This document shows, one piece after another, positions 1-64,000 of a stretch of DNA of 64,000 nucleotides. The first letter of the stretch is position 1. Every line of letters starts with the position of its first letter. Both the position numbers and the translations under genes were made by a program. The notes beneath the pieces were generated by a model. The model was not told the DNA's origin. It saw nothing but the letters and a program-made list of their open reading frames with translations, and searched no databases. The stretch spans positions 134,919 to 198,918 of the forward strand of contig OY970123.1 of NCBI GenBank assembly GCA_963705905.1. Reading direction: 5' to 3'. The stretch is from an uncultured Chloroflexia bacterium (GTDB lineage: Bacteria; Chloroflexota; Dehalococcoidia; GIF9; UBA5629).

Positions 1-471
1 AAGCCATAAATATATTGGTTCTAAGTGTTCGGCGCACATTTTTTTTATAAAATTAGGCGGCGGGTCACGGACAACTATTTTTTCTTTTGCGAGGAAAACA
101 CCGGTATAAACTATTCCGGTATCCGCCGTTGCCTCCCGAAAACACTTCAGCTCTCTTTCCAGTTTTTCCGGCAGCCATTCATCATCGCTGTCTAAAAAGG
201 CTACGTATTCTCCCTTCGAAGCTGCCAGCCCCGAATTGCGAGCTGCGGCCACCCCCCTGTTCTTTTCATGCCGGATATAAGAAATCCTGCCATCATTAAG
301 CCCGCCAACAATCACACTGGTACTATCGCTGGAGCAGTCATCAACAACTATGATTTCAAAATCCTGGTAAGTCTGCAGTAAAGCGCTTTTGATTGCCCTG
401 GCTAAAACATGCGACCTGTTAAACGTTGGAATGATTATGCTGATCGTAGGTTTTACGCCGTCAGGGGTCAT
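1..471 (-). CDS. Glycosyltransferase family 2, partial; C-terminus lies beyond the window start
   Basis: Reverse-strand translation from the ATG at 469-471 gives MTPDGVKPTISIIIPTFNRSHVLARAIKSALLQTYQDFEIIVVDDCSSDST...DSDDEW. This is the classic GT2 N-terminal Rossmann region with DxD/DSDD motifs. Confidence 0.7.
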   Translation of the reverse strand, partial: MTPDGVKPTISIIIPTFNRSHVLARAIKSALLQTYQDFEIIVVDDCSSDSTSVIVGGLNDGRISYIRHEKNRGVAAARNSGLAASKGEYVAFLDSDDEWLPEKLERELKCFREATADTGIVYTGVFLAKEKIVVRDPPPNFIKKMCAEHLEPIYLWL

Positions 472-509
472 AATGTGAGTTTCCTCATCAGCAAACTATT
501 GAGAATTTT

Positions 510-1661
510 TCATTTTGGACTGACCGCACTGGTTGAGCAGAATTTTTCTTTTGCCCATTTTTGCGCTTCGGCGCCCATCTCTTGTCTTAGATGGACATCT
601 CCCAGCAATTTAATAATTGCCTCCGCCATGGCGCTTATATCTTCCGGACAAACGAGAAATCCTGTTATTCCATCTCTCACAACCTCAGGGTGCGGACCAA
701 GGTTAAAGGCAACTACCGGCTTTCCCAATGCCTGGGCCTCCACCAGCGGCAGGTTAAAGCCCTCCCATAGTGTGGCCGTAGCATATATGTCGCAGGCGGC
801 ATAGCAATATGATAATTCCTCGTCTGAGATATCACCCGCGAAAATTACCGAGGAGTCGGACATGCTGTTGAGTTTAGCCGTATATCCCGGAAAGGTATGC
901 CGGCCTACTATCATCAGTTTAGCGTTATTGAACCTTTGCTTGACCTCCATAAATGCCGATATTAGCAAATGTATGCCTTTAGACGGCGAGATCCTCCCAA
1001 CGTAAAGGATCAAAGGACTGTCGCCGATCCGGCATTTTTGACGAATAAGGGATCCGTTGCCTTCAATTCTGAGTCGCCGCATATCGATTTGGTCATAGAC
1101 CACTTCGCCCGTCAGACCGGTATCCTTTTTTAGCTGTTCCTGCAAATACCGGCTTATGGCAATTGCTCCGCTGGCTCCTTTAGCTGTATACAGCGACGCC
1201 CAGCAGAACATCCTCCAGTAGAAGCGTTCCAAAATAGTGGGAAATATCTCAGTCCGGGCCAGGCCATGGTCGTAGTATATATAGCGGACCCCGTAGAATT
1301 TCCTGGCCAGGAAGGCCAGCCAGGTCATCGGATACTGGTGGGCGTAAATAATATCGAAGCCTTTTAAGCGGGGTACCCACCTCACAGCCTTAAATATATC
1401 AACTGGTAAGATCAGGCGATAAACCCTCTGCCCGAAAAGGCTCTTCGGCATGCCTATTACCTGCAATTCTACCTTGTCGGGAGGGTTCATATCGGCTTCC
1501 AGTACAAATATGGAAACCTCGTTGCCTTGAGCGGTCTGTTCCCTGGCCAGCAACTCAACGACACGGTCTATGCCGTTAGAGCGGGTAAATGTTGGCGTAA
1601 GATGAGCGATTCTTATAGTTTTTGTTCCAAATCCGGATAAATCAGGCTTGGGTGGTGGCAA
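510..1661 (-). CDS. Glycosyltransferase family 4 (GT-B, retaining)
   Basis: 383-aa ORF. The C-terminal region GKPVVAFNLGPHPEVVRDGITGFLV is typical of GT4 glycosyl transferases group 1. Confidence 0.8.
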   Translation of the reverse strand: MPPPKPDLSGFGTKTIRIAHLTPTFTRSNGIDRVVELLAREQTAQGNEVSIFVLEADMNPPDKVELQVIGMPKSLFGQRVYRLILPVDIFKAVRWVPRLKGFDIIYAHQYPMTWLAFLARKFYGVRYIYYDHGLARTEIFPTILERFYWRMFCWASLYTAKGASGAIAISRYLQEQLKKDTGLTGEVVYDQIDMRRLRIEGNGSLIRQKCRIGDSPLILYVGRISPSKGIHLLISAFMEVKQRFNNAKLMIVGRHTFPGYTAKLNSMSDSSVIFAGDISDEELSYCYAACDIYATATLWEGFNLPLVEAQALGKPVVAFNLGPHPEVVRDGITGFLVCPEDISAMAEAIIKLLGDVHLRQEMGAEAQKWAKEKFCSTSAVSPK

Positions 1662-1838
1662 AATCTATCTCGTCCACGATCACCTAGTACTATTTTACCA
1701 TAAACGATCGGTACCTTTAGGTCTTATATTAAGTACGAGTGAAGCCTAAGATTAAAGCGTAAACAAAAGGGTAAAAAAAGACTCCGTCAGATTAGCTTCG
1801 CGGGCCGGCTGACGGAGCCGAACACAGGAGAGCATCCC

Positions 1839-3047
1839 ATGTATGGTGGCAATTGTAGAACATCGGCAGGCAAGCCGTCAACGTTCGGCGCCGGGCCATC
1901 CTGTGATCTAAACCGCAGCAGCCACCAGGCTTCCACTATCAGGAAATGGTTCTACAGCGTATTTTGCCTTATTTTCCTGGTTTCCGGCATAGGGCTGGCC
2001 ACTCCTCAGGCGGTTCACGCAGCCGGCAGCGACTATTTGCTCGACCGTGTAATCACCTGGGGCGACGGCACCACAGAGCATATTCAAATCGGCCGGGATG
2101 CGTTTTTCTATCTTGACGGACAGAAGAAACATCTGGTCGGTATGGAAGTCTCCGGAATCAATCCAAACATAGCCAATTATTGGGAGTTTTGGCGGCCCGA
2201 TAGCCTTGCTCTCCTTGATAAACAGCTCGCATATTTTCAATCTAAGGGCATTCGCCTGGCTCGCGTCCGCATCATCCCCATTATGAATTCAGTCAAGAGC
2301 ACCGCCCAGGAAAAGGAAGCCTACACTGCGTACCTGGACCTTTTCTATAAGCATAAGATACTCGTTATCATGAATGTCGATGCAAGGCTTCTACCCCATT
2401 TTGACGGCTTTGATCCCGTTGATTTTGTCATGTGGCAGACCGACACCGTCAGCCAGTGGGCTGCCAGGCTGGCCACTATCGCCAACGGGTATTCGAACGT
2501 TGTAGCCGCCTGCGCGGACAACGAGCTCGACAATAAGGCGGGCGTTGGACAGAAATATACCACCCAGCAGGCCACGGAATATTTGACCCTGCTGACAAAT
2601 GTCCTTCGTCAAAATATGGATGCCGTGGTCACGACCACTTTTATGGCCAATAACATCGAACCGGGCATCAAGCAGGCCGGTCTGAAATTGGTGGATGTAC
2701 CCAGCCTGAACAATTACTTTGAATCGCCCGAGATTATGAAAACAAATTTGAATTCGCTATTGCCGTGGATGTCCATCCGGGGCGGGTGGTGGTGCATGGA
2801 GCTGGGTTCCTGGACAAAAGATGGCCCTAACTCCGATCAGGTCAATGCTGCCTACATCGATGCCGCCTTTGATAGCGGGGCCACCATAGCGATGTTGTTC
2901 CTAACTACTGACGTACCGCATCCGCAGTACGCTTACTTCAATAACGATGGCACGCCCAAGCCGTTCATGGTAGCCATTGCCGGTGAAGTATCCAGGCTTC
3001 AGGCGCCGGTAGCGACGTTGGATAGCCAGGTCATCGCCCGCCGCTAA
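1839..3047 (+). CDS. Secreted protein, possible glycoside-hydrolase-like TIM-barrel; short paralog of 11348..13057
   Basis: Hydrophobic N-terminal segment. LLDRVITWGDGTTEHIQIGRDAFFYLDG and C-terminal NNDGTPKPFMVAIAGEV align to the 569-aa protein encoded at 11348..13057. Contains an ADNELD motif. Start codon uncertain. Confidence 0.5.
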   Translation: MYGGNCRTSAGKPSTFGAGPSCDLNRSSHQASTIRKWFYSVFCLIFLVSGIGLATPQAVHAAGSDYLLDRVITWGDGTTEHIQIGRDAFFYLDGQKKHLVGMEVSGINPNIANYWEFWRPDSLALLDKQLAYFQSKGIRLARVRIIPIMNSVKSTAQEKEAYTAYLDLFYKHKILVIMNVDARLLPHFDGFDPVDFVMWQTDTVSQWAARLATIANGYSNVVAACADNELDNKAGVGQKYTTQQATEYLTLLTNVLRQNMDAVVTTTFMANNIEPGIKQAGLKLVDVPSLNNYFESPEIMKTNLNSLLPWMSIRGGWWCMELGSWTKDGPNSDQVNAAYIDAAFDSGATIAMLFLTTDVPHPQYAYFNNDGTPKPFMVAIAGEVSRLQAPVATLDSQVIARR

Positions 3048-3218
3048 CCCGGTTCTCTACCACCCTCTAACAACCCGCCAGGCCAACGGATCTTTCTATT
3101 TGTATTTTAGACAGCCGTCTTTAACTTGAGCTTTGTCCGGTCCTCTCTCAGAAATGGTGAGCCCCCGTTTTATCCCGGGCAGGGACGCGTAAATAGATGG
3201 GGTGATGATGATGATGGG

Positions 3219-3935
3219 CTATCTGGCGATGCGTTTTCTGCACAGATAAGCGAGATTGCTGAAACCATCCCGCCAGGCACGTAGCTTAACTTTGCCGGCG
3301 CGGGACCTGTATTTTATGGGCACTTCCTTCCAGGGGCATTTCTGGAAATAGCATGCTTCCAGCTTGAGCTCTTCCGATAGCGGCATCCCGCATGACCTCA
3401 AGGTCATTCCCTGCAGGATGCTCCTCTTGAAAACCCACATGCCTGACTGGGAATCCCGGATGTTGACGCCGTAAAGGACACGGGTCACGATGTTCAATAC
3501 GCCGTTACCGATTTTATTCTGAAAGGACATGGCGCCTTCTTCCATGCTGCCGAACCGGTCCGTAGTGATGAAGTCCAGCCCTTCCTTGTCGAGGATTTCG
3601 ATCAAGGCCGGGATATCTTCTAGGGGATAGGTTGCGTCCGCATCTCCGGTGGCGATGATGTCGCCCGTGGCGGCGTTGAACCCGGCCTTGTAAGCATTGC
3701 CGTATCCCCGCTTTGATTCATAGACCACCGTTGCTCCCGCTGATTTGGCCATCTCGCCGGTTTTATCCGTCGAGCCGTTGTCTACCACCACCACTTCCAG
3801 GTCGTAATTCATCTTTGCCAGTGCAGTCCTGGGGATAGCCTCTATAGTACGAATAATTCCCGCTTCTTCGTTCAAAGCGGGAATTATTACGCTGACTTTC
3901 TTTCTTATTACTGATTGATTAGTTGCGGTAGCCAT
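3219..3935 (-). CDS. GT2 glycosyltransferase, dolichyl/polyprenyl-phosphate sugar synthase-like (DPM1-like)
   Basis: VSVIIPALNEEAGI...VVVVDNGSTDKTGEMA...ATGDADATYP. Size and motifs match polyprenol-monophosphate glycosyltransferases. Confidence 0.8.
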   Translation of the reverse strand: MATATNQSVIRKKVSVIIPALNEEAGIIRTIEAIPRTALAKMNYDLEVVVVDNGSTDKTGEMAKSAGATVVYESKRGYGNAYKAGFNAATGDIIATGDADATYPLEDIPALIEILDKEGLDFITTDRFGSMEEGAMSFQNKIGNGVLNIVTRVLYGVNIRDSQSGMWVFKRSILQGMTLRSCGMPLSEELKLEACYFQKCPWKEVPIKYRSRAGKVKLRAWRDGFSNLAYLCRKRIAR

Positions 3936-4917
3936 ACGGATTATCTTTATGCCATTTCCATGCGCTCTCTATTATCGGTCCAACTTCCGTGTATTCCGGT
4001 TCCCAGTTCAATTCAGTCTTTGCCAGCTCGTAGCTTGCCACCAGGATAGGCGGATCGCCGGCCCGGCGTGCCAGGGTTCTTACAGGTATTTGTCTGCCGG
4101 TCACATCGCGAGCCGCTTTAACTATCTGCAGCACCGAAAATCCATTCCTGGTTCCCAGATTGTATGCTTTGTTAACATTTTTTGTCAATTCAAGATTTTT
4201 CAAGGCGGCGATATGTGCCCTGGCTATGTCGGATACATGGATATAATCCCTTACGCACGTTCCGTCCTCCGTCGGGTAGTCGGTGCCGTATAGTTCCACG
4301 CAGCCCTCCCTCTTCAGGGCGGCTTTCAAAACGTTGGGAATGAGGTGGGATTCAGGTTTATGGTCTTCGCCGTGAATGTCGCTGGCGCCGGCTGCGTTAA
4401 AATATCGCAGCGAGATATGTTTCAGCCCGTTGGCGGCGCTATATCGCTGTAGGATTCTCTCAAGCATCAATTTAGACTCGCCGTAGGTATTAAGCGGCGG
4501 GATAATGGCCTGGGTCTCTTCTATGGGGACATCCACCGGGCTTCCGTATATGGCGGCTGAGGAGGAGAAGACCAGTTTATTCACGTGGTACTTCATCATT
4601 TTATCCAGCAAATGGACGCCGTACAACAGGTTCACGTGGAAATATTTGTTGGGCTCTTTGATGGATTCGGCGACCTGAGATTCCGCCGCCAGGTGAACAA
4701 CTGCTTCAAAATTGTGGTGATCGAATATGTTGTCGAGCATATTGAGATCCCCCAGGTCGGCCTCTATAAAAATGGCCTCAGACCCGACCGCCTCGCGATG
4801 GCCCTGTTTGAGATTATCCAGGGCTATGACGGTATGGCCCTCTCTAACGAGCTGTTCGGTAACAACGCTTCCAATATAGCCTGCTGCGCCGGTTACTAGT
4901 ATTTTCATTTCTTTCAC
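3919..4917 (-). CDS. galE: UDP-glucose 4-epimerase (NAD-dependent epimerase, SDR extended)
   Basis: MKILVTGAAGYIGS Rossmann motif, YGESK catalytic motif, ~330 aa. Confidence 0.8.
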   Translation of the reverse strand: MKEMKILVTGAAGYIGSVVTEQLVREGHTVIALDNLKQGHREAVGSEAIFIEADLGDLNMLDNIFDHHNFEAVVHLAAESQVAESIKEPNKYFHVNLLYGVHLLDKMMKYHVNKLVFSSSAAIYGSPVDVPIEETQAIIPPLNTYGESKLMLERILQRYSAANGLKHISLRYFNAAGASDIHGEDHKPESHLIPNVLKAALKREGCVELYGTDYPTEDGTCVRDYIHVSDIARAHIAALKNLELTKNVNKAYNLGTRNGFSVLQIVKAARDVTGRQIPVRTLARRAGDPPILVASYELAKTELNWEPEYTEVGPIIESAWKWHKDNPYGYRN

Positions 4918-4951
4918 TCTTAAATAATAAACTTGTAATTATAGCTAATTT

Positions 4952-5197
4952 TTAATTTATAGCCATAGTCCTCTGGTCATTTTGTACCTGTTTGGGGTAG
5001 GTCGACACCTGGTCTGAAGTCTGTTCCAGGAACAGCATTACATCGTCCCGGGAAAAACGCCTGTCGCCCCTCGGCCCCATACGGTAGGATTTGACCAGGC
5101 CCTGGTCGCTCCATCTCCTGACGGTGTTGATGTGGACATTCAGGAGGGCGGCCAGTTCCCTTGTAGTGAACATGCTTTTCTTATAGTTAATGTTCAT
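4952..5197 (-). CDS. Excisionase/MerR-family HTH DNA-binding protein
   Basis: TTRELAALLNVHINTVRRWSDQGLVKSYRMGPRGDRRFSRDDV matches the excisionase-family HTH domain. Paralog of 26650..26856. First gene of an operon with galE and the GT2. Confidence 0.7.
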   Translation of the reverse strand: MNINYKKSMFTTRELAALLNVHINTVRRWSDQGLVKSYRMGPRGDRRFSRDDVMLFLEQTSDQVSTYPKQVQNDQRTMAIN

Positions 5198-5525
5198 ATT
5201 TTTACCAGTCCTAAGTATCCTTAATACAACTCCACGTTCATTAATCTGCTCTAACGTAACTTTATATCAGTAACTGCACCGTGTGAATCACCCATTGGTA
5301 CCGATTGGCCTGGTATTAAAGTCCTGTACAGACCTACCGGACTCGTGGAGTGAGACAATTCTTTTAAATGAATTGACTCTATAGCATAAGGTATAAAGAA
5401 ATCACAAAATTTACAGGCAAGTTATCAAGAATTCATAAACTTTTAAAAGAACTGATCCTAGAATGGACTTGCGGGGTTCTGCGGCGGCTGCGCCCGGACT
5501 GCTGTTAGACCGGTTTAATAAATGC

Positions 5526-6659
5526 TTATTTTACCGGAAATGCTATCTCTTTATAAAATGCTTCAATTTTATTGACAATGTTTTCCCAGTCGTATTGTCT
5601 GGCATACTCCATGCTCGACCGGGCTATGGATTTATTATCCAGCGCCTGCCGTATTTTCCCCGCCAGGTCCTCAGCCGACAGGCTGCAGATGTAGCCGTTC
5701 CTCCCCACCTTGATCAGAGCGGCTGTGGCATTCTGCCGGTAGTCTGTGGTGACGACTGGCAACCCGCAGGCATTGGCCTCCAGGGCCACCAGTCCCAGCC
5801 CTTCCCTCAGCGAAGGCAGGACAAAAACCTTCGAACTTTTCATGTAGGCGAAAACGTCATCCGATTTTTCCAGGAATCCGGTGAATTCGATATTGCTGCT
5901 TAGTCCCAGTCCTGAAGCCAACTCCATCAGGCTGTCACGTTCCGGGCCGTTGCCTATAATAATGCATTTGATTTCAGGCGTCTTTTCCTTGAGGATTTTC
6001 ACGGCTTCGATCAGCAGGCTTACGTTTTTCTCTTTTATCAGCCTGCCCGCAAATATGATGTCCGACTTCACATTGCCCGGTGCAATGCTTCCGATTTCAG
6101 CGCATTCTATGCCTGTAGGGACCACTTCGATGGGGCTTTTCATTCCCAGCGCTATCATCTGGTTTTTGGTGAATTGCGAATTGGCTATAGTCCTTTTAGC
6201 CAGGTAGGTGGCCATTTTCTCGATGAACCTACCTGCCATGCCGCGAGCGCCCAGGTACTCATACCAGTACGCGCCCCAGGCTTCGTGCCAGGTGATGGTA
6301 AGCGGGGACTTTTTGGTGATTGAGGCGAATTTTGCAGAAAAGCAGGAAAAATAAGGGAAGTTCTGGCAGTCGATGACATCGTACCTTTCCTTTAGCAGCG
6401 CCGGCAACACATGCCAGGCGAAATAAAGGGCTTCCTTGATGGAGCGTTGGTCTCCATCCCGTATACTGATGCTGGGACAAACGCCCCACAAGCGCACCCC
6501 TTCCTTATATATTATCTCTTCGCCCTCCCAGCCCTGCATCCCCAGGATCGTGACTTCGTGCCCCCGTTTCTGAAGTCGCACGGCCAGGTCCCACACTCTT
6601 TTTTCCGCTCCTCCCACCACGTAAGGGTAAATTACATCGTAAACATAAGCGATTTTCAT
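5526..6659 (-). CDS. Glycosyltransferase family 4
   Basis: True start taken at the internal Met (MKIAYVYDVIYPYVVGGAEKRVWDL). The ORF's upstream extension is Arg-rich junk and would overlap the gmhB frame. GT4 EX7E-type C-terminal region. Confidence 0.75.
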   Translation of the reverse strand: MKIAYVYDVIYPYVVGGAEKRVWDLAVRLQKRGHEVTILGMQGWEGEEIIYKEGVRLWGVCPSISIRDGDQRSIKEALYFAWHVLPALLKERYDVIDCQNFPYFSCFSAKFASITKKSPLTITWHEAWGAYWYEYLGARGMAGRFIEKMATYLAKRTIANSQFTKNQMIALGMKSPIEVVPTGIECAEIGSIAPGNVKSDIIFAGRLIKEKNVSLLIEAVKILKEKTPEIKCIIIGNGPERDSLMELASGLGLSSNIEFTGFLEKSDDVFAYMKSSKVFVLPSLREGLGLVALEANACGLPVVTTDYRQNATAALIKVGRNGYICSLSAEDLAGKIRQALDNKSIARSSMEYARQYDWENIVNKIEAFYKEIAFPVK

Positions 6660-6700
6660 GATAATCTCACCGCTCCGCGAGTTAAGAATTCCAGTTCCCA

Positions 6701-7234
6701 TCAATTGCCTCGGCTCTCCGGATCCTGGCTCAATATCCAGTCTACCGCATTGCGAAATGAGCCTGCGAAATAGTCCGGGGCGCTTGCTCCGGGTTGCCCG
6801 ACGCTTACGGCCGCTTTGCAGCCCGCATTGCGCGCCATGCCTATATCGATGTCGCTGTCTCCGATGACATAAGATTGGCTGAGGTCTATTCCCAGGTCGG
6901 CGGCGGCGGCCAGCGCCAGTTTGGGCGCCGGTTTGCGGCAATCACAGTTATCTTCGGGATGGTGGGGACAATAGTAAATGGCATCTACGCTTGTGCCCAG
7001 CTTTTTAAGATCGTCGACCATCCTGGCATGGATCTTTTTAAGCGTTTCCTCATCGAAGTAACCCCTGGCGATGCCCGACTGGTTGGTAATTACCACAACC
7101 TTGAAATTGTGCTTTTTAAGCAGTTTGATCCCCTCGGCGACACCTGGGAAAAGTTCGAAATCCTCGGGGCGGCTGCAGTAGGGGACGTCTCTGGCCATCG
7201 TCCCATCACGGTCGATAAAGACTGCCTTATGCAT
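6701..7234 (-). CDS. gmhB: D-glycero-D-manno-heptose 1,7-bisphosphate phosphatase (HAD-IIIA)
   Basis: FIDRDGT...ITNQSGIARGYF...CDCRKP...GDSDIDIGMARNAG. Canonical GmhB motifs, 177 aa. Confidence 0.8.
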   Translation of the reverse strand: MHKAVFIDRDGTMARDVPYCSRPEDFELFPGVAEGIKLLKKHNFKVVVITNQSGIARGYFDEETLKKIHARMVDDLKKLGTSVDAIYYCPHHPEDNCDCRKPAPKLALAAAADLGIDLSQSYVIGDSDIDIGMARNAGCKAAVSVGQPGASAPDYFAGSFRNAVDWILSQDPESRGN

Positions 7235-7811
7235 TCCTGCCTTTTCCGAACATCTTTTGTTCGACCAGGAAGCATATTATGTGAGCGGCGGTGATATGCG
7301 CTTCCTGAACCCGGGGCGTATCGGTCGAGGGGATGGCCAGTGCGTACTTTGCCAATTTCTTTAGTTTGCCCTTCTTTCCTGTGAACACGATGGTTATGGC
7401 GCCCAGTCGTGAAGCTTCCTCGATGCCCTGGATGACATTCTTAGATTCGCCGCTGGTGCTCAATCCAATGACCACATCCCCTTTGGCGGCCAGTCCTTTG
7501 ACCTGGTGGGAAAATATTTCTTCGTAGCTGTAATCGTTGCCGATCGAGGTCAGCACGGATGTATTGGTGGTCAGGGCTATAGCCGGAAGCGGCTGCCTTT
7601 TGAGGTAAAATTTGCCCGATAGTTCGCAGGCGATATGTTGAGCGTCCGCCGCGCTGCCGCCGTTGCCGAATACCAGGACCTTCTTGCCCTTCTCCAGCGC
7701 GTTGGTTATGACGGCGGCTATTTTGAGCAGGCTCTTGGCTTCCTTTTGCAGGTAATGCATTAATTCGATGGTTTGCTCCAGTTGCCCCTGTATTATCTTT
7801 TCTTCTTGCAT
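7227..7811 (-). CDS. gmhA: Phosphoheptose isomerase (SIS domain)
   Basis: VLVFGNGGSAADAQHIACEL...SVLTSIGNDYSYEEIF, 194 aa. Confidence 0.8.
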   Translation of the reverse strand: MQEEKIIQGQLEQTIELMHYLQKEAKSLLKIAAVITNALEKGKKVLVFGNGGSAADAQHIACELSGKFYLKRQPLPAIALTTNTSVLTSIGNDYSYEEIFSHQVKGLAAKGDVVIGLSTSGESKNVIQGIEEASRLGAITIVFTGKKGKLKKLAKYALAIPSTDTPRVQEAHITAAHIICFLVEQKMFGKGRNA

Positions 7812-7819
7812 AAAGCCCT

Positions 7820-8836
7820 CTATTTAGTGCTCACTTCCCATGTCTCCAGTCCGTTGAGTGCGAATTTGAAACCCACGACTTTCCCGCCGATATCTTCCAG
7901 GCTCCTGGCCACGATATGCTGCCTGTCGAATTTACACAGCAGGAGCAGGTATCCTCCTCCACCGGCGCCCAGCAGCTTGCCGCCGATGGCCCCGTTGTCC
8001 TTGGCTGTTTTATATAGTTCGTCGATGTGGGAGTCGGTAATTTTTGAAGAGAAATTTTTCTTGCTTTCCCAGGTCCTGTCCAGCAGGTGGCCGAACTCGT
8101 CGATTTTGCCCAGCAGCAGCGCATTTTTCATTTGCACGGCCAGTTCTTTTGTTTCATCCAGCGCCGCCATGACCTGTTGCTCCCTGTTTACATAGCCGTT
8201 AATTTGCTCGGTGAGGATGCCTGCAGACAGGCGTGTCTTGCCCGTGTAGCACAGCATGAGCCTGTATTGCAGCTCGTTAAGTGTTTCCGGTACTATGCGC
8301 AGCGGGTTGACTACGGTGGTATCGCCAAGGAATTCAATGAAATTAAATCCCCCGAAAGCGGCGGCGTACTGGTCTTGTTTACCTCCCTTGATGCCTGCTT
8401 CCTGTCTTTCAATCTTGTATGCCAGTTCAGCGATCTCGTAGTTGTTGAGGGGGAGTTTCTGCCAGTGTGCTATTGCCCCGGCAACGGCTACGGTCATGGT
8501 GGAAGATGTGCCCAGGCCGGAGCCGGGGGGCATGTCGCTGTGCAGAAACAGGTTGGCCCCGTTTTTCAAGCCCATTACTTTGACGGCTGCCTTTACCAGG
8601 TCCAATTCGCCGTTGTAAATCAGCTTGTCCTCGAGATCGTACCTGGCCACAAGGTTATAATCGAGCGACGTGACATTGAGGGACCTGCTTTCCGTGCTGT
8701 CCAATGTGCAGTAGGCATATTTATCGATCGTTACGCTGATAACCGCCCCTCCGCGTTCCTCCGGGTAAGGCGAGACATCCGTGCCGCCGCCTCCGAAGCT
8801 GATCCTTAGCGGGGCCTTAGCTCGTATGATAGCCAT
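7820..8836 (-). CDS. hddA: GHMP-family sugar kinase, D-glycero-D-manno-heptose 7-phosphate kinase-like
   Basis: Start at the internal Met (MAIIRAKAPLRISFGGGGTDVSPY). GHMP motif PPGSGLGTSS, ~339 aa. In operon with gmhA and gmhB. Confidence 0.7.
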   Translation of the reverse strand: MAIIRAKAPLRISFGGGGTDVSPYPEERGGAVISVTIDKYAYCTLDSTESRSLNVTSLDYNLVARYDLEDKLIYNGELDLVKAAVKVMGLKNGANLFLHSDMPPGSGLGTSSTMTVAVAGAIAHWQKLPLNNYEIAELAYKIERQEAGIKGGKQDQYAAAFGGFNFIEFLGDTTVVNPLRIVPETLNELQYRLMLCYTGKTRLSAGILTEQINGYVNREQQVMAALDETKELAVQMKNALLLGKIDEFGHLLDRTWESKKNFSSKITDSHIDELYKTAKDNGAIGGKLLGAGGGGYLLLLCKFDRQHIVARSLEDIGGKVVGFKFALNGLETWEVSTK

Positions 8837-8975
8837 AACGTATTCTCTCACAGATTGTCGGCCTCGTGCCAGTGTTGGGCTATGGAGGAGACGTTTTTTT
8901 AAATCAGAATATTTTAAGCGCCACCTGGTCATGATAGAATTGTCCGAAAATAGAGTACCGGGGCGGTCAGGCTAA

Positions 8976-10904
8976 ATGTTTAAGGTATTCGGCCTTTTAT
9001 TGATATTGGTACTGGCTTTCTGCGTGTCCTTCATACCCCATATTGGCTATGCCTATCCCCTGCATGTGGATGAGTGGATGCATATGACGTATGCGGAAAC
9101 TATTGCGCAGACCGGCTCCATCACCTTTCCCGACCCCTTTACGGGGCTCACCAATATAAACCTGGGGGACAACCTCTGGGTAGGGTTCCACATACTCTGG
9201 GCCATGTTCCAGCAGGTCAGCGGAATTGACTGGATAACCCTCTTCAGGTACTTCCCCTCAATCATCTTCATGATCACAGTTCTGGCTGTATATGTGTTAG
9301 CCTCTCGCCAGGGCTATGGATTGGAGGCTGCCTTCTTTACCTGTCTGATACCGACCACGGGAGGGCTGCTGGGGCCGGCTTTCATGGTGCCTATGGCGCT
9401 TGGCATGCTCTTTATCCCTCTATCTCTGTTTCTCGCCTTCAATATTAAGAGGTGGCCGTCCTATCTTCTGATATTTCTATTTACCTGTTTCCTCCTCATA
9501 TCGCACGCAACAACTGCCGTAGTATTGTGCATAGTTCTCGCTCCCTGCATCCTGCTGAATATCAGGGATAATAAGTGGCACAGCGCCGGCGTGCTGGCCG
9601 CCCTGGCACTGCCCTTCGTCCTGTCCCTGCCCTGGACATTCCAGATAGCTGCGCAGGCTGCGGGCCGGTTACTGGTGCCCCAGTACTTCTCACCCTATAT
9701 TGAGCTGCCTGACCTTGCTTGGAAGTATGGCTTATTGCCTATCGCTTTCAGCTTCATCGGGCTCATTATTTTAATCATAAAGGGCAGCAAAAAAGGCCTG
9801 GCCCTGATATTGGGGCTGGCTTTGCTTTTGGTTGTCATGGTGATCTTTTACAGGTTTCATCACGGCCTATCCACAATATACGAACGTGGCCTTACAGTTA
9901 TGCTTCTGATTTTGAGTATTCTGGCCGGTGCGGGATTGATGTGGTTGAGGGGGCTGACGCTGCCCTCAGATTTTCTGAGCAGGCATGGGTCTTCTCTTTT
10001 CCGAAGCGTAGCTATGGTATTTTGCGTGTTGCTGATAGTCGTGATGTTAGGTGTGGCCATTCCTACCCGTGTCAATGCGTCGTTCTATCACATGATTGAT
10101 GACGAAGATTACCGGGCATTCACTTGGATTAAAGATAATATAGGTCAAGATTATAGAACGGCCACATTGGACCCGTGGAAAGCCACGGCATTTTCCGCAT
10201 TAACCGGCAAAAATGCCGTGCATAGGATATGGATTTATCAGGAACCAGCTGATGATCTAATTTATAAATTCCTGGAACATGGCTGCGGGAGCTCTACCTT
10301 TCTGACCGTTAACAAGGTTTCTTTTATTTATAATCTTGCACCTTGCGTTAACCCTGATCTCGCAATGGTTAGATCCGATATTTATATTAGCAACCCAAAT
10401 ATTTCCAACTCGTTTGCCAAGGATACAACTCTGTTTAAAAATCCCGGCTTTGAGCAGGTCACCGATAACCCACCTGGTTACTGGTATACTTCGTCAAGAA
10501 ACTGCGTTCCTGCCTTTTTATATCCCGAACCCGGCAGAAATAATGGGTGGAGTGTCGGTATTGAGGTACCAAAAGCGCCATCGACAGGGACGGCATCGGA
10601 CGCAATTTGGCTTCAGAACGTACCCGTGCAGCAAGGTAGGTCTTATACTATAGGAGGATGGGTAAAAACGTATAACGTAGAAGGACAGAATGGGGTCATG
10701 ATCATGCCCGGATGGCAGGGTCCGGGCTATCAATGGATTAGTGCCACGGAATTTATGCCGTATCTTAAAGGGACAAATGATTGGTCGTACTATCAGGGTA
10801 TTGTCACAGCTCCGCCTGGCGCGACGATTTGCAGCATTTATTGCTTATTGAGTAATTGTTCGGGGCAAGCCTGGTTTGATGACCTTATTTTTGATTCTAA
10901 ATAA
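8976..10904 (+). CDS. Polytopic membrane glycosyltransferase (GT-C-like, OTase/PMT/ArnT-type) fused to a C-terminal carbohydrate-binding beta-sandwich domain
   Basis: About 12 predicted TM helices. An acidic first-loop motif (HVDEWMH) resembles GT-C catalytic loops. The C-terminal ~150 aa (MPGWQGPGYQWISATEFMPYLKGTNDWSYYQG...AWFDDLIF) is shared with the protein at 11348..13057. Confidence 0.6.
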   Translation: MFKVFGLLLILVLAFCVSFIPHIGYAYPLHVDEWMHMTYAETIAQTGSITFPDPFTGLTNINLGDNLWVGFHILWAMFQQVSGIDWITLFRYFPSIIFMITVLAVYVLASRQGYGLEAAFFTCLIPTTGGLLGPAFMVPMALGMLFIPLSLFLAFNIKRWPSYLLIFLFTCFLLISHATTAVVLCIVLAPCILLNIRDNKWHSAGVLAALALPFVLSLPWTFQIAAQAAGRLLVPQYFSPYIELPDLAWKYGLLPIAFSFIGLIILIIKGSKKGLALILGLALLLVVMVIFYRFHHGLSTIYERGLTVMLLILSILAGAGLMWLRGLTLPSDFLSRHGSSLFRSVAMVFCVLLIVVMLGVAIPTRVNASFYHMIDDEDYRAFTWIKDNIGQDYRTATLDPWKATAFSALTGKNAVHRIWIYQEPADDLIYKFLEHGCGSSTFLTVNKVSFIYNLAPCVNPDLAMVRSDIYISNPNISNSFAKDTTLFKNPGFEQVTDNPPGYWYTSSRNCVPAFLYPEPGRNNGWSVGIEVPKAPSTGTASDAIWLQNVPVQQGRSYTIGGWVKTYNVEGQNGVMIMPGWQGPGYQWISATEFMPYLKGTNDWSYYQGIVTAPPGATICSIYCLLSNCSGQAWFDDLIFDSK

Positions 10905-10928
10905 CATCGGAGCTAGCAATAATTAGTA

Positions 10929-11246
10929 TCAATTTAGCACAGGCATTAATGGAATTTCCGATATATCTTGACTGAACCTTACATCATCCCAGTTAGCTAC
11001 CATTTTATTGTCGAGATATGGATTATTTTTGATTACCTTTTCATAAGATATGCTGGCTAACGGATACCATTTCTGGTCCAGTACGAATGTTTTTTTATCC
11101 GTAATTCCATTGACAGTTATATGGAAGTTGACCTCGCCATCCTTGAATGCCGGTTTTCCTTCGGGAAGAAGCGAGCGAAATAGATGGAATATGGCCTTAT
11201 GCAAGGTCGCATTCCATTCATTCAGCCATGTAGTTGGACTATGCAT
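10929..11246 (-). CDS. Hypothetical small protein
   Basis: 105-aa ORF between convergent genes. No recognisable motifs. Confidence 0.25.
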   Translation of the reverse strand: MHSPTTWLNEWNATLHKAIFHLFRSLLPEGKPAFKDGEVNFHITVNGITDKKTFVLDQKWYPLASISYEKVIKNNPYLDNKMVANWDDVRFSQDISEIPLMPVLN

Positions 11247-11347
11247 TTTGAAAATTCCTGCAATTCAAAATATATATTCAGATCAAGTATTGCACAGACA
11301 ACTGCCCGGTTTAATGCCCATTAGGCCAGGAATACTTACCAATTTGG

Positions 11348-13057
11348 TTATTTCTCTCCTGATGCAAGTATGACATTGCTGGCTGTAGTATTAGACATTG
11401 CAGTCCGCTGATCGCCGATATATCCGGCGACTGCCACAAATTGTTTTTTAGGCGTACCGTCGGCATTAAAGAAGGACCATTGGTCATATTTCCCGCAATA
11501 TACTTCAAATAATGTCACTATACTGGCGCCATGCTTGAAAGCGGCATCTATGTAATCTGGTGTGAAATTCGAATTGTACATAGACGAATCATTGCCTATT
11601 TCCAGCGCCCACCAGCCGGTTGACCGGTAACCGTTCTGTCCTAACCAGGATGTTAGAACATCCAAATTCTTGTTCATCTGTTCAACTGATGGTGCATAAC
11701 AATCAAAGACAGGATTGTCCGTCCTATCAAGACACACCTTTTTCAGCGGTATTTGGTAATCTAATCCACCTAGAGGGGCACCCAGCTTGTGTACTATGGG
11801 GATATTACTTTTAGTGCGGAGCACTCCAATGAGAAAATCCATGTAATTGGCGGCTGCCTCTATAGTATATGTTTGAGGTTTTGCATCGGGAGAATCCGGA
11901 TCTACGACTTTACCCTGTAGCGGAGTGTCAAGTTCATTCTCTGCTACAACAGAAACAACGTTTGAATATTTATTAACGACCGATATCCATCTCTCTGCCC
12001 ATGCCCCCATCGTATCGGCAACCGGATATTGCGCTTCACCAAAACCTATGTCTTCGAACCATGCAGTTCCCGTACAGCTATCGAGAAAACAACATATTGT
12101 GCATCTGGTCGATCCTGCGGGTGCGACAACAGTTCCTTGGTAGTATGTCCAGCCATTTGTCCCCGTAACATACTTCATAACCTGAGAGGACCCTATCCAT
12201 GTATCACCAGGACCCTTCCACCACGGTACGATCATAGCACCACCGTTGCCAACTATGCTCTCCGTTTTAATCCATCCTGATATAAGGTACGATTTACCTG
12301 CTTCAACAGGTATATCTTTAAGCCATCTGGACCACACGTCCGGTTTGTTTTCAGACATTCTTATGCCTACGCAAGGGTTTCCATCTCTTCCCATCTCGCC
12401 AGGGAGGAAAGTAGGGGTGCAATTCTTTGAATCTGGCCACCATAGACTCCATTGGAAATCAGGATTTACCAAATTTTCAAAACCGGGCTGCCATTTCCCA
12501 TAGATGCCGGGTATCACCAGCATCTTGTGCTGGTATAGTAAATCCAGCAAGGTCTTGTAGGCAGTTGCTTCTTCCGGGCAACTGGATGGGAAATTCGTTT
12601 CTTTGGATATTGAAGGCAGCCACCAGTAAATATATTGCATCTGAAGGTGTACAACCCGTATTCCGGCTGCTTGTGCATACGTCAATATCTTGTCATAAAC
12701 CGCTAAATTTTCAGGGAGCCAAAACTGACCGCCTTCACCAAATGGCATATCGTAAAGGCTCAGATCTATGCCCACGAGTTGTTTTTGTTCTCCATCTAAA
12801 ATGAAATACCCATCCCTGCCTATTTGAACGTGTTCAGTACTGCCGTCGGCCCAGGTGATAGCTTTATCCAGCAGATAAGCGTTCTGCGAAGCAGGTTCTA
12901 TGGGTTGCGCCGGAGCAGCTTTAACAATGGAAGGGGCAGAGAATTGACATAATATGATTAGGCTAAAAACAAACGAAAGATACAGCCTTAAGTTCGCCTT
13001 TATGAGCCGGCCCAAATCTAACCGGCCCGGACGTCTACCTGCTAAGGGATGGTTCAC
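11348..13057 (-). CDS. Secreted GH-like protein with inserted CBM-like beta-sandwich domain
   Basis: Hydrophobic signal-like N-terminus. Core is homologous to 1839..3047. Internal domain (IVPWWKGPGDTWIGSSQVMKYVTGTNGWTYYQG...AWFEDIGF) is homologous to the C-terminus of 8976..10904. Apparent GTG start at 13057, preceded by a GGGAGA RBS. Confidence 0.6.
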   Translation of the reverse strand: MNHPLAGRRPGRLDLGRLIKANLRLYLSFVFSLIILCQFSAPSIVKAAPAQPIEPASQNAYLLDKAITWADGSTEHVQIGRDGYFILDGEQKQLVGIDLSLYDMPFGEGGQFWLPENLAVYDKILTYAQAAGIRVVHLQMQYIYWWLPSISKETNFPSSCPEEATAYKTLLDLLYQHKMLVIPGIYGKWQPGFENLVNPDFQWSLWWPDSKNCTPTFLPGEMGRDGNPCVGIRMSENKPDVWSRWLKDIPVEAGKSYLISGWIKTESIVGNGGAMIVPWWKGPGDTWIGSSQVMKYVTGTNGWTYYQGTVVAPAGSTRCTICCFLDSCTGTAWFEDIGFGEAQYPVADTMGAWAERWISVVNKYSNVVSVVAENELDTPLQGKVVDPDSPDAKPQTYTIEAAANYMDFLIGVLRTKSNIPIVHKLGAPLGGLDYQIPLKKVCLDRTDNPVFDCYAPSVEQMNKNLDVLTSWLGQNGYRSTGWWALEIGNDSSMYNSNFTPDYIDAAFKHGASIVTLFEVYCGKYDQWSFFNADGTPKKQFVAVAGYIGDQRTAMSNTTASNVILASGEK

Positions 13058-13118
13058 GGGTTTTCTCCCTGTTCAAAACCTCCGCCAGCGAAGCCTGCCA
13101 AAGCCCTGGCGGATTTCA
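13055..13118. repeat. Leader repeat copy A: ~64 bp, inverted relative to copy B at 26875..26936
   Basis: cacgggttttctccctgt...tccgccagcgaagcctgccaaagccctggcgga matches the reverse complement of 26875..26936. Contains an 8-bp stem hairpin (tccgccag/ctggcgga). Confidence 0.75.
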
Positions 13119-13381
13119 ATATAAAGGTCCTTTGCTTATCGACCCGTGAACAATATATATCTGATCGTGATTGAGATAAATAGAGACTTAGTCCTTTTCC
13201 TTATAGCCCAAAAGTACTTTTACACTAAAGTACTAGGATGGGGATAGTATTAAAGTCCTGGAGTTTATAGATCTATTTAGTACAAAAGTACTGGTCGAAT
13301 ACGATGATTAAGAAGAAAGCACCACTTACGAAAACTCGTGGAGTATATCGGTTGGAAGAGGCAAATCAAATAAGAAGTCTT

Positions 13382-14827
13382 TTATTCTTGCTTTTCTCTA
13401 TTTATATCGATTAAAGACTTGAATGTTTTGAGGTCTTCTTCCGTGATACCTCGAAGCAGATAAAAACTCAGGCAATATATTACTATGCCGATGAAAATTA
13501 AAAGGATAATGTGAAGATATCCAAAGTAGAAAATGAAAAGGCCCATAACGGCACTTGCTATTATTGGCTTTATAAAAGAATTGGCAAGCGCTTTTATCTC
13601 AATGTTTTGGCCGACCATATAGCAGGAAATTAATACGCATATCAGCTGAGTGACTAATGCAGATATAGCGGCCCCTGTAAGGCTAAATTGAGGTATGAGT
13701 ACAAAACTTAATACAGTGTTCATTCCAGCTCCAATGGCGAGCAAAAGTGTAGCCCTCTTTTGTTTGCGTGTAGCCTCAAGAATGCCTACATAAAGAATGT
13801 TTAAAAACAGTAATATTCCTGCCCAGATGAGCAATTGTAGAGAACCGATAGAGTTGCTAAATTGAGAGCCAAAAATAAAAGGAATTATTTTGCCTGCCAA
13901 GAGAGTAACTCCTGTTGCCATCGGAATTAGCAGGACCAATGAATACCTCACTGCTCTTTCGACCAGGGTTCTATATAATTCTTTGGTAAACACAAAAGCA
14001 TGTGCAACAGAAGGAAATAGAGCACGGCCAAAACCTGTGATTATAACAGATAGGGGAATGACTGCCAGAGTATAAGCTGCCGTATACCATCCCACCACTA
14101 TGTCGCCTTTGAGAAAGGCAAGTATAACTGTATCTATTCGAAAGTAAACCTGAACTAGTAGCCCATTTAGTGCAAAAGGAACGGTAGTTACAAGCAAGTA
14201 TTTCCATAAGCTCTCCGCCAGTTTAATACGTGGACGTGTGAACTTAGTGATGACAATGGCCAGGCCGACCGCGAATATCAGTAATTGAGCCGCGCTATAA
14301 ACCCAGACTACTTGCACAAGGTCATAGCCGGAGTATAAGACAAAAAAGCCCACGCCGAGCAGAAAACAAGTGCCGGCTACTGTAGGTACTATATCCCATT
14401 CCATTTTCTCAAAAGCACGGAAAATGGCTCTGCACAGATAAACAAATGATGTTGCGATTGTGCCAAGTGCAACAATATATACCACTGTCCTTGCATCTTG
14501 GGCATTTTGCGAAAGATTGATGGTCAGCATGACCAGGAAAAACATAAAAATGGAGCCGATTACTTGAAGCACGAGAGCATTGCCGAAATACTTCCCGGCT
14601 ACTGACTTATCCAGCACCACATCTCTGGTAACTACAGCCTCCAATCCGAGACTGGAAAAAATCCCAAAAAGGCTGGTAAAAGCAATAGCGAAAGAATATT
14701 TGCCGAATTCAGCGTCGCCAAGGTAGCGGGCAATTAATACGTTAAAAACAAAAAGTGAAGCAGCGAACAGGGCCTGGCTTGATACCATAGAAACAATGTT
14801 TTTAATGATACGCTGGTGTAGATTCAT
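13382..14827 (-). CDS. wzx: Polysaccharide biosynthesis flippase (Wzx, MOP/MATE superfamily)
   Basis: 481 aa, ~12-14 TM helices. Typical oligosaccharide flippase architecture. Confidence 0.75.
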   Translation of the reverse strand: MNLHQRIIKNIVSMVSSQALFAASLFVFNVLIARYLGDAEFGKYSFAIAFTSLFGIFSSLGLEAVVTRDVVLDKSVAGKYFGNALVLQVIGSIFMFFLVMLTINLSQNAQDARTVVYIVALGTIATSFVYLCRAIFRAFEKMEWDIVPTVAGTCFLLGVGFFVLYSGYDLVQVVWVYSAAQLLIFAVGLAIVITKFTRPRIKLAESLWKYLLVTTVPFALNGLLVQVYFRIDTVILAFLKGDIVVGWYTAAYTLAVIPLSVIITGFGRALFPSVAHAFVFTKELYRTLVERAVRYSLVLLIPMATGVTLLAGKIIPFIFGSQFSNSIGSLQLLIWAGILLFLNILYVGILEATRKQKRATLLLAIGAGMNTVLSFVLIPQFSLTGAAISALVTQLICVLISCYMVGQNIEIKALANSFIKPIIASAVMGLFIFYFGYLHIILLIFIGIVIYCLSFYLLRGITEEDLKTFKSLIDINREKQE

Positions 14828-14886
14828 ATTTTACAGACTAAATAACAGATTATTGGCCCTGCCACGGCTGTTCTACCTGTCTTATC

Positions 14887-17151
14887 TTAGGGCATAACGA
14901 ATAACTCACTCTCATTGTTTGAATATATTCTATCTGTCTTTTCTAACAATGGATTTAGTTCTTGTATATTGAAAGTTTCCACCTTAAGGAAAGTAGGCGG
15001 AATTACCATAGTTCCTACGCCATCTACCACATTTATATACCCTAGATAGACATATTCACCACGTCCAATATTTTGTGTATTTTTATTGAGTGGGATTATT
15101 TTCCATTGTGGTACCATTCCATAACCCGCCAGCACATGTACGTTTGCCCCTTCCACAAAAGTGGCGTAGACCTTGGGACCATCGAGCCAAGATCTGTTGG
15201 CTGAAAGCCACTTGGCACTGTAAACTTCTTCCTCCGGTGTAGAATTATTATAAAAATATGCTTTCTCTTCAATGGTCCCATGCTCTTTAATCGATTGTTG
15301 AAGGAGAGATCCCATAAATGTATAATCTCTGGTTATTTCATGTACGAACCCGGAGTTGAATATCAAGAATACTCCCAGGAAAATGGCCATTGTTTTAAGT
15401 GCAACTCCTGTGGCGGATCGGTATCTCCGAAGAAAAAAATTGACTATGATTATAAGACCGGTAATACAAAATGGAGCCAAAAAGACCAGGCTAAGATGAT
15501 AAATTCTTTCAGTATTAATGGTTTTAGCTAGATACGGAATCGGTATAGCAATCGCAGCCATGATAAAACTGGCTACAGCAAGAGACGCAAATTCCTCAGT
15601 AAATATCTTTTTTCTCCACTCAAACAATAGATAGAGAGTTCCTACCGAAATAAGAAATATTGTAAATAGGTTAAGATATTTGACAATTTCATGTGCAGGT
15701 GATCCCACTGTCGCCATAAGCCAAAGTGCTTGTGAAGCCGTTAGGCTCATGAATTCGACTACGAAGGTATTTGCAATATGGTCGCCCAGTCTTATCACGT
15801 CAACAAAAACTGAGGATCCGGCGTTCCATATATACCAGGTGAACCAGAGAATGATGTAGAACGCTACGAAAGTTATATTTATTACCTTGTTTCTTTCTAT
15901 TGGAATTGACTTAGTGGTTTGGCTCCTTCTAGGGATTAATTCATTGGTATTTTCCGACTCATTTGGTGAGCCCCGAGATAGTGTCTTTCGACTGAGAAAT
16001 AAAATAAGTAATGCAGCTAAAAGTAAGAATAAGAAAATGAAGGATATCGAATAATGTGAAAAGATTAGTGCAGCACCAAAAATAATACATAGAATGCTGA
16101 TTATCACAGGATTATTTGGTTTGCTTACGATTACAAGTATTATTAGCACCAGAAAAACTTCCGCCACCTCCTGCCTACCCAACGAAATTAACACAATAAA
16201 AAATGTGAAAACTGACATGAAGAAAAAGGCCGCTAGAAAAGAAATTTTACTATCAATTTGCCTGCTGCATATCTGGTAAATTCCTAGCGGGACGAGTGAG
16301 AGAAAGAACAGATAAATAAGCTTGAAGACCCATGTAGGCTCTAAGTTACAGATGATAGAATATACTGGCGCTAGGATTACTACACTTATTACAGAATTAT
16401 AGTTATGAACGATTGTAGTATTCCATAGCGAATTGGCAATAACAAGGTTATCAAAAAAATATTCGGTATTAACGTCGGCACCAGTCAGATAGTTTGATGT
16501 GAGAGCCTGACCATAGACCAGGGCCAATGCAACGGTTATCACCGCCAGTGGATAGAATCTCTGTGGAATGAATTTAGTGAATATAATTATGACAGGAACC
16601 AAGGCAACTAAAAGAACTGAAGCGAGAAGCAAAATATTATTGCTATAAATGTTGACTATTCGGGCGCCTAAAATGCTAATTAGTGGAAGTAAGGATAGAA
16701 ATAAAACCGGTGGAGTAAGTAGTTGTGTCCAATGAAAATGTCCTGGAGTGGAAAACATTTTATCTCTTCTATAGGCTATATAACAGAGGAGTATTAATAC
16801 CGCAAGGAGAGTTATTACCAAAGGCCAGATTGATATGGGCTTGGAAATTCCTATAAATGGGTAGATTGAATTAATCAGAAGCCCCAAAAACATGGTGAAG
16901 GCGAGACTTAATCCGACTGAATAAAGTAATGTTTCTGCCAAACCCAATCGGTGAAGCCTGAGTATTCGGAGAATGATTAGCCCCGGAATAAAACTGAGAA
17001 AAACAAATGCGACTATTTGTCTTAGAATAGGAATGTCATATCCCAAAGCTCCTAATATTGCCAGGATAAGTACGATAAGAAGGATGGCAAAAATAGTTTT
17101 TAGGAACTTTCCAATCGCCCAGTCATTGATTGCCAATGGATTATTGGTCAT
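14887..17151 (-). CDS. Large polytopic membrane protein (754 aa), putative glycan polymerase/ligase or second GT-C-like enzyme
   Basis: At least 15 hydrophobic helices plus a ~170-aa C-terminal soluble domain. Very AT-rich coding sequence. Sits in the glycan island. Confidence 0.5.
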   Translation of the reverse strand: MTNNPLAINDWAIGKFLKTIFAILLIVLILAILGALGYDIPILRQIVAFVFLSFIPGLIILRILRLHRLGLAETLLYSVGLSLAFTMFLGLLINSIYPFIGISKPISIWPLVITLLAVLILLCYIAYRRDKMFSTPGHFHWTQLLTPPVLFLSLLPLISILGARIVNIYSNNILLLASVLLVALVPVIIIFTKFIPQRFYPLAVITVALALVYGQALTSNYLTGADVNTEYFFDNLVIANSLWNTTIVHNYNSVISVVILAPVYSIICNLEPTWVFKLIYLFFLSLVPLGIYQICSRQIDSKISFLAAFFFMSVFTFFIVLISLGRQEVAEVFLVLIILVIVSKPNNPVIISILCIIFGAALIFSHYSISFIFLFLLLAALLILFLSRKTLSRGSPNESENTNELIPRRSQTTKSIPIERNKVINITFVAFYIILWFTWYIWNAGSSVFVDVIRLGDHIANTFVVEFMSLTASQALWLMATVGSPAHEIVKYLNLFTIFLISVGTLYLLFEWRKKIFTEEFASLAVASFIMAAIAIPIPYLAKTINTERIYHLSLVFLAPFCITGLIIIVNFFLRRYRSATGVALKTMAIFLGVFLIFNSGFVHEITRDYTFMGSLLQQSIKEHGTIEEKAYFYNNSTPEEEVYSAKWLSANRSWLDGPKVYATFVEGANVHVLAGYGMVPQWKIIPLNKNTQNIGRGEYVYLGYINVVDGVGTMVIPPTFLKVETFNIQELNPLLEKTDRIYSNNESELFVMP

Positions 17152-17246
17152 CCAAAAAACCTTGTTCTTTCACGTACTAATCATCGGTCGGATAATGTCC
17201 AAAGTTTGAACACTAGAATTAACATTATCACTTGGTTCGTTTGACC

Positions 17247-18371
17247 TTATATGACCTGTTCATAAATCCTCTCATAATCATCTGCTACCCTATCCCAAGT
17301 TCTTATCCTGGTGCTAAACGGGCCCACTATTGTCTCACTATCGCGAATCTTGACTATCAAGTTAGCCAATTCCCCAGGCACCGGCGGATAATCTATACCA
17401 AAACACCCTGGCTCCGTTAAAAATTCATTTAGGGACGTAGTTTTAGTGACAATACATGGTGTTCCAGCTGCTAATGCTTCCGTCACCATAACACCGTAGG
17501 CTTCTGCCCTTGACAGAAGCAATACTATATCCGCCTCCATTAATTTGCGATGCAGTTCGTGCCGAGGCAGTGGTTTGTGCCAGAAAACATCGCCTTCGAT
17601 TCCTAATTTACAAGCTAGTCTCCGGAGTTTTGGCTCATAGTCCCCTTTTCCGACTATAGTTAAACATGCTTCTCTTCCTCGACGCTTTAGCTCTTTAAGT
17701 GCCAGAATTATATGATGAACTCCCTTTTTTTCCATTAAGACGCCGGCATACAGCAAGGAAATTGAACTTGCCTTCCCTTTCAACACTCCGCGATCCTGCG
17801 CCATCAGGTAATCCACTCCAGGCGTAATTATTTTTATTTTATTGGATTGCACATTGAAATCCTGCATAAGCACCATTTTTGTATAATCAGAATGGATTAC
17901 AATCATTTCGGCCCAATCAAATAACTTCTTACCAATTGGTTTATAGTAATCCAGTAAATATTTACCAGCCAGTGTATTATATTCTTGCCGTGAATAATGC
18001 GCAGAAAAAATAAAAGGTAGATGCTTATTTCGGACTATATATGCCACTGCAGGAGTTAGGAGCCTTCGATATTCATGAAGGTGTATGATATCTGGTTTAA
18101 GAGACCCACCTAAATTCCTTTGTAAGAATTGTGCCATTTCAGGACTAAATTGATAAAGATGCTTGCTTATAGGCGATTTAATCCTAATCACATTGATTCC
18201 ATTTATATTCTCTTCATGCGGTAGATTTCCGGGGTTAATGTTTAGTACCTGGCATTCGTGACCGCGTTTAACTAGTTCTTCCGCCACTCTCTTAATGGAA
18301 TAATTTACACCGCCGATGTCAGTTATTTCTGTGCTACTTACCGTGAGGATTTTCATTATTTTAATTTTCAA
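17247..18371 (-). CDS. Glycosyltransferase family 4
   Basis: MKILTVSS...RGHECQV N-terminal GT-B domain. C-terminal EAYGVMVTEALAAGTPCIV motif. Confidence 0.8.
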   Translation of the reverse strand: MKIKIMKILTVSSTEITDIGGVNYSIKRVAEELVKRGHECQVLNINPGNLPHEENINGINVIRIKSPISKHLYQFSPEMAQFLQRNLGGSLKPDIIHLHEYRRLLTPAVAYIVRNKHLPFIFSAHYSRQEYNTLAGKYLLDYYKPIGKKLFDWAEMIVIHSDYTKMVLMQDFNVQSNKIKIITPGVDYLMAQDRGVLKGKASSISLLYAGVLMEKKGVHHIILALKELKRRGREACLTIVGKGDYEPKLRRLACKLGIEGDVFWHKPLPRHELHRKLMEADIVLLLSRAEAYGVMVTEALAAGTPCIVTKTTSLNEFLTEPGCFGIDYPPVPGELANLIVKIRDSETIVGPFSTRIRTWDRVADDYERIYEQVI

Positions 18372-18404
18372 TAGATGAGAAATCTTTTTTATATAAATGG
18401 AAAG

Positions 18405-19265
18405 TCAGGATTTACCGATCAACAATATGTCTTGATACGATAAGCCATCGCGTCTTCCTGACCAAGTCCCATATTTTATTGATTCTCCAGGCACAAGGCG
18501 CAGACCGTTTTGGGATAATAACCGTAATATATAATCTTCGCTGTAAGCTACAGCCACTTCAGGGCGCGTCTTATATTGATATCGCCAAATATCATCCCCA
18601 AAATTAAAGTCAATTTTATTCAAACCATTAGATTGTTGTTTATTCTGCTCTTGGTTAAGCAGGAAAAAAGTGGCAACACATCTTCCTTTATTTGATAGTA
18701 AACGTCGTATCTCTTTCAAATAACTATCAACTTCGCTCGGTCGCATGTGCGTAAAAACTGATTTAAGAAGTATTATATCAAAAGCCCCCTTTTCGAATGG
18801 AAAAGTGAATTCTTCGGCTGCATACTTTCCATTAGGATTGTATGCTCTATTTTTTACATTAATATGGGCGAAAGTAAAATTTTGATAGTTACTACTTATT
18901 TTCTTTTGACACCACAATATCGAGTCTCGATGAATATCCACACCAACATACTTCCCATCTTTATCTAAATAGTCGATTAATTCGAGCGCCATTAGGCCGG
19001 GCCCGCATCCGATATCCAATATCTGTTCATTTGGGAGAAGATGGCACATCAACTTTAGATAGCCGGTAAATTCTGCTCCTGAATGTCGGAAGCTATCTAA
19101 TGGACCGGCATACCTTCTCAAGAGTAATGGCGGGAGCTTGTGCTCACCATTGATAATCCGCGAAAGGTAATCAATTGGTTCGGCTGCAATAAGTGCAGCG
19201 GACCTCAGGGCTATGCCAATTTTAAGTAAACCATGTGGCATTTTTTGTAGCGATAATTGTTTCAT
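18405..19265 (-). CDS. Class I SAM-dependent methyltransferase
   Basis: ILDIGCGPGLMALEL motif I, 286 aa. Located inside the glycan cluster. Confidence 0.75.
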   Translation of the reverse strand: MKQLSLQKMPHGLLKIGIALRSAALIAAEPIDYLSRIINGEHKLPPLLLRRYAGPLDSFRHSGAEFTGYLKLMCHLLPNEQILDIGCGPGLMALELIDYLDKDGKYVGVDIHRDSILWCQKKISSNYQNFTFAHINVKNRAYNPNGKYAAEEFTFPFEKGAFDIILLKSVFTHMRPSEVDSYLKEIRRLLSNKGRCVATFFLLNQEQNKQQSNGLNKIDFNFGDDIWRYQYKTRPEVAVAYSEDYILRLLSQNGLRLVPGESIKYGTWSGRRDGLSYQDILLIGKS

Positions 19266-19398
19266 AATGATCCTACTTGACGTGATAATAAACTCGTTAT
19301 GGAATCCCGTTTCTATTAAACCGCTATTTTAGATTATTATGGATACGGCTAACTTTTTTATCTGAATTTTCCAGCCTCAGTGGCTCCCTCCCGTTTAG

Positions 19399-20562
19399 CT
19401 ATTGTTTTAGTAATAATTGACTAAACAAAATATTATATTTTTCGGTAATAAAATCCCAGTTATATTCTTCTGCTATCCTTTTAGCATACCGGTTAGCTAT
19501 ATTTTTTAAGTCGACCTGATCACTTTCCAGCGTCTCGATGATGCTTGCCAAACTATCCTCATCCTGAAAGTACAATCCGCCATCTTCTAGGATTTCCCTA
19601 TGGAAAGGGACATCATACGCAATGATGGGTCTCCCGAATGCCATTTGTTCAACTAACGATGGATTGGTACCTCCCAGTCGGTATGAATGAATGTACGCGT
19701 AGCAATTCTTTCTGAGAATGTGCCATGGTTTTTTGTCCCATATTGAGCTTATTAATATTATTTTGGGGTAGCCACGCGCTAATTGGCGCAGTCGCATGGC
19801 GTATCTGTCTTTTTCCTGGAAATTGCCGGCAATAACCATTGATTTGGCAGATTTAGATCTCTTAAATCCTTCTATTTGCCTATGTATATTATTCTCAGCA
19901 ACTACTCTGCACATTGTTAAGTAGTATTCTCCAGCGGTTAAACCATATTGCTGTAAGACTTGATTTTCTTCCATTGCCGTAATATCTAAATTGGGAGACC
20001 GTTCTGACCCGTAGGCTATGAATACCACATTCTGGGCATGATAACGTTTATCGAGGTAATCCTCAATTGCTCGTGAATCCGCAATAACAGCGTGTGATAA
20101 CTTGACAGACATCCACTCCATTAATTTCATATACCATGATAGCGCGACTGCCAACGGCTTCCATCCTGGAGCAAGATACTGTTTTCTTATGAGCGGCCGT
20201 TTCCATTCTATTCCATCTGCATTTATGACTACTGTTTTACCGAGCAGTCTGGGCAATATCGCCGCCACGGCGCCATAATCAAGCACGTAATATACCAGAT
20301 CAATTTTGGGGCATCTTATCTGAAGATGGATGGTGGCCAAAATCTCGTTCAGAGCAGGTACTGTAAATGTCTTGCCTTCGATGGCCGGCGTGTGAATCCT
20401 GGTAACCCCCTCATATTTATCCATTCCAAATTTGCGGGAGTTACATGTAACATAAACCTCATAACCTCGCTGTGCTAGTCCTGGCGCTAGCTCCGAGATA
20501 AAGGTCTCGGCTCCGCCATATTTGGCTGGTATGCCTCTGGCACCAATGATAGCAATCTTCAT
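19399..20562 (-). CDS. Glycosyltransferase (GT4-like, DUF1972-type N-terminus)
   Basis: MKIAIIGARGIPAKYGGAETFISELAPGLAQRGYEVYVTC is typical of the WbuB/rhamnosyltransferase-like GT4 subgroup. Confidence 0.7.
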   Translation of the reverse strand: MKIAIIGARGIPAKYGGAETFISELAPGLAQRGYEVYVTCNSRKFGMDKYEGVTRIHTPAIEGKTFTVPALNEILATIHLQIRCPKIDLVYYVLDYGAVAAILPRLLGKTVVINADGIEWKRPLIRKQYLAPGWKPLAVALSWYMKLMEWMSVKLSHAVIADSRAIEDYLDKRYHAQNVVFIAYGSERSPNLDITAMEENQVLQQYGLTAGEYYLTMCRVVAENNIHRQIEGFKRSKSAKSMVIAGNFQEKDRYAMRLRQLARGYPKIILISSIWDKKPWHILRKNCYAYIHSYRLGGTNPSLVEQMAFGRPIIAYDVPFHREILEDGGLYFQDEDSLASIIETLESDQVDLKNIANRYAKRIAEEYNWDFITEKYNILFSQLLLKQ

Positions 20563-20832
20563 AATTCCTTTTCCTTATGATTATTCCGCATTTTTGTGCC
20601 AACCGTGGCAACAAAACACTCTTAGGGTAAGCTTGTCTATTAATTAAATTAATCTACTCTATCGTAGCCAACCTTAGTGCCTTTGTATTTATCAATCGGC
20701 AGTAGATAGCTGGAATAGAATTCTCCTCGCCTTTCTCATCCGAGCGATCAGCTGCAAATAGCCTTCTATATAGGCCGCGAAACGGGCAGATGTATCTTAT
20801 TGATGGTCTAGATTAAAGGGGAGCAGGCAGCC

Positions 20833-21702
20833 TCAACATAGGACGCCGATTTTTTTTAAATATTTTCGCAGTCCTTCTTCCCAATGGGGCATTATATCCA
20901 TATTCAGCTCTTTCAATTTGCTATTTTCCAGAACAGAGTATTTTGGCCTAGCTACCTTGCCTGCAAATTCATTCGGGTCCGCAACTAGAAGGTTGACTTG
21001 TGTTCCTGTTAGCTGGAATATCTTCGCTGCGAATGTGTACCAAGAACAGCTTCCTTGCGCTGTGACGTGATAAAGTCCATAGTGCCCTACTTTGCTCAAT
21101 TCAACGATTTGTTGGGAAATATCTTCGGTAAACGTAGGGGTTAGCACCTCATCATCGACAACCCGTACTTCCTTTCTTTCCTTTGCTAATTTCAGCATCA
21201 TCTGTATAAAATTGGTTCCCTTTTTGGCTCGACATGGATTGGTTCCATATAATCCTGAAACCCTGAACACAAAATATTTTTTTGCAATAGATCGTATAAA
21301 ATTCTCTCCACAAAGTTTACTATTTCCGTAGATATTTATTGGGAGTGGATAGTCAGTCTCAATATATGGAGTTTTTTTCTTTCCGTCAAAGACATAATCA
21401 GTACTAATATGGAATAACACAAAATCGAGCTCATTAGCCAACAGAGCCAGATTTCTTGCTCCTATCCCATTCACTTCAAATGCTTTAAGCGGCATCGTCT
21501 CACATGCTTCGACATTATGCATGGCTGCAGTATTTACCAGCAAATGGGGTCTAGTTTGTTCAAATTTAGCTTTTGCCAAATTGAAATCAGTAATATCCAA
21601 AACATCATGATCAAATGGGATGACCTCATGGCCACTATTTGAAAACGCTGTGCAGACATCACACCCTAATTGTCCGTTGGCGCCTGTTACCGCAACCCTC
21701 AT
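20833..21702 (-). CDS. rfbD: dTDP-4-dehydrorhamnose reductase
   Basis: MRVAVTGANGQLG...YHISTDYVFDG...YGNSKL. RmlD substrate-binding domain, 289 aa. Confidence 0.8.
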   Translation of the reverse strand: MRVAVTGANGQLGCDVCTAFSNSGHEVIPFDHDVLDITDFNLAKAKFEQTRPHLLVNTAAMHNVEACETMPLKAFEVNGIGARNLALLANELDFVLFHISTDYVFDGKKKTPYIETDYPLPINIYGNSKLCGENFIRSIAKKYFVFRVSGLYGTNPCRAKKGTNFIQMMLKLAKERKEVRVVDDEVLTPTFTEDISQQIVELSKVGHYGLYHVTAQGSCSWYTFAAKIFQLTGTQVNLLVADPNEFAGKVARPKYSVLENSKLKELNMDIMPHWEEGLRKYLKKIGVLC

Positions 21703-21747
21703 AGCATTTAACCTTCAACTCTAATGATACGTGACTGCTATCCGATT

Positions 21748-22716
21748 TTAGGCTCGACCTGCTCTATTCAGCTCCTTAAAAATTTTTATATTATAGTATT
21801 TCGGGTTCTCCATATCTTTGAACTTATCCATATTTTCAGCAAGATTTCGAACCGTATCCTTAACATTAAATCTAGGATTGAAACTCAACACATTTCGTGC
21901 TTTTTCAGACGTTACCTTATAGTTTCTGAAATCCTCTATATGCTTAATGTTAAGCCTGGCAGTGATGCCGAGATGTTCTTTAACCCCTTCTCTGACATAA
22001 TCAGCCACTTCACCTACCGTATAATTCCCGTACGCTATATTAAATATGCCTGATACATTATGATCCACTTCAACAGCACGTATGTACGATGAGGCTGCAT
22101 CCCTGACGTCTAGGATAGGTCTCCAGATTGAAGGGTTATTTACAGTAATTATTTTCTCAGTGACAGCGGTCTTGAACATGGCATTCACAATAAGGTCTAA
22201 ACGCATCCGCGGGCTATAGCCGGATACGGTGCCTTTTCGTAACGCAATGGTTGAGAATTTATCATCCTGAAGCCTGAGACAAGCAAATTCACCCTGGAGT
22301 TTGGAAATTCCGTAAGGGTAGTTTGAAGTAGCGAGCGCCGACTCATCACACAGTACGTCCACAGAATAACCATAAACCGAGCATGAGCAACCGTAGATAA
22401 ATCTTTTGACACCTGCTCGCTTTGAAACGTAGCTGAGATAGGCTGGCAATGCGGCATTGTCAACGAAATTACTGGCCGGAGAATATTCTGCCATAGGGTC
22501 ATTAGAAAGCCCCGCAATAAATATGACCTGGTCATATCCGGAAAGATCCTTTTCCTCCAAAGTCATAATTTCCTTCCGTATCACCTTGATCCCATCAGGC
22601 ATATGGTTCCCAAACCATAGCAGGTCAACTACATCGATCTCATAGCCACGCTCAATAAGTTGTGGAACTAATACCGAACCTAAATAACCGGCTCCGCCTG
22701 CAACAAGAATCTTCAT
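21748..22716 (-). CDS. NAD-dependent sugar epimerase/dehydratase (SDR extended family)
   Basis: MKILVAGGAGYLGS Rossmann motif, YGISK catalytic motif, 322 aa. Confidence 0.75.
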   Translation of the reverse strand: MKILVAGGAGYLGSVLVPQLIERGYEIDVVDLLWFGNHMPDGIKVIRKEIMTLEEKDLSGYDQVIFIAGLSNDPMAEYSPASNFVDNAALPAYLSYVSKRAGVKRFIYGCSCSVYGYSVDVLCDESALATSNYPYGISKLQGEFACLRLQDDKFSTIALRKGTVSGYSPRMRLDLIVNAMFKTAVTEKIITVNNPSIWRPILDVRDAASSYIRAVEVDHNVSGIFNIAYGNYTVGEVADYVREGVKEHLGITARLNIKHIEDFRNYKVTSEKARNVLSFNPRFNVKDTVRNLAENMDKFKDMENPKYYNIKIFKELNRAGRA

Positions 22717-22868
22717 AAAACCTCACATTATTTCTTTTGAACAATTCCTCAAGCATGGTGTCTGCTTTGCTTCCGTACATCGTTTTGTTTTCACAAGTGC
22801 TACTTTCTTACTTAATGATCGCTTAAGAATTTTAAGGGAAATCTCAACAACAGATTATAAGTGTTTTT

Positions 22869-23435
22869 TTAATAACTAAAATTTTGGGATTCTATCCTTT
22901 TTAGCCATTCTGTCAATGTTTGAGCAGATTGATCCTTCTGTGTTACAGTTGGATTTTTTATGGGCCAATTGATTCCAATCTCAGGATCATTCCAACGAAT
23001 CCCTGATTCACATTTATTGTTATAGACGCCAGTACAAAGGTATTGTACCTCGGCATAGTCGCTCAACACGCAAAACCCCCGGGCAAATCCAGCAGGAGCC
23101 CAAACCTGGATTACGTTTTCTTCGGATGCCACAGTTCCAAACCATTTTCCAAGCGTGGGAGACCCTTTTCGTATATCGACCGCAACTAGGAATGCCTTTC
23201 CACGTGTAACGCGCATGAGCTTTCCCATTGGCGGATCCCATTGGAAGTGAAGCCCACGCAAAACTCCTTTAACCGACCCAGAGTGATTCAGCTGAACAAA
23301 TGCATCTGGAAGTCCCAGATTCTTAAACTGATCCTGCCTGTAGACTTCGAAAAAAAAACCTCGTTCATCTCGAAATATTTCCGGAATTACTATGACCACT
23401 TCGTCAATCGATGTTTTTTCAGTGGTTAACTCCAA
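22869..23435 (-). CDS. rfbC: dTDP-4-dehydrorhamnose 3,5-epimerase
   Basis: IPEIFRDERGFFFEVYR...RGLHFQ. Cupin RmlC signature, 188 aa. Confidence 0.85.
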   Translation of the reverse strand: MELTTEKTSIDEVVIVIPEIFRDERGFFFEVYRQDQFKNLGLPDAFVQLNHSGSVKGVLRGLHFQWDPPMGKLMRVTRGKAFLVAVDIRKGSPTLGKWFGTVASEENVIQVWAPAGFARGFCVLSDYAEVQYLCTGVYNNKCESGIRWNDPEIGINWPIKNPTVTQKDQSAQTLTEWLKRIESQNFSY

Positions 23436-23550
23436 TTTTTTACCCTCCTAAACTGACTGCTTATTCTCATTGAAGCTTGGTACAGCAATTGCTTTTTTGG
23501 ATAGTCTCCCTACCAATGTTTAAGATATGCGAAAGGGTTGGACCCAATGT

Positions 23551-24306
23551 CTAGCAATGCCCATTTATTCGTTCCTTGATAATGACCTTCAGTATTTTCC
23601 ATCCATCTTTAAAGGTATGAAGTTTTCCTTTCCCGGAGCGCCTTTTATGTTCCCAGCACGGTATCTCAACTATTTTCAGCCGTTTTTTCCGGGCTTTAAT
23701 AAAGAGCTCTATCTCCATCTCAAACCCATCAGTCTTAAGGTCCATATCAGATATAGCGTTTTTCCAGAATGCGTTGTAACCGTAGGTGATATCAGTGAAT
23801 TTACCTCTGTAGAGCATATTTGCCAGCAATGTAAACATTGTGTTACCAAACATCCTTATTATCGGCATATCCTTTGTGCCGCCGCCAAGAACGAAGCGGG
23901 ACCCTTTGGCAAAATCAAAGCCGTTGTAGAGTGGAATTATAAATAGCGGTAATTCAGAAATATTCATTGATCCATCAGCATCCATTATGCAAACTATATC
24001 GCCCCGTGCTGCCTTTATACCCGCCTTTATAGCGTCCCCTTTGCCCTTTCCTTTCTGATAAATGACTCTCAAATCCGGATACAATTGTCTGGCAACCTCG
24101 ACAGTATCATCAGACGAATTGCCATCGATCAGCATAACTTCATGAATATAGTCGGGCACTTCAGGTAGAAGATATTTCAAATTGGAGGATTCGTTTAATG
24201 TAGGTATCATGAGAGTAACTTTGAGCGCATTCTTAGTAAACGCTTTATATAATAGTTCAGAATAAAATCTACTATCCGTTTCTGCAGGCCGTGTTAGCGT
24301 ATCCAT
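23551..24306 (-). CDS. GT2 glycosyltransferase, polyprenyl-phosphate sugar synthase-like
   Basis: VTLMIPTLNESSNL...LIDGNSSDDT...IMDADGS, 251 aa. Confidence 0.8.
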   Translation of the reverse strand: MDTLTRPAETDSRFYSELLYKAFTKNALKVTLMIPTLNESSNLKYLLPEVPDYIHEVMLIDGNSSDDTVEVARQLYPDLRVIYQKGKGKGDAIKAGIKAARGDIVCIMDADGSMNISELPLFIIPLYNGFDFAKGSRFVLGGGTKDMPIIRMFGNTMFTLLANMLYRGKFTDITYGYNAFWKNAISDMDLKTDGFEMEIELFIKARKKRLKIVEIPCWEHKRRSGKGKLHTFKDGWKILKVIIKERINGHC

Positions 24307-24336
24307 GATATGCCCCCTGTACCTTCAACTGTAAAT

Positions 24337-25245
24337 TCATGAATTTAATCTACTGGATATAAAACTGAATGTTTTTTCGGCCTGTTCTTTGCTAGATACG
24401 CCGACAGCTACACCATAGATGTTAGGTAATCCATCAAGATAGCTCCAGGCCTGTTCCAGCGTAATCAAACCGCCAGCCAAAATAGCGAAAATGATAATAT
24501 CAAATCCATCTGCATTGTTTAGTGCCTTCTCTGCCTCTGTTTTGGATGGATTCATTTGCATGCCGATTGCATTAAGGGGAGTTGTTAACATTATATTGTC
24601 CGGCTTCATATCCCATTGCCTGAATTTTTCCAGTAAGAAGGGAAGATTGCGTGTGTGAAAACCGGGCCTAATATCTAATTCATTCATCGCATCTACGTGT
24701 GAATTAAATAACCATTGCATATCCAGCGCCAACGCCATATCCGTCACTACCTCATGAATAAAAATGCAATCGAGTTCTGCTTTTTTACCGGCGGCGGCTT
24801 TAATTCTGCCCGCCTCATAATAAGCGTACGCTTTAAAAGCAGATCCGGGATCAACAGTCAAAGCTCCTTTAACCCCGTTGACGATCGCTTTATAATTTCC
24901 CGATAGCACAATTTGCGTGGCTATCATCCTTGCCAAACCCACTATTCCTCCTAGCGAAACCGCCAATCGCACATATTCATAAGCATAAGGAATGAATGCG
25001 TAGAGTTTGGGTGAGGAACTGAATTGATATTTGCGAAGAAGGCGCAAAATGGATAGTGTTGTTTCATCTACTGTAAACGTAAATCCTCCGGCGCCGTTAT
25101 TAATAGCTGCCGCCACTATTCCGGCAGCATATTCCGGCTCCCGGATTGCCTGGCCCCTTTGATTCGCCCTATCCTGGGAAACGTGGCTTACTCCATGGAA
25201 TGGATTATCGCCAACCAATGATAATTTCCGTTTTGAATCAGCCAT
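24337..25245 (-). CDS. Hypothetical protein in the sugar-modification cluster
   Basis: 302-aa ORF with coding-like composition. Overlaps the start of the downstream oxidoreductase by 8 nt, suggesting co-translation. No motif recognised. Confidence 0.4.
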   Translation of the reverse strand: MADSKRKLSLVGDNPFHGVSHVSQDRANQRGQAIREPEYAAGIVAAAINNGAGGFTFTVDETTLSILRLLRKYQFSSSPKLYAFIPYAYEYVRLAVSLGGIVGLARMIATQIVLSGNYKAIVNGVKGALTVDPGSAFKAYAYYEAGRIKAAAGKKAELDCIFIHEVVTDMALALDMQWLFNSHVDAMNELDIRPGFHTRNLPFLLEKFRQWDMKPDNIMLTTPLNAIGMQMNPSKTEAEKALNNADGFDIIIFAILAGGLITLEQAWSYLDGLPNIYGVAVGVSSKEQAEKTFSFISSRLNS

Positions 25246-26245
25246 GATGCCCCATTTTTAATATTTTCTCGATAATAAGGTCCGTGTTCGCCGCGCACGA
25301 AAAATCGGAACTGGTTGCATTCCCACTATTTAACGAATCAACAAAGTGTCTGTCCTCATGATAATAGTCAGATTCAGCCAGAAAGAAGGGCACGCCACCT
25401 TCGAGCTCAGGTCTCATTTTATTTACAGATTCCTTATTTGTATTTGAATGGAACTCAAATAGGTCTTCCGTAACATTAATTTTGCCCAGTGTGCCAATAA
25501 CATTAATGCCTATTTCGGGTAATCGATAGTTTGCCCTGGACCAGGAAGCATCGAATGTACCTTCACTGCTGTTACTACAGTTAATTTTTACATGGGCCGA
25601 ATCAACATAACTCAGCTGAGCATTATTTTTCATGGTTAATTCTGCACTTAAAACATCCATGTCTCCGAGCATCCATAACATCATGTCCAGAGCATGGCAA
25701 CCTATGTCACGAAGGACGTCTCCCCGGGCGAATGCCTGGGGGATAAAGTCCCCGTTTGAGCAGAAATCAGATGAATAAGAATGTCCCGCAAATGATGTGA
25801 CTTTCCCTAATTTCCCTTCATCTATATAGGATCTGGCCATTTTAAATGTTGGTGCGAAGCGTTTCATATAGCCGACCATGGTAATGCCCTTGTTTTGTTC
25901 TGCCAGTTCGCAGAGCTCGTTTGATTGGAGATGATCAAAGGTAAACGGTTTTTCGACAAATATATTGTTGGAGATACCTTTTTCATAAATCGTAGTAATA
26001 ACAGGATAGTGAGTGGCTGCCGGCGTAGTGACATACACAGCATCAATTTGAGCGCCTTTAAGCTCCTTTACGTTTTTCACTAATGGGATTCCGGATAGCG
26101 CCCGCTCTCCGAACATGCGAATTAGGCTGTTAGTTTCACAAATGCAAGAGATTTGAACATCCGGCATGCTGCTCAAAATACTCGCATGCAGGAGTCCCAT
26201 TTTCCCCAGGCCGACCAATGCAATCTTTTTCAATCTGCTGTCCAT
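25238..26245 (-). CDS. Gfo/Idh/MocA-family NAD(P)-dependent oxidoreductase
   Basis: IALVGLGKMGLLHA N-terminal Rossmann fold, 335 aa. Typical sugar dehydrogenase architecture. Confidence 0.8.
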   Translation of the reverse strand: MDSRLKKIALVGLGKMGLLHASILSSMPDVQISCICETNSLIRMFGERALSGIPLVKNVKELKGAQIDAVYVTTPAATHYPVITTIYEKGISNNIFVEKPFTFDHLQSNELCELAEQNKGITMVGYMKRFAPTFKMARSYIDEGKLGKVTSFAGHSYSSDFCSNGDFIPQAFARGDVLRDIGCHALDMMLWMLGDMDVLSAELTMKNNAQLSYVDSAHVKINCSNSSEGTFDASWSRANYRLPEIGINVIGTLGKINVTEDLFEFHSNTNKESVNKMRPELEGGVPFFLAESDYYHEDRHFVDSLNSGNATSSDFSCAANTDLIIEKILKMGHHG

Positions 26246-26649
26246 CGCTTCACGTATTCAAATCAAATTATTGAGGAGGCTAGTGCCAGGGACTCAAATT
26301 ATTAACAAGAAGGTTACACTCTACCAGCGCAGCAGACTAATGGCATAAATCCAAGGTTTTGGAATTGGCTTTCTTTCCGCCTCCCCAAATTACCCTTTTG
26401 GAATATATATCCGTTTATCGTCTGGGCTGAAACGCCCTATTATGATTGAGCCATTAATCATTGTCAAGTGCAATTACCTCACAAATAGTAACCAGATTAT
26501 TGGCTACCTTACGTATCCGCACAGGACTATTTTCCTATGCTCAATAGTACCATCTAGGCATTCCAATTATAAGAAATGTTAGCTAAAGTAAGTTGATAAG
26601 ATATTTATTGGTGATTGGAACGCTAAATATAGAATAAAAGAGGTCTGAT

Positions 26650-26856
26650 ATGACAAACGGAAATACGAAATCATTATTGACAACCCGTGAGCTGGCACGG
26701 CTGTTGAATGTTCATATTAATACGGTGAGGCATTGGAGCGACGAGGGAATACTTAAGTCCTTCCGGATTGGTCCCCGGGGAGACAGGCGTTTTTCTCGTG
26801 ATGATGTCATCGCCTTTCTGAGCTCCAGTCAAAGAGGGCCGGAAGTTAAAGCCTGA
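26650..26856 (+). CDS. Excisionase/MerR-family HTH DNA-binding protein (paralog of 4952..5197)
   Basis: LLTTRELARLLNVHINTVRHWSDEGILKSFRIGPRGDRRFSRDDV is ~70% identical to the other copy. Confidence 0.7.
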   Translation: MTNGNTKSLLTTRELARLLNVHINTVRHWSDEGILKSFRIGPRGDRRFSRDDVIAFLSSSQRGPEVKA

Positions 26857-26874
26857 TTTAGAGGCATTTTCCGC

Positions 26875-26936
26875 GAAACTCCGCCAGGGCTTGGCAGGCT
26901 TCGCTGGCGGAGTAAGGCACAGGGAGAAAACCCGTG
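26875..26936. repeat. Leader repeat copy B (inverted relative to 13055..13118), followed by a 14-codon ORF stub
   Basis: The reverse complement aligns to copy A with one indel and an 8-nt variable block. Followed by GGGAGA-N6-GTG and a 14-aa ORF ending in TAA. Confidence 0.75.
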
Positions 26937-27055
26937 CTCACCGCCTATTCTAACAAAGCTAAGGCGCTACCTCAATAAAGATCATACCTTATTTGTCTGC
27001 GTAATTATTTTCGCATCGGTCATCGGCAGCATTCAGTTATGCTGAATACCAAGCT

Positions 27056-28411
27056 TTATTGCCAGCCGCCTGTTTTGAGGTCCAGCATCACATTATTGTC
27101 CGGCGGCGGCAGGTCTTTCCAGAGGCTTTCAACAAGGATCTTCTTTAACTGGACTCCCAGCCAGGCCCGCAGGCTGAGCCCGTTTTCCTGTATGGCCGGC
27201 TGCCCGGCAGGCAATTTTTCATCTCCTGCCATGTGGGCCTCCACAGCTCCGGCTACGTCTCGTGCGATCCCGGCTGCCTCGACGCTGTCCACGCCGTAGG
27301 GGGTAATCATGGCCGTTATTCCCGCTGTCAGGCCTTTGTCTAATTGTCCTTTGGCATAGCCCTGTAAATCGACGGGATGCGATGGTATCGATTGTATATG
27401 CACGCTGCGTATGGCGGCCTCCTGTGACCCATCGATATTTATCACCCGGTAAGGGCAGGTATAAGTAACCAGCGAGCCGGTCTCCACGTCGAAAAGGAAT
27501 TTATTGTCCGGCCAGTTCCTCTCTGTGATGTCCTGTGCGTGGAAGTGCCCTGTGAATACCAGGCGCACGTTATATGCAGCAAATAATCTGGAAACCGCCT
27601 GGTAATTTTCTATCACAAATTCGGGGAAATACGTGGCCATGCCGTCGAAATGCTCCGTCACCGGATGATGCTCCATGGCGATCACAGCCTTGCCGCTCTG
27701 GGCCGCCTTGATCAGCATGTCTTCTATCCACCCCATCGTCTGCGGGCTAAACCTGCCTCCTGTGACCGTTTTTGTCTCCCCTACCTTGCCCCTGTATCTG
27801 GCCGAGTCCAGGGCCAGCAGCCAGAGCCCTTCCTGGGGCTCAGCTACATAGCTGAGCGAGGCAGGGTCCCGGTAAAGGGCATCCTTATACCCGAAGTCGG
27901 CGTAAATCTGTGCAAAGTCTTCGGCCGTGACATTGCGGATGCGGAGCTGAATGTTGCCGGCATATTCGAAGGCGCTGGCATTTTCTATATCATGGTTGCC
28001 GGGTATGACGTAAACTTTTTTACCGCTGGCCTGCAACTGCCTCAAATACTGCGCTACAAGCTCGTGCGAGGCGCGGTCGCCGTGGTCGGTCAGGTCGCCG
28101 GCCACCAGTACGAAGCTGACATTTTCAGTGTTGATTTCCCCGACCGCTGTCTGCAATATCTCGGCGCTCTCCCTGGTCAGCTTGTAGTCACCCGCAATAT
28201 AATTCTCAAAGGCTTTTCCCTCCGTTCCGAGGTCGGGATCGTAGGTATGCGGGTCGGTCATGACAGCGAAATTTACCGCAGGATAGGCCGGGGGCTTATT
28301 CAGCAGCGATCGCAGATTGGGATCGGTCTCATACTTCGGCGGCTGCGCGCTGCAGGCGGCAATCGCCGGTATCAGTAGGGCGCACAGCGCCAGGAAAATC
28401 GCTCTCTTCAT
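27056..28411 (-). CDS. Secreted metallophosphoesterase (calcineurin-like)
   Basis: Signal peptide MKRAIFLALCALLIPAIAAC. Motifs GDLTDHGD, GNHD, GHFH. Confidence 0.75.
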   Translation of the reverse strand: MKRAIFLALCALLIPAIAACSAQPPKYETDPNLRSLLNKPPAYPAVNFAVMTDPHTYDPDLGTEGKAFENYIAGDYKLTRESAEILQTAVGEINTENVSFVLVAGDLTDHGDRASHELVAQYLRQLQASGKKVYVIPGNHDIENASAFEYAGNIQLRIRNVTAEDFAQIYADFGYKDALYRDPASLSYVAEPQEGLWLLALDSARYRGKVGETKTVTGGRFSPQTMGWIEDMLIKAAQSGKAVIAMEHHPVTEHFDGMATYFPEFVIENYQAVSRLFAAYNVRLVFTGHFHAQDITERNWPDNKFLFDVETGSLVTYTCPYRVINIDGSQEAAIRSVHIQSIPSHPVDLQGYAKGQLDKGLTAGITAMITPYGVDSVEAAGIARDVAGAVEAHMAGDEKLPAGQPAIQENGLSLRAWLGVQLKKILVESLWKDLPPPDNNVMLDLKTGGWQ

Positions 28412-28659
28412 TTCTTATGATAATACGAGATTTTTGTGCTAAAGGTAAACATTTTGGATGTTATAGTGCGGCAGGTTCGACGTCATATGTAAACCGATTT
28501 GACATGCGTGATACAATTATGAGAGTATAAAGTAGTCTGATGGTCGTATTGACAAATAATGGGGGGAAATTTGGTGGAACGTTGCCGGTATGACCGTCTG
28601 CCACACTTGTATTCCGAGGGCCATATTTATCCCATATTTACCTGCGTACAGGAGGCAAC

Positions 28660-31600
28660 ATGCGGATTAAGTTCCCTGCCATTATAAAAGTGATCGCCGG
28701 CATGCTGGCCGTCGCCGTATTTATCATCCCTGCTAATATGGTTTCACCTGCAACCGTATCCGCGGACCCGGGTATTATGAGATGGGATACCGTCCTGACG
28801 CCCGGGTACCTGGCGAATAAGTGGGATATCGATAATCTGCATGGCCTGGGCGCCAACATGGGCCAGGGCAGCGAGATCATCGACATGGCTGCCGGCAACG
28901 ACGGCAAAACCGTTGTCGCCATCGTCAGGATGTGGGTGCCGGACAATACCGGTGGTATAGCTTCCCCGGGCGGCGCTTACAAAAACATTGTACTTATGTC
29001 TTTTAACGGTGGAATATCTTTCTCGGACTCTCTCTACCATACTCAATTTCCCAATGCCTTAACAGCCCCCAATTTTTTTGAAGTTGAGATGGCCACCGAT
29101 AATCCCCTGGCTATGATACTGACCTCCGAGGACTTCTCGGGGACTCATACCGGTCCCAGGTTAGTGTGGGAAACAGGTTGGGTGCTCGGATATGCGCCCT
29201 GGAGCGTGGTCTTTGACGGCACAAGTGCCCTGTCAGCCGGGGAGACCATCCGCTGTGCAGATGTCTCACCCGACTACGGCGGCTACCGTGACGTTGCTTT
29301 CGGCACCGAGGGTCCAACGGGCGGACGTTGGGGCGCCATATCGAGCAAGCCTTACGGCACCACCCAGGTCCAGCTCAATGCCAACGGCACGCCGCCCCAA
29401 AACTTCGGCACTGCCAGCACTTCCGGAATCGATTATGAGGCCCTCAGGTTTTCTCCGACTTACGGCGGCGATGCTTCGGTAGCCCTGGTATATGCTGATG
29501 TAAACGCCACTTATTATAATGTAGCTTTTCGCGATATTAACCAGAATACCACTGTAAACTATGCTTTCACCTCCCCCGGTATCGAGGTTAAGAACCCTAC
29601 TTCCGCCCCGCTCAGCTCGCCCAACTGGTCGCAGTTGAACAGGACTGACCTGGAACTTCCCTCCGACTTCTCGGGCCAGTCCTCCTCCCTGCGCAGGGTC
29701 TATATAAGCCTTGACGCCTTTGGGTCCAAAGCGGTTGGAAGCTGCGAGGACGGAATTTACAGGATAGACGATACTACACCCTACGTTTTAATGGATACCA
29801 CCACCACTCCGGATAAGTCCATATATAGTATTGCTTATTATGGCACCTATGCCTCGGGCAAGCTGCTGGCCGGCGAGCGCATGGGCCAGCCCTGTGCGGC
29901 TACCGTGCCGACCTGGTTTACGGACTCCCCGACCACCTGTCCGATTCCCTGCTGGTATCCCGCGCTCAAGCCCGCTACCGGCGCCGGCAACCAGGGGGCA
30001 TGCAACACCGGGGCCAAGAACGGCGCCGGCTCGGCCGTTGTCCGCTGGAATGGCGACGGCTCGCTGGGCCTGGTAGCTACGGGTTCTCTACCTGATACAG
30101 TTTATGCCAATCAACCTGGACGCGCGGGCGGCGGGGTTGAATTGCCCGGCACACCTACAGCTACTGCTGCCGGCAAGGGACTCTGGTACCAGATGCAGGG
30201 AGGAAGCGGGGCATCTTTCGTTCCACCTGTAGCACTCGCAGTTGGCTTTGATGCCGTGAATAATGATGAATCGGCCTTTGCCGTCTCCCGCAATAACGGC
30301 GAGACCTGGAACGAGCTGGCCATTATCGATACTACCATCGACTGGTTCAACGATGTAGCCGTATCCCCCGATTGCACGACCATCTACCTGGCTTCGGTCA
30401 ATGAGAACACTGGAATAGGCTGCAACCAGTTCGACAGCGTATGGCGCAGCACTATTAACCCCAACGTCGCAGCGCCTCTACCTGCTATCCCGCCTCTGGG
30501 CACTTACTGGGAGCGTGTCTTCTGCCATGTGACCGCCGGCAACTGCAGTCTTCAACAGTCCAAACTGCCCATACTCCGCGTAGTGGAATCCTGCACCGAT
30601 AAGCCTACCGGCGAGATCGTCGCCTGGGCAGCTCAGTATGCCAACGCAACCAGCAGCAGCACCAGCGGTGGCGTGATGGCCTGGTCGCCCGACTACGGCG
30701 ATTACTGGGCCAGCATTACCCCAAGGTATCCCGTACAGGACTTCGCCTTTGAAACAAGCACCACTATGTACGTATTAAGCGCGGACGGCATTGTCCAGAG
30801 GCTCCCCTACACCGGCACCTCCTGGACAACGAATTTGCCCAACTACGATACGCAGCTTCTTTACGGTCACACCATCGCAGCTGTCCCCGACGGAAAGGTC
30901 CTGGTCGGCGCCGGCGTGAATGCTCCTTATCCGATGGCTTACTCCCTGGATAAGGGCGTCACTATGAGTGTCCTCGCAGATCCTATTGCCGGGCACGGCA
31001 ACGAACATGTCATCTTCGATGTGGACTTCGCTAACAACAGCTTCATCTACATGGCCGATGACAGTGTTTTTAATAACTCGCCGAACTTCACGGTCAATAA
31101 CGGCGGCACCGCAGTCGGCACTGTGTACCGCAATACCATCCCGGCCAATACCAGGTGGGTTGACGGAGACATGATGAGCGCGGCCAATGGCAACGGCTAT
31201 GTCTTCTCTGATGACACCAGCCTGTGGTGGTCGACCGGCGGCTCCAACAATCCTCCGCACATAGTCGGCCAGTTCGGCCTGGTCCAGGCCTGGACGGGCG
31301 ATCCCCAACCGGCGCTTTACAGCGCCCATGACAACGTCACCAACAGCAGTGGCTATCAAGATAGTGCCGTCTGCCGCACACTCAAGCCTCGCGACGGCAT
31401 GCCCAAACCGGGCATCAAGTGGGCCTGTCTCGATATATTCGCTCCGCTCAATCAGAAGAACGTATTCTTCACACTTGAGCCGACTTCGCTCAAGGCCTGC
31501 GGTTGCTGCACTCTCGACACCAACACCACCCTTTATGCCATCGACAACGAGCGCTACGGAGCCCTGGCTGACCTGGCAGGCCGCTGGAACTTCCATCTCC

Positions 31601-32529
31601 TGGATACGGCTGCGAGCGCATGGAACGATAACCCCGGTTATACTCCTACCGCGAACCAGGGTATGCTCTGGGCATACACGGACTGTCTGGCCAAGAAAGG
31701 CCCGGTACTCAAGACCCCGGCTGACCAGTTCCTGGTCGGCGCCGACCCCGTCACCGGCCGCAACCAGCAGATCGACCTCGCCTGGGAACAGCTCTGTCTT
31801 TCCATCTGGTATCAACTTCAGATAGCTAAAGACAAGGATTTCACCCTGAGAGTCAACCCCGCTGTCAACTGGGGCAACGGCTCCACCGGCGTGATCTCCG
31901 CCGTTACGGGCTCTCTGCTGATGCAAATGGATACAACTAACAACACCAGCCCTGCCGCCTGGATACCTCCCGGATCTCTTCCTGAAGCAGGCGCCATCTA
32001 CTACTGGAGGATCCGCTCGGCCAAATCGGCTACCACCCAGATCGCTGACAGCCCGTGGTCCGAGACCCGCAGCTTCACCATCAAAGCAGGCTTCGTCGTC
32101 ACCTCCAACTACCTTGGCGTAGAGCTGCTCAGCCCGGGCAACAGTGCCACCGGGATAACAACCAAACCGACCCAGTTCTCATGGAGCCCCTGGCAGGATG
32201 CTACCAAGTACGAGTTCGACCTGGCCAAGGATTCCGAGTTCAAGCAGATGGTTGTCACCGCCAACACCACTACGACAGCTTATCAATACGCCAATGCCCT
32301 GGACTATAATGCCGTCTATTTCTGGCGTGTAAAGGCTGTCGAGGTCAACGGCCAGAACATCCCGAGCGATTGGTCGGCCACCTTCACCTTTACGACAGAA
32401 ACGGTCCCGATCATACCTCCGCCCCCCACGCAGGCCCCTATTCCCGTCTGGGTATGGGTGCTTATGGCGCTGGGCAGCATTATCGCCGTCGGCATCCTCT
32501 TCCTTATCATGAGGACCCGGCGCATTTAA
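28660..32529 (+). CDS. Giant cell-surface (S-layer-like) protein with BNR/Asp-box beta-propeller repeats, Fn3-like domains and a C-terminal TM anchor
   Basis: 1289 aa with N-terminal signal/TM. Asp-box-like repeats (SRNNGETW, SPDYGDYW). Two Fn3-like C-terminal modules (YYWRIRSA, YFWRVKAV). Ends PPPPTQAPIPVWVWVLMALGSIIAVGILFLIMRTRRI. Numerous N-x-S/T sequons. Confidence 0.7.
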   Translation: MRIKFPAIIKVIAGMLAVAVFIIPANMVSPATVSADPGIMRWDTVLTPGYLANKWDIDNLHGLGANMGQGSEIIDMAAGNDGKTVVAIVRMWVPDNTGGIASPGGAYKNIVLMSFNGGISFSDSLYHTQFPNALTAPNFFEVEMATDNPLAMILTSEDFSGTHTGPRLVWETGWVLGYAPWSVVFDGTSALSAGETIRCADVSPDYGGYRDVAFGTEGPTGGRWGAISSKPYGTTQVQLNANGTPPQNFGTASTSGIDYEALRFSPTYGGDASVALVYADVNATYYNVAFRDINQNTTVNYAFTSPGIEVKNPTSAPLSSPNWSQLNRTDLELPSDFSGQSSSLRRVYISLDAFGSKAVGSCEDGIYRIDDTTPYVLMDTTTTPDKSIYSIAYYGTYASGKLLAGERMGQPCAATVPTWFTDSPTTCPIPCWYPALKPATGAGNQGACNTGAKNGAGSAVVRWNGDGSLGLVATGSLPDTVYANQPGRAGGGVELPGTPTATAAGKGLWYQMQGGSGASFVPPVALAVGFDAVNNDESAFAVSRNNGETWNELAIIDTTIDWFNDVAVSPDCTTIYLASVNENTGIGCNQFDSVWRSTINPNVAAPLPAIPPLGTYWERVFCHVTAGNCSLQQSKLPILRVVESCTDKPTGEIVAWAAQYANATSSSTSGGVMAWSPDYGDYWASITPRYPVQDFAFETSTTMYVLSADGIVQRLPYTGTSWTTNLPNYDTQLLYGHTIAAVPDGKVLVGAGVNAPYPMAYSLDKGVTMSVLADPIAGHGNEHVIFDVDFANNSFIYMADDSVFNNSPNFTVNNGGTAVGTVYRNTIPANTRWVDGDMMSAANGNGYVFSDDTSLWWSTGGSNNPPHIVGQFGLVQAWTGDPQPALYSAHDNVTNSSGYQDSAVCRTLKPRDGMPKPGIKWACLDIFAPLNQKNVFFTLEPTSLKACGCCTLDTNTTLYAIDNERYGALADLAGRWNFHLLDTAASAWNDNPGYTPTANQGMLWAYTDCLAKKGPVLKTPADQFLVGADPVTGRNQQIDLAWEQLCLSIWYQLQIAKDKDFTLRVNPAVNWGNGSTGVISAVTGSLLMQMDTTNNTSPAAWIPPGSLPEAGAIYYWRIRSAKSATTQIADSPWSETRSFTIKAGFVVTSNYLGVELLSPGNSATGITTKPTQFSWSPWQDATKYEFDLAKDSEFKQMVVTANTTTTAYQYANALDYNAVYFWRVKAVEVNGQNIPSDWSATFTFTTETVPIIPPPPTQAPIPVWVWVLMALGSIIAVGILFLIMRTRRI

Positions 32530-32858
32530 TTTGTATTGAAATAGGCTGGCCTAGGATTCCGAGTTCAAGCAGATGGTTGTCACCGCCAACACCACTACGA
32601 CAGCTTACTAATACCAGAATGCCCTGGACTACAATGCCGTCTATTTCTGGCGAGTAAAAGGCCGTAGAGGTTAATGGCCAGAACATCCCGAGCGGATTGG
32701 TCGGCCACCTTCACCTTTACAACAGCATCGGTCCCGATCATCCCTCCGCCACCCACGCAGCCCCCTATCCCCGTCTGGGTATGGGTGCTTATGGCGCTGG
32801 GCAGCATTATCGCAGTCGGCATCCTCTTCCTCATCATGAGGACCCGGCGCCTTTGACG
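32530..32858 (+). pseudogene. Degenerate tandem duplicate of the 3' end (~300 bp) of the surface-protein gene
   Basis: 32551..32858 aligns to 32229..32529 at ~90% identity, with an in-frame stop (ttactaatacc) and frameshifts. Only a 60-aa ORF remains, re-encoding the TM anchor. Confidence 0.6.
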
Positions 32859-32859
32859 C

Positions 32860-33125
32860 ATTTGATTCGTTTTGATTCGTTTTCGGTTCGTTTTAAACAG
32901 GCGTCGTATCTGGTTTATGTTGAAATAGGCTTTGTTTTTGGTTTGTTTTGAAATCGGTTCGTTTTGATTCGTTTTTGATTCGTTTTAAATAAGCGTCGTA
33001 TCTGGTTTGTGTCGAAAAAGATTCGTTTTTGATTCGTTTTAAATAAGCGTCGTATCTGGTTTGTGTCGAAAAAGATTCGTTTTTGATTTGTTTTTTAGAT
33101 ACAAGTTGTAGCTGATTCGTTTCTC
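32860..33125. repeat. Tandem repeat array of ~54-bp units
   Basis: The unit gattcgtttttgattcgttttaaataagcgtcgtatctggtttgtgtcgaaaaa occurs twice perfectly, flanked by degenerate copies. GATTCGTTTT sub-repeats throughout. Confidence 0.7.
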
Positions 33126-33132
33126 GAAATAA

Positions 33133-33170
33133 AAAAGGGGGCGGCCTCGTGCCGCCCCCTTTCTATTTAG
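33133..33170 (+). terminator. Rho-independent terminator
   Basis: aaaaaaggggGCGGCctcgtGCCGCcccctttctattt: GC-rich 9-bp stem plus T-tract. The A-tract on the other side makes it potentially bidirectional. Confidence 0.7.
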
Positions 33171-33399
33171 CGCTTTTTGCTAAGAGTCATTTTCTACTGT
33201 CTGGGCGTTTTTAAAGGTTTAACTAATCTTAAACATTGCTTAATACTTGGATTGTAGAATGCACTGGCATCAACTGAAATAATAGTGGAAGATATGTTCC
33301 TTTTTTTGTCATAAATAGTAAACCTGTTATTATTATTTTTCGTTATAGTAGTTGAATAATCATCTTGCTGGGGCCGGATAATATAGCGGAGACACCTGA

Positions 33400-34020
33400 T
33401 TGAAAAATGTAATCTATGTTGCAATCACCCTGACTATAGCAGCTGCTGCGCTCTTTTGCTTTCAGATGGCATTCAAGGCATTCGAAGTATTTGATATCTC
33501 GATGGAGCCCACCTATAAGACCGGCGATTACATTTTCGTCAATAAATTGGCCTATATTTACGATGCCCCCAAGCGGGGAGATGTAGTGGCCATATACTCA
33601 CCGGAAAGCACGGCGCAACTTTCTCTCAATCCTTTTGAACAGCAAAATTCGTCACAATACATTAAACGTATTATTGCTCTGCCGGGCGATAAGGTAGAGA
33701 TAAAAGATCAAAAGGTATATGTTAACGGCCAGCCGGTTGATGAGCCATACTTATTGGAACCCTGTGACTATGACTATGACCAGCAGACTATCCGTCAAGG
33801 CAGCTATTTTGTTCTGGGCGACAACAGGAACCACAGCGATGACTCACACAGGGGCTGGCTGAGTGCGCGGTCGGACATTATCGGTAAAGTGTGTCTATGC
33901 TACTGGCATGCGGATTACCCTGATATCCATGTTGTGCTGATACCTGCCTTTTTCCTGGTTGTGGGGGCTTTTTCCAAGGATTCGATTTTCGGCTTTTTAA
34001 GAAAACTAGTCAACAGATAA
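33400..34020 (+). CDS. lepB: Signal peptidase I (S26 family)
   Basis: GDYIFVNKLAY, GDVVAI, RIIALPGDKV, YFVLGDNRNHSDDSHRGW boxes B-E. Apparent TTG start. Confidence 0.8.
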   Translation: MKNVIYVAITLTIAAAALFCFQMAFKAFEVFDISMEPTYKTGDYIFVNKLAYIYDAPKRGDVVAIYSPESTAQLSLNPFEQQNSSQYIKRIIALPGDKVEIKDQKVYVNGQPVDEPYLLEPCDYDYDQQTIRQGSYFVLGDNRNHSDDSHRGWLSARSDIIGKVCLCYWHADYPDIHVVLIPAFFLVVGAFSKDSIFGFLRKLVNR

Positions 34021-34065
34021 AGTGCCTGGTCTGGTGGGCCTGTGTTACCTGTGCAGCCTGATAGC

Positions 34066-34311
34066 CTATTTCTTTTTCGCAGCTACTTTTGCTTTCTTTA
34101 CCTTCATGGGTTTGCCGCAGCAGATGATATCGCAGACGTCTGCGCAACCGCAGGTCTCATCTACTGTTACCAGCAGTCCGCATACCCCACACATATATGA
34201 ATCACCGCGGGAGGTCTTCACTGCTGATTTCTTGACCGCTACCGCCTTCTTTTTAGTCGCAACTTTCTTAGGGGCAGCCTTCTTGGTCGCAACCGACTTT
34301 TTTACAGCCAT
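34066..34311 (-). CDS. Small Lys/Ala-rich, Cys-rich protein (81 aa), function unknown
   Basis: Strong RBS (AGGAGGT-6-ATG). N- and C-terminal KKAAPKK/KVKKAKVAAKKK tails flank a 9-Cys core CGVCG...CGCADVCDIICCG. Confidence 0.6.
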   Translation of the reverse strand: MAVKKSVATKKAAPKKVATKKKAVAVKKSAVKTSRGDSYMCGVCGLLVTVDETCGCADVCDIICCGKPMKVKKAKVAAKKK

Positions 34312-34433
34312 AATTATACCTCCTATTAGCTATTATCTTGATAATAAACTATATTTATAATAACTTCAATATGTGCGCGGACAGAATTGCATTATCACTG
34401 TTCAGTTTATAAAATTTTAAGTGGGGGCAAAAG

Positions 34434-34643
34434 GTGAAAGTAAGGGTTGACCGGGAGCTGTGTACAGGAGTTGGAAATTGTGTGGCCATGGCTCCAACCG
34501 TCTTTAAATTGGACAAAAGCAATAAGGCTATCGTATTGGATAAAGACAGCGTTGATAGTCAATTGTTAATGGACGCGGCCGAAAGTTGCCCGGTCGATGC
34601 CATTATTATTGAAGATGACGAGGGCAACCAGATGTACCCGTGA
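34434..34643 (+). CDS. fdx: Small ferredoxin (single [3Fe-4S]/[4Fe-4S] cluster)
   Basis: CTGVGNC...CP(VDAI) motif, 69 aa. Confidence 0.75.
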   Translation: MKVRVDRELCTGVGNCVAMAPTVFKLDKSNKAIVLDKDSVDSQLLMDAAESCPVDAIIIEDDEGNQMYP

Positions 34644-34679
34644 TTTAGCTGCATATTTTGGAGAAGAAGGAGGATAACT

Positions 34680-35126
34680 ATGGCAAAAAAACAAGGGCCG
34701 GTCACCAAGGCATCCAGGGCATTACTGACGATGTTAAACCGGGCAATCGCCAGGGAAATACAGGTATCAATTCAGTATATGTGGCAGCATGTACAATGGG
34801 CCGGTGTCAAAGGTTTTGCTGTTCATGACGCGCTGAAATCAATTGCCATATCGGAGATGAAGCACGCCGAATCCATCGCGGAGCGGTTATTTTATCTTGG
34901 AGAAATCCCGACTACCAAACCGGACCCCATTTTCGTAGGAACAACACTTAAAGAGATGATCGCCAATGATGTGGCCGCGGAAGTGACAGCCGTCAAAATG
35001 TATAAGGATATTATCAAGATGGCCCTCAAGGAGGGCGACGAAACGACGGCCCAACTCTTCCGGGAGATACTCGAGCAGGAAGAGGAACACCATGACACCT
35101 TCACTACGCTGCTGGAAGACCTGTAA
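34680..35126 (+). CDS. bfr: Bacterioferritin / ferritin-like diiron protein
   Basis: Strong RBS GAAGGAGG. SEMKHAESIAERLFYLGEIP and EEEHHD ferroxidase-site residues, 148 aa. Confidence 0.75.
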   Translation: MAKKQGPVTKASRALLTMLNRAIAREIQVSIQYMWQHVQWAGVKGFAVHDALKSIAISEMKHAESIAERLFYLGEIPTTKPDPIFVGTTLKEMIANDVAAEVTAVKMYKDIIKMALKEGDETTAQLFREILEQEEEHHDTFTTLLEDL

Positions 35127-35236
35127 CAGCCGGATAACCGGCGGCCGTTGAAGAATTATTTTATTGCCCACGTGTAAGCAATTTGTGGGGTCTTACATGC
35201 TTGCGCTTTACTGAAATATTGCCGGAGCACGAAGAC

Positions 35237-35647
35237 TTATTGGTTAATTTTGACCTGTGTTCCGTTCATGATCGGGGCGTATCTGTAAGAGCCCTGGTAG
35301 GTTATTTTTGACATGGCCGTTTTTATCTGCGGCACATCCAGAACCCCACTGATTATCCACACCAATTTTACCTGCTTGTTGGCTGTGAGCCGGGTCAGGA
35401 TGGGGACAAAGTCCTGTGTGCCCTGGCTGTAATATTCTATTGGACCGATTTCTATATTTTCCTGGAGAGTGTGCTGTTTCATGCTCTCCAGGGAGGTTTT
35501 GGCGACCGCATTATCAAGGACTAAAAATGCCGCGTAGGTTTTATTGGGATCATAGGTTATTTTAGGCTGAAAAAGCGAACATGACGATACAATAAGGGAC
35601 AACATTACCAGGGAACATGATATAAATATTGCCGTTCGTTTCTTCAT
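35237..35647 (-). CDS. Hypothetical lipoprotein
   Basis: Lipobox-like N-terminus MKKRTAIFISCSLVMLSLIVSSCS. Confidence 0.5.
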   Translation of the reverse strand: MKKRTAIFISCSLVMLSLIVSSCSLFQPKITYDPNKTYAAFLVLDNAVAKTSLESMKQHTLQENIEIGPIEYYSQGTQDFVPILTRLTANKQVKLVWIISGVLDVPQIKTAMSKITYQGSYRYAPIMNGTQVKINQ

Positions 35648-35678
35648 TTATTTACTATTCCTTTACTAAAGGCTTGCT

Positions 35679-36431
35679 TTAATGGCCTTCAGCAGTATTA
35701 CCATTCGTATCCAGGAGATAAACATCAAAGTTAACCGACCCTGTTGCTGTATGTCCCGACTTGTCGCTTACCTGAACGTTGACGGTATATTGCCCGGGTA
35801 CTCCCGGTGGTAGCCAGCCTACCCGGCTGGCTTTACCGTCTTCAATGCCGGTGCCAAAAAGCTTGCCCACCGGCGCAGACCAGACAATTGTTAGTTGACT
35901 CGGGTCTGCGTTGGGGAAAGTACATTGTATATCAGAAACGACGTCATACTCTACCCGTTTGGACACCGTCACCGGGCCTGAGGAGGGCAATGTGAACTTT
36001 AAGTAAATAGTGTTATCTTCAGGCTGGTTGCGCAGGGGATTTAACACTACGTTGAAGGTCCTGCTTTGTGTTGCCTGGGCTCCGGCTTCATTAGTGACCT
36101 TAACGGTTACCGTATAAGCCCCGACGGCACTTGGAGTCGTCCATGTAACTTTCGATCCCTCACCTTCCAATGTTCCGTTATCTACCGACCAATCATAGGT
36201 CAGCTTGGTAGCATTTGGATCCACGGCTACGCAGGTAAGCGGGCCTTTGGACGAAGGCGCCCATTCCAAAATGCCTACTATTCCCTTAATGATCGGTGGT
36301 TCTGCCGCCTGCTGAGGCACCGGTGTGGTAGCAGGAGGAATAGCGACCGGCTGGGGTGCAGAAGAACAGCCGGCAATCAACAACGTGAATGCCGATGTGA
36401 CAACGAATAGAAGTACGCACAGTTTTCTCAT
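35679..36431 (-). CDS. Lipoprotein with two PKD/Ig-like repeats
   Basis: Lipobox LLIAGCSS. Two internally repeated ~80-aa beta-sandwich modules (TYDWSVDNG...YTVTVKVTN and TIVWSAPVG...YTVNVQVSD). Confidence 0.6.
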   Translation of the reverse strand: MRKLCVLLFVVTSAFTLLIAGCSSAPQPVAIPPATTPVPQQAAEPPIIKGIVGILEWAPSSKGPLTCVAVDPNATKLTYDWSVDNGTLEGEGSKVTWTTPSAVGAYTVTVKVTNEAGAQATQSRTFNVVLNPLRNQPEDNTIYLKFTLPSSGPVTVSKRVEYDVVSDIQCTFPNADPSQLTIVWSAPVGKLFGTGIEDGKASRVGWLPPGVPGQYTVNVQVSDKSGHTATGSVNFDVYLLDTNGNTAEGH

Positions 36432-36604
36432 GATCTTTCCTTTTTTATCTAATGTAGTGTAAGAAAATTCATCTCACTATGTCAAAGTTTGACGGTTAAA
36501 ATAAGTATGTTTTATACGTATAACTGAAATAGCGTTGTTTGGTTGCAAAAAATTCGACGATAATATTTTTCGGGGAACTTGCCTTATCACAACGTTAGTG
36601 TCAT

Positions 36605-36637
36605 AATTAAGCTGACTTAATTAAGCGAGCTTAATTA
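36605..36637. promoter_or_regulatory. Putative metalloregulator operator: perfect 20-bp palindrome TAATTAAGC-GA-GCTTAATTA overlapping a 7-4-7 inverted repeat
   Basis: Located 12 bp upstream of the DtxR-family gene start. Resembles DtxR/IdeR-type TTAGGTTAGCCTAACCTAA boxes. Confidence 0.5.
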
Positions 36638-36649
36638 CAGGAGGGACAG

Positions 36650-37564
36650 ATGGAAAGCGAAAGGACTCAGGAATACCTTGAAGCTATATATAAGAGGCAG
36701 AGAATAGAGAAGCCGGTTGCTACATCGATCCTGGCTGAAGACTTAAAAGTGTCTCCTCCGGCCGTCACTGATATGCTTCGCAGCCTTGAAAGCAGGGGTT
36801 TAATCAACTACAAGGTCAACAAGGGGGCGGTCCTAACCGATTTAGGTAGGGAACAGGCTGTGGCGGTTATCAGGCGGCATCGTCTATGGGAGAGGTTTCT
36901 CACCGATGTTCTGGGTATGAAGTGGGACAAGGTGCATGAGGAAGCCTGTAAACTGGAGCATGTTACTTCCCCGGAGATCGAAGAGGGCCTGTCGCAGGTA
37001 CTGGGCAACGTTGATACCTGCCCGCACGGGCACTCCATACCAGATAAGCGAGGCAATATTAAAGAAGAAGGTATGTTGCCCCTTGGCAAATGTCAGGCGG
37101 CTCAGCCGCTATGCATTGCAGCCATCGATAAAGAGGCCCCGGCCTTGCTCAGGAAAATCGAGAAATTGGGTTTAAGACCGGGTGTTCCTCTAAAAATTGT
37201 CAAGAAAAATAAGGATGGGACGCTTGATTTGGAGGCGCATGGAGAAAAACTTTCAATCAACAGTGAAATGGCCGGCGTATTGTTAGTCAGGCCTGAGTCC
37301 AAAATTGAGGCGCAAGTCAATACGCAGGAGATACCCCTCAGCAAGTTAACCAGCGGGCATTCCGGGATCATTCGCTCCTGCGGGAGCGGACGAAGTTCGT
37401 TGGGGCGTTGTCTTTCGCTGGGTTTTACGCCTGGCAGCATGGTAAAGATGATGGAGAATTTTCGCAGTGGTCCTGTGCTGGTGAAGGTTCACGATACGGA
37501 GGTCGCCCTGGGGCGGGGTCTGGCTGAGAAAATTATCGTTTATCCGAATGCTAAGATATGCTAG
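36650..37564 (+). CDS. DtxR/MntR-family metal-dependent regulator fused to two FeoA (SH3-like) domains
   Basis: N-terminal DtxR HTH plus metal-site residues (RHRLWERFL...CPHGH). Two C-terminal FeoA-like repeats. Overlaps the feoB start by 7 nt. Confidence 0.8.
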   Translation: MESERTQEYLEAIYKRQRIEKPVATSILAEDLKVSPPAVTDMLRSLESRGLINYKVNKGAVLTDLGREQAVAVIRRHRLWERFLTDVLGMKWDKVHEEACKLEHVTSPEIEEGLSQVLGNVDTCPHGHSIPDKRGNIKEEGMLPLGKCQAAQPLCIAAIDKEAPALLRKIEKLGLRPGVPLKIVKKNKDGTLDLEAHGEKLSINSEMAGVLLVRPESKIEAQVNTQEIPLSKLTSGHSGIIRSCGSGRSSLGRCLSLGFTPGSMVKMMENFRSGPVLVKVHDTEVALGRGLAEKIIVYPNAKIC

Positions 37565-39561
37565 AAAAAACGCAGGATAAATCAATCGTTGTGGCGCTGG
37601 CAGGTGCTCCCAATGTCGGTAAAAGCACTGTCTTCAATCTTTTGACCGGCTTGTCACAACATGTCGGTAATTGGCCGGGCAAGACCGTCGAGCAGAAAAC
37701 AGGCGAACTTCGGCATGGTGATCTAAAGATCAGCATCGTTGACCTGCCCGGCACTTACAGCCTTACGGCCAACTCGGCTGAAGAGCAGATAGCCAGAGAC
37801 TATCTGGTCAAGGAAAACCCCGATGTCGTTGTCGCGGTCCTAAATGCAGCCAGTTTGGAACGGAATTTGTACCTGGTGGCCGAGCTCATTGAGCTTTCGC
37901 CGCGCCTGATAATAGCTTTAAATATGATCGATGTGGCCCATCAGCAGGGCATGAAAGTAGACCCCGAAGCTTTAGCATCTGCCTTGAATGTGCCGGTAAT
38001 ACCGGTCGTCGCCAATAAAAACAAAGGATTAAACGAGTTGGTGGCGCAGATAGTACTTGAATATGAGCATCCTGCGGGCTCACGTGAAGTTAAACATATA
38101 GAGTACGGCAGCGAGATAAAAGACACAATTGACCACGTTGCCGGTTTGTTGACGCCTGAAATTACAGACCCTTACCCACAGCACTGGACTGCCATGAAAC
38201 TGCTTGAAGGCGATGAGCAGATCAACAAACTGATCCGCATGCGCTGTCCTGCTGAACGCTGGCAGATTCTGGATGACTACCTGGGTGAGAACGAATCCGC
38301 GGCGGTGGATATAGCGACACTGAGGTTTGAATGGGTGGAAAAGATGGGGGCGGTTGCGCAGGAAAAACCTCACATAGGGTGGGTCTCATTGTCGGAGCGA
38401 ATTGACCGGGCGGCGACGCATCCCATATTAGGACTGCTCATCCTTGTGGGAATTTTAGGTTTGATTTTCTGGCTGGTCTATAGCCTTGGCATTCCCATCC
38501 AGAAGTTTCTGGAAGTAAACCTTATCGAAAACGGCAGGGCCCTCGTGTACGGGAACCTGTCCTTTATGCCTTTCTGGTTCCAGAGTTTCCTGGCCGACGG
38601 CTTACTCAACGGTGTCGGAACCGTTTTGACCTTTATACCTATATTGTTCTTCTTTTTTGCTGCATGGGCGGCTGTGGAAGATATAGGCTATTCGGCACGG
38701 GCAGCTTTCGTGACCGATAGGTTCATGCATTTGATTGGCCTGCATGGCAAGTCCTGCCTGCCGCTCGTGCTGGGCTTCGGGTGCAACGTGCCTGCAGTGC
38801 TGGGGACACGTATTATCGATTCCCCTCGTGCCCGCCTGTTAACTATTTTGTTAACGCCCCTGGTTCCATGCTCAGGGAGGATGGCGGTAATCGCCATTGT
38901 GGCGGCGGCTTTCTTCGGAGGCCAGGCGGTACTGGTTTCTATCGGGATCATCATCTTCAGCTTGTTGATGCTGGTACTGATCGGAATTATTATGAACCGC
39001 TTTGTCATTCGTGGTGAAAGTAGTGCCTTGATTATGGAATTGCCCTTATACCACGTGCCCGACTTACGTGGGATAGGTATAGTTACATGGCAGAATATCC
39101 TGGCCTTTATCAAGCGCGCCGGAACCATTATCCTGGCTGTCTCACTGGTAATCTGGCTTCTGTCGATAATACCCAACGGCAACATCAATGACAGCCTCCT
39201 TTCACAATTTGGAAAAATGATTGAACCGGCGGGACGGTTGATGGGTCTGAACTGGCAGATGATGGTAGCGCTTATATCGAGCTTTATAGCCAAGGAAAAT
39301 ACCATAGCTACCCTTGGTATATTGCTGGGTGGCAGCGGTGCAGACCTTGCTCAACAGCTGAAGCAAATCCTGACCCCTGCTGCGGCGCTCTCCTTTCTGG
39401 TTTTTCAGGTGCTGTTTATCCCCTGCGTGGCGACCGTTGCCGCTATCAAGCAGGAAACAGGTGGATGGCGCTGGCCGCTTTTCAGCGTGGCCTTTCAACT
39501 CATACTATCGTCCGTAATGGCTATTTTAATCTATCAAATAGCGCGCTTGACAGGCTTTTAA
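37558..39561 (+). CDS. feoB: Ferrous iron transporter FeoB
   Basis: G-protein motif ALAGAPNVGKST, DLPGTYSL, NMID. Followed by a polytopic membrane domain, 667 aa. Confidence 0.9.
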   Translation: MLEKTQDKSIVVALAGAPNVGKSTVFNLLTGLSQHVGNWPGKTVEQKTGELRHGDLKISIVDLPGTYSLTANSAEEQIARDYLVKENPDVVVAVLNAASLERNLYLVAELIELSPRLIIALNMIDVAHQQGMKVDPEALASALNVPVIPVVANKNKGLNELVAQIVLEYEHPAGSREVKHIEYGSEIKDTIDHVAGLLTPEITDPYPQHWTAMKLLEGDEQINKLIRMRCPAERWQILDDYLGENESAAVDIATLRFEWVEKMGAVAQEKPHIGWVSLSERIDRAATHPILGLLILVGILGLIFWLVYSLGIPIQKFLEVNLIENGRALVYGNLSFMPFWFQSFLADGLLNGVGTVLTFIPILFFFFAAWAAVEDIGYSARAAFVTDRFMHLIGLHGKSCLPLVLGFGCNVPAVLGTRIIDSPRARLLTILLTPLVPCSGRMAVIAIVAAAFFGGQAVLVSIGIIIFSLLMLVLIGIIMNRFVIRGESSALIMELPLYHVPDLRGIGIVTWQNILAFIKRAGTIILAVSLVIWLLSIIPNGNINDSLLSQFGKMIEPAGRLMGLNWQMMVALISSFIAKENTIATLGILLGGSGADLAQQLKQILTPAAALSFLVFQVLFIPCVATVAAIKQETGGWRWPLFSVAFQLILSSVMAILIYQIARLTGF

Positions 39562-39609
39562 GCGGCCGTTAATTGTACGTCTTTATTGTAACGCTCTAAA
39601 ATAGAAGCA

Positions 39610-41364
39610 ATGGGTCATAAACTCAAACGCTCGGGACCTGAGGCCTTTAGATTCACGACCCTTCGTCTGATAGCGGTATTTATCACCGTCCTCGTCGGTA
39701 TACTCTTCATGTTTCAGGCGGTTCGGGCCGATTGTCCCTCGTGTATCAGTCACCAGTATTTCGGCACAGTCTCGCACAATGGCGTTCCTGTTGGGCAGGG
39801 TTATACTGTCTATGCCGTGGTTAACGGCGAACAGGTCGCTTCTACCACCACAGATTCCAACGGGCAATGGGGTAATACCGAACCGTTTATAGTGAGCGCG
39901 CCTTCGGGAGCCTTTGTGGAATTCTACGTTGGCGGAGAGTACATGGGTGAAGCCGCCAGTTGTATTCCCGGGCCGTCGACCAAACTCGACTTCACGGTGT
40001 CAGTTTTAACGACGCCCGGCACCTCTAATGCTGCTGCTAATACAGGTACTTCCATAACTGCGTCTATTCTTGGACAGGGATATTCGTTTGTGCTCACCAA
40101 TGGTATTCTCACTGCGGCTAAAACGCTTAGCAGCGCCGACCAGAGATTTAGCTTGAGCTTTCCAACGAACTCCGTTGTAAATACCAGTGGGGCCAGCCAG
40201 TTCGTTGTCAGTGCTGAGCAGTCACCGCCGGTACCACCACCCGGCGTAAAACTTATACAGGCCTACGGTTTTTCTCCTGACAGTATTATTATCAGCCCAG
40301 CAGCAGCCGTGACCTTAAAGTACGATGCCGCCGGTCTGCCGCCGCAGGTTGATGAGTCTAACCTTTACATAGCTCAATGGAGCGGTGTTTCGTGGATATC
40401 CCTATCATCAACTGTCAACACCGTGGCCAGCACAGTTACTGCACAGCTAAAGTCTTTATCCACCGTTGCCATTTTAGGCAAAATCAATCTGCAGCGTCCA
40501 CCCGAGGTGATTGGCGCTTTTATCTTAGGAAAAGCAGATAATGTCACCATCAACAATGGCATACTTACTGCCGGCCGGGCTTTGGAGAGCGCCGATGGCG
40601 GGATAATGCTGGATTTTGCGGATAATACTGCTATCAACCTGCAGGGCGGACAGCAAATGACGGTCCTTCAAATAGCTTCCCCTCCGGCACCTCCCGCCGG
40701 CTCCGGTCTGATCGCCGCTTATAGCTTTGGACCCGAAAATAGCAGCTTCAGTCCGCCGTTCAACCTGACGATAAAATATGATCCTTCGCAAATAACTCCT
40801 GATATGACGGAGTCCGGCCTTTACATATCTGCCTTTGCCGCTTCTGAGAACTGGACGCAGCTGCCATCTACTGTAGATATCCAGCATAAAATGGTCACCG
40901 CTCAAATAGCTCATTTTTCGATATATGCATTGCTGGCGAAAGAGGCCACTAATACAGTACCGCCTCCGGCAGCATTCACAGTATCTGATCTTACGGTCAT
41001 ACCGCAGACGGCCGGCGCAGCGGAGACCGTTACAATATCAGCAAGGATAGTGAATAATGACGAGATTGAGGCTACCCGTGATGTTGTCCTTATAGTTAAC
41101 AACAAAGAGGAGGCGAAACAGCAAGTCACCCTTCCCGGCGGTGGCAACCAGACTGTTAATTTCACGCTTAGCAGGAATGAGCCTGGTATTTATAGTGCTA
41201 GTATAGATAACCTGACTGCCGATTTTACTGTGAATGCGGTTGCGTCTGATAAGAATCAGTCGGCCCAGCCCGGCCTTCCGCTACTGGGTGCCATCGCTTT
41301 TTGCGGGTTGCTGGTGGTTATATTCGTCATAGTACAAATCGGGAAACAGCGATCGCGCTATTGA
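39610..41364 (+). CDS. Cell-surface protein with N-terminal TM/signal and C-terminal TM anchor
   Basis: 584 aa with beta-rich repeats. Ends QPGLPLLGAIAFCGLLVVIFVIVQIGKQRSRY (motif, hydrophobic helix, basic tail). Confidence 0.6.
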   Translation: MGHKLKRSGPEAFRFTTLRLIAVFITVLVGILFMFQAVRADCPSCISHQYFGTVSHNGVPVGQGYTVYAVVNGEQVASTTTDSNGQWGNTEPFIVSAPSGAFVEFYVGGEYMGEAASCIPGPSTKLDFTVSVLTTPGTSNAAANTGTSITASILGQGYSFVLTNGILTAAKTLSSADQRFSLSFPTNSVVNTSGASQFVVSAEQSPPVPPPGVKLIQAYGFSPDSIIISPAAAVTLKYDAAGLPPQVDESNLYIAQWSGVSWISLSSTVNTVASTVTAQLKSLSTVAILGKINLQRPPEVIGAFILGKADNVTINNGILTAGRALESADGGIMLDFADNTAINLQGGQQMTVLQIASPPAPPAGSGLIAAYSFGPENSSFSPPFNLTIKYDPSQITPDMTESGLYISAFAASENWTQLPSTVDIQHKMVTAQIAHFSIYALLAKEATNTVPPPAAFTVSDLTVIPQTAGAAETVTISARIVNNDEIEATRDVVLIVNNKEEAKQQVTLPGGGNQTVNFTLSRNEPGIYSASIDNLTADFTVNAVASDKNQSAQPGLPLLGAIAFCGLLVVIFVIVQIGKQRSRY

Positions 41365-41401
41365 TCGGGGATCCGAAATTTGCTGAAAGGAGAAAGGAAT
41401 A

Positions 41402-41659
41402 TTGATCTGGCAAGAAGTAGTTGGATTCGGTGGCGGCCTGTTCATCACGCTGGGAATTGTGCCCCAGGTCTGGCGCCTGTTTAAATTGAGGAGCGCACGT
41501 GAAATAAGCCTCTCCTTCACGTTGCTGTTTCTTGCCGGCGGCCTCTGCTGGTTGGCTTACGGCATCTCTTTGGGGTTAATGCCGATGATTATCTGGAATG
41601 CTATTTCCTCGGCTCTGATGTGCATAATGCTGTTTGCCAAATTGAAGTATGGTAAATAA
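41402..41659 (+). CDS. SemiSWEET / PQ-loop sugar transporter (3-TM)
   Basis: 85 aa, three hydrophobic helices. PQ motif (GIVPQVWRLFK). RBS GGAGAAAGG, apparent TTG start. Confidence 0.65.
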   Translation: MIWQEVVGFGGGLFITLGIVPQVWRLFKLRSAREISLSFTLLFLAGGLCWLAYGISLGLMPMIIWNAISSALMCIMLFAKLKYGK

Positions 41660-41775
41660 CCCGGTCCGCCGACTACATATTTTGATATTTAGGCGACGGG
41701 CGCTTTTGCCATAAAGCCGATCAGCCCGCTATAATGGCAATGGGACTATAGAAAAGGCATACGTTTAAGAGTGAG

Positions 41776-42435
41776 ATGCAGCATACATTTCAGTGTTATA
41801 GATGCGGCGCCCATAATATTGTCGGGGTCAAGAACTGCGGTAATTGCTACAGTCCTTTCTACTACAATTGCCCGCATTGCAGTGCCTGGGTTGATAATAC
41901 CTTTGTGAATTGCCCGAATTGCCGTAACGATCTCAATTGGCCGGAAACAGCCTCCATGGACGGCGACACCATATACGGTGCCACGCGTATCACATCCGGT
42001 AACGGTGTAGCTCACCGCAAAAGAAGCGTCTGGCCCGCCGTATTGCTATCGTCGCTGGCAGCGATAGCGTTGCTGGTAATCCCTATCAGCCTGGCTGCCA
42101 GCAATTCGCTTTCTCCAAGACCTACTGTCGATCAATCTAGCTCGAAGTCAGCCGGTGTTTCCCAGCCGATTCATCCGGCGCAGCTCTATAGTCCCAAACC
42201 GAATGCAACACCGACGCCGGACGATTCGCAGACACCCTATTCTTCACCCTCGACGGATACGATTTCTTCCAACACATACAGTACAATACCTTCTCCGTCC
42301 AGTTCCAGTTCTAGCTCCAGTTTATATATCGCGCCGGGAACTTATAATCCCGGGGCCAGTGCTTATTTGAGGAGCATATATCCCAATTGGGGAGTATGCG
42401 TCGGCGGCAGTTGCGGCAAATACACCCAGCAGTAG
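41776..42435 (+). CDS. Zinc-ribbon membrane protein with Ser/Pro-rich tail
   Basis: Three CxxC pairs (CYRCG, CGNC, CPHC, CPNC) at the N-terminus, one TM helix, S/P/T-rich C-terminus. Confidence 0.5.
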   Translation: MQHTFQCYRCGAHNIVGVKNCGNCYSPFYYNCPHCSAWVDNTFVNCPNCRNDLNWPETASMDGDTIYGATRITSGNGVAHRKRSVWPAVLLSSLAAIALLVIPISLAASNSLSPRPTVDQSSSKSAGVSQPIHPAQLYSPKPNATPTPDDSQTPYSSPSTDTISSNTYSTIPSPSSSSSSSSLYIAPGTYNPGASAYLRSIYPNWGVCVGGSCGKYTQQ

Positions 42436-42455
42436 CGTGGGCGCCTACGGGCTAA

Positions 42456-42812
42456 TCAAGCTACTTCGATGCCCTCAATGCGGAACTCGGTACCTGAGAT
42501 CATCTCGTAATTTTTCACTGAGCAGTTTGGACAGGAAATATCCTCGTTAACCAGACGGTCCCGGTCGACTTCAAATTCGGTACCGCATACTCGGCAATTG
42601 AATACAATTGGATTGACGATGACCAGGATTTCGGCCTCTTCGGCCAAAGTCCCTTTCCGGATAAAGTTGAAGTAATATTGAAGCCAATCGCGGTTGATAT
42701 CACGCAGTGCACCCAGGCGCAGGACGATCGTTAAAACCTTTTGGGAATTAGTCTTTCGGGCATACGACAGAGCGGTATCCAGTATGTCCTGTGTCAAAGA
42801 GAGCTCATGCAT
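42456..42812 (-). CDS. hypA: Hydrogenase nickel-incorporation protein HypA
   Basis: MHELSLTQDILDTAL N-terminus. C-terminal CxxC-x13-CxxC zinc site, 118 aa. Confidence 0.8.
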   Translation of the reverse strand: MHELSLTQDILDTALSYARKTNSQKVLTIVLRLGALRDINRDWLQYYFNFIRKGTLAEEAEILVIVNPIVFNCRVCGTEFEVDRDRLVNEDISCPNCSVKNYEMISGTEFRIEGIEVA

Positions 42813-42832
42813 AAATTCGAGTCGTGTCCGCG

Positions 42833-43942
42833 CTACGACTTAGCCTGCGCCCGCCTGGTCCTGTCGGCCTCCGCTTTTTCACGCCCCATCCTTTCCTGGT
42901 TATCAAAAAACGTATTATCCTGCGGGATCGTCAATTGTTCATCAGGCTTTCTCTCAAGGACCAGCGCTCCGCTGGGACAGGTGGTAACACACAGGCCGCA
43001 GCCAAAACACCTTGCTCTATTGTACACAGATTTATTTTCCGGGTTGACGGTCATGGCCTTCATGGGACAGCGCTCCGCACATTTACCGCAATTGATACAT
43101 ACCATCTCGTCCTTGGTGCACTTATAATTGCTCCAGGACTCGAACCCTGTGCCCTGTTCAATTTTGGCGCCGATCAGAATGCCGCAGTGGCATTTAGCGC
43201 AGTTGCAGAATCCCGAGCACTCCTTAGAGTGGGACATCTGGACGAATAGTCCTGCACTATCGTCTTTATGCAGGACCTCAAGGGTCTGTTCGATCGTTAA
43301 TACATGTGGATTACCGATTTTTGATTCAAGCATAAATTCTGCCATTCGGCCAAAGGCTATGCACACGTTTAAATTTTCGGTGCAGCTGCATGATTTCCTG
43401 GCGAAGAGGGCTATCTTCCGGCAGGCGCAGTCATTGGCAACGATCAGCGTCTGCCTTTTGATGGTCGCCTCGATATCATCATAGGGCAGCAGTTTTCCAT
43501 CTCTAACCGTATCGGGTCGGATTGGAACGATTCGCGCTATGGGCAGACGATAATCGAGGAGCGTTTTTCCAAATCCGTCGATGTAAAACTGTCGCATATT
43601 TGCGGCATCCTGCTGGTCAAACTTGTCCACCCGGAATTCCCACAGGCCGTGGATGAAAGGGATGATGCGATATTTTTTCTCATTGCCATGCCGTTCCCAG
43701 TACAGGAGGCCTTTTTTCGACATCGATTCCAACTGGGCCTGGGCATCTTTAAGGCTTATGCCCATATGATCGGCTACCTGCTCAGGTGATTGCAGGCCCG
43801 GTTTGAACTTGATGAAAAACTCCGCGTCCGCCTCGTTGAAAACCTTTTTCAGGAACGCCGTTTCCGAGCCCTTTTCGGTTTTGGGATAGCCCTTGGTCAT
43901 GCCGTCCAGTTTCTGTCGCAGCCTTTCATATACATCTGCCAT
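42833..43942 (-). CDS. Multi-cluster iron-sulfur protein with N-terminal winged-helix-like region and C-terminal 2x[4Fe-4S] ferredoxin domain
   Basis: CINCGKCAERCP and CFGCGLCVTTCP ferredoxin motifs, plus extra Cys clusters (CACRK...CSCTENLNVC, CSGFCNCAKCHCG). 20 bp upstream of hypA on the same strand. Confidence 0.65.
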   Translation of the reverse strand: MADVYERLRQKLDGMTKGYPKTEKGSETAFLKKVFNEADAEFFIKFKPGLQSPEQVADHMGISLKDAQAQLESMSKKGLLYWERHGNEKKYRIIPFIHGLWEFRVDKFDQQDAANMRQFYIDGFGKTLLDYRLPIARIVPIRPDTVRDGKLLPYDDIEATIKRQTLIVANDCACRKIALFARKSCSCTENLNVCIAFGRMAEFMLESKIGNPHVLTIEQTLEVLHKDDSAGLFVQMSHSKECSGFCNCAKCHCGILIGAKIEQGTGFESWSNYKCTKDEMVCINCGKCAERCPMKAMTVNPENKSVYNRARCFGCGLCVTTCPSGALVLERKPDEQLTIPQDNTFFDNQERMGREKAEADRTRRAQAKS

Positions 43943-44123
43943 TTTAATTTCGCATCTCCTGTGATTTCATAAGTAAAAGATAATGCTTGTTTAAACGCTA
44001 TTGTCGTCTCGTGATCCTGAAGATTTGGAGTATAATCTTATCTTTCGACCATTGTCAAAGTTATTACAGGATATCGATAGGGCAACCTAGTGATCTGATA
44101 TGGATCAATGCGTTTCTTTACTT

Positions 44124-45089
44124 TTATAGCGGCCTGAAATACCCCACGCCCACTCCAACAGCCAACAAGAGACCAAGGCAACCGTGAAGTTGTGACGACA
44201 AATATAAAGCCATCACAAAATCCTTTCGTTCTCGTCCCTGCCATACCATCCTTAATGCCTTTACCGCCAGGGGTAGTGCTAGAAATGGCAAAAGCACTAC
44301 AAATCCAAACTCTTTGATAGTGGCAAGTGCCAGCACTATAGCAAACTCCGCTGTTATTAAAAGAGTCCATTCCCACCGTCCAAAACCACGCCCCCACAAG
44401 GTAATAAAAGTCGTCTTACCGGTAGCCTTATCTTCTTCCAGGTCGCGAAGGTCGTTAGCCACTAAAATAGAGGTAACGCTGCACGCAATGGGAATTGAAA
44501 GCCAAAAAGCGTTGACGGTGAGGACGTGACTCTGAACGTAACATGAACCAAGGACCATAACCAGACCCATAAAAATAAAAACTAAGGGATGCCCTAACCC
44601 GATATTCCCCAGAGGCCTGGGTCCGGCTGCATAGCAATAGGCTGCCGCAGCACTAAGGAAGCATACTATTAAAAGAGGCCACCCCGTTATGAGGACCAGA
44701 TATAAACCGATAAGACCGGCTATGCCAAAACAGAATATGGCGCCACTTTTGACTTCTTTGCTGGATAAAGCTCCCGAAGCAATAACCTTGTAGGGTGCTA
44801 GCACCTTATTTTCCGAGTTTGTAGTGGTATGGTCGTAATACTCGTCCACAAGATTGGAAGCCACCTGTACCAGTATGCTCGCAACAAGCACGAGTATAAA
44901 AATTTCTAAATTGGCTTGTTTTTCACGGAATGCCAGGGCAGAGCCTACCAATATAGGAGCCACAGCAGCCGTAAGCGAAAATGGGCGTGATGCCCAGTAC
45001 CAGGCCCGCACTTGCTGCCATCCTTTTGAAGTCGTGCCCTGGAGCGGCTTATCGGAAGGCTTTGCTGTTCTGTTCATAGAGGTTTTCAT
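44124..45089 (-). CDS. menA: UbiA-family prenyltransferase (MenA-like 1,4-dihydroxy-2-naphthoate prenyltransferase)
   Basis: Asp-rich motifs NLVDEYYD and NDLRDLEEDKATGK, ~9 TM helices. Confidence 0.75.
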   Translation of the reverse strand: MKTSMNRTAKPSDKPLQGTTSKGWQQVRAWYWASRPFSLTAAVAPILVGSALAFREKQANLEIFILVLVASILVQVASNLVDEYYDHTTTNSENKVLAPYKVIASGALSSKEVKSGAIFCFGIAGLIGLYLVLITGWPLLIVCFLSAAAAYCYAAGPRPLGNIGLGHPLVFIFMGLVMVLGSCYVQSHVLTVNAFWLSIPIACSVTSILVANDLRDLEEDKATGKTTFITLWGRGFGRWEWTLLITAEFAIVLALATIKEFGFVVLLPFLALPLAVKALRMVWQGRERKDFVMALYLSSQLHGCLGLLLAVGVGVGYFRPL

Positions 45090-45238
45090 GCAGCGCTCTC
45101 CCCAGCTCTAATGTCATTGTTGTCTTTTGCTTCGTTTTCTGTCTGATTTAACCCAAATACACCCGGCAGTAATCGATTCAATATTCAACTAATTTAGGCT
45201 GGGGATTGAATTTCCAGGTAAAGATTTGATGTTCCGTA

Positions 45239-45706
45239 CTATTCGTCTTCCCACTGGTATTTGTCTTTCCTGTCTTTTAACTTACTTGATCCGCAGGCAA
45301 AGCAAATACCATTATGGCAGCAGAGTGCCTGGCCGCATTCAGGACATTTCCATTTATTTTCTTCCGCCCTAATGAATTGTTTAACGCCATGTACCTTAAT
45401 GAACAGGAGATTTTCAACCATACTCATTCTGAAAAAGGTTTTATAGCGCTGGTCGAGGTGGTGAAGATTATTGCAGGGGAAATCCTGACATTCATAGCAG
45501 TATTTTATTTGTCCATTCAAGAGCGGCGGACATTTCTTTTTGATGAGGGCACACTTTCTATCTCTTGGCCTGCAGCCGGCGCAGTAGGACATTCGAATTC
45601 CCTTGCTTCTCACATCATGTTTAAAGGCGAGATACCTGCTGCATATTGCGCAGTTCATGCCGCAGGGGGCAATCAGCTCTTCATTCATTATAGCTTGAAC
45701 TATCAT
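45239..45706 (-). CDS. Cys-rich zinc-finger protein (DUF3795-like)
   Basis: CGMNCAICSRY, CAGC, CYECQDFPC, CPECG motifs, 155 aa. Confidence 0.6.
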   Translation of the reverse strand: MIVQAIMNEELIAPCGMNCAICSRYLAFKHDVRSKGIRMSYCAGCRPRDRKCALIKKKCPPLLNGQIKYCYECQDFPCNNLHHLDQRYKTFFRMSMVENLLFIKVHGVKQFIRAEENKWKCPECGQALCCHNGICFACGSSKLKDRKDKYQWEDE

Positions 45707-45966
45707 AGCAAATGGTAAAGTAGATAATCCACTTATACGGAAAGGATGCCGAGATTGTTATGGCCGTAACTAGCCTACTCAGATAATTAACGATCCACTA
45801 AGGCTTCATTGGCTACGCTCGATCGTGGCCCTTTCCATATAGCTGTGATGGCATTTTCAATACATTTCAATACATGGAGTGCGGTGGCCGGTTTCGCTTG
45901 ACATCTCCAATGATTGATGTTATGATTTGACTATCTTTTAGATACTTACTTTTGGAAAGAGAATAG

Positions 45967-46653
45967 ATGGCACCGATATATGCTCACTACTGTCCGGTAG
46001 CGCATGCGTTAGAAATGGTTGGTGACAGGTGGTCTTTGCTCATTATTCGAGACCTATTGCAGAAACCACAACGGTTTACCGACTTGTTGCGCAACTCGAA
46101 CAATATTACCCCTAAATGGCTTACAATCAGGCTTCGACAATTGGAGCAAGCCAAGATAGTTGAGCGGGAAAGACAGAGTGACCGGCGCGAAGTCTGGTAC
46201 AGGTTGACACCATCAGGACAAGACCTCCGTCCGGTAGTGGAGGCATTGTGGGACTGGGGTTTGCAATACGCAATGTGGCCGCCACGCCCAGGAGAAGTGG
46301 TCCATCCTGACTGGGCGGTGAATACGTTAGCGGCCTCGCTGAACAAGCGTGGCAGGAAATTGCCTAAGCCGATGAACTGGTTACTCAATTTCACGTCGGG
46401 CGGCCCCTATACCGTGTCTTTTGATGGTGCACGATGGTCAGCCAAAGAGGGTGATATCGAGAATCCCGATATAGTAGTAGCAACCTCCCCTGAAGCATGG
46501 GCAACGTTCCTCGCCTTGAAGCGAGAAGAGCGTAGACGGCATGCGCAGACCATGCAGATAGCCGGCTCATCCGAAAGTGTCGAGGAGTTCCTACGGACGC
46601 TCGGGGCAGGAGAAGAAAAACACGGCCAAATCCTGAACACTGAACCGGGCTGA
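45967..46653 (+). CDS. HxlR-family transcriptional regulator with C-terminal extension
   Basis: CPVAHALEMVGDRWSLLIIRDLL...RFTDL matches the HxlR wHTH, 228 aa. Confidence 0.7.
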   Translation: MAPIYAHYCPVAHALEMVGDRWSLLIIRDLLQKPQRFTDLLRNSNNITPKWLTIRLRQLEQAKIVERERQSDRREVWYRLTPSGQDLRPVVEALWDWGLQYAMWPPRPGEVVHPDWAVNTLAASLNKRGRKLPKPMNWLLNFTSGGPYTVSFDGARWSAKEGDIENPDIVVATSPEAWATFLALKREERRRHAQTMQIAGSSESVEEFLRTLGAGEEKHGQILNTEPG

Positions 46654-46727
46654 AGGGTTCGACCATTTTGTATATCGGGCCCAAGTCGCAGTAGAAACAC
46701 ATTAGCACGGATTATCTCGGAGGCACT

Positions 46728-47774
46728 ATGGAACAGATGGAAGAACATATCAAGGATACAGCTCTTGACATGGGATACGAGGCATGTGGAATCGTTAGGG
46801 TTTCGGCGATATGCGGTTTCGAACAGAAACTGAATGAAAGAATCGAGCGAGTTCCTGAGGCAAATCCATTTTACCAGAATTTCCATCGATTTGCCCATCC
46901 TGAAGCAACTCATCCGTGGGCGAAATCGATCATCGTCTGCGTAAGAAATCACGGGAAATACAAGGTCCCCAACAACCTGGAAGGCTTGATAGGGAAGAGC
47001 TATCTCTTTGACTATCGAACGGATGTGCTTTCGAAAGATTACTTGAATAGCCTTAGATTTGAAGTATACCTAAAAGATAACGGGCTTGATGTCGCCACCG
47101 AGAGGAGATTCGGCATTACAGCACTTCGCTGGGCAGCGTCGGAAGCCGGTTTGGGACTGATCCGCAAGAACAACTTCTTTTATACAAAGTCAGGGTCGTG
47201 GGTGTCTCTGGAAGCCTGGCTGATCGATCGGGAATTAGAATCCATCGAAAAGCCGACGATTAAACCATGTCCCGAGGGCTGCACTCTGTGTATGAAGAAT
47301 TGCCCCACATCCTCCCTATCCCAACCTTACACGATGAATCCTTCAAGCTGTATATCCTTTTTAACAACGTTTGGGGGATCGGATTCAACTAAGGACATGT
47401 TCGGTACAAAGATCGGTAATTGGATCTACGGGTGCGACGTCTGCCAAGATGTGTGCCCGTTTAACAAGAATGTTCGCGGAGCAGCCGAGGAATTCCCGGG
47501 GCTGACCGAATTGAGCCAACATATCTCACTGGAGAAGCTTGTTTCGGCGGATTACAGTTTCTTAGAAAAAACGGTTCAACCTAAATTTTGGTACATCAGA
47601 CAAAACGATCTTTGGAAGTGGAAGGTAAACGCCATCAATGCTATGGTCAATAGCTACGAGAACAAATATCGGGAATCAATCTTCGATGCCCAAAATGATA
47701 GCCAGCCCAATGTGAGGGAAATGGCTCAGTGGGCGATCCGAAGACTGGGGTTACAGTCGGTTAGAATCGCATGA
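46728..47774 (+). CDS. queG: Epoxyqueuosine reductase (QueG)-like Fe-S protein of the reductive-dehalogenase superfamily
   Basis: Two Cys motifs (CPEGCTLCMKNCP, CDVCQDVCPFN). C-terminal HEAT-like segment (NVREMAQWAIRRLG) as in QueG, 348 aa. Confidence 0.6.
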   Translation: MEQMEEHIKDTALDMGYEACGIVRVSAICGFEQKLNERIERVPEANPFYQNFHRFAHPEATHPWAKSIIVCVRNHGKYKVPNNLEGLIGKSYLFDYRTDVLSKDYLNSLRFEVYLKDNGLDVATERRFGITALRWAASEAGLGLIRKNNFFYTKSGSWVSLEAWLIDRELESIEKPTIKPCPEGCTLCMKNCPTSSLSQPYTMNPSSCISFLTTFGGSDSTKDMFGTKIGNWIYGCDVCQDVCPFNKNVRGAAEEFPGLTELSQHISLEKLVSADYSFLEKTVQPKFWYIRQNDLWKWKVNAINAMVNSYENKYRESIFDAQNDSQPNVREMAQWAIRRLGLQSVRIA

Positions 47775-48421
47775 GGAACGTAACTACCGCTGGGATTACC
47801 GTCTGCGGCCACACCTATGACAGATATCTTGGTATGATAAAAGATTTCCACGGGCATGTCGCCCCGGGTGTGGTTCTTGGCGGACTCATGTTAGACATAG
47901 CATGTAGGAACCTTCCGAAAGGGCAGTACTTTGACGCATTATCCGAAACCAGATCATGCCTTCCGGATGCCATCCAACTGCTCACACCATGCACAGTGGG
48001 CAACGGCTGGCTGAGGATTGTAGATTTGAGCAAGTTTGCCCTGTCATTGTTCGAGAAATACACTGGCAACGGAGTCAGAGTATTCGTCGACAGCCAGAAG
48101 CTTGAAAGGTGGCCTGAACTAAAGACCTTCTTTTTCAAGCTGATACCCAAGAAAGAGCAGGATAGCAAAGCGCTTATGGTTGAGATCCGTTTGGCCGGTA
48201 CCTCAATTTTCGCCGTCGAGAAAGTAGTGGTCGACCTGGACTCCGTCAGATCATCAAAGCGCCGCGCGTTTGCTATCTGTCCAGGGTGCGGAGAAGGCTA
48301 TCCAAAAGACGACGGCGACATTTGCATTTCCTGCCAGGGCAGGTCTCCGTATCTATCCTGTGTCAGGCGGCCTGATCAACCGGAAGGCGATGCCAATGCT
48401 TCAGATGTGAAAAGAATTTAG
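47771..48421 (+). CDS. FmdE/FwdE-family protein with C-terminal zinc ribbon
   Basis: HGHVAPGVVLGG motif of the FwdE domain. C-terminal CPGCG...CISCQG. Start overlaps the upstream stop. Confidence 0.6.
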   Translation: MRNVTTAGITVCGHTYDRYLGMIKDFHGHVAPGVVLGGLMLDIACRNLPKGQYFDALSETRSCLPDAIQLLTPCTVGNGWLRIVDLSKFALSLFEKYTGNGVRVFVDSQKLERWPELKTFFFKLIPKKEQDSKALMVEIRLAGTSIFAVEKVVVDLDSVRSSKRRAFAICPGCGEGYPKDDGDICISCQGRSPYLSCVRRPDQPEGDANASDVKRI

Positions 48422-48434
48422 GAGGTTACTGAGA

Positions 48435-50702
48435 ATGTCGTGGAAGAAAACTACCTGTGTGCTTTGCCCCATGAGCTGCGGCCTCGAACTCCTGGTTGAA
48501 GATAATCGTATCACCAAAGTCCGCCCGGACAAAGACAGCCCGGTCAGCGAAGGCTACATATGCCGCAAGGGTATGAACGTTGCCTTTCACCAGCACAATG
48601 CAGACCGGGTGCTGTACCCGCTGAAGAAGGTGGGAAGCAAGTTCGAACGCGTATCCTGGGACCAGGCAATCAGCGAGATTTCCGCAAAGCTCAAGCAAAT
48701 ACTTCTTCAGCATGGTCCGCGCTCCCTGGCCTCGCTGGCGGGCGGCGGAGAATTCAGCATTTACGGTGGAAGGTACCTGGTCCAATTTGTTCGCATGCTC
48801 GGCTCGCGTTATCAGTATTCGTCTGCCAACCAGGAATTTGCGGGCCGGTATTGGGCGCATGGACTGACATTGGGGAGCCAAGCATTGGAACTGCCCCCTG
48901 ACTATGAGCATACCGAGATGCTGATGGCAATTGGCTGGAACGGAATGATGAGCCACCAGATACCCCAGGCGCGGAGAGTACTGACGAGAATCTCCAAGGA
49001 CCCGGACAGGCTCCTGGTGGTAGTCGACCCGCGTCTGTCGGAAACCGCGAAGATAGCGGATATACACCTGGCGCTTCGTCCCGGCACTGATGCGCTGCTC
49101 TTGAAATCGATGATCGCCATTATCCTGAAAGAGGGACTGTACAACAGGGAATACATCCAGGCGCATACGGAAGGGTTTGATAAGATCCTGCCCTGGTTTG
49201 CCGGTTTCGATGTGGATGCCGCGCTTAGGGTCTGTGAATTGGAGTACGGCCTGGTCCTGAAGGTATGCCGCGAATTCGCCCGGCGCCGCTCCTGCCTGCG
49301 TGATGACCTTGGCCTGCTGATGGGCCGGCATAGCTCGTACTTATCGTACCTGCTGGTCGTGCTACTGGCCATCTGCGGCCGGATAGGCGTGACCGGTGGC
49401 AACTACCTGACAGGTGGGAGAATATACTCCGATCCCAATGATCCCGGAACATGGCGTACGGCAGTGACCGGCATACCAGCCATTGCAGGGATGTTCCCTC
49501 CCAATGTCTTGCCGGAAGAAATCGCCAATGACCGCCCGGACCGGCTCAGGGCTGTTTTTGTGTGCGGCGCCAATCCGTTGCGGTCTTATGCGGATACGAC
49601 TGCGTACGAGGATGCGTTCTCACGGCTCGACCTGCTGGTAGTGACCGAGATGGTGATGAGTGAGACCGCTGCCCTTGCCCATTATGTCCTTCCCTCGAGG
49701 TCGGGATATGAATCATGGGACAGCCCCTTCAACCTTGTTCTTCCTTCCAAGCCCTACCGCCAATCATCGGAGAGTGCTGGGGAGTGTTCACTGGAATCCT
49801 ACGTGCGGATGCGGCGGCCGGTGGTTGAGCCTGAAGGGGAAAAGAAAGAAGCGGGCGAGATCTACACGCTGCTGGCTGAAGCCATGGGCTTAATCCCCGA
49901 GTTTCCGCAATCGCTATATCAGGCCGCAGAAAGCGGCGACCTGAAGGCATACAGGGACGCACTTGGTGATTACGCGATGCAGGACCCGAAGAATGCCCGG
50001 AACCTGCCATTCGTCACGGCAAAAACCCTGGGCAAGGCAACGGGTTCAGCACACCTTGCCCTCTATTTCACCTCCCTTTTACAGAGGTCGCAGAGAAGGC
50101 AGGAAGAGGCCGCCAGGGCAGGATTCGCCGAAGGGCCGGACCAGGGGCTAGCTATATATGAGGCCGTAACAGGCCGCCAGGAAGGAGTTGCAGTAGGGAT
50201 ACAGGAAATAGGGGAAAACCTGAAGAAACTGGCCACAAAAGAAGGCAGGATTCAACTTTACTCCAGGGAGATCGAGGACTGGATAAAGGGGATCAACTCG
50301 GCCGAAGAAGAAGAGCGGCTCAAAGCTGATGCCAGGTACCCATTGATTCTGATGGCAGGACGGCATATGGACATGAATGCCAATACCGCTATGAGGGACC
50401 CTGCATGGAATACAGGCCGGCGGCCCTGCACGCTGGCAATGAACCCGGCGGACGCAGAAAAGCTGGGACTGGCTGACAGGCAGTTGGTGAGGGTCGTAAC
50501 CGAGGCCGGTGAGGAGACAATAGAAGTCGAGGTGACCCTCGATGCGAGAAAGGGTCAGGTCATAATACCGCACGGGTTTGGACTGGTATACAATGGCGTT
50601 AAACACGGCGCGAATGTGAACCGACTGACAAAAAACACGAACCGGGACTTCGTTGGGACGCCCATTCACCGCTATATTCCCTGCCGCGTGGAAGCAGCAT
50701 AG
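48435..50702 (+). CDS. Molybdopterin-dependent oxidoreductase catalytic subunit (MopB superfamily, Fdh/YdeP-like), cytoplasmic
   Basis: N-terminal CVLCPMSCGL...C [4Fe-4S] motif. 755 aa, MGD-binding architecture. No Tat signal. Confidence 0.8.
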   Translation: MSWKKTTCVLCPMSCGLELLVEDNRITKVRPDKDSPVSEGYICRKGMNVAFHQHNADRVLYPLKKVGSKFERVSWDQAISEISAKLKQILLQHGPRSLASLAGGGEFSIYGGRYLVQFVRMLGSRYQYSSANQEFAGRYWAHGLTLGSQALELPPDYEHTEMLMAIGWNGMMSHQIPQARRVLTRISKDPDRLLVVVDPRLSETAKIADIHLALRPGTDALLLKSMIAIILKEGLYNREYIQAHTEGFDKILPWFAGFDVDAALRVCELEYGLVLKVCREFARRRSCLRDDLGLLMGRHSSYLSYLLVVLLAICGRIGVTGGNYLTGGRIYSDPNDPGTWRTAVTGIPAIAGMFPPNVLPEEIANDRPDRLRAVFVCGANPLRSYADTTAYEDAFSRLDLLVVTEMVMSETAALAHYVLPSRSGYESWDSPFNLVLPSKPYRQSSESAGECSLESYVRMRRPVVEPEGEKKEAGEIYTLLAEAMGLIPEFPQSLYQAAESGDLKAYRDALGDYAMQDPKNARNLPFVTAKTLGKATGSAHLALYFTSLLQRSQRRQEEAARAGFAEGPDQGLAIYEAVTGRQEGVAVGIQEIGENLKKLATKEGRIQLYSREIEDWIKGINSAEEEERLKADARYPLILMAGRHMDMNANTAMRDPAWNTGRRPCTLAMNPADAEKLGLADRQLVRVVTEAGEETIEVEVTLDARKGQVIIPHGFGLVYNGVKHGANVNRLTKNTNRDFVGTPIHRYIPCRVEAA

Positions 50703-50767
50703 AAACGACGGCGAGAGGCCCCATTATTGTCTGAATATGAACATAGTTTGAAGATCGCGTAGCAATA

Positions 50768-51391
50768 ATGATCGCAGCAAAACCAGCGTCCATCATCCTG
50801 TGCGGCGGCACGACGCGCCGTTTCGGCGGGAATAAAGCCAATGCCTCCGTTGGAGGCCGCCAGGTAATTGAGCGTATCTTCAAGGTCCTCGAGCCGCTTT
50901 CCAGCCGGATTATCGCGGTCACTTCGGGTGAAAACACTGACGTCCGCATACCGGATGGGGCTGTGGTTGTCGTTGACATCTATCCCGGAAGGGGACCCCT
51001 GGGAGGCATCTACACCGGACTTCTCCATGCACATTCCGACTTCGCCCTGGTGGTCGGGTGCGACATGCCTTTTCTTAATGCCGGGCTGATCAGCTTTATG
51101 TTCAGCCTGGCTGATGGGTTCGACGCGGTTGCTCCCCGGATTGGCGGCAGGTATATAGAACCGCTCCATACTGTCTATACACGGGCATGCCTGGCCAGGA
51201 TAGAAAGTCAACTTAAAAGCGGGCAGCAGTCTATATGGCCGGTGCTTAGGGAGCTTAATACCCGGTATATGGAGAAAAAGGAGTACCTCCCGCTGGATCC
51301 CCGCCTTCTGTCCTTCTTCAATATCAACGTCCCGGAAGACCTCGAGCGCGCTAACCGGATAGCTGCCCAACTGGATACCGATATTGTCTAA
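50768..51391 (+). CDS. mobA: Molybdenum cofactor guanylyltransferase
   Basis: ILCGGTTRRFGG...K motif. GCDMPFL motif, 207 aa. Confidence 0.75.
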   Translation: MIAAKPASIILCGGTTRRFGGNKANASVGGRQVIERIFKVLEPLSSRIIAVTSGENTDVRIPDGAVVVVDIYPGRGPLGGIYTGLLHAHSDFALVVGCDMPFLNAGLISFMFSLADGFDAVAPRIGGRYIEPLHTVYTRACLARIESQLKSGQQSIWPVLRELNTRYMEKKEYLPLDPRLLSFFNINVPEDLERANRIAAQLDTDIV

Positions 51392-51469
51392 TGGGTACGT
51401 CCTGGCAGCAAACTCCATTGTAAGAATATACCGGATTAATTGGAGCTAAGATAATTATCTGGAGGGATG

Positions 51470-51515
51470 GTGGGCCATTCTGGATTCGAACCAGAGACCC
51501 CAGTCTTATCAGGAC
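51470..51515. repeat. attL: duplicate of the tRNA-Ile 3' half
   Basis: gtgggccattctggattcgaaccagagaccccagtcttatcaggac is an exact 46-bp copy of 55274-55319. Confidence 0.7.
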
Positions 51516-51886
51516 GATTCCCCTGTCGATTTGATTTCATCTCTTCTGGACCAGCTCGTAGGACTGGGTGAGATAGCGCGCCAACTTAAGCTTGCGTTCG
51601 GCTCCAACGGGCACCCAGCGGCGGAAGTCCGCAACATTATGGAAGCAATAGCCAGAGACCGAGGATAGTCTCTGCCTTTGTTGGCTGTCGGAAGTTCGAA
51701 TCCATACGGTTGGGCCAGTGGTAATTTTTCAACACGAAAGAGTTGAGACATTTCTGGAAATTAGCCTCTCATAGTCACCCATCAGCTATCAGGGGAGTAC
51801 GTAGAAGGGAGCTTTGCAAAGAGCAGAGGCAGGTACTACCTTTGACTGTGGCTGTGATCTAATATAGGCTAACAAGATTCCATGTA

Positions 51887-52510
51887 CTAGAGCTTGTCAG
51901 CAGTGGTATCGTTTATCCAACATGGCAATCGGATAGGGAATCTTACTTCTCGAATCCTGATGTTACCCATTGCCCACCTATGCCCGGCTCTAGGTTTTAC
52001 ACAGGTCACGCAAATAAAGGATACCTTGCACGGTTTGTCGAATTTAATAGTTATGCCACGGCCAGCATATTCCTCAATAGTATTAAACTCACAAACCGGA
52101 CCATGTTCACTATCGATCGTAACTTTCCATTCTTTGGGATAATCAAGGGTGTGGCCTGTGCCTTGCAGGAACGTTATTTCTTGAAATACTCTATCCCTAC
52201 CATATTCTCTGCGCTTGCGCATATCTAAACAAAAATAATCGTTCTCCTTCTGTTCATCGGGACTTACCCAGAATAGAGTTTCCTTGCCGCGTCTTGTTTC
52301 TTCAAGAAAACTAGCTGTCAGTTCCCACTCGGAACAACTTGGCCATAAACGGTCTTGCAGGAACCAAAAAACTGTCAACAGGGTAGCGACTACCCCTACT
52401 AACACTACAGCCCCCACTTTGCAGACCTCCCATACAAGGGAACCAGCAAGGCCAAGAAATGCCCCCCAAAATAGCAAAGCCATCTGAGAAGTAACCCATC
52501 TACTGCGCAT
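51887..52510 (-). CDS. Hypothetical membrane-anchored protein (element cargo)
   Basis: 207-aa ORF with two N-terminal hydrophobic helices. No known motif. Confidence 0.4.
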   Translation of the reverse strand: MRSRWVTSQMALLFWGAFLGLAGSLVWEVCKVGAVVLVGVVATLLTVFWFLQDRLWPSCSEWELTASFLEETRRGKETLFWVSPDEQKENDYFCLDMRKRREYGRDRVFQEITFLQGTGHTLDYPKEWKVTIDSEHGPVCEFNTIEEYAGRGITIKFDKPCKVSFICVTCVKPRAGHRWAMGNIRIREVRFPIRLPCWINDTTADKL

Positions 52511-52815
52511 ACTTCTAGCTCCCTTAGCTTTTGGGAGGATTGTAAGTTATCATACACCACAAGGCTGGCTCATGACAATCACTAAGTCCAAGCGCCGCTG
52601 TTTGGGAACCTGTAACTTTGGCGATTCCAGCTTCCGCCATCCTGACCGTGGCCCTAATTCCCCGATTCATTAGGTATTGAATATCCTCGCCAGATTCAGG
52701 TGCCCTATGACGCGCAATTTCTTCAAGTATAAGGTTTTCTTGAGCAATATATGTATGTCATTAACACAGAAAGGAGAATTTCATAAAGGAGAAATGTTAT
52801 GATGTGTGAACGAAA

Positions 52816-53370
52816 ATGGATCCATGTGTCTCAATACTCAGTTCGTTGCGTGTGATTTTTCAGCCCGTGCTATCAGTTATCAAGTATAAACGGAGTAAAC
52901 CAATAATAACTTTTGGAACTCCGTACTCTGAAGATGATTATATGGGTAGAACTTGGTATATTCCTATTTCTAATGCCAGGACTGATAGGTGGTGGAAGGC
53001 GGCTTTCTGCCCAAACAAGGACGTTCCGAAATGTCATATACATGGTGATTTTACTCTTTGCGGCAAGTTGCTAAATACCTATGATTGGAAAGGGGACATA
53101 GCACCGATTAGTCTTCCGGCAAATTCAGAACCATATTTGCTGGAATGTATAAATAAAAGAGAAGGATATGAAAAATGTGGTATTGTGCCGGTTCCAATGA
53201 GTGATAATGAGCGTTTACCACTGTCAAGCATGCCTATTATCGTTATTTTCTCTGTTATAGAAGGTGGTATTATACTGGGTACTCACAAATACTACATCAA
53301 GAATATAGGTGTACATTTAGATGATTTGATAGTTTACGGCGAGGATCAAACTCCTGTGCTAGTGACATAG
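52816..53370 (+). CDS. Hypothetical protein (element cargo)
   Basis: 184-aa ORF in the AT-rich interior of the element. No known motif. Confidence 0.4.
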   Translation: MDPCVSILSSLRVIFQPVLSVIKYKRSKPIITFGTPYSEDDYMGRTWYIPISNARTDRWWKAAFCPNKDVPKCHIHGDFTLCGKLLNTYDWKGDIAPISLPANSEPYLLECINKREGYEKCGIVPVPMSDNERLPLSSMPIIVIFSVIEGGIILGTHKYYIKNIGVHLDDLIVYGEDQTPVLVT

Positions 53371-53520
53371 AAACATTCGGCAAAAACCGAGAGCGTGTGT
53401 TATGTGTCTCTTTTTCTCCAGGAAGCACTTGCAGAATGACCATCCGATCTAGACGACAGATTCACGTCAGCTTTGTCCAGCTTAATGCCCTCCGGAATCA
53501 GGTTGTCCACCAATACACGA

Positions 53521-53650
53521 CCTGTCAAGAAATGACTGGCACCACCCGTTCAACACGCGTTCAACATCCGTTCAGTGCCTGTCAAGAAATGACTGGCAAC
53601 ATACGTTCAACGCCTGTCAAGACTGACTGTCAACAACCGTTCAACAACTA
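53521..53650. repeat. Iteron-like array: 3x 21-bp CCTGTCAAGAAATGACTGGCA-type repeats interleaved with 5x CGTTCAAC
   Basis: Exact 21-mer at 53521 and 53578, a variant at 53613. CGTTCAAC(A) occurs five times. Confidence 0.65.
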
Positions 53651-53737
53651 GCACAGTGGGCTTGGCACGGCGGTTAATCCCCTTCTCAAGATTGTCCCTT
53701 GAACAATTGTAAGGATTTGTGTTAATCTCTTATAAGC

Positions 53738-54100
53738 ATGGCAGAGAAGTACAAGTCCATAGGGCTAAAAGAGACAGAATACGAGAAGTTGGCTGATGCT
53801 AAGCGGAGCTTCGAGCAACGGCTAGGGAGACCATTGGCGTGGCCACTATTCCTTCAAATGCTGGCAAGCATTCGTATCTTAGAACGAGAGGAACACACGA
53901 TGCACCTGGAAGAGGATGAGCAGCCAATGACTGAAGCGGAAATGGCAGAAGCAGGTGTGAAGAGAGAACTGGGGATACCGATAATGCTACCGGAAGAACA
54001 AATTGAGGATATCGCCAATAGAGTGGCAAATAAGATATTGGAGAAGATAGGAAAACAAAATAAGGCAGCTCTCCCACTGGCAAGGCGCTGCCGGGCCTAG
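53738..54100 (+). CDS. Hypothetical small protein upstream of integrase (possible excisionase/regulator)
   Basis: 120-aa ORF, charged and helical, ending 19 bp before int. Function not recognisable. Confidence 0.4.
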   Translation: MAEKYKSIGLKETEYEKLADAKRSFEQRLGRPLAWPLFLQMLASIRILEREEHTMHLEEDEQPMTEAEMAEAGVKRELGIPIMLPEEQIEDIANRVANKILEKIGKQNKAALPLARRCRA

Positions 54101-54119
54101 TGACCATAAGGAGGCTCTT

Positions 54120-55337
54120 ATGACCACCAAGAGGAAACTAGCACGACAGGTACTACCGAATCAAATACTTCACTTCCCGCCGGACAGTCACCGTCCAGTA
54201 ACCGAGTTTCAGTATCCCAACTATGGGATTCCAAACAGGCCGCTTGTCGCCATTCAAGATGTCCGGGCGGCTTTAGCGGCGGACGATCCCCAGGTCGCTC
54301 TAAATAAACTTGGCATTGTGTCTGCTGATTCTGGGGCCACGCTCAATGAATACCTGAATCACTGGACTGTCACTTCTTTCCACTACCGTTCCCTCATTGA
54401 CCAATATATCCGGCCGGACCTTGGCCACTACCGTCTCAAGCAGCTTTCGAAGGACGCAATTACGGCATGGGTGAATGGCCTGAAGTCCGTGAAAAAGCCC
54501 ACTGAGGGCTTGGCCGTTGGTACGAAAAGGCGCGTACTCCGGTGCCTGCACAAGGTGTTGGCAGACGCGGTCGAGGCTCACCGGATTGCCATGAACCCAG
54601 CTGACGGTGTCAAGGTGTTATCTGATGGCGATGACGAGGGCGACGTCAATCCATTTACAGAAGAGGAATTGGCTACCCTTCTGGAGGCGAATACTGCCTA
54701 TCGTGACTACTACGCTGTTCTTGCCTGGACCGGGCTTCGCAGGGGTGAGTTGATCGGCCTTAGACGAAAGGATTTCCGACGTGATAGGGAGACAGGCAGT
54801 TACTTCCTGATAGTCGAACGGAGTTACGACGCTCGGACTCACAAGATGCGCGTATGCAAGAACCGCGAGAAGCGGCGCGTAGACCTCTGGCCAGACACAG
54901 CCAAGATAATCTCCGCCCGCCTGCGAGAGTCAGGCCAGCCGGATGATATCATCTTCGCTGGGAAGGCTGGGCGGCCGGTCAATCCAACGACTCTGACACA
55001 TGCCATTCGAGACACACTTCCAGCGTTGGGATTGGCACATCATCGTCTGCACGACTTGCGACACACACATGCCACTATGCTGTTGGCTAGTGGGTGGGGT
55101 GTAGTCGACGTTGCAAACAGACTAGGCCACAAAGACCCATCCGTAACGCTCCGTGTCTACGCCCACTGCATTCCAGGACACCAGGCGGGCCTGATTGCTG
55201 CCAAACCGAACCTTGCAAAAGCACAGTCTAACGGCACAGTCTTCGAACCTAAATCCGAGTTGTCTAAGATCAAGTGGGCCATTCTGGATTCGAACCAGAG
55301 ACCCCAGTCTTATCAGGACTGTGCTCTAACCAACTGA
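54120..55337 (+). CDS. int: Tyrosine-type site-specific integrase
   Basis: RBS AAGGAGG. C-terminal catalytic box HDLRHTHATMLLASG...LGHKDPSVTLRVYAH (R..HxxR..Y). The 3' end runs into the antisense tRNA-Ile. Confidence 0.85.
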   Translation: MTTKRKLARQVLPNQILHFPPDSHRPVTEFQYPNYGIPNRPLVAIQDVRAALAADDPQVALNKLGIVSADSGATLNEYLNHWTVTSFHYRSLIDQYIRPDLGHYRLKQLSKDAITAWVNGLKSVKKPTEGLAVGTKRRVLRCLHKVLADAVEAHRIAMNPADGVKVLSDGDDEGDVNPFTEEELATLLEANTAYRDYYAVLAWTGLRRGELIGLRRKDFRRDRETGSYFLIVERSYDARTHKMRVCKNREKRRVDLWPDTAKIISARLRESGQPDDIIFAGKAGRPVNPTTLTHAIRDTLPALGLAHHRLHDLRHTHATMLLASGWGVVDVANRLGHKDPSVTLRVYAHCIPGHQAGLIAAKPNLAKAQSNGTVFEPKSELSKIKWAILDSNQRPQSYQDCALTN

Positions 55338-55348
55338 GCTAATGGCCC
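55275..55348 (-). tRNA. tRNA-Ile (anticodon GAT)
   Basis: Reverse complement GGGCCATTAGCTCAGTTGGTTAGAGCACAGTCCTGATAAGACTGGGGTCTCTGGTTCGAATCCAGAATGGCCCA folds as a cloverleaf with anticodon loop CTGATAA. Confidence 0.85.
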
Positions 55349-55450
55349 TAGAAACGCAGAGTAAAGTATATATTTTGCGCTAATTCAGTGTCAAGGACTC
55401 TGCACTCGTCGATCAGGTATTAACAACGACCGGTTTTCAAGTGGAATAGA

Positions 55451-56515
55451 TTACTTTATCTTATATACCCACTTGAATTTATCGGGCTTCTCACCATACT
55501 GGATGCCCGTGATCGTATTATACAGCTTTAGTGCCAGCTTGCCGGTCTTGCCCCCGTTTATGGTGATCGTTTTGGTCTTATGCTTGATTGCACCAACCGG
55601 AGATATTACCGCGGCAGTCCCGGTGCCGAAGGCCTCCTTCAGCCTTCCGCTGTCGGCCGCTTTCATCAGCTCGTCCATGCTGATCCTGCGCTCGTTGACC
55701 TCCATTCCCCAGTCCCTGGCAATCTGAATGACCGAATCGCGAGTGACGCCCGCCAATATGGTTCCGCTCAGGTGCGGAGTGACCAACACATCATCGATCA
55801 GGAAAAACACGTTCATCGTGCCGACTTCCTCGATATAGTTGCGATGGACTCCGTCCAGCCAGAGTACTTGTGTGAACCCTTTCTTCTGAGCTTCATCAGC
55901 CGCGAAAAGGCTGGCCGCATAGTTGCCCGCCGTTTTAACCGCGCCGCAGCCGCCTTCCACCGACCTGGCATGCTCGACGGCGGTCACCAGCTTAACCGGG
56001 TTAAACCCTTCCTTATAATAAGCGCCTACGGGCGAAAGTATAATCATGAACTGATAGGTATGCGCCACATGGACGCCCAGTGTGCTGTCCATGGCAAAAG
56101 CAAAGGGGCGGATATAAAGGGAATAGCCCTTTTGTTTGGGTATCCACTCCCTGTCGATCCTTAGCAGATGCACCAGCCCTTCTAAGAAAACCTTTTTGTC
56201 AACAGGTGGTATGCAAAGCCGGTGAGCGGATAGATTAAAGCGGTCGATATGCCTTTCAGGCCTGAATACATTGATCGAGCCATCTTTGGCATAAAATGCC
56301 TTGAGGCCTTCGAAGATAGACTGGCCGTAATGCAGCGTCGAGAGTGAGGGGAATATCCTCATGGGTCCGAAAGGCACGATCTTGGGTGCACCCCAGCGGC
56401 CCTTGCTGTACGCCATTTTTAGCATGTGGTCGGTGAAGATATCTCCAAAGCCCAGTCCGGCGAAATCGACCTTGCTGATCTTGCTGCGTTTGATTTTTCT
56501 AACTTCAATAGCCAT
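55451..56515 (-). CDS. ilvE: Branched-chain amino acid aminotransferase (class IV PLP)
   Basis: Start at the internal Met (MAIEVRKIKRS...LGFGDIFTDHM). The ORF's upstream extension overlaps the tRNA-Leu. Confidence 0.8.
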   Translation of the reverse strand: MAIEVRKIKRSKISKVDFAGLGFGDIFTDHMLKMAYSKGRWGAPKIVPFGPMRIFPSLSTLHYGQSIFEGLKAFYAKDGSINVFRPERHIDRFNLSAHRLCIPPVDKKVFLEGLVHLLRIDREWIPKQKGYSLYIRPFAFAMDSTLGVHVAHTYQFMIILSPVGAYYKEGFNPVKLVTAVEHARSVEGGCGAVKTAGNYAASLFAADEAQKKGFTQVLWLDGVHRNYIEEVGTMNVFFLIDDVLVTPHLSGTILAGVTRDSVIQIARDWGMEVNERRISMDELMKAADSGRLKEAFGTGTAAVISPVGAIKHKTKTITINGGKTGKLALKLYNTITGIQYGEKPDKFKWVYKIK

Positions 56516-56551
56516 CTCATCACCTGTAATAATATTTGCTCCGGATTCCCC

Positions 56552-56633
56552 TGGGGAAGAGGGGACTCGAACCCCTACGCCTTGCGGCACATGATCCTAA
56601 GTCATGCTCGTCTGCCAGTTCCGACACTCCCCC
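56552..56633 (-). tRNA. tRNA-Leu (anticodon TAG), long variable arm
   Basis: Reverse complement GGGGGAGTGTCGGAACTGGCAGACGAGCATGACTTAGGATCATGTGCCGCAAGGCGTAGGGGTTCGAGTCCCCTCTTCCCCA. Anticodon loop CTTAGGA. Confidence 0.75.
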
Positions 56634-57530
56634 ACGAAGCTGTTTCTAATATAACTCATTTGCACAAAAAAGTTAATCGACCAGCTGAAAAGTTAACTAA
56701 ACAGCTTCTTGACGAGTTCATATAGTCAAGAAGGCAGGGGTTATCCAGACGTACTATATTATTCTATCAAACGTGTTTAAGCAAATATAACGGCATGGAT
56801 TTGACGTCACAGGGAGTTAACCAGTTTCTTACATCTTTAACCTGCAGAAATAGTAAGTTTGCCTACTATAGAGCTATCAGAGCGTTTTGAAATACATTAA
56901 AATTGTTCAGGGCATTCTAACGGAGCCCACTCACAAATATTTGACGAGTAAAAAGGTTCATCTGAAGAGGTCCCTTTCTTTTTAGCTTCGCCAGATTCAA
57001 GATTAGATTTTGAGACAAACTGAATCTCTTGTTTCATAGGATAATTTGAACATGGCTTTATATTATCGTAGAGCCATAGCCAGTAACAAATATTCTTTTT
57101 ATAACACATTAAGTATCACTCTTACTTTTGTGACCATTAAAGGGCTCACGGCAAGAACTGAAAGTAAAAGTATGAGAGAAACTGTCTATTTCCCGTGATT
57201 TAATGTCTAGACCTCACTACTTTGAACGTAACAGTAACCATCATATTAGAACTGGATCGGTTTGCTGTGACATTTATATCAGCCTCCCACCATTGAGCGC
57301 ATGTATTATACACCTATGCATAACAGATGGGAATAGGGAAAGTACGAAAAAGAATCGAAATAAAATTGTGAAAATAAAAGTAGACGAGGAAGCTGCTTCC
57401 TCGCCTACTTAAATCATTCAAGTTCAGTAAAATATATATGGCTTTCGATACCGGATACCAATCATTTAGCCTTATACTTCGTATTGATGAGATAGTGCTT
57501 CAAGCGATTGAAAAGATCGCTTCCCGGCAT

Positions 57531-58190
57531 TTACTTAAGGTTGAACAGCTTAAAATTGGTCATCGTGAAATTTTCAGAAGGCGCCCAGTTGCCCAAAACT
57601 ATGCCCAGTTCCCCTTGCCTAGACATGTTATCTGTGATGCTGTTAAGCTTACTGCCGTTAATGTAAAAATCCTGGTTATCCCCAGAGCAGACTACCTTCA
57701 GCTGGTTATATTCATTAGCCGGCTTGATAACATCCGAGGGAATCTCGGGCTGTATTTCCAGTTCCATGCCTTTGACGCCTCTGCTTATGTAATAGGTCCG
57801 GTTATCGCTGATGCTAAATCGATAGTAGTTCCCGTTGGCATCCAGCCGGTAAATCATTCCCATCACAGCCCCTTTCAGTGTTGAAGTCTTTCTGACATCG
57901 ACTTCTGCTTCAAAATTGCTCAGTGACTGCGTGGTTTTGGGGTTCAGTACAATAACAGTATTTTTTCCAACTGACCATACGTCGTACTCGCCCTGCCCGT
58001 ATGCTCCGCTCTTTGACGAATCGGCTTTATATACATACCATCCACTTTGGGGGTTATTGAAATCGTCCTGGAAAATAGGCGCTCCTAACTGAGTCCCCTG
58101 CGTCTGCTGGGGTGCACAACCCGAGATCAAACCAGTCGACACCGCAAGCAGGCCGAGCAATACATTCAGATAATATTTAGATTTATTCAC
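57531..58190 (-). CDS. Hypothetical secreted lipoprotein (beta-sandwich-like)
   Basis: Lipobox LISGCAPQ, 219 aa. Confidence 0.5.
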   Translation of the reverse strand: MNKSKYYLNVLLGLLAVSTGLISGCAPQQTQGTQLGAPIFQDDFNNPQSGWYVYKADSSKSGAYGQGEYDVWSVGKNTVIVLNPKTTQSLSNFEAEVDVRKTSTLKGAVMGMIYRLDANGNYYRFSISDNRTYYISRGVKGMELEIQPEIPSDVIKPANEYNQLKVVCSGDNQDFYINGSKLNSITDNMSRQGELGIVLGNWAPSENFTMTNFKLFNLK

Positions 58191-58214
58191 GGAATTCTCC
58201 AGTCGTAAAAAGCT

Positions 58215-58290
<76 letters not shown>

Positions 58291-58375
58291 AAGGGTTACA
58301 TGGTAGCATTCGCTAATTAACTACGTCAAGCTAATTATAATACGTGATTCCAAGCTGAGCTATAATGTAGTTGCC

Positions 58376-58795
58376 TTGAAGAAGCAGTTTGAAATCCTCG
58401 ACCATACGGCCGATATCGGCATTATTGCTTACGGGAGTGACGTTACAGAACTTTTCCAGAATGCAGCAAAGGGAATGTTGAGCCTGATTACTGACTTACG
58501 TTGCGTTGAAAAGAAACTGTTGAAAGAAATCGTTGTGCAAGAGCAGGATAGCGTCGCCCTCCTGGTCGCATGGCTAAATGGGATACTCTATGAGCTGGAC
58601 ACAGAACACGTTATTTATAAGGACTTTGACCTGGTTATAAAGGATGGAGACCGGATGACAGCCACCTGCTATGGCGAGGAACTGGACCTTCAAAAGCATG
58701 TTATGAAGCGTGAAATCAAGGCTGCTACTTACCATAATCTAAGCATCAGGAAGCAGAACAATATTTATTCTGCTACGATCATATTTGATATTTAA
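58376..58795 (+). CDS. Archease (RtcB activator)
   Basis: FEILDHTADIGIIAYG N-terminal signature, 139 aa. Confidence 0.8.
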   Translation: MKKQFEILDHTADIGIIAYGSDVTELFQNAAKGMLSLITDLRCVEKKLLKEIVVQEQDSVALLVAWLNGILYELDTEHVIYKDFDLVIKDGDRMTATCYGEELDLQKHVMKREIKAATYHNLSIRKQNNIYSATIIFDI

Positions 58796-58813
58796 CGGCT
58801 AGAGGAGAATGGC

Positions 58814-60271
58814 ATGAGCCCCTGGCAAGGCAAAATAATACAAACGGGTGTATGCCGCTGGGAAATTCCACAGGACTACAAGGACGGCATGAAAGTGCCT
58901 GGCCTGATTTATGCTGATGAACGCATGCTTAGCGTTATCAGGGAAGAGGAGTCACTGGAACAGGTAGCTAACGTGGCTTTTTTGCCCGGTATCGTCGGCA
59001 GATCAATGGCTATGCCCGATATCCACTGGGGCTACGGCTTTCCCATCGGAGGAGTGGCTGCCACGCGGGTGAACGATGGTGTCGTTTCTCCTGGAGGAGT
59101 AGGTTACGATATCAATTGTGGGGTCAGGCTTCTGCGTACCAATCTGAGCGAGGAAGAAGTTAAGCCCAGAATTCAAGAACTGATCAATCACCTTTTTGTA
59201 AATGTGCCTTCAGGGGTCGGCTCCGAAGGAAAGATCAAGATAGGCGAAAAGGAAATAGACAATGTGCTCAGGCTGGGTGCCGAGTGGGCCGTCAGGCGTG
59301 GCTATGGTGACAGGCAGGACCTGGAGGTTACAGAGGAGAAGGGCTGTATGAATATGGCCGATCCTGAGAAGGTAAGCGGTAGGGCGAAGAAACGCGGCAC
59401 GCCGCAACTGGGCACGCTGGGCTCAGGTAACCATTTCCTGGAAATACAGGTTGTAGGTGAAATATACGACAAAGAAGCGGCTGCCGCGATGGGGATCGAT
59501 CGCATCGGCCAGGTACTGTTGCTGATCCATACAGGGTCAAGGGGGCTTGGCCACCAGGTATGTGATGATTACCTGCGAATTATGGGCGAATCTGTCAGAA
59601 AATACGGCATAGCCTTGCCCGACCGCCAGCTTGCCTGTGCGCCGGTTGAATCGCCAGAGGGACAGGACTATCTGGCTGCCATGGCCTGTGCCGCTAACTA
59701 TGCCTGGGCGAACCGGCTGTGCATCGCTCACTGGGCGCGAGAATCATTTGTAAAGGTCCTCGGCAGGAAGGCAGAGAATATAGGCCTGGAACAGGTCTAC
59801 GATGTGGCACATAATATTGCCAAGTTAGAGGACCATATTATTGAAGGCAAGAGCCAGAAACTGTGCGTGCACCGCAAGGGCGCCACGCGTGCGTTTCCAG
59901 CGGGCCAGGAGGGCGTACCCGCTAAATACGCCTCCGTCGGCCAACCCGTACTAATTCCCGGAGATATGGGAAGGTGCTCCTATATTGCTTTGGGAACCGA
60001 GAAGGCCATGCAGGAGACATTCGGCTCCACCTGCCATGGCGCAGGGCGGGTCCAGAGCAGGGGAGCAGCCAGGAGGGGGCAGAGCGGTCGAGACGTGGCG
60101 GCAAACCTGGCCGCCAGGGGCATCTACGTCAGGACAGGCAACATGGGATCGCTGTCGGAGGAAGCATCCTCCGCCTATAAGGATGTAGATGATGTCGTTA
60201 ATATTACGCAAGAAGCAGGTATTTCGCGTCGAATTGCGAAGGCCCTGCCCATAGGCGTGATAAAGGGTTAA
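58814..60271 (+). CDS. rtcB: RNA-splicing ligase RtcB
   Basis: GYDINCGVR, GSGNHF, HRKGAT and CHGAGR motifs, 485 aa. Confidence 0.9.
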   Translation: MSPWQGKIIQTGVCRWEIPQDYKDGMKVPGLIYADERMLSVIREEESLEQVANVAFLPGIVGRSMAMPDIHWGYGFPIGGVAATRVNDGVVSPGGVGYDINCGVRLLRTNLSEEEVKPRIQELINHLFVNVPSGVGSEGKIKIGEKEIDNVLRLGAEWAVRRGYGDRQDLEVTEEKGCMNMADPEKVSGRAKKRGTPQLGTLGSGNHFLEIQVVGEIYDKEAAAAMGIDRIGQVLLLIHTGSRGLGHQVCDDYLRIMGESVRKYGIALPDRQLACAPVESPEGQDYLAAMACAANYAWANRLCIAHWARESFVKVLGRKAENIGLEQVYDVAHNIAKLEDHIIEGKSQKLCVHRKGATRAFPAGQEGVPAKYASVGQPVLIPGDMGRCSYIALGTEKAMQETFGSTCHGAGRVQSRGAARRGQSGRDVAANLAARGIYVRTGNMGSLSEEASSAYKDVDDVVNITQEAGISRRIAKALPIGVIKG

Positions 60272-60370
60272 TCTGAAGCTGAAACTGCCGAGTTGAGAGC
60301 CGCATATTTGTGCTCTCAAAGGTAATCGTGTAAAATTTACCCAGAAATTTTTATTAAGGAGTGATAAACC

Positions 60371-61561
60371 ATGGGTCTTGCAAGAGAAGTTGTGATTATC
60401 GACTATTTACGCTCCCCGTTTTCCCGCTCCCGTCCCAAGGAACCCGAGAAGGATTTATTGAATGGATGGAGAATGGATGAGGTATTGGCTCTTCTTTGGA
60501 AAGAGCTGATTAAGAGGAATAATCTTGACCAGAAAGTGATCGACGAGGCTATTGTCGGCACAGCCAATCCTGTTCTTGAGAACTTCACGTTCGGTGGCAA
60601 AATCCCCTGCTTTTTCGCTGATCTGCCCGTCGAGGTTTCCAGTCAGCAGGTAGACCAGCAGTGCGGGTCCGCTCTTTGTGGCCTCAGGACCGGTGTTATG
60701 GGTATTGCCAGCGGTTTTTCCGACGTTGCACTTTGCGGCGGCATCGAGCACATGACACACATCCCGATGGGCGGCGGCGGCGCCATCAAATTCCCGGACA
60801 AATTGTTTACCGAACCTCAGTATAAGAAATTCGACATCATGTTCTCGCTGAATATGGGCTTTACCGCTCAGAAGCTGCAGGAACTGTCGGGCGTCAGCAG
60901 GGAAACGATGGACAAATTCGCCGCGAGGTCGCATCAACTGGCTGCCAAATCCAAGGAATGGCTCAAAGGCGAGATACTGCCTGTAGAGATCACCCTTCCT
61001 GACGGCACCAAGCAGATGTTTGATTATGATGCCAACGTCAGGGCCGACACGACCCTGGAGCTGCTTGCCGGCTTAAAACCAGCTTATAAACCGGACGGCT
61101 CGATCACAGCGGGCAATGCTTCCCCCTTGAATGCGGGCGCAACCGCTATGCTGATCATGTCCAAAGATAAGGCCAAGAAACTGGGTCTCAAACCGATGGC
61201 CAGCTTCGTTTCATTCGGTATGGCCGGTGTCGATCCCACAATCATGGGCGCCGGACCTGTCCCCTCCAGCAAAAAAGCGCTGGCTTATGCAGGCCTGAAA
61301 GCCAATGACATCGATTTCTGGGAGATCAACGAGGCTTTCGCAATCGTATCACTCTATTGCATGAAGGAGTTCAATATTCCGGAAGCTAAGGTCAACGTAC
61401 ACGGCGGCGCTATGGCTATCGGCCACCCGCTCGGCGCCAGCGGCATCAGGCTCGTTGGAACCCTTGCCAGGATACTTAAGGAGAACAAGGGCAAATACGG
61501 TCTGGCTACCATGTGCGAGGGTGGCGGACAGGGTATCGCTGCCATCATTAAAGCTGAATAG
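60371..61561 (+). CDS. Thiolase-family acetyl-CoA C-acyltransferase
   Basis: Thiolase fold with nucleophile region QQCGSAL. C-terminal NVHGGAMAIGHPLGASG and CEGGGQG motifs. Confidence 0.7.
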   Translation: MGLAREVVIIDYLRSPFSRSRPKEPEKDLLNGWRMDEVLALLWKELIKRNNLDQKVIDEAIVGTANPVLENFTFGGKIPCFFADLPVEVSSQQVDQQCGSALCGLRTGVMGIASGFSDVALCGGIEHMTHIPMGGGGAIKFPDKLFTEPQYKKFDIMFSLNMGFTAQKLQELSGVSRETMDKFAARSHQLAAKSKEWLKGEILPVEITLPDGTKQMFDYDANVRADTTLELLAGLKPAYKPDGSITAGNASPLNAGATAMLIMSKDKAKKLGLKPMASFVSFGMAGVDPTIMGAGPVPSSKKALAYAGLKANDIDFWEINEAFAIVSLYCMKEFNIPEAKVNVHGGAMAIGHPLGASGIRLVGTLARILKENKGKYGLATMCEGGGQGIAAIIKAE

Positions 61562-61587
61562 TGTAATTTCAGCCCAAGTTGAAATGA

Positions 61588-61620
61588 AAGGGGACGGCCC
61601 GCCGGGCCGTCCCCTTTTTA
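61588..61620. terminator. Bidirectional intrinsic terminator between the convergent thiolase and leuA/cimA genes
   Basis: aaaGGGGACGGCCcgccGGGCCGTCCCCttttt: perfect 13-bp stem, flanked by an A-tract and a T-tract. Confidence 0.75.
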
Positions 61621-61642
61621 TTACATAGATTATAAAACTGAA

Positions 61643-63250
61643 CTATCTCTTTGTCTTTTTATCTATCTTCAGCAGGAAATATTCCATGCTATCATACAGG
61701 GCCAGCCAGCTGGCCTCAATGATGTTAGTGGAGCTTCCAACAGTCCTCCACTGGACCTTGCCGTTGCCGGATTCGATCAATACACGCACCAGGGAACCTG
61801 TGCCGCTATTGCCTTCCAATATGCGAACTTTATAGTCAAGCAAATCCACCTTGGCCAGGCCCGGGTAAAACCCGAGCAGTGCTTTGCGCAAAGCAAAGTC
61901 CAGCGCGTTGACCGGGCCATTTCCTTCTGACGCTGTATGCATAAGCTTGTTATCTACTTTAACCTTGATAGTAGCCTCGGCCAGAAGTTGAGATCCTATT
62001 TCGTAAGCAGCGGGCTGGCGCCTGTGCCTTTCCACCACCACCATATAGTCGACCAGATTAAAGGGCGGCTTATAGCCCGGTTGGGATCTCAGTAGAAGCA
62101 ACTCAAACGAAGCGTCGGCATCTTCATACTGGAATCCAAGGCTTTCAAGCTGTTTAATCTGCTCCAGTATGCGGCGTGCTTCCTTACCGTGCGGTTGAAT
62201 AGGTATGCCCAGCTCTTTGGCTTTATAAATGATATTGCTCTTGCCCGACAGCTCAGATACAACTACCTTGGGATTATTGCCCACCAGGGCCGGGTCGATA
62301 TGCTGATAGCTTTCCTCCCATTTGAATAAGGCTGAGACGTGCAGTCCGGCTTTGTGAAGGAAGGCATTGCCCCCCACGTAGGGCAGATTCGATGAAGGCG
62401 GGAGGTTGGCCACTTCGGCTACAAAGCGTGACACTTCGGTGAGATGTGTTAGCTGAGCCGCCGTGATGCATTTAATTCCAAGTTTGAGCTGCAATGCAGG
62501 GATGATGGAGCACAGGTTGGCGTTGCCACAGCGTTCGCCATAGCCGTTTATCGTGCCCTCTATATGCTCCACACCGCTTTCGACGGCGGAAAGCGAAACC
62601 GCGACGCCCATCTCAGTGTCATTATGAGCGTGGATGCCCAGCGGACAACTTATCTTCTTTTTGACACCGGCAATAATGCCAGCCGCTTCGGAGGGTAGGG
62701 TCCCCCCATTCGTGTCACAAAGTACCAAGCAGTCTGCTCCACCCTTGACTGCGGCGATAAGGGTTTCGATTGCATAGGGCGCGTTGGACTTGAATCCATC
62801 AAAGAAATGTTCGGCATCGAAAAATACGGTCAGGCCCTTTGATTTAAGCAAAGCGATGGATTCGCGAATGATTGCCAGGTTACTGGCGAGGCTGGTTTCC
62901 AACACCTGTTTTACCTGGCGGTCATGGGTTTTACCTACAATATTAGCGACTTTAGCGCCCGATACTACGAGTGCCCGCAGTCCTTCATCTTCAGTGACCT
63001 CGATATTAACCCGCCGCGTGCTGCCAAAGGCAACCAGAGTAGCGTGCTTTAGCTTCAAACCTCGCGCTTTTTTAAAAAACTCGGTGTCTTTGGGATTCGA
63101 TCCGGGCCATCCACCCTCGATATATGTTATCCCCAGTTCATCGAGCTTCTGTGCGATCTGAAGTTTGTCGGATACCGTAAAGGAAATGCCTTCCTGCTGC
63201 GCGCCGTCTCTCAGCGTCGTGTCGTACAGATCAACATGCCGCATAACCAT
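61643..63250 (-). CDS. leuA: 2-isopropylmalate synthase / (R)-citramalate synthase family (LeuA/CimA)
   Basis: LYDTTLRDGAQQEG HMGL-like signature, HxH metal site (GIHAHND), C-terminal LeuA dimerisation/regulatory domain, 535 aa. Confidence 0.8.
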   Translation of the reverse strand: MVMRHVDLYDTTLRDGAQQEGISFTVSDKLQIAQKLDELGITYIEGGWPGSNPKDTEFFKKARGLKLKHATLVAFGSTRRVNIEVTEDEGLRALVVSGAKVANIVGKTHDRQVKQVLETSLASNLAIIRESIALLKSKGLTVFFDAEHFFDGFKSNAPYAIETLIAAVKGGADCLVLCDTNGGTLPSEAAGIIAGVKKKISCPLGIHAHNDTEMGVAVSLSAVESGVEHIEGTINGYGERCGNANLCSIIPALQLKLGIKCITAAQLTHLTEVSRFVAEVANLPPSSNLPYVGGNAFLHKAGLHVSALFKWEESYQHIDPALVGNNPKVVVSELSGKSNIIYKAKELGIPIQPHGKEARRILEQIKQLESLGFQYEDADASFELLLLRSQPGYKPPFNLVDYMVVVERHRRQPAAYEIGSQLLAEATIKVKVDNKLMHTASEGNGPVNALDFALRKALLGFYPGLAKVDLLDYKVRILEGNSGTGSLVRVLIESGNGKVQWRTVGSSTNIIEASWLALYDSMEYFLLKIDKKTKR

Positions 63251-63262
63251 ACAGCCTCAAAA

Positions 63263-64000
63263 CTAGATTCTTTCCTCGATCAACTTGCCCATTTCGGAAG
63301 TTCCCGCCGGCTTCATGCCGTCGGTCATAATATCCCTGGTGCGATAGCCGTCATTCAAGGCTTTAAGGACTGCATTTTCCACAGATTGGGCCTCATTGTT
63401 CAGCCCCAGGGAATAATGCAGCATCATGGCCGCGCTTTTGATCGTGGCTATGGGATTGGCGATATTCATTCCGGCGATATCAGGGGCGCTGCCGTGGATG
63501 GGTTCATATAGACCGAAAGAGCGGTCGTCAGTGCCGGGTATGCCGGCCAGGCTGGCTGAAGGTAGCATACCCATCGAACCTGCCAGCACGGACGCCTCAT
63601 CTGTCAATATGTCGCCGAAGGTGTTTTCGGTTACTATCACGTCGAAATATCCCGGGTTTTGAATAAAACGCATGGCACAGGCGTCTACAAGCATATGGTC
63701 CAGCTTCACCTGGGGGTAGTCAGCGGCGATTTCAGTGGCTATCTGACGCCATAGCCGTGATGACTCAAGCACGTTGGCTTTATCCACCGAGGTCAACTTC
63801 CCGCGCCGGGTCATGGCTATTTCAAAACCGACACGTATTATGCGGTCTATCTCACCCTCTGTGTAATACATGGAATCTATCGCCCTGCGTCCCCGGCTGT
63901 TGCTCCATCGTTTTTTCGGTTTGCCGAAATAAAGTCCACCGGTCAGCTCACGGATAACCATCATATCGACATTGCGTACGATCTCCGGCTTAAGCGAGGT
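63263..64000 (-). CDS. leuB: 3-isopropylmalate dehydrogenase, partial (N-terminus beyond window end)
   Basis: NLFGDILSD-like (ENTFGDILTDEASVLAGSMGMLPSASL) and GSAPDIAG motifs. The reading frame continues to the window edge. Confidence 0.85.
   Translation of the reverse strand, partial: TSLKPEIVRNVDMMVIRELTGGLYFGKPKKRWSNSRGRRAIDSMYYTEGEIDRIIRVGFEIAMTRRGKLTSVDKANVLESSRLWRQIATEIAADYPQVKLDHMLVDACAMRFIQNPGYFDVIVTENTFGDILTDEASVLAGSMGMLPSASLAGIPGTDDRSFGLYEPIHGSAPDIAGMNIANPIATIKSAAMMLHYSLGLNNEAQSVENAVLKALNDGYRTRDIMTDGMKPAGTSEMGKLIEERI

Follow-up and report, generated by a model that had tools for sequence, protein, structure and literature searches.

The gene at 28660..32529 (+ strand) of the window, that is, the whole 64 kb stretch of DNA that was analysed, encodes a 1289-residue protein which on balance is probably a type-I membrane-anchored cell-envelope protein of uncultured Dehalococcoidia, from the superfamily of DET1407 of Dehalococcoides mccartyi. 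The type-I topology, with a signal peptide, a large β-ectodomain, an Ig-like stalk beneath it and a transmembrane anchor at the C-terminus, is supported by hydropathy analysis, by family conservation and by an AF2 model.

Gene and flanking features

The open reading frame includes the stop codon and its product is identical to a protein on record (P0001), with full-length homologs in Dehalococcoidia. A Shine-Dalgarno motif (AGGAGG; 28650..28655, +) is apparent in the sequence 4 nt ahead of the ATG, and the gene as called in the first-pass annotation holds. At 32546..32854 (+), outside the surface protein, lies a decayed, frameshifted tandem copy (92–94% identical) of the last ~103 codons of the gene itself, which is possibly an assembly artefact. 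A GC-rich hairpin followed by a T-tract at 33137..33164 (+), read from the sequence and absent from the list produced by a consensus terminator scan, is likely to be the terminator of the surface-gene transcript. Divergent to the surface gene is a gene for a lipoprotein-type calcineurin-like metallophosphoesterase (27056..28411, −; Pfam Metallophos), which is kept beside surface-protein orthologs; L001 and L004 have copies with 78–81% identity at the equivalent place. The region neighbouring the surface gene also encodes secreted glycosidase-like and CBM-like proteins.

Domain organization and predicted fold

The only hydrophobic segments of the protein are residues 2–35 and 1258–1287. The first belongs to a signal peptide (residues 1–35; 28660..28764, +), in agreement with the earlier annotation; cleavage would take place between VSA and DPG of the sequence VSADPG, which is present in the family consensus and conserved as a cleavage-type site. 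The second contains a single transmembrane helix (residues 1263–1284) followed by the basic tail RTRRI (residues 1285–1289; together 32446..32526, +), as indicated by hydropathy and family conservation. This C-terminal anchor was absent from the earlier annotation. Family members share helix and tail with the Dehalococcoides protein, whose C-terminus reads ...IVLIVRTRRVV, and the same type of anchor is used by other surface proteins encoded nearby.

The AF2 model (pLDDT 83.4, pTM 0.83) is all-β: two successive blocks, each of 27 strands, precede two sandwiches. Residues ~40–962 are predicted to fold as two consecutive propellers with about seven blades each: the first (residues ~40–501; 28777..30162, +) rests on AF2, Foldseek and a motif scan and the second (residues ~534–962; 30259..31545, +) on the same three sources together with weak BNR and F510_1955 matches at residues 533–579. 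A low-confidence insert or linker (residues ~484–533; 30109..30258, +), with pLDDT below 50 at model residues 478–488, is missing from the Dehalococcoides-type relatives, where it appears as a gap in the hhalign alignment of A1 and A3. The second propeller is followed by a cysteine-containing connector (residues ~963–1044; 31546..31791, +), in which pLDDT dips and short helices occur; Cys1009 is invariant and Cys1046 follows. Ig/Fn3-like module 1 (residues 1045–1143; 31792..32088, +) is defined by β-strands in the model and by weak Ig-V-type PDB matches at residues 1050–1141, and module 2, of the Ig_Rha78A_N type (residues 1157–1247; 32128..32400, +), by a sub-threshold Pfam match and by an alignment at 33% identity with the final module of the DET1407-type protein. 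A Pro-rich linker (residues 1248–1262, TVPIIPPPPTQAPIP; 32401..32445, +) leads to the transmembrane helix.

The best Foldseek matches of the model are tandem seven-bladed propellers (Elp2, Pwp2, GH74 and Aip1), which resemble the predicted arrangement of residues ~40–962, and propeller plus Fn3 ectodomains (Sevenless and ROS1). The TM-scores are low (0.2–0.35), and the match is to the generic double-propeller fold only; identity to the tandem propellers is 7–12%, with no family-level sequence match. Furthermore, GH74, Elp2, Aip1 and Pwp2 have neither a membrane anchor nor an Ig stalk, whereas the window protein has both.

Asp-box-like propeller repeats and two Fn3-like modules had been described in the first-pass annotation. 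The propellers are borne out by AF2 and Foldseek, but the boxes are degenerate only. A motif scan of the 1289 residues found no strict Asp-box (S-x-D-x-G-x-T-W), two relaxed boxes (SFNGGISF at residue 114 in the first propeller and SRNNGETW at residue 543 in the second, compared with a chance expectation of 0.04) and two loose Asp-box-like motifs (SPDYGDYW at residue 676, also in the second propeller, and another at residue 997), and the Pfam BNR model (PF02012) scores 16.7 bits on the protein, below its cut-off of 27. Membership of the BNR/sortilin type is indicated by the fold and by relatives, of which the full-length P0222 passes the thresholds of both Pfam BNR and Sortilin-Vps10 and P0184 that of Sortilin-Vps10 alone; the DET1407-type protein attains the Pfam BNR cut-off and passes fn3 too. 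The two modules likewise stand as β-sandwiches homologous to Fn3-type repeats but not as Pfam assignments at threshold: fn3 has no match in the protein and Ig_Rha78A_N scores 24.6 bits (E = 3e-5) at residues 1163–1246 against a threshold of 27.4. Modules 1 and 2 align to one and the same Dehalococcoides module and show a relationship with each other as well as with Fn3/Ig_Rha78A_N modules. An HMM of module 2 detects 824 copies of it across 234 relatives. Some of these relatives have Pfam fn3 calls, among them P0145, in which Pfam calls fn3 (E = 2e-84) and Ig_Rha78A_N.

Sequence family and relationship to DET1407

The surface protein has many relatives in uncultured Dehalococcoidia, with which it forms a large and well-conserved family that is without annotation. 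A word-indexed search gave 424 relatives, and the number of representatives in phmmer was 3402 at E ≤ 1e-3 and fell to 310 at E ≤ 1e-30; the named sources are all Dehalococcoidia or Chloroflexota, and hundreds of full-length homologs are found in Dehalococcoidia MAGs. The family alignment has a mean column identity of 48%, with many invariant Trp, Cys, Asp and Gly residues. Each genome carries 2–4 paralogs, which are old and fall into three clades in the core lineage; the clade of the window protein comes from uncultured Dehalococcoidia of peat, lakes and groundwater.

Cryo-ET has revealed S-layers in Dehalococcoidia (PMC10284905). In Dehalococcoides proteomes, DET1407 ranks among the most abundant proteins, and it is treated as the S-layer protein (PMC5102406, PMC6646388); this abundance is known from Dehalococcoides cultures only (PMC5102406, PMC6646388), and the S-layer role, which derives from abundance and not from structure, is putative. 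A 1001-residue protein encoded on a metagenome contig (L081) contains YFGNQWNQTALCK, AGIIPAPTTASDAYK and VAYGTTTGTETTATTLK, which are peptides assigned to Q3Z6N3/DET1407 (PMC6646388), and we infer from these three exact tryptic peptides, rather than from an accession, that it is of the DET1407 type.

A search for homology to a Chloroflexi S-layer protein, as had been suggested in the first-pass annotation, found this DET1407-type relative. BLASTP aligns it to the window protein with 33% identity over 145 residues that comprise the last Ig module, the linker, the transmembrane helix and RTRR (E = 1e-17), and hhalign gives a probability of 98.6%. The direct BLAST match is significant in these C-terminal 145 residues only, and the evidence for the remainder is transitive and profile-based: P0163, P0184 and P0222 can be aligned both with the window protein, across about residues 11–1288 (E = 1e-75 to 1e-114), and with the Dehalococcoides protein, across residues 30–999 (E = 1e-14 to 1e-18), and hhalign of A1 against A3 gives a probability of 100% over 1009 columns. 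Judged from these comparisons, the window protein is a distant full-length relative of the putative Dehalococcoides S-layer protein within the same superfamily, and this homology supports its reading as a major surface or S-layer-type protein.

The two proteins have in common a signal peptide, BNR/sortilin-type propellers, Fn3/Ig_Rha78A_N modules and a C-terminal transmembrane helix with RTRR. The window protein differs in being 288 residues longer, with inserts (e.g. residues 484–533), in its degenerate Asp-boxes, where Asn replaces Asp, in having, outside the C-terminal module, too little identity for BLAST to give a significant direct match and in belonging to a clade with 2–4 paralogs per genome.

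Proposed role at the cell surface

The protein would be exported by the Sec pathway and its signal peptide cut at the site proposed above. A rigid head of two BNR/sortilin-type propellers would then stand on a stalk made of the two Fn3/Ig-like modules and the Pro-rich linker, and sequence and model show the stalk to be held in the cytoplasmic membrane by the C-terminal helix, with RTRR as a stop-transfer tail. Several members of the Dehalococcoidia are peptidoglycan-free and bear S-layers. From homology and architecture, the proteins most likely pack side by side and so form, or contribute to, an outer protein layer.

Archaeal surface-layer proteins combine β-propeller and Ig-like (PKD) domains, as in Methanosarcina mazei SlpB with its YVTN propeller, and membrane-anchored archaeal S-layer glycoproteins have a C-terminal transmembrane segment. 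The window protein resembles the archaeal proteins in its all-β propeller head with Ig-like modules, in the direct anchoring to the cytoplasmic membrane of cells without peptidoglycan that is proposed here and in having genes of a possible lipid-linked glycan pathway in its neighbourhood. However, no sequence relationship between them was found, and its propellers are of the BNR/sortilin type rather than the YVTN type of SlpB.

The conservation of the family is unusually high for an S-layer protein and, together with the pattern of 2–4 old paralogs per genome, it also fits receptors, binding proteins or enzymes. The protein could be a surface receptor, adhesin or ligand-binding protein instead of a lattice subunit, with propeller faces that recognize a substrate, a protein partner or another cell nearby and paralogs that differ in specificity. 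We consider this rather unlikely. The many invariant Trp, Asp, Cys and Gly residues and the distinct, ancient paralog clades favour it, but no ligand-related gene is consistently linked and the gene neighbours vary between paralog clades. Sevenless and ROS1 ectodomains and sortilin-type propellers are structural analogues, and the combination of propellers, Ig-like stalk, transmembrane helix and short tail is reminiscent of the ectodomains of integrin-like proteins and sensors; here, however, the tail has five residues and a cytoplasmic signalling domain is absent. Homology to a very abundant Dehalococcoides envelope protein also argues against a receptor and is consistent with the preferred S-layer-type reading.

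N-x-S/T sequons

The first-pass annotation had inferred a glycosylated S-layer or major surface protein, densely decorated with N-x-S/T sequons that were concentrated in the C-terminal third. The surface or S-layer part of this proposal stands, on the topology and on the homology to DET1407, but the sequon argument does not. All of the quoted motifs exist (NQNTT at residue 294, NATSS at 662, NVTNSS at 892, NGSTG at 1073, NNTSPA at 1094 and NTTTTAY at 1202). The sequons of the protein number 17, however, and shuffled sequences of equal composition have 12.5 ± 3.2 (P = 0.105); the split by thirds is 5/5/7 [P(≥7 of 17) = 0.32], so that neither dense decoration nor C-terminal concentration is sustained. 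The density of 1.32 per 100 residues does exceed the background, being 2.7 times the 0.50 per 100 residues of 44 window ORFs, because the protein is rich in Asn, Ser and Thr, but there is no significant excess beyond its own composition.

It is accordingly quite improbable that the protein is an N-glycosylated S-layer glycoprotein, the sequons of which carry an oligosaccharide that is built by the upstream cluster and transferred by an oligosaccharyltransferase. Such a reading can draw on the 12 of 17 sequon Asn residues in predicted coil and on a neighbouring region with a flippase, sugar genes and a GT-C enzyme that resembles STT3, AglB and PglB (see below). Four sequons (Asn296, Asn892, Asn955 and Asn1094) are kept in 24–36 of 38 homologs, but the other 13 are not conserved and only two of the 16 conserved Asn columns are sequons. 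Across the family, the observed/expected ratio for N-x-S/T (1.16) is lower than those of the controls S/T-x-N (1.22) and D-x-S/T (1.43), and the Ig module has no preferred sequon column, none exceeding 10% of the 824 copies. The Dehalococcoides peptide YFGNQWNQTALCK, which contains the sequon NQT, is routinely monitored by MRM at a published m/z of 815.377, in agreement with the 815.3776 calculated for its unmodified form. Archaeal S-layer proteins are N-glycosylated by AglB, which has a WWDxG motif, whereas this motif is absent from all six frames of the 64 kb window. Since sequon frequency is about that predicted by composition, N-glycosylation has no real support in the sequence, and the motifs arise incidentally from a β-structure that is rich in loops and in Asn, Ser and Thr.

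A membrane-anchored GH74-type glycoside hydrolase, acting on extracellular polysaccharide and with two seven-bladed BNR propellers that form a cleft, is very improbable, as the xyloglucanases among the best Foldseek matches (6p2k, 6p2m, 7kn8 and 6p2n; E about 1e-11 to 1e-12) match no better than the non-enzymatic Elp2, Pwp2 and Aip1 (TM-scores 0.2–0.35, identity 11–12%), the weak matches to the BNR-type 'F510_1955 family glycosylhydrolase' model reach 14.8 bits against an NCBIfam cut-off of 175 and, glycosidase-like and CBM-like neighbours aside, no GH family in Pfam, NCBIfam or the PDB is matched in sequence.

Neighbouring glycan region and the DUF2206 enzyme

Glycosylation of the envelope protein is possible, and the 26 kb glycan region divergent from its gene encodes a Wzx flippase together with a GT-C enzyme and several enzymes of the GT2/GT4 families, and it has genes for rhamnose and heptose-type sugars. 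The surface gene had been placed next to this cluster, but the glycan genes are on the opposite strand, with the metallophosphoesterase gene and about 2.4 kb in between. Orthologs and one distant genome show the same linkage of gene and cluster, which most paralogs lack, and sugar genes are missing from the surroundings of about 70 of 80 related loci.

The Wzx-type flippase (13382–14827, −; Pfam) adjoins a DUF2206 GT-C enzyme (14887–17151, −; Pfam), so that the pair spans 13382..17151 (−). The AF2 model of the latter (pLDDT 88.2) is matched best in Foldseek by STT3, AglB, PglB and AftA, with E-values of 2e-4 to 4e-2 and TM-scores of 0.30–0.47, and it shares with them a multi-transmembrane GT-C fold and a small C-terminal soluble domain. 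AftA, a mycobacterial arabinosyltransferase that acts on glycans, matches as well as the STT3-type enzymes. Unlike STT3, AglB and PglB, the DUF2206 protein has no WWDxG motif, no Pfam STT3 match (there is none within the window) and no sequence-level PDB match, and its conserved acidic residues, Asp226 and Glu230, are in a different loop context.

Wzx and DUF2206 are the candidate pathway if the surface protein is glycosylated. It is conceivable, although doubtful, that DUF2206 represents a hitherto uncharacterized bacterial and archaeal family of GT-C oligosaccharyltransferases which, with Wzx, moves a rhamnose/heptose-containing methylated lipid-linked glycan onto the DET1407-type protein through a non-canonical linkage, without WWDxG and not directed by sequons. 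If this were true, the peptidoglycan-less Dehalococcoidia would have an archaeal-style glycosylated, membrane-anchored S-layer made with a new enzyme family.

Gene, signals and membrane anchor

The open reading frame of the 1289-residue surface protein (28660–32529, forward strand) is genuine: it stands in the ORF list, an AGGAGG element was read in the sequence 4 nt ahead of its ATG, and a protein-database search returned an identical protein (P0001) from a 67 kb ENA contig. Hydropathy analysis shows only two hydrophobic segments, an N-terminal signal (residues 2–35), with VSA–DPG conserved in the family, and a C-terminal transmembrane helix (residues 1263–1284) followed by RTRRI. This anchor was missing from the first-pass annotation, and none of the known C-terminal sorting signals in NCBIfam (PEP-CTERM, PGF-CTERM and the like) was recognized in it. 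The product is most likely an exported envelope protein anchored in the membrane by its C-terminus.

Domain organization and predicted structure

Searches of Pfam and NCBIfam gave only sub-threshold matches, namely Ig_Rha78A_N (residues 1163–1246), one BNR box and the BNR-type F510_1955 model, and sequence searches of the PDB gave only marginal Ig/Fn3 matches. An AlphaFold2 model of residues 40–1239, computed from an alignment of 99 sequences, is all-β with a pLDDT of 83.4 and a pTM of 0.83. It consists of two 27-strand blocks (residues ∼40–501 and ∼534–962) separated by a low-confidence insert, a partly disordered, cysteine-containing connector after the second block, and two β-sandwiches (residues 1045–1143 and 1157–1247). 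A motif scan of the protein found no strict Asp-box; two relaxed boxes (SFNGGISF and SRNNGETW) are present where 0.04 would be expected by chance, and looser patterns add two more. The proposed BNR-like propellers and pair of Fn3-like modules thus hold in substance but are weak by Pfam thresholds. The protein most likely has a double-propeller head on an Fn3-type stalk.

Relationship to the putative S-layer protein of Dehalococcoides

DET1407 (Q3Z6N3), the putative S-layer protein of Dehalococcoides, is among the most abundant proteins, and its transcript follows that of the main reductive dehalogenase (PMC5102406, PMC6646388). Published S-layer peptides were back-translated and metagenome contigs were scanned; the first pattern had no match in these contigs and the second led to L081, a contig encoding a 1001-residue protein that contains all three peptides assigned to Q3Z6N3. 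Its C-terminus (…IPAYIWLIVAVGAVLTIAVIVLIVRTRRVV) resembles that of the surface protein, and the two proteins are 33% identical over the last Ig module, linker, transmembrane helix and tail (BLASTP E value of 1e-17; hhalign probability of 98.6%). Three homologous proteins, P0163, P0184 and P0222, align nearly end to end with the surface protein (E values of 1e-75 to 1e-114) and with residues 30–999 of the L081 protein (1e-14 to 1e-18), and the profile–profile alignment of the two groups has a probability of 100% over 1009 columns. P0222 passes the Pfam thresholds for BNR and Sortilin-Vps10 and P0184 that for Sortilin-Vps10, while the L081 protein passes that for fn3 and comes up to the cut-off for BNR. 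Given these intermediates, the profile alignment and the direct C-terminal match, membership of the surface protein in the DET1407 superfamily, as a distant relative over its full length, is close to certain, the L081 product being equated with DET1407 by its peptides and not by accession. This membership supports the first-pass reading of a major surface or S-layer-type protein, through homology to a protein whose own S-layer role is putative.

Other approaches to this relationship were less informative. A chimeric query of six published S-layer peptides had no match in the protein database, only one of the six beat 99% of shuffles when scored on the family HMM, and short BLAST matches of such peptides to conserved family motifs served only as a lead. 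Neither the relatives nor the L081 protein received an informative name from cluster look-ups. Dehalococcoides is reported to have a riboswitch ahead of its S-layer gene (PMC5102406); no counterpart was found in the window, where Rfam detects three tRNAs only. The DET1407-type gene in L081 is neighboured by a gene for a 406-residue protein with a C-terminal transmembrane helix and an RRRK tail (7–1227, forward strand) and by the rho gene (5553–6752, reverse strand), and no sugar genes lie within the 6.7 kb available.

Family and paralogs

A word-indexed search returned 424 relatives, all annotated as hypothetical, and every named source is Dehalococcoidia or Chloroflexota; the best 120 of the 424 are full length and 46–80% identical. 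Exhaustive phmmer searching gave 3402 representatives at E ≤ 1e-3, 310 of them reaching E ≤ 1e-30; some are giant proteins in which the Ig-like module occurs as many as 33 times. Family members are highly conserved, with a mean column identity of 48% and numerous invariant Trp, Cys, Asp and Gly residues. Relatives are encoded at 166 loci on one-genome-per-species contigs; among the best 80 of these, 22 of 41 assemblies carry two to four family loci. A distance tree divides the paralogs of the core lineage into three old clades, and single MAGs such as fen_1075 have one member in each.

Sequon content

All of the sequon strings quoted in the first-pass annotation occur in the surface protein, which has 17 N-x-S/T motifs (x not Pro). 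Dense decoration is not borne out, as shuffles of the protein's own residues contain 12.5 ± 3.2 (P = 0.105), and neither is the claimed concentration in the C-terminal third, the thirds holding five, five and seven (P = 0.32 for at least seven of 17). The density exceeds the proteome background in the window (1.32 versus 0.50 per 100 residues in 44 other ORFs), but composition accounts for this, because the protein is rich in Asn (6.2%) and in Ser and Thr (16.8%). Over 120 homologs the observed/expected ratio is 1.16 for N-x-S/T, below both the reversed motif S/T-x-N (1.22) and D-x-S/T (1.43), used as a control that carries no glycosylation signal; the surface protein itself has 21 D-x-S/T motifs for 11.9 expected. 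The D-x-S/T excess suggests a structural Asx-turn preference; Asx-x-Ser/Thr turns are common in the loop-rich β-proteins of this family.

Only four sequons (Asn296, Asn892, Asn955 and Asn1094) are kept in 50% or more of the 38 homologs aligned, in which only two of 16 conserved Asn columns are sequons, and an HMM of the Ig-like module, with 824 copies in 234 relatives, has no preferred sequon column, none exceeding 10% of the copies. The Dehalococcoides sequon peptide YFGNQWNQTALCK was monitored at its unmodified m/z (815.377 published, 815.3776 calculated), so its site is at least partly unoccupied. Neither an STT3 domain nor the WWDxG motif of oligosaccharyltransferases was found anywhere in the 64 kb window. 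On the present evidence, N-glycosylation of the surface protein at its sequons is unlikely. N-x-S/T counts should not be taken as evidence of glycosylation in β-proteins rich in Asn, Ser and Thr; D-x-S/T is a handy control for sequon counting in β-rich surface proteins.

A second Ser/Thr-rich surface protein (584 residues; 39610–41364, forward strand) has nine sequons and is denser in them than the 1289-residue protein (1.54 per 100 residues). Its C-terminal domain is CARDB/Fn3-like, its anchor is of the same type (a transmembrane helix and KQRSRY), and its homologs lie 4–5 kb upstream of family members at two metagenome loci, L044 and L006.

Glycan region and gene linkage

Nearly all genes at 510–26245 are glycan genes; they encode GT4 and GT2 enzymes, epimerases, a SIS isomerase, a GHMP kinase, RmlC, RmlD, a methyltransferase, a Wzx-type flippase and a 754-residue DUF2206 membrane protein. 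They lie on the strand opposite to the surface-protein gene, with a lipoprotein metallophosphoesterase gene in between. The GC content is 0.38–0.43 at 10000–26000, ∼0.5 in the flanks and 0.54–0.58 in the surface-protein gene. The metallophosphoesterase is kept beside the orthologs in L001 and L004; in L001 the gene content of the glycan region is completely different, and the genes adjoining the metallophosphoesterase are other ones for GT4, GT2, UDP-glucose dehydrogenase and epimerase. The region has the look of a variable surface-glycan island, one that may be exchanged by horizontal transfer.

In a distant genome (L068) the far end of an uninterrupted glycan cluster carries a DUF2206 gene with 53% identity, ∼13 kb away from a family member with 36% identity, and in one paralog clade an epimerase and a 517-residue GT2 are often found within 10 kb. 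Of the best 80 loci, ∼70 have no nearby sugar gene, and members of the largest clade have thioesterase, radical-SAM, HAD and rhomboid genes as neighbours instead. Linkage to glycan genes recurs but is not a family trait. The rhomboid intramembrane protease gene, within 10 kb of largest-clade paralogs at 16 loci (L013, L014, L019, L021, L024–L027, L029, L032, L039, L042, L046, L054 and others), is worth recording because the family C-terminus (motif, transmembrane helix and basic cluster) is laid out like a sorting signal; ARMT1-like and MBL genes also neighbour it, and the association may be plain synteny.

The DUF2206 protein (14887–17151, reverse strand) was modelled by AlphaFold2 with 60 homologs (pLDDT of 88.2, pTM of 0.90). 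Catalytic subunits of oligosaccharyltransferases (STT3 from yeast and human, A. fulgidus AglB and C. lari PglB) account for 16 of the 18 best PDB matches, and chains of the arabinosyltransferase AftA for the other two, with E values of 2e-4 to 4e-2 and TM-scores of 0.30–0.47; there is no similarity at the sequence level. Asp226 and Glu230 are invariant, and MAGs of Desulfotomaculum and Syntrophomonadaceae also carry homologs. A literature search returned no papers on DUF2206 or cbdbA1368. Because of these structural matches, the protein is predicted to be a GT-C enzyme with an STT3-like fold that lacks the sequon-binding motif WWDxG; its acceptor could be protein, lipid or glycan. Glycosylation of the surface protein by this neighbouring Wzx/DUF2206 pathway is the more interesting possibility.

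A 642-residue multi-TM protein (8976–10904, forward strand) was considered as a PMT-like transferase for its 'DE' pair after TM1, a proposal without profile, family or hhalign support. It has a C-terminal CBM_4_9-like jelly-roll (weak Pfam match), a module also inserted in a secreted 569-residue protein (11348–13057, reverse strand) whose N-terminal half is paralogous to a secreted 402-residue ORF (1839–3047, forward strand). None of the three could be assigned to a family with significance. Downstream of its family member, L068 encodes a homolog of the 642-residue protein with 50% identity.

The 3′ region

A decayed direct copy of the last ∼309 nt of the surface-protein gene (32546–32854; 92–94% identity, two indels and an in-frame TAA) begins 17 nt past the stop codon and spans the second half of the last Ig module, the linker and the transmembrane helix. 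Among 55 related loci only L044 and L034 have downstream copies, which are weaker and 1–2 kb away. The copy may have arisen by recent duplication or as a scar of recombination, or it may be an artefact of assembly; the ortholog in the MAG UBA1162 is broken between contigs L004 and L067, whose overlap falls in this region. The 3′ untranslated region is full of GATTCGTTTTT-rich tandem repeats (32861–33095), with a 54-nt unit in 2.4 copies at 98% and further repeats of shorter period, and a strong GC hairpin with a T-tract at 33137–33164, ∼610 nt past the stop codon, was missed by the consensus terminator scan. A signal peptidase I (S26) gene (33400–34020, forward strand) lies 870 nt downstream of the surface-protein gene. 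In L067, the closest relative, the S26 gene (1486–2106) is inverted and only ∼360 nt away, so this interval has been rearranged.

Implications for the Dehalococcoidia envelope

Dehalococcoidia are abundant in sediments, peat and aquifers, and several of them are without peptidoglycan, so that the protein envelope is their whole cell wall. To our knowledge, its main component has been characterized no further than one 'putative S-layer' annotation in Dehalococcoides. The surface protein adds a member to the DET1407 superfamily, a kind already known though poorly characterized, and we infer that it forms a lattice. The DUF2206 protein beside Wzx, a GT-C enzyme with an STT3-like fold, may be the more interesting lead. 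DET1407 and hundreds of 'hypothetical' proteins of 1200–1350 residues from Dehalococcoidia MAGs have in common a double propeller, an Fn3 stalk, a transmembrane anchor and an RTRR tail. This shared architecture provides a concrete structural template for the Dehalococcoidia envelope, and the family could serve as a lineage marker and proteomic biomarker.

Follow-up and report, generated by a model that had tools for sequence, protein, structure and literature searches.

Desulforedoxin, a classic model for iron-thiolate chemistry, binds a single iron per monomer in a distorted tetrahedral site through the four cysteines of a CxxC...CC pattern. It is known solely as a 36-residue homodimer without additions, or built as one domain into superoxide reductase (SOR) and desulforubrerythrin. 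Two further systems offer points of comparison, namely the established Bfd-bacterioferritin (Bfr) system and the Dps proteins, whose N-termini are lysine-rich. Rubrerythrin (Rbr) and flavodiiron protein (FDP) require small rubredoxin (Rd)-type electron donors, and in the desulforubrerythrin of C. jejuni a desulforedoxin (Dx)-like domain is fused to rubrerythrin (PMC7482061). Two papers on Dps describe DNA binding by the N-termini (PMC8199988) and non-specific DNA binding mediated by the tails (PMC8199988, PMC10849575).

The gene described here lies on the minus strand of the window (the whole stretch of 64,000 nucleotides that was analysed) and encodes an 81-aa protein with 20 lysines and a pI of about 9.9. 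Its parts and control elements are as follows:

34066..34311, minus strand: gene for the 81-aa lysine-tailed desulforedoxin-like protein (ORF listing and translation; exact database match)
34207..34311, minus strand: N-terminal Lys/Ala/Val/Thr-rich disordered tail, residues 1-35, net charge +13
34105..34206, minus strand: acidic desulforedoxin-fold core, residues 36-69 (GDSYMCGVCG...CDIICCGKPM), net charge -4
34066..34104, minus strand: C-terminal Lys-rich tail (KVKKAKVAAKKK; residues 70-81; net charge +7), together with the stop codon
34066-34068, minus strand: stop codon of the 81-aa ORF
34319..34324, minus strand: Shine-Dalgarno AGGAGG, 7 nt before the ATG (read from the sequence)
34341..34369, minus strand: sigma-70-like candidate promoter, TTGAAG, 17 nt, TATTAT, about 30 nt upstream of the ATG (consensus scan)

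The ATG-initiated reading frame and its sequence, the consensus AGGAGG and the basic Lys/Ala-rich tails at both ends are all as the first-pass annotation gave them. That annotation had counted nine cysteines in the core; there are seven in the protein, at positions 41, 44, 54, 56, 60, 64 and 65 (8.6% of residues), and all of them fall within the core. The exact 81-aa protein is already on record as a hypothetical protein of a Dehalococcoidia MAG.

A 112-aa ORF on the plus strand (34022-34360) overlaps the gene, and the first-pass annotation had allowed that the 81-aa frame might be an antisense artefact of it, without homologs that conserve the cysteines. We found 325 homologs at 90% clustering (E<=0.01), and the family amounts to 430 clusters at 50% identity from bacterial phyla and ANME-1 archaea. 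Cys and Gly residues are invariant and the core is conserved across the homologs, and the Shine-Dalgarno sequence and candidate promoter are kept in orthologous loci. The proposal that the minus-strand frame is a shadow ORF and no gene is refuted by these conservation data, and its probability is negligible. The homologs and the cysteine invariance of the minus-strand ORF instead mark the 112-aa frame as the shadow, and the 81-aa ORF is a real, conserved gene.

Profile and structure comparisons converge on desulforedoxin for the core. In Pfam and NCBIfam at E<=10 the 81-aa protein matched only desulfoferrodoxin-type families, plus a marginal valine--tRNA ligase match (E 7.7). The sole Pfam match, Desulfoferrod_N (PF06397), is sub-threshold at E=0.02 and 14.9 bits against a gathering cutoff of 23, and TIGR00319 gave 9.9 bits against a cutoff of 36.05. 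When the family profile was compared with the PDB, desulforedoxin ranked first (E=0.0014) with the four cysteines aligned and one 4-residue insertion, and hhalign of the core with desulforedoxin returned a probability of 96.1%. The putative Fe(Cys)4 ligands C41, C44, C64 and C65, in the pattern CxxC...CC, align to Dx C9, C12, C28 and C29 (family profile; hhalign) and are invariant in all 235 aligned cores. The AF2 model of the full-length protein was too poor for use (pLDDT 54), and the model of the core alone (pLDDT 85.5) was therefore taken instead; it is all-beta and Dx-like. Foldseek with this model placed 1dxg_A first (TM 0.82/0.92, rmsd 1.2 Å), followed by the N-domains of desulfoferrodoxin (Dfx), and no other structure exceeded a TM of 0.61. 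The net charge of the core is negative in 97% of family members. Collectively these data make it very probable that the core is a Dx-fold metal domain. The metal-binding cysteine cluster proposed at first pass therefore stands, not as a generic cluster but as a desulforedoxin-fold domain of putative Fe(Cys)4 type, with Fe or Zn as the candidate metal and with an added CxCx3C/H triad.

The first-pass annotation had pointed to the metallothionein, zinc-ribbon, HMA and H1/Hc1 families for comparison, and none of their profiles matched the 81-aa protein at E<=10. Rubredoxins and zinc ribbons have two CxxC knuckles, whereas the second ligand pair here is CC, and neither PF00301 nor a zinc-ribbon profile matched in Pfam (E<=10); genuine rubredoxins encoded near family genes scored normally. 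No HMA match (MxCxxC, beta-alpha-beta-beta-alpha-beta fold) was obtained in Pfam, the core model being all-beta instead. Metallothionein profiles of Pfam and NCBIfam gave no match, and the cysteine pattern reads as the Dx ligands and one triad. The Fer2_BFD profile of the [2Fe-2S] protein Bfd was likewise without a match at E<=10. Plant PHD fingers headed a single-sequence phmmer search of the PDB (E ~1e-3) and were rejected as Cys-composition matches, falling to E 0.14 under the family profile, where desulforedoxin comes first. Matches to PsaE in the phmmer search were a product of the Lys/Ala tail composition.

The hairpin loop of the core is 4 residues longer than in desulforedoxin and bears C54-x-C56-x3-C60. 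We classified 259 cores for this triad, 235 of which have the 25-residue spacing. It reads CCC in 156 and CCH in 45, is wholly absent in about 26, and is partial in few. By core column counts, 159 sequences have Cys at position 60 and 50 have His, which is found there in about 20% of relatives. D51 and D61 are conserved as well. The three extra Cys/His are present in about 90% of members and dispensable in about 10%, and the 4-Cys variants that have no triad retain the basic tails. Since the triad is retained or missing as a whole, and Cys60 can be exchanged for His, the pattern of conservation suggests that C54, C56 and C60 probably form a second metal site.

AF2 gave a pLDDT below 50 for residues 6-30 of the N-tail and 75-81 of the C-tail. 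Family members have N-tails of 28 aa at the median (17-54 aa, 10th-90th percentile), with a median net charge of +9 and at least +4 in 90% of members; the corresponding values for the C-tail are 11 aa (4-29 aa) and +6. Charge is conserved across the tails and sequence is not, and ANME-1 members have no N-tail. Composition and charge match those of the Lys/Ala-rich low-complexity tails of H1/Hc1/Hc2-like proteins. No H1, Hc1, Hc2 (PF07382) or linker-histone profile matched the 81-aa protein at E<=10, and PF07382 HC2 gave weak matches in two distant homologs, P0098 and P0104. Because no H1/Hc1/Hc2 profile matches the tails, the prediction of DNA binding is one from composition, and we put binding of nucleic acid by the tails at slightly under an even chance.

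Family matches were found in 196 GTDB species genomes. The best 80 genome loci are all from MAGs and are labelled Dehalococcoidia, Thermodesulfovibrionales/Nitrospirota, Thermodesulfobacteriota, Omnitrophota, WOR-3, Planctomycetia and ANME-1, lineages that we take from general knowledge to be anaerobes. Syntrophia-type genomes also carry the gene, and some genomes hold three to four family copies. All members are labelled 'hypothetical protein' in the databases, and a search of the literature on desulforedoxin-like, lysine-rich or nucleoid proteins returned nothing on the family, which is conserved but unnamed and unannotated in databases. Among the longer homologs are extensions seen once each, a single protein with two domains in tandem, and false positives from repeat proteins, such as P0167 and P0266. 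No informative recurrent domain fusion was found among the longer homologs.

The genes around the family gene in the window, all on the opposite strand, are as described at first pass:

33400-34020, plus strand: S26 signal peptidase (lepB)
34434..34643, plus strand: 69-aa single-cluster 4Fe-4S ferredoxin, divergent from the family gene (Pfam Fer4_15 at 1.4e-13)
34680..35126, plus strand: 148-aa ferritin-like (bacterioferritin/DPS-like) protein (Pfam Ferritin at 9.7e-31)
36650-37564, plus strand: DtxR-FeoA fusion
37558-39561, plus strand: FeoB

The 148-aa ferritin-like protein gave 65.5 bits with TIGR00754 bfr, below the cutoff of 125.55, and weak Dps matches. The divergent arrangement with the ferredoxin is the same at four loci (L001, L011, L012 and L014), and only very close relatives share the neighbours DtxR-FeoA/FeoB, PKD-domain protein and lepB.

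We then surveyed gene context at 77 non-redundant loci. A ferritin-like, rubrerythrin, rubredoxin, SOR or FDP gene lies within 1.5 kb of the family gene at 14 of the 77, in five phyla, as against two of the 77 with a ROS/iron gene at a distance of 2.5 kb or more; about 80% of loci are without a ROS or iron neighbour. The iron-homeostasis neighbourhood recognised at first pass thus holds up as an iron/redox link that extends beyond this genome, whereas its DtxR/FeoB part is lineage-specific. Conservation and synteny, both suggested at first pass as checks, differ in outcome, in that the ligand cysteines of the core are invariant (235/235) but no gene is a universal neighbour across the surveyed loci. 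The most frequent arrangement, which is DUF3108-GENE-NadB-like and occurs in Syntrophia-type genomes, offers no information on function.

Same-strand O2-defence clusters holding the family gene (GENE) number three among the 14 ROS/iron-linked loci. The order at L063, on a single strand, is FDP, Rbr-like, Rd, GENE, SOR, PNPOx-like, a 78-aa CPWC-motif ORF and TrxR-like. By eye, the 78-aa ORF looks glutaredoxin-like. L066 reads FDP, Rd, GENE, PNPOx-like, Dx, Rbr, FMN reductase, SOR, with the canonical Dx 0.5 kb from the family gene, and L079 (Planctomycetia) reads Rd-flavin reductase, FDP, GENE, DPS-like ferritin, SOR, Rbr-like. The only neighbour that recurs across lineages is a ferritin-like gene. 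Relatives of the ferritin-like protein of the window lie beside the family gene in a different gene order at L020, L025, L030, L050 and L054 (WOR-3), a Bfr-like gene adjoins it in two gene orders within Dehalococcoidia and also in WOR-3, and at six loci the family gene immediately precedes a ferritin-like gene of the same orientation.

The closest described relative is desulforedoxin (Desulfovibrio gigas; PDB 1DXG/1CFW), together with the Dfx N-domain. The family core has the same fold and CxxC...CC ligands, shares the signature residues GD-Y-C-x-CG and CCG-x-M and is likewise acidic; its lineages are anaerobe lineages, and some of its loci lie among Rd, SOR and Rbr genes. It differs in a CxxC-to-CC spacer of 19 residues in place of 15, in the three extra conserved Cys/His of the loop (the compact, ~36-aa Dx has no further Cys), in polycationic disordered tails that have no counterpart in Dx, and in scoring below the Pfam and TIGR cutoffs. 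In desulforubrerythrin, rubrerythrin and reverse rubrerythrin, a ferritin-like diiron four-helix bundle acts jointly with an Fe(Cys)4 module of Dx or Rd type (PMC7482061). The six loci at which the family gene precedes a ferritin-like gene repeat this Dx-then-bundle order. In the family, however, module and partner are separate genes and the partner is mostly Bfr/DPS-like rather than a rubrerythrin, and in the window the two genes diverge with the ferredoxin between them.

Dps and the mycobacterial HU/MDP1-type Lys/Ala-tailed nucleoid proteins also combine Lys-rich flexible tails with iron and oxidative-stress chemistry. There is no sequence relationship, and the tails of Dps are carried by the ferritin-like cage itself whereas those of the family are on a 34-residue Dx-like module. 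Bfd resembles the family as a small Cys-ligated iron protein encoded next to a bacterioferritin-type gene, and a part as redox partner in iron mobilisation may be common to both; Bfd is however a [2Fe-2S] protein of another fold and Cys pattern, and bfr-like adjacency is seen only in a minority of family members. The K/A/P/T-rich repetitive make-up of the family tails, which are conserved in composition only, is shared with the tails of chlamydial Hc1/Hc2 and eukaryotic H1; none of these proteins has the metal-binding core. The family presents a desulforedoxin scaffold in a different setting, with an added Cys/His triad and histone-like polycationic tails, and is found widely among uncultured anaerobes, which include Dehalococcoidia, Nitrospirota, Syntrophia, Omnitrophota and ANME-1.

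The reading that we prefer, to which we give an even chance, is that the protein takes part in the ROS/iron network of anaerobes as an iron-thiolate redox or metal protein and is held by its tails on a polyanion, probably DNA. For the part of this concerned with a role in the ROS/iron redox network, the balance is slightly favourable. In such a model the core would be a one-electron iron-thiolate redox or iron-binding module, like desulforedoxin and rubredoxin, and would serve the diiron and iron enzymes with which anaerobes store iron and defend themselves against O2/ROS, that is, ferritin/Bfr/DPS-like proteins, rubrerythrin, superoxide reductase and flavodiiron protein. The likely partner in this genome would be the adjacent Bfr-like ferritin, with the ferredoxin, and the pair would mirror the succession of Dx domain and four-helix bundle in desulforubrerythrin. 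The polycationic tails might anchor the acidic redox core to a polyanion, most likely DNA by analogy with Dps N-termini, and so set iron and ROS chemistry next to the nucleoid. If this role is true, the family would be a missing small redox partner for the oxygen-defence and iron-storage systems of anaerobes that matter in the environment, and would point to a physical tethering of redox chemistry at the nucleoid; with so small and easily expressed a protein, the idea is directly testable.

A more specific form of the model, which we consider unlikely, is a nucleoid-tethered desulforedoxin with two metal sites, whose core shuttles electrons or iron to ferritin-like proteins, rubrerythrin, SOR and FDP while its polylysine tails lie on DNA. 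With the adjacent ferritin-like protein it would constitute a 'split Dps' or 'split desulforubrerythrin' that protects the chromosome of a strict anaerobe under O2, and the triad would make a metal- or redox-sensing site of a new type, built on the Dx scaffold. The metal-sensing nucleoid protein put forward at first pass may be correct.

The conserved charge of the tails, the weak Pfam HC2 matches in two homologs, the mostly stand-alone gene in housekeeping contexts and the strong Shine-Dalgarno with its promoter-like site would also be expected of a histone-like nucleoid or chromatin protein, in which the core is a structural Zn knuckle or dimerisation module and the tails compact DNA with no redox or iron role. 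A Zn knuckle however leaves unexplained the restriction to anaerobic lineages, the co-location with Rd, Rbr, SOR, FDP and ferritin genes at 14 of 77 loci and the all-or-none Cys/His triad, and no H1/Hc1/Hc2 profile matches the 81-aa protein at E<=10; we regard such a protein as an unlikely answer. A second alternative is a metallothionein-like buffer, metallochaperone or storage peptide that would hold several soft metal ions through all seven thiolates. Seven cysteines in a 34-residue core, the CxC and CC motifs and the iron-homeostasis neighbourhood of the window speak for it. The four Dx ligands are nevertheless invariant while the other three are missing in about 10% of members that retain their tails, the predicted core is an ordered Dx fold and not a metal-templated cluster, no metallothionein or HMA profile matches, and 8.6% Cys compares with a content typically above 15-30% in metallothionein. 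This makes the buffer improbable, and the storage-peptide and metallochaperone readings offered at first pass have found no positive support.

Least probable of these three, by a little, is an RNA- or ribosome-associated protein akin to the zinc-binding ribosomal proteins, with tails that bind rRNA or other RNA. Small size, a very basic overall charge, a Cys4 knuckle, a strong Shine-Dalgarno in a single-gene unit and a KsgA gene adjoining the family gene at one locus are in keeping with it, but the family gene was never found in a ribosomal-protein operon at the 77 loci, some genomes have three to four paralogs, the low-complexity tails vary widely (N-tail 17-54 aa, 10th-90th percentile), and the ROS/iron context is left unexplained.

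Upstream of the gene, the palindrome TATTATCTTGATAATA at 34331-34346 overlaps the -10 element of the promoter-like site. It has one exact copy within the window and its right arm is only partly kept in orthologous loci; with this partial conservation and no clear second copy in the window it was dropped as an operator candidate. An Rfam scan of 30000-38000 gave zero matches to RNA families. The TTGAAG and TATTAT hexamers of the promoter-like site are both kept in L001, L011, L012 and L014, and the GGAGG of the Shine-Dalgarno sequence is unchanged across four orthologous loci.

The 81-residue protein quoted in the first-pass annotation is the exact translation product of the minus-strand ORF 34066-34311, and it contains seven cysteines (positions 41, 44, 54, 56, 60, 64 and 65), not the nine counted there, together with 20 lysines (pI around 9.9). 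The gene and its upstream elements are as follows.

34066-34311, minus strand: family gene, 81-aa lysine-tailed desulforedoxin-like ORF
34319-34324, minus strand: AGGAGG, 7 nt 5' of the ATG
about 30 nt upstream of the ATG: sigma-70-like site, TTGAAG-17-TATTAT
34331-34346: perfect 7-2-7 palindrome TATTATCTTGATAATA, overlapping the -10 element of the promoter-like site

The palindrome is similar to the GATAAT hexamers placed back to back in Fur/PerR-type boxes. One exact copy occurs in the window, and orthologous loci conserve the right arm only in part.

An identical sequence is on deposit as a 'hypothetical protein' from a Dehalococcoidia MAG. Homologs at E ≤ 0.01 numbered 325 in a word-indexed search. 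Searching 1.84 billion representatives with the profile gave 430 clusters at 50% identity (153 at E ≤ 1e-10), and 196 relatives are encoded among GTDB species scanned at one genome each. This conservation refutes the possibility, raised earlier, that the ORF is a non-coding antisense shadow of the overlapping plus-strand frame, to which we attach practically no weight; since the minus-strand ORF has so many homologs, it is the plus-strand ORF that is the shadow. Conservation on this scale indicates a real gene and a sizeable family without a name in the databases. Source names are all 'hypothetical protein' bar one JGI 'rubrerythrin' label, the only precomputed Pfam domains among the homologs are two weak HC2 matches, and our literature search found no paper on the family.

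Of the 196 genome loci the best 80 were examined, and all are from MAGs. By record title they belong to Dehalococcoidia/Chloroflexota, Thermodesulfovibrionales/Nitrospirota, Thermodesulfobacteriota (Syntrophaceae and Syntrophorhabdus), Omnitrophota, WOR-3, Planctomycetia and ANME-1 archaea, lineages taken to be strict anaerobes. Thermodesulfovibrionales/Nitrospirota carry 3-4 paralogs within single genomes. Such sets (L numbers denote loci carrying the family gene) are L026/L028/L045 in one Nitrospiraceae MAG and L035/L043/L059/L069 in another, and the Nitrospirota paralogs have in common the tail motif SPKKQKELK and the core CxDFCDIICCGEQM.

The core (residues 36-69) is predicted to be a desulforedoxin-fold domain with a beta-hairpin loop four residues longer, bearing a CxCx3C/H triad (C54, C56 and C60), an assignment based on the Pfam, profile, hhalign, AF2 and Foldseek results. 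The sole Pfam match was Desulfoferrod_N (E = 0.02, sub-threshold), and NCBIfam returned desulfoferrodoxin models only, all sub-threshold. With the family profile, D. gigas desulforedoxin ranked first in the PDB (E = 0.0014); four cysteines match in the alignment, which has one 4-residue insertion, in the loop, and hhalign gave a probability of 96.1%. The AF2 model of residues 33-73 has a pLDDT of 85.5, and Foldseek against the PDB placed 1dxg_A at the top (TMq 0.82, TMt 0.92, rmsd 1.2 Å), followed by desulfoferrodoxin N-domains, with all others at TM ≤ 0.61. Desulforedoxin and the Desulfoferrod_N domain are distant homologues of the window protein, with a putatively similar mode of action; the window protein falls below their curated thresholds and differs in loop length, extra ligands and tails. 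PHD-finger and PsaE matches from a single-sequence search were compositional and were lost with the family profile. No test run placed the protein in the H1/Hc1/Hc2, metallothionein, HMA, rubredoxin/zinc-ribbon or Bfd families.

Alignments and column counts for 235 cores gave the consensus G-D-x-Y-x-C-x-V-C-G-L-x-V-T-V-D-E-x-C-G-C-x-[DE]-x-[CH]-D-I-I-C-C-x-x-P-M. The putative iron ligands C41, C44, C64 and C65 are invariant (235/235), as is G45. At position 60 these cores have Cys 159 times and His 50 times, an exchange as expected for a metal ligand. Among 259 classified cores the triad is CCC in 156, CCH in 45, wholly absent in around 26 and partial in a few; it is kept or missing as a unit. 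Rare architectures include the homologous proteins P0237 (tandem two-domain, with CC of the second domain replaced by C-H), P0244 (C-terminal extension resembling a DUF2795-type domain) and P0195 (YtxH-like segment at the N-terminus), the DUF2795 and YtxH likenesses being by appearance only.

The core is acidic (median net charge -5, negative in 97% of members). Across the family the N-terminal tail has a median of 28 residues and net charge +9 (at least +4 in 90% of members), and the C-terminal tail 11 residues and +6; four-cysteine variants retain both. In the window protein the N-tail (residues 1-35), core and C-tail (residues 70-81) carry +13, -4 and +7. The character of the tails is conserved and their sequence is not. 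Full-length AF2 gave pLDDT <50 at residues 6-30 and 75-81, hence the tails are predicted to be disordered. The ANME-1 members L027 2059-2277 and L034 5004-5225 have a mixed-charge C-terminal extension (…EMEPPKRPSHFARVEEVEKKKGKKKDAPVW) in place of the basic N-tail. L050 3414-3611, from a Dehalococcoidia MAG, has an apparent 1-nt frameshift at the junction of Lys-rich N-tail and core, beside A-runs, which probably reflects an error of assembly rather than a pseudogene.

The neighbourhood described in the first-pass annotation is present in full, with an S26 signal peptidase gene convergent with the family gene, 4Fe-4S ferredoxin and ferritin-like genes divergent from it, and a DtxR-FeoA fusion and FeoB beyond this pair. 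The ferritin-like protein is bacterioferritin (Bfr)-like (TIGR00754 sub-threshold, Dps matches weak). Close relatives have the entire window arrangement in common; the contexts of more distant members are unrelated, and a census of immediate neighbours at about 77 non-redundant loci found no universal neighbour. A DUF3108-gene-NadB-like synteny at 10-11 Syntrophia-type loci is lineage-specific. One functional theme repeats across phyla, namely iron and ROS-defence proteins. The divergent layout with ferredoxin between the family gene and the ferritin-like gene is found in the window, L011, L012 and L014. In Dehalococcoidia, loci L020, L025, L030 and L050 each have a ferritin-type gene directly downstream in the same orientation; the remaining neighbours of these loci are mutually unrelated. 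WOR-3 L054 also has a ferritin-type neighbour. At three loci the family gene is embedded in long same-strand O2-defence clusters.

L063 3109-7198 (Omnitrophota): flavodiiron protein (FDP), rubrerythrin (Rbr)-like, rubredoxin (Rd), family gene, superoxide reductase (SOR), PNPOx-like, 78-aa CPWC-motif ORF (glutaredoxin-like by eye), TrxR-like
L066 1800-5809 (Omnitrophota): FDP, Rd, family gene, PNPOx-like, canonical desulforedoxin, rubrerythrin, FMN reductase, SOR
L079 3099-6814 (Planctomycetia): flavin reductase-Rd, FDP, family gene, adjoining DPS-like ferritin, 1Fe-SOR, Rbr-like

In L063 and L066 the N-domain of the SOR is rubredoxin-like (RUBY_RBDX), not desulforedoxin-like. FDP, Rd or Rbr neighbours also occur at L013, L049, L055 and L062. 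An iron/ROS gene lies within 1.5 kb in 14/77 loci, compared with 2/77 at ≥2.5 kb in the same, phylogenetically non-independent loci, and the co-location takes at least 5-6 distinct arrangements in five phyla.

We propose that the core binds iron at a desulforedoxin-type Fe(Cys)4 site and would be redox-active, with zinc as the alternative metal. The triad may form a second metal site at the hairpin tip, with a conserved Asp, water or, in a dimer, the other subunit as candidates for the fourth ligand. The protein would then act as electron or iron partner of diiron/iron enzymes encoded alongside. In the window these are likely the divergent ferredoxin and Bfr-like ferritin, a pairing that points to a Bfd-like function in mobilising or depositing iron. 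Small Rd-type donors are required by Rbr and FDP, and C. jejuni desulforubrerythrin is a rubrerythrin fused to a desulforedoxin-like domain (PMC7482061); the order of family gene followed by ferritin-like gene mirrors that of the fusion. By analogy with Dps, the tails may anchor the acidic core on a polyanion, DNA being the most plausible one. Dps N-termini are lysine-rich. Through these N-termini Dps binds DNA (PMC8199988 and PMC10849575). The architecture, a 'redox bead on cationic strings', is unusual, and the family is of moderate interest, being widespread, unannotated and readily testable.

An exclusively architectural nucleoid protein with a structural zinc knuckle is an unlikely alternative, as it leaves the anaerobic lineages, the iron/ROS context and the triad unexplained. 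We consider a metallothionein-like buffer or chaperone improbable, given that three of the seven cysteines are dispensable, that an ordered fold is predicted and that profiles lend it no support. Slightly less probable still is a ribosome- or RNA-associated knuckle protein, against which stand the absence of the gene from ribosomal operons at the loci examined, the existence of paralogs and the variable tail length.

Elsewhere in the window, a tandem duplication of around 326 bp (89-94% identity) comprises the 3' end of a 1289-aa ORF (28660-32529) and DNA beyond; the repeats here lie at 32221-32854 and 32874-33100. Three copies of a T-rich repeat (GATTCGTTTTTGATTCGTTTTAAATAAGCGTCGTATCTGGTTTGTGTCGAAAAA) of about 54-81 nt follow, and Rfam gave no match for either. 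The Bfr-like gene is separated from dtxR-feoA by two minus-strand ORFs, a 136-aa ORF without family match (35237-35647) and a 250-aa PKD-domain protein (35679-36431), whose N-termini are lipoprotein-like by eye; both ORFs are conserved, in unchanged order, in close relatives.

Follow-up and report, generated by a model that had tools for sequence, protein, structure and literature searches.

The operon and its control region

The window, meaning the whole 64-kb stretch of DNA analysed here, carries five consecutive forward-strand genes that are preceded by a promoter-like site and a palindrome, together with a reverse-strand gene for a ferredoxin-domain protein, Fer369:

42833..43942, reverse strand: Fer369, with a winged-helix domain, a Cys-rich middle domain and a 2x[4Fe-4S] ferredoxin domain
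45898..45926, forward strand: promoter-like TTGACA-17 nt-TATGAT in front of hxlR, its -10 element extended by TG
45932..45944, forward strand: putative HxlR operator TATCT-TTT-AGATA, a palindrome that follows the -10 box and precedes the ribosome-binding site
45967..46653, forward strand: hxlR, HxlR-family winged-helix regulator (PF01638)
46728..47774, forward strand: QueG paralogue of the RDH/QueG superfamily that carries two [4Fe-4S] motifs, its C-terminus HEAT-like (Fer4_16, TIGR00276)
47771..48421, forward strand: fmdE, N-terminal core plus treble-clef zinc finger (PF02663, PF23475)
48435..50702, forward strand: MopB, predicted cytoplasmic Mo/W-bisPGD oxidoreductase of 755 aa from an uncharacterised clade (three Pfam domains)
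50768..51391, forward strand: mobA-like gene, molybdenum cofactor guanylyltransferase-like (NTP_transf_3)

A preliminary description of this DNA had proposed five same-strand genes, and all five open reading frames do lie on the forward strand at these coordinates; its family assignments were likewise upheld overall by Pfam and PDB matches, the one correction concerning a supposed likeness of MopB to YdeP. Successive genes are separated by 74 nt, by a 4-nt overlap that places the fmdE start codon over the stop codon of the QueG-like gene, by 13 nt and by 65 nt. The promoter-like site before hxlR has 11 of 12 matches and is the top site within 45200-51700, and a TTGACA box occupies the equivalent spot in most related loci. 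Among 17 hxlR upstream regions, TATCT-N3-AGATA is found exactly in seven (the window, L012, L018, L022, L024, L029 and L081), with near matches in most of the others; the copy at 45932..45944 is the sole exact match within the 64-kb window. An Rfam search of the window returned three tRNAs and no riboswitch, cobalamin riboswitches included. We also considered whether the operon lies inside a mobile island adjoining tRNA-Ile; this was ruled out, as the att repeats enclose only 51516-55273, 3' of mobA.

An HxlR-type regulator with variable cargo

The product of the first gene belongs to the HxlR family, as first proposed, matching PF01638 at 78.1 bits (cut-off 20.8) and carrying an N-terminal cysteine, Cys9, that is invariant across 17 orthologues. 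It shares the winged helix and the conserved N-terminal cysteine with the thiol-based HxlR/DUF24 regulators YodB, HypR and CatR of B. subtilis and RrpA/RrpB of Campylobacter. The likeness extends to an operator inside the regulator's own promoter region, putative in the present case, and to a cargo rich in reductases and efflux pumps, which typify the regulons of those proteins. Unlike them, however, the window protein has an additional C-terminal domain of about 120 aa, and as cargo it has Fe-S, Mo/W and flavin reductases of the kind found in anaerobes. The extra domain is possibly SCP2-like, to judge from an SCP2/Alkyl_sulf_C similarity that falls below threshold and occurs in one orthologue only.

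Behind orthologous regulators the cargo differs from locus to locus, and the putative operator is kept in their leaders irrespective of it. At L081, where HxlR is 73% identical to that of the window, the cargo is a QueG-like gene only; an HxlR-FmdE-MopB arrangement recurs at L008, L011, L012 and L014; and elsewhere the cargo includes OYE, MatE, FMN reductase, NMO, DUF169, Fer369 and c5 proteins. Scanning metagenomes with an alignment of HxlR retrieved mainly distant HxlR proteins, L089-L093 alone being informative. We counted neighbours within 6 kb of MopB in 80 species-level genomes carrying a MopB of the window type. An HxlR or MarR regulator was present in 32 of these, mostly upstream, and HxlR was co-conserved with MopB in 14 loci; MopB has regulators, ene-reductases and efflux pumps as neighbours.

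MopB belongs to a large clade with glutamate in the ligand position

All three domains of MopB score above their Pfam cut-offs (Molybdop_Fe4S4, 61.3 bits against 22.7; Molybdopterin, 88.8 against 24; Molydop_binding, 66.5 against 26.8), and the protein reaches the cut-off of no curated family. It scores 247.2 bits against Fdh-alpha (TIGR01591, cut-off 666), 42 bits against FdhF/YdeP (TIGR01701, cut-off 582) and 182 bits against the NasC model (cut-off 1100). The preliminary description had called it Fdh/YdeP-like: the likeness to Fdh stands, and extends to acetylene hydratase, whereas that to YdeP does not survive the TIGR01701 score. The protein begins MSWKKTTCVLC, and with its first Fe-S cysteine at residue 8 and only 13 nt between the fmdE stop codon and its own start, a Tat signal is excluded, in agreement with the cytoplasmic location proposed earlier.

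F420-Fdh, HDCR FdhF and Fdh-alpha top the PDB and NCBIfam searches. With the cytoplasmic formate dehydrogenases (E. coli FdhH, 1aa6; HDCR FdhF, 7qv7; F420-dependent Fdh, 9t1s), which are its closest sequence matches (E 1e-42 for the sequence alone and 1e-63 for a profile), MopB has in common a length of about 700-750 aa, the lack of a signal peptide, the three Pfam domains, the N-terminal CxxCxxxC...C [4Fe-4S] site (C8, C11, C15 and C43) and the C-x-K-G lysine (Lys45). There is no variation at these cysteines, at the lysine or at numerous positions of the dinucleotide-binding domain in the alignment. The two groups part at the active site, where the Sec/Cys metal ligand of five solved enzymes, formate dehydrogenases and acetylene hydratase among them, aligns with Glu134 of MopB, a residue invariant in 44 of 44 sequences. 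The histidine that follows in Fdh is replaced by Phe or Leu in the same 44 (Glu134-Phe135 in the window). Across 106 representatives, 99 have an acidic residue in the ligand column, Asp appearing in more distant relatives, and this retention suggests selection on the position. Where the preliminary description had reckoned with Cys, Sec or Ser as the active-site residue, the alignment thus gives none of these but Glu134, which we propose, from this alignment, may be the Mo/W ligand. AlphaFold2 modelling from 39 close homologues reached a pLDDT of 53.7, too poor for use.

The family numbers 4278 matches at 90% clustering and 1056 representatives at E up to 1e-30; JGI labels relatives 'anaerobic selenocysteine-containing dehydrogenase'. 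Literature searches on FmdE with a molybdopterin oxidoreductase and HxlR, or on uncharacterised MopB clades, yielded nothing on the window MopB family. This is a large clade with no studied member, outside all curated Fdh, YdeP and FwdB families, and the earlier description of the enzyme as uncharacterised holds.

FmdE and the MobA-like protein

The third gene product combines the FmdE core (PF02663, 122.2 bits) with a treble-clef zinc finger (PF23475, 51.2 bits), both above Pfam cut-offs, confirming the FmdE/FwdE-family protein with a zinc domain read from the sequence at the outset. It matches PDB 3d00 at E 3.1e-63 and is very close to SYN_00638 of Syntrophus aciditrophicus (E 3e-63). The metal-binding motif FHGHxC (PMC2954224) reads FHGHVA in the window protein, with Ala in place of Cys, and FHGYPA in 3d00. 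Its two-domain architecture is that of the FmdE/FwdE proteins of formylmethanofuran dehydrogenase operons (PF02663; 3d00, 2gvi, 2glz), in which the gene adjoins that for the MopB catalytic subunit; in the window, however, the neighbouring MopB is not FwdB. In 2010, 13 of 208 FmdE-family members adjoined fmd genes, and a chaperone role for FmdE has been suggested previously (PMC2954224).

The expectation that an FwdE-type protein here accompanies a MopB other than FwdB was borne out beyond this locus. FmdE lies within 6 kb of MopB in 20 of the 80 genomes, and in eight of the nine Chloroflexota loci with sufficient upstream sequence; it is absent from the other 60 MopB loci and is therefore not obligatory in cis. 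At two loci (L017, L054) FmdE is fused to PF00994, and MoCF_biosynth and MoeA genes lie near MopB at four (L039, L044, L046, L062). FmdE is likely a cofactor-maturation helper rather than a catalytic partner.

The assignment of the last gene as mobA was sustained in part. Its product matches NTP_transf_3 at 115 bits, above the Pfam cut-off, but misses those of the NCBIfam equivalogs (NF001457, 135.1 bits against 164; TIGR02665, 84.4 against 151.85), and a MobA-like gene neighbours MopB at just two other loci, L001 and L008.

A QueG-like protein with altered active-site residues

The second gene encodes a protein with a Fer4_16 match (58 bits), a full-length TIGR00276 match of 131.7 bits, under the cut-off of 200, and similarity to PDB QueG 5d08 at E 2.6e-21. 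With the QueG proteins of B. subtilis (5d08) and S. thermophilus (5d6s) it shares that full-length match, both [4Fe-4S] motifs (invariant cysteines C181/185/188/192 and C236/239/243), the HEAT-like C-terminus and, as invariant Arg134, the equivalent of the Arg141 that lies under the corrin ring. It differs in its sub-cut-off score, in the proposed control of its gene by HxlR and in two key residues: the catalytic Asp134 and the substrate-orienting Gln220 (B. subtilis numbering; residue roles from PMC5175355) correspond in a profile alignment to Arg/Lys127 and an invariant Thr214, Asp134 standing opposite a gap when the single sequence is aligned. Read from these residues and from its score, the protein is probably not a tRNA epoxyqueuosine reductase. 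The term QueG-type in the preliminary description accordingly fits at the level of the RDH/QueG superfamily and its two [4Fe-4S] motifs, and fails at the QueG catalytic residues and the TIGR00276 cut-off.

Proteins of this type form a well-conserved family of their own in Clostridia, Negativicutes and Dehalococcoidia. The closest relatives occur as HxlR plus QueG-like pairs without MopB (L081-L083, L169) or alone in Pelosinus and Clostridium, and in none of the 80 other genomes does the window subfamily lie beside MopB; the pairing of a QueG-type protein with MopB put forward earlier is not supported for this subfamily. A different 2x[4Fe-4S] partner is often found near MopB: a Fer369-type protein in 17 of the 80, directly adjoining it in 13, and divergent QueG/RDH-superfamily proteins (c5, c31) in 12, so that the QueG/RDH pairing recurs at the superfamily level only. 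Just upstream of MopB at L006 and L007, Fer369 and c5 interchange.

It is possible that the Fer369 encoded in the window serves as an electron donor. This copy, which in a sister strain is the divergent neighbour of hxlR, is just 23-35% identical to the MopB-adjacent members, and its orthologues travel with HypA/CobW and not with MopB; we have downgraded it as a dedicated electron donor of the operon. Since the operon has neither a dedicated Fer369 nor a c5 protein, the QueG-like protein could itself be an electron-transfer partner of MopB instead of an independent enzyme.

Of the five-gene module as first conceived, then, the co-conserved part is MopB with FmdE (eight of nine Chloroflexota loci) and HxlR (14 loci); the window QueG-like subfamily (0 of 80) and MobA (two other loci) fall outside it.

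Discussion

We lean towards reading the locus as an inducible operon, controlled by HxlR, in which a cytoplasmic Mo/W oxidoreductase of the glutamate type and the factors for its maturation are joined to a second, separable reductase. HxlR would act as a repressor of its own operon, probably autoregulated, through the TATCT-N3-AGATA box overlapping the transcription start, and might leave the DNA in response to a compound of electrophilic, oxidising or hydrophobic nature, sensed by its N-terminal cysteine or the additional C-terminal domain. The main cargo would be MopB, a monomeric Mo/W-bisPGD enzyme with Glu in place of the Sec/Cys ligand, receiving electrons from a ferredoxin-like partner by way of the N-terminal [4Fe-4S] cluster. 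A working model for this electron input is the ferredoxin-dependent assimilatory nitrate reductase NarB/NasA, a soluble monomeric MopB enzyme with a single [4Fe-4S] cluster and a separate ferredoxin as donor, which differs from the window MopB in its Cys ligand and nitrate-binding residues. MopB would reduce or otherwise transform a small molecule, most likely an organic xenobiotic or an oxidised metabolite and not formate, while MobA would make its guanine dinucleotide cofactor and FmdE may handle or insert that cofactor or its metal. The QueG-like protein would be a second, separable Fe-S (possibly corrinoid) reductase under HxlR control that joined the operon in this lineage.

An alternative in which a single Mo/W reductase or oxidase of several components has the QueG-like protein, FmdE and MopB as its subunits or obligate partners would suit the translational coupling or close spacing of the genes. 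It could also accommodate the c5/c31 proteins found beside MopB in 12 of the 80 loci, at the position taken elsewhere by Fer369, as would fit a 2x[4Fe-4S] partner of variable type. We nevertheless regard it as unlikely, because the window subfamily is missing from all 80 other MopB loci and occurs with HxlR alone or by itself, and seven Dehalococcoidia loci have FmdE-MopB without a QueG-like protein. FmdE, moreover, is reportedly not found in purified formylmethanofuran dehydrogenase.

The absence of all four ligands, Sec, Cys, Ser and Asp, might instead mean that MopB has lost its cofactor and works, as Nqo3, QrcB, ActB or FhcB do, in Fe-S electron transfer or as a scaffold; cofactor-less MopB lineages have arisen several times (PMC10100899). 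This seems improbable given that MobA, MoeA-like, MoCF_biosynth and FmdE-PF00994 genes cluster with MopB in several phyla, that the C-x-K-G lysine and many dinucleotide-binding residues are invariant and that the ligand column retains an acidic residue, Glu or Asp. We give equally little credence to a non-redox hydratase or hydroxyl-transfer enzyme using Glu134 as acid/base. Acetylene hydratase of Pelobacter acetylenicus (2e7z), a monomeric cytoplasmic MopB enzyme with one [4Fe-4S] cluster, is among the top three solved relatives, and enoyl-CoA hydratase-family proteins neighbour MopB in 13 loci; the W ligand Cys141 of acetylene hydratase, however, corresponds to Glu134 and its water-activating Asp13, beside the second Fe-S cysteine, to Pro12 (CQSCDINC against CVLCPMSC), and the frequent adjoining 2x[4Fe-4S] partners (Fer369, c5) point to electron flow. 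That MopB is an FdhF-type cytoplasmic formate dehydrogenase or CO2 reductase, with FmdE acting as it does beside FwdB, has its top matches and the JGI name of its relatives in its favour and is very hard to credit against the Fdh-alpha score, the loss of both the Sec/Cys and the histidine in 44 of 44 sequences, neighbourhoods devoid of Fdh partner subunits and a company of regulators, ene-reductases and efflux pumps.

Within the favoured reading of an HxlR-controlled operon for a glutamate-type oxidoreductase, a bolder version, which we offer tentatively and consider doubtful as a whole, holds that Glu134 is a true Mo/W ligand, that the large clade of cytoplasmic enzymes carries out unexplored chemistry, its substrates being xenobiotics or oxidised organic compounds, and that FmdE is a chaperone dedicated to inserting the cofactor or the metal into such enzymes. 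Much of the cycling of elements in anaerobic settings is driven by MopB enzymes, whose chemistry tracks the metal-ligating residue; if this version were true, Glu would join Sec, Cys, Ser and Asp as the fifth kind of protein ligand in the superfamily, and the FmdE family would gain a function. The role of FmdE has been a question ever since the 1990s, when the fmd operons were sequenced, and its repeated adjacency to a second MopB family, together with its fusions to a molybdopterin-binding domain, makes a maturation role testable. Many proteins annotated as epoxyqueuosine reductase in Clostridia and Negativicutes probably have another function. Finally, the putative operator and its variable reductase and efflux cargo outline what may be a regulon for stress or xenobiotics among strictly anaerobic Dehalococcoidia, Syntrophales and Desulfobacterales.

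A five-gene operon in variable surroundings

The preliminary description had reported a cluster of HxlR, QueG-like, FwdE-like, MopB and MobA genes, and this observation is borne out: five ORFs lie on the plus strand at exactly the coordinates it gave, and Pfam and NCBIfam upheld the family assignment of all five proteins.

Features of the operon and its leader
45898-45926, upstream of hxlR, promoter-like site TTGACA-17-TATGAT, the best such site of the region
45932-45944, TATCT-N3-AGATA box, putative HxlR operator, sole exact match in 64 kb
45967-46653, +, HxlR regulator, 228 aa
46728-47774, +, QueG-like Fe-S protein, 348 aa
47771-48421, +, FmdE, 216 aa
48435-50702, +, MopB oxidoreductase, 755 aa
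50768-51391, +, MobA-like protein, 207 aa

From hxlR to mobA the genes are separated by 74 nt, a 4-nt ATGA overlap, 13 nt and 65 nt, which is typical for one transcription unit. The same five genes occur in the same order, 99.4-100% identical, in a sister assembly (GCA_049510995.1, labelled Dehalococcoidia). Three tRNAs were the sole Rfam matches in the whole window, with no Moco or cobalamin riboswitch among them.

Downstream, a 3.76-kb integrative element (51516-55273; region 51470-55348) is inserted at tRNA-Ile(GAT), flanked by exact 46-bp att repeats (51470-51515 and 55274-55319). It carries a tyrosine integrase (54120-55337), three ORFs that match no Pfam family, and three direct repeats of 34 bp (53521-53645). 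In the sister strain (L170/L171) the integration site is unoccupied, and the tRNA and the aminotransferase gene come directly after mobA. Upstream, the 99%-identical sister strain lacks a segment (44089-45846) that encodes MenA (44124-45089, -) and a DUF3795 protein (45239-45706, -), except for a 189-bp remnant at 89% identity; there hxlR and the gene for the ferredoxin-domain protein Fer369 are divergent neighbours about 0.6 kb apart. A low-GC stretch (10000-26000; 0.38-0.43) encoding polysaccharide-synthesis and membrane proteins (Polysacc_synt, DUF2206) is unrelated to the operon.

A glutamate at the predicted ligand position of MopB

Because the first Fe-S cysteine of MopB is residue 8 (N-terminus MSWKKTTCVLC) and the gene starts only 13 nt after fmdE, there is no space for a signal peptide, and the enzyme is cytoplasmic. 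All of the best curated matches of MopB fell well short of their cut-offs: 247 bits against 666 for Fdh-alpha (NCBIfam), 182 against 1100 for NasC, 177 against 694 for PhsA, 43.5 against 328 for FwdB and 42 against 582 for YdeP. Among solved structures, MopB matches F420-dependent Fdh, HDCR FdhF and acetylene hydratase best, at E of about 1e-42 in single-sequence searches and 1e-60 to 1e-63 when a family profile is used.

In an alignment of 44 family members from several phyla, the [4Fe-4S] site (C8, C11, C15, C43) and the C-x-K-G lysine (Lys45), which MopB has in common with Fdh, are invariant. At the position of the active-site residue, for which Cys, Sec or Ser had been considered, all 44 sequences have Glu134. 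Single-sequence and profile alignments agree in pairing Glu134 with selenocysteine in 9t1s, with cysteine in 7qv7, 7bkb and 9vap, and with Cys141, which ligates tungsten in acetylene hydratase. Where formate dehydrogenases have a histidine after Sec/Cys, this family has Phe or Leu, and Asp13 of acetylene hydratase is replaced by Pro12. A recent survey of the MopB superfamily gives the protein ligands as Sec/Cys, Ser, Asp or none, and the word glutamate is absent from it (PMC10100899). Since the AlphaFold model (pLDDT 53.7) is too poor to position Glu134 in space, we infer its role as a putative metal ligand from the alignments.

When 1.84 billion cluster representatives were searched exhaustively, 1056 MopB relatives turned up at E <= 1e-30. 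Among 106 aligned full-length representatives the ligand column holds Glu in 40, Asp in 59 and Cys in 6, and all closest relatives of the window enzyme fall in the Glu group. Ten of the representatives score below every NCBIfam cut-off, and database names are generic. Beyond the Glu-type family, a larger cytoplasmic set (P0361-P0510; ~690-760 aa; motifs like TxCRICEAxCG and SQD) carries Asp at the Sec/Cys column (the 59/106) and likewise reaches no NCBIfam cut-off; one member is from Egicoccus halophilus.

Conserved core and variable partners

A one-genome-per-species scan yielded 161 MopB relatives, and the best 80 of the 161 loci (50-75% identity), spanning Dehalococcoidia, Syntrophales/Smithella, Desulfobacterales, Desulfarculales, Bacillota and Spirochaetota, were analysed by ORF clustering, tblastn re-search and Pfam scans of cluster representatives.

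Families within 6 kb of MopB (loci out of 80)
FmdE: 20 (17 within 100 bp)
MarR-type regulator: 18
Fer369 family: 17 (13 directly adjoining)
HxlR: 14
Enoyl-CoA hydratase family: 13
c5, divergent QueG/RDH-superfamily protein: 12
OYE-type flavin reductase: 11
NMO: 8
DUF169: 7
FMN reductase: 6
MoCF_biosynth: 6 (4 also with MoeA)
MATE efflux: 4
MobA: 2
QueG-like subfamily of the window: 0

In Chloroflexota, fmdE lies directly upstream of MopB in 8 of the 9 loci having enough upstream sequence, and four of them (L008, L011, L012, L014) have the order HxlR-FmdE-MopB. Six Dehalococcoidia loci (L008, L009, L011, L014, L015, L019) carry a conserved pair downstream of MopB, a ~235-aa membrane protein without Pfam match and an NTPase_1 (THEP1-like) protein, which is missing from the window.

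The proposal of an uncharacterised cytoplasmic Mo/W module therefore survives in part. A conserved unit of this kind exists, with MopB outside every characterised Fdh clade and with FmdE and HxlR conserved alongside it. The core, however, is not the five-gene set: it consists of a regulator and MopB, optionally joined by FmdE and a variable Fe-S partner, and conservation does not extend to the QueG-like subfamily or, beyond two loci, to MobA.

The window FmdE closely resembles Syntrophus aciditrophicus SYN_00638 (3d00, E 3e-63). In two loci (L017, L054) the MopB-adjoining FmdE carries a fused molybdopterin-binding domain, MoCF_biosynth (PF00994), an architecture already noted in a 2010 structural paper (PMC2954224). 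Four Bacillota loci have no FmdE and a MoCF_biosynth/MoeA pair downstream of MopB. According to the same paper, fmd genes adjoin only 13/208 FmdE genes, and a chaperone role had been suggested. Together with the adjoining MobA, these observations make delivery of cofactor or metal to MopB the most economical reading of FmdE. The FHGHxC metal motif of the family reads FHGHVA in the window protein, which leaves the metal site known from 2glz and 2gvi incomplete here.

The QueG model covers the QueG-like protein along its whole length, but the score stays under the cut-off (131.7 bits against 200). Relative to B. subtilis QueG, whose residue roles are described in PMC5175355, the catalytic Asp134 is replaced by Arg/Lys127 in the profile alignment and by a gap in the single-sequence alignment, and Gln220 by an invariant Thr214; Arg141 is kept. 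On these alignments the protein is not a bona fide QueG. The family is well conserved (57-63% identity in cultured Clostridium, Sporomusa, Pelosinus and Propionispora), occurring with HxlR only (L081-L083, L169) or solitary (Pelosinus, C. beijerinckii), and is joined to FmdE-MopB only in the window and its sister strain. Two ORF clusters from MopB neighbourhoods, c5 and c31, are remote relatives within its superfamily, with QueG and RDH as best sub-threshold matches (c5 against the window protein: 21% identity over 230 aa, E 4e-9). Because c5 replaces Fer369 in the slot just upstream of MopB in otherwise parallel operons (L006 and L007), the QueG-like protein is a possible Fe-S partner of MopB.

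The window Fer369 (42833-43942, -) has a confident structure model (pLDDT 94.8) with a winged-helix domain, a Cys-rich middle domain and a 2x[4Fe-4S] domain; the middle domain, with seven invariant cysteines, has no PDB counterpart. It is a paralogue of the MopB-adjoining copies (only 23-35% identity), and its orthologues accompany HypA, not a MopB. Fer369 followed by HypA is a conserved pair (window 42456-43942, -; L172, L173, L174), with CobW next in two loci and pyruvate:ferredoxin oxidoreductase subunits ahead in one, and Fer369 could be a metallochaperone-dependent Fe-S protein. Several MopB loci (L006, L007, L016, L023, L042, L057, L060) contain short OYE-type flavin reductases (~372 aa, Cys-rich C-terminus), NMO, enoyl-CoA hydratase, acyl-CoA dehydrogenase and up to three Fer369 paralogues, a co-occurrence which suggests that Fer369 proteins are shared electron donors for several reductase types.

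A putative HxlR-led regulon and a possible chemistry

Seventeen orthologous HxlR proteins (47-73% identity to the window copy) share an invariant Cys9 and a C-terminal extension, and the palindrome TATCT-N3-AGATA lies between the -10 box and the ribosome-binding site of their hxlR leaders, exact in 7/17 and close in most others. The closest, L081 (73% identical), has the same box and a QueG-like gene alone behind it. Elsewhere this HxlR type heads operons with OYE, MatE, FMN reductase, NMO, DUF169, Fer369, c5 and MopB. This pattern has the look of a modular regulon built from reductases and efflux pumps, and it resembles the electrophile and quinone regulons that HxlR/DUF24 and MarR regulators control in Bacillus. 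In view of the kind of regulator, and of the reductases and efflux pump that are co-regulated, we tentatively favour the view that MopB may reduce an organic xenobiotic or an oxidised metabolite.
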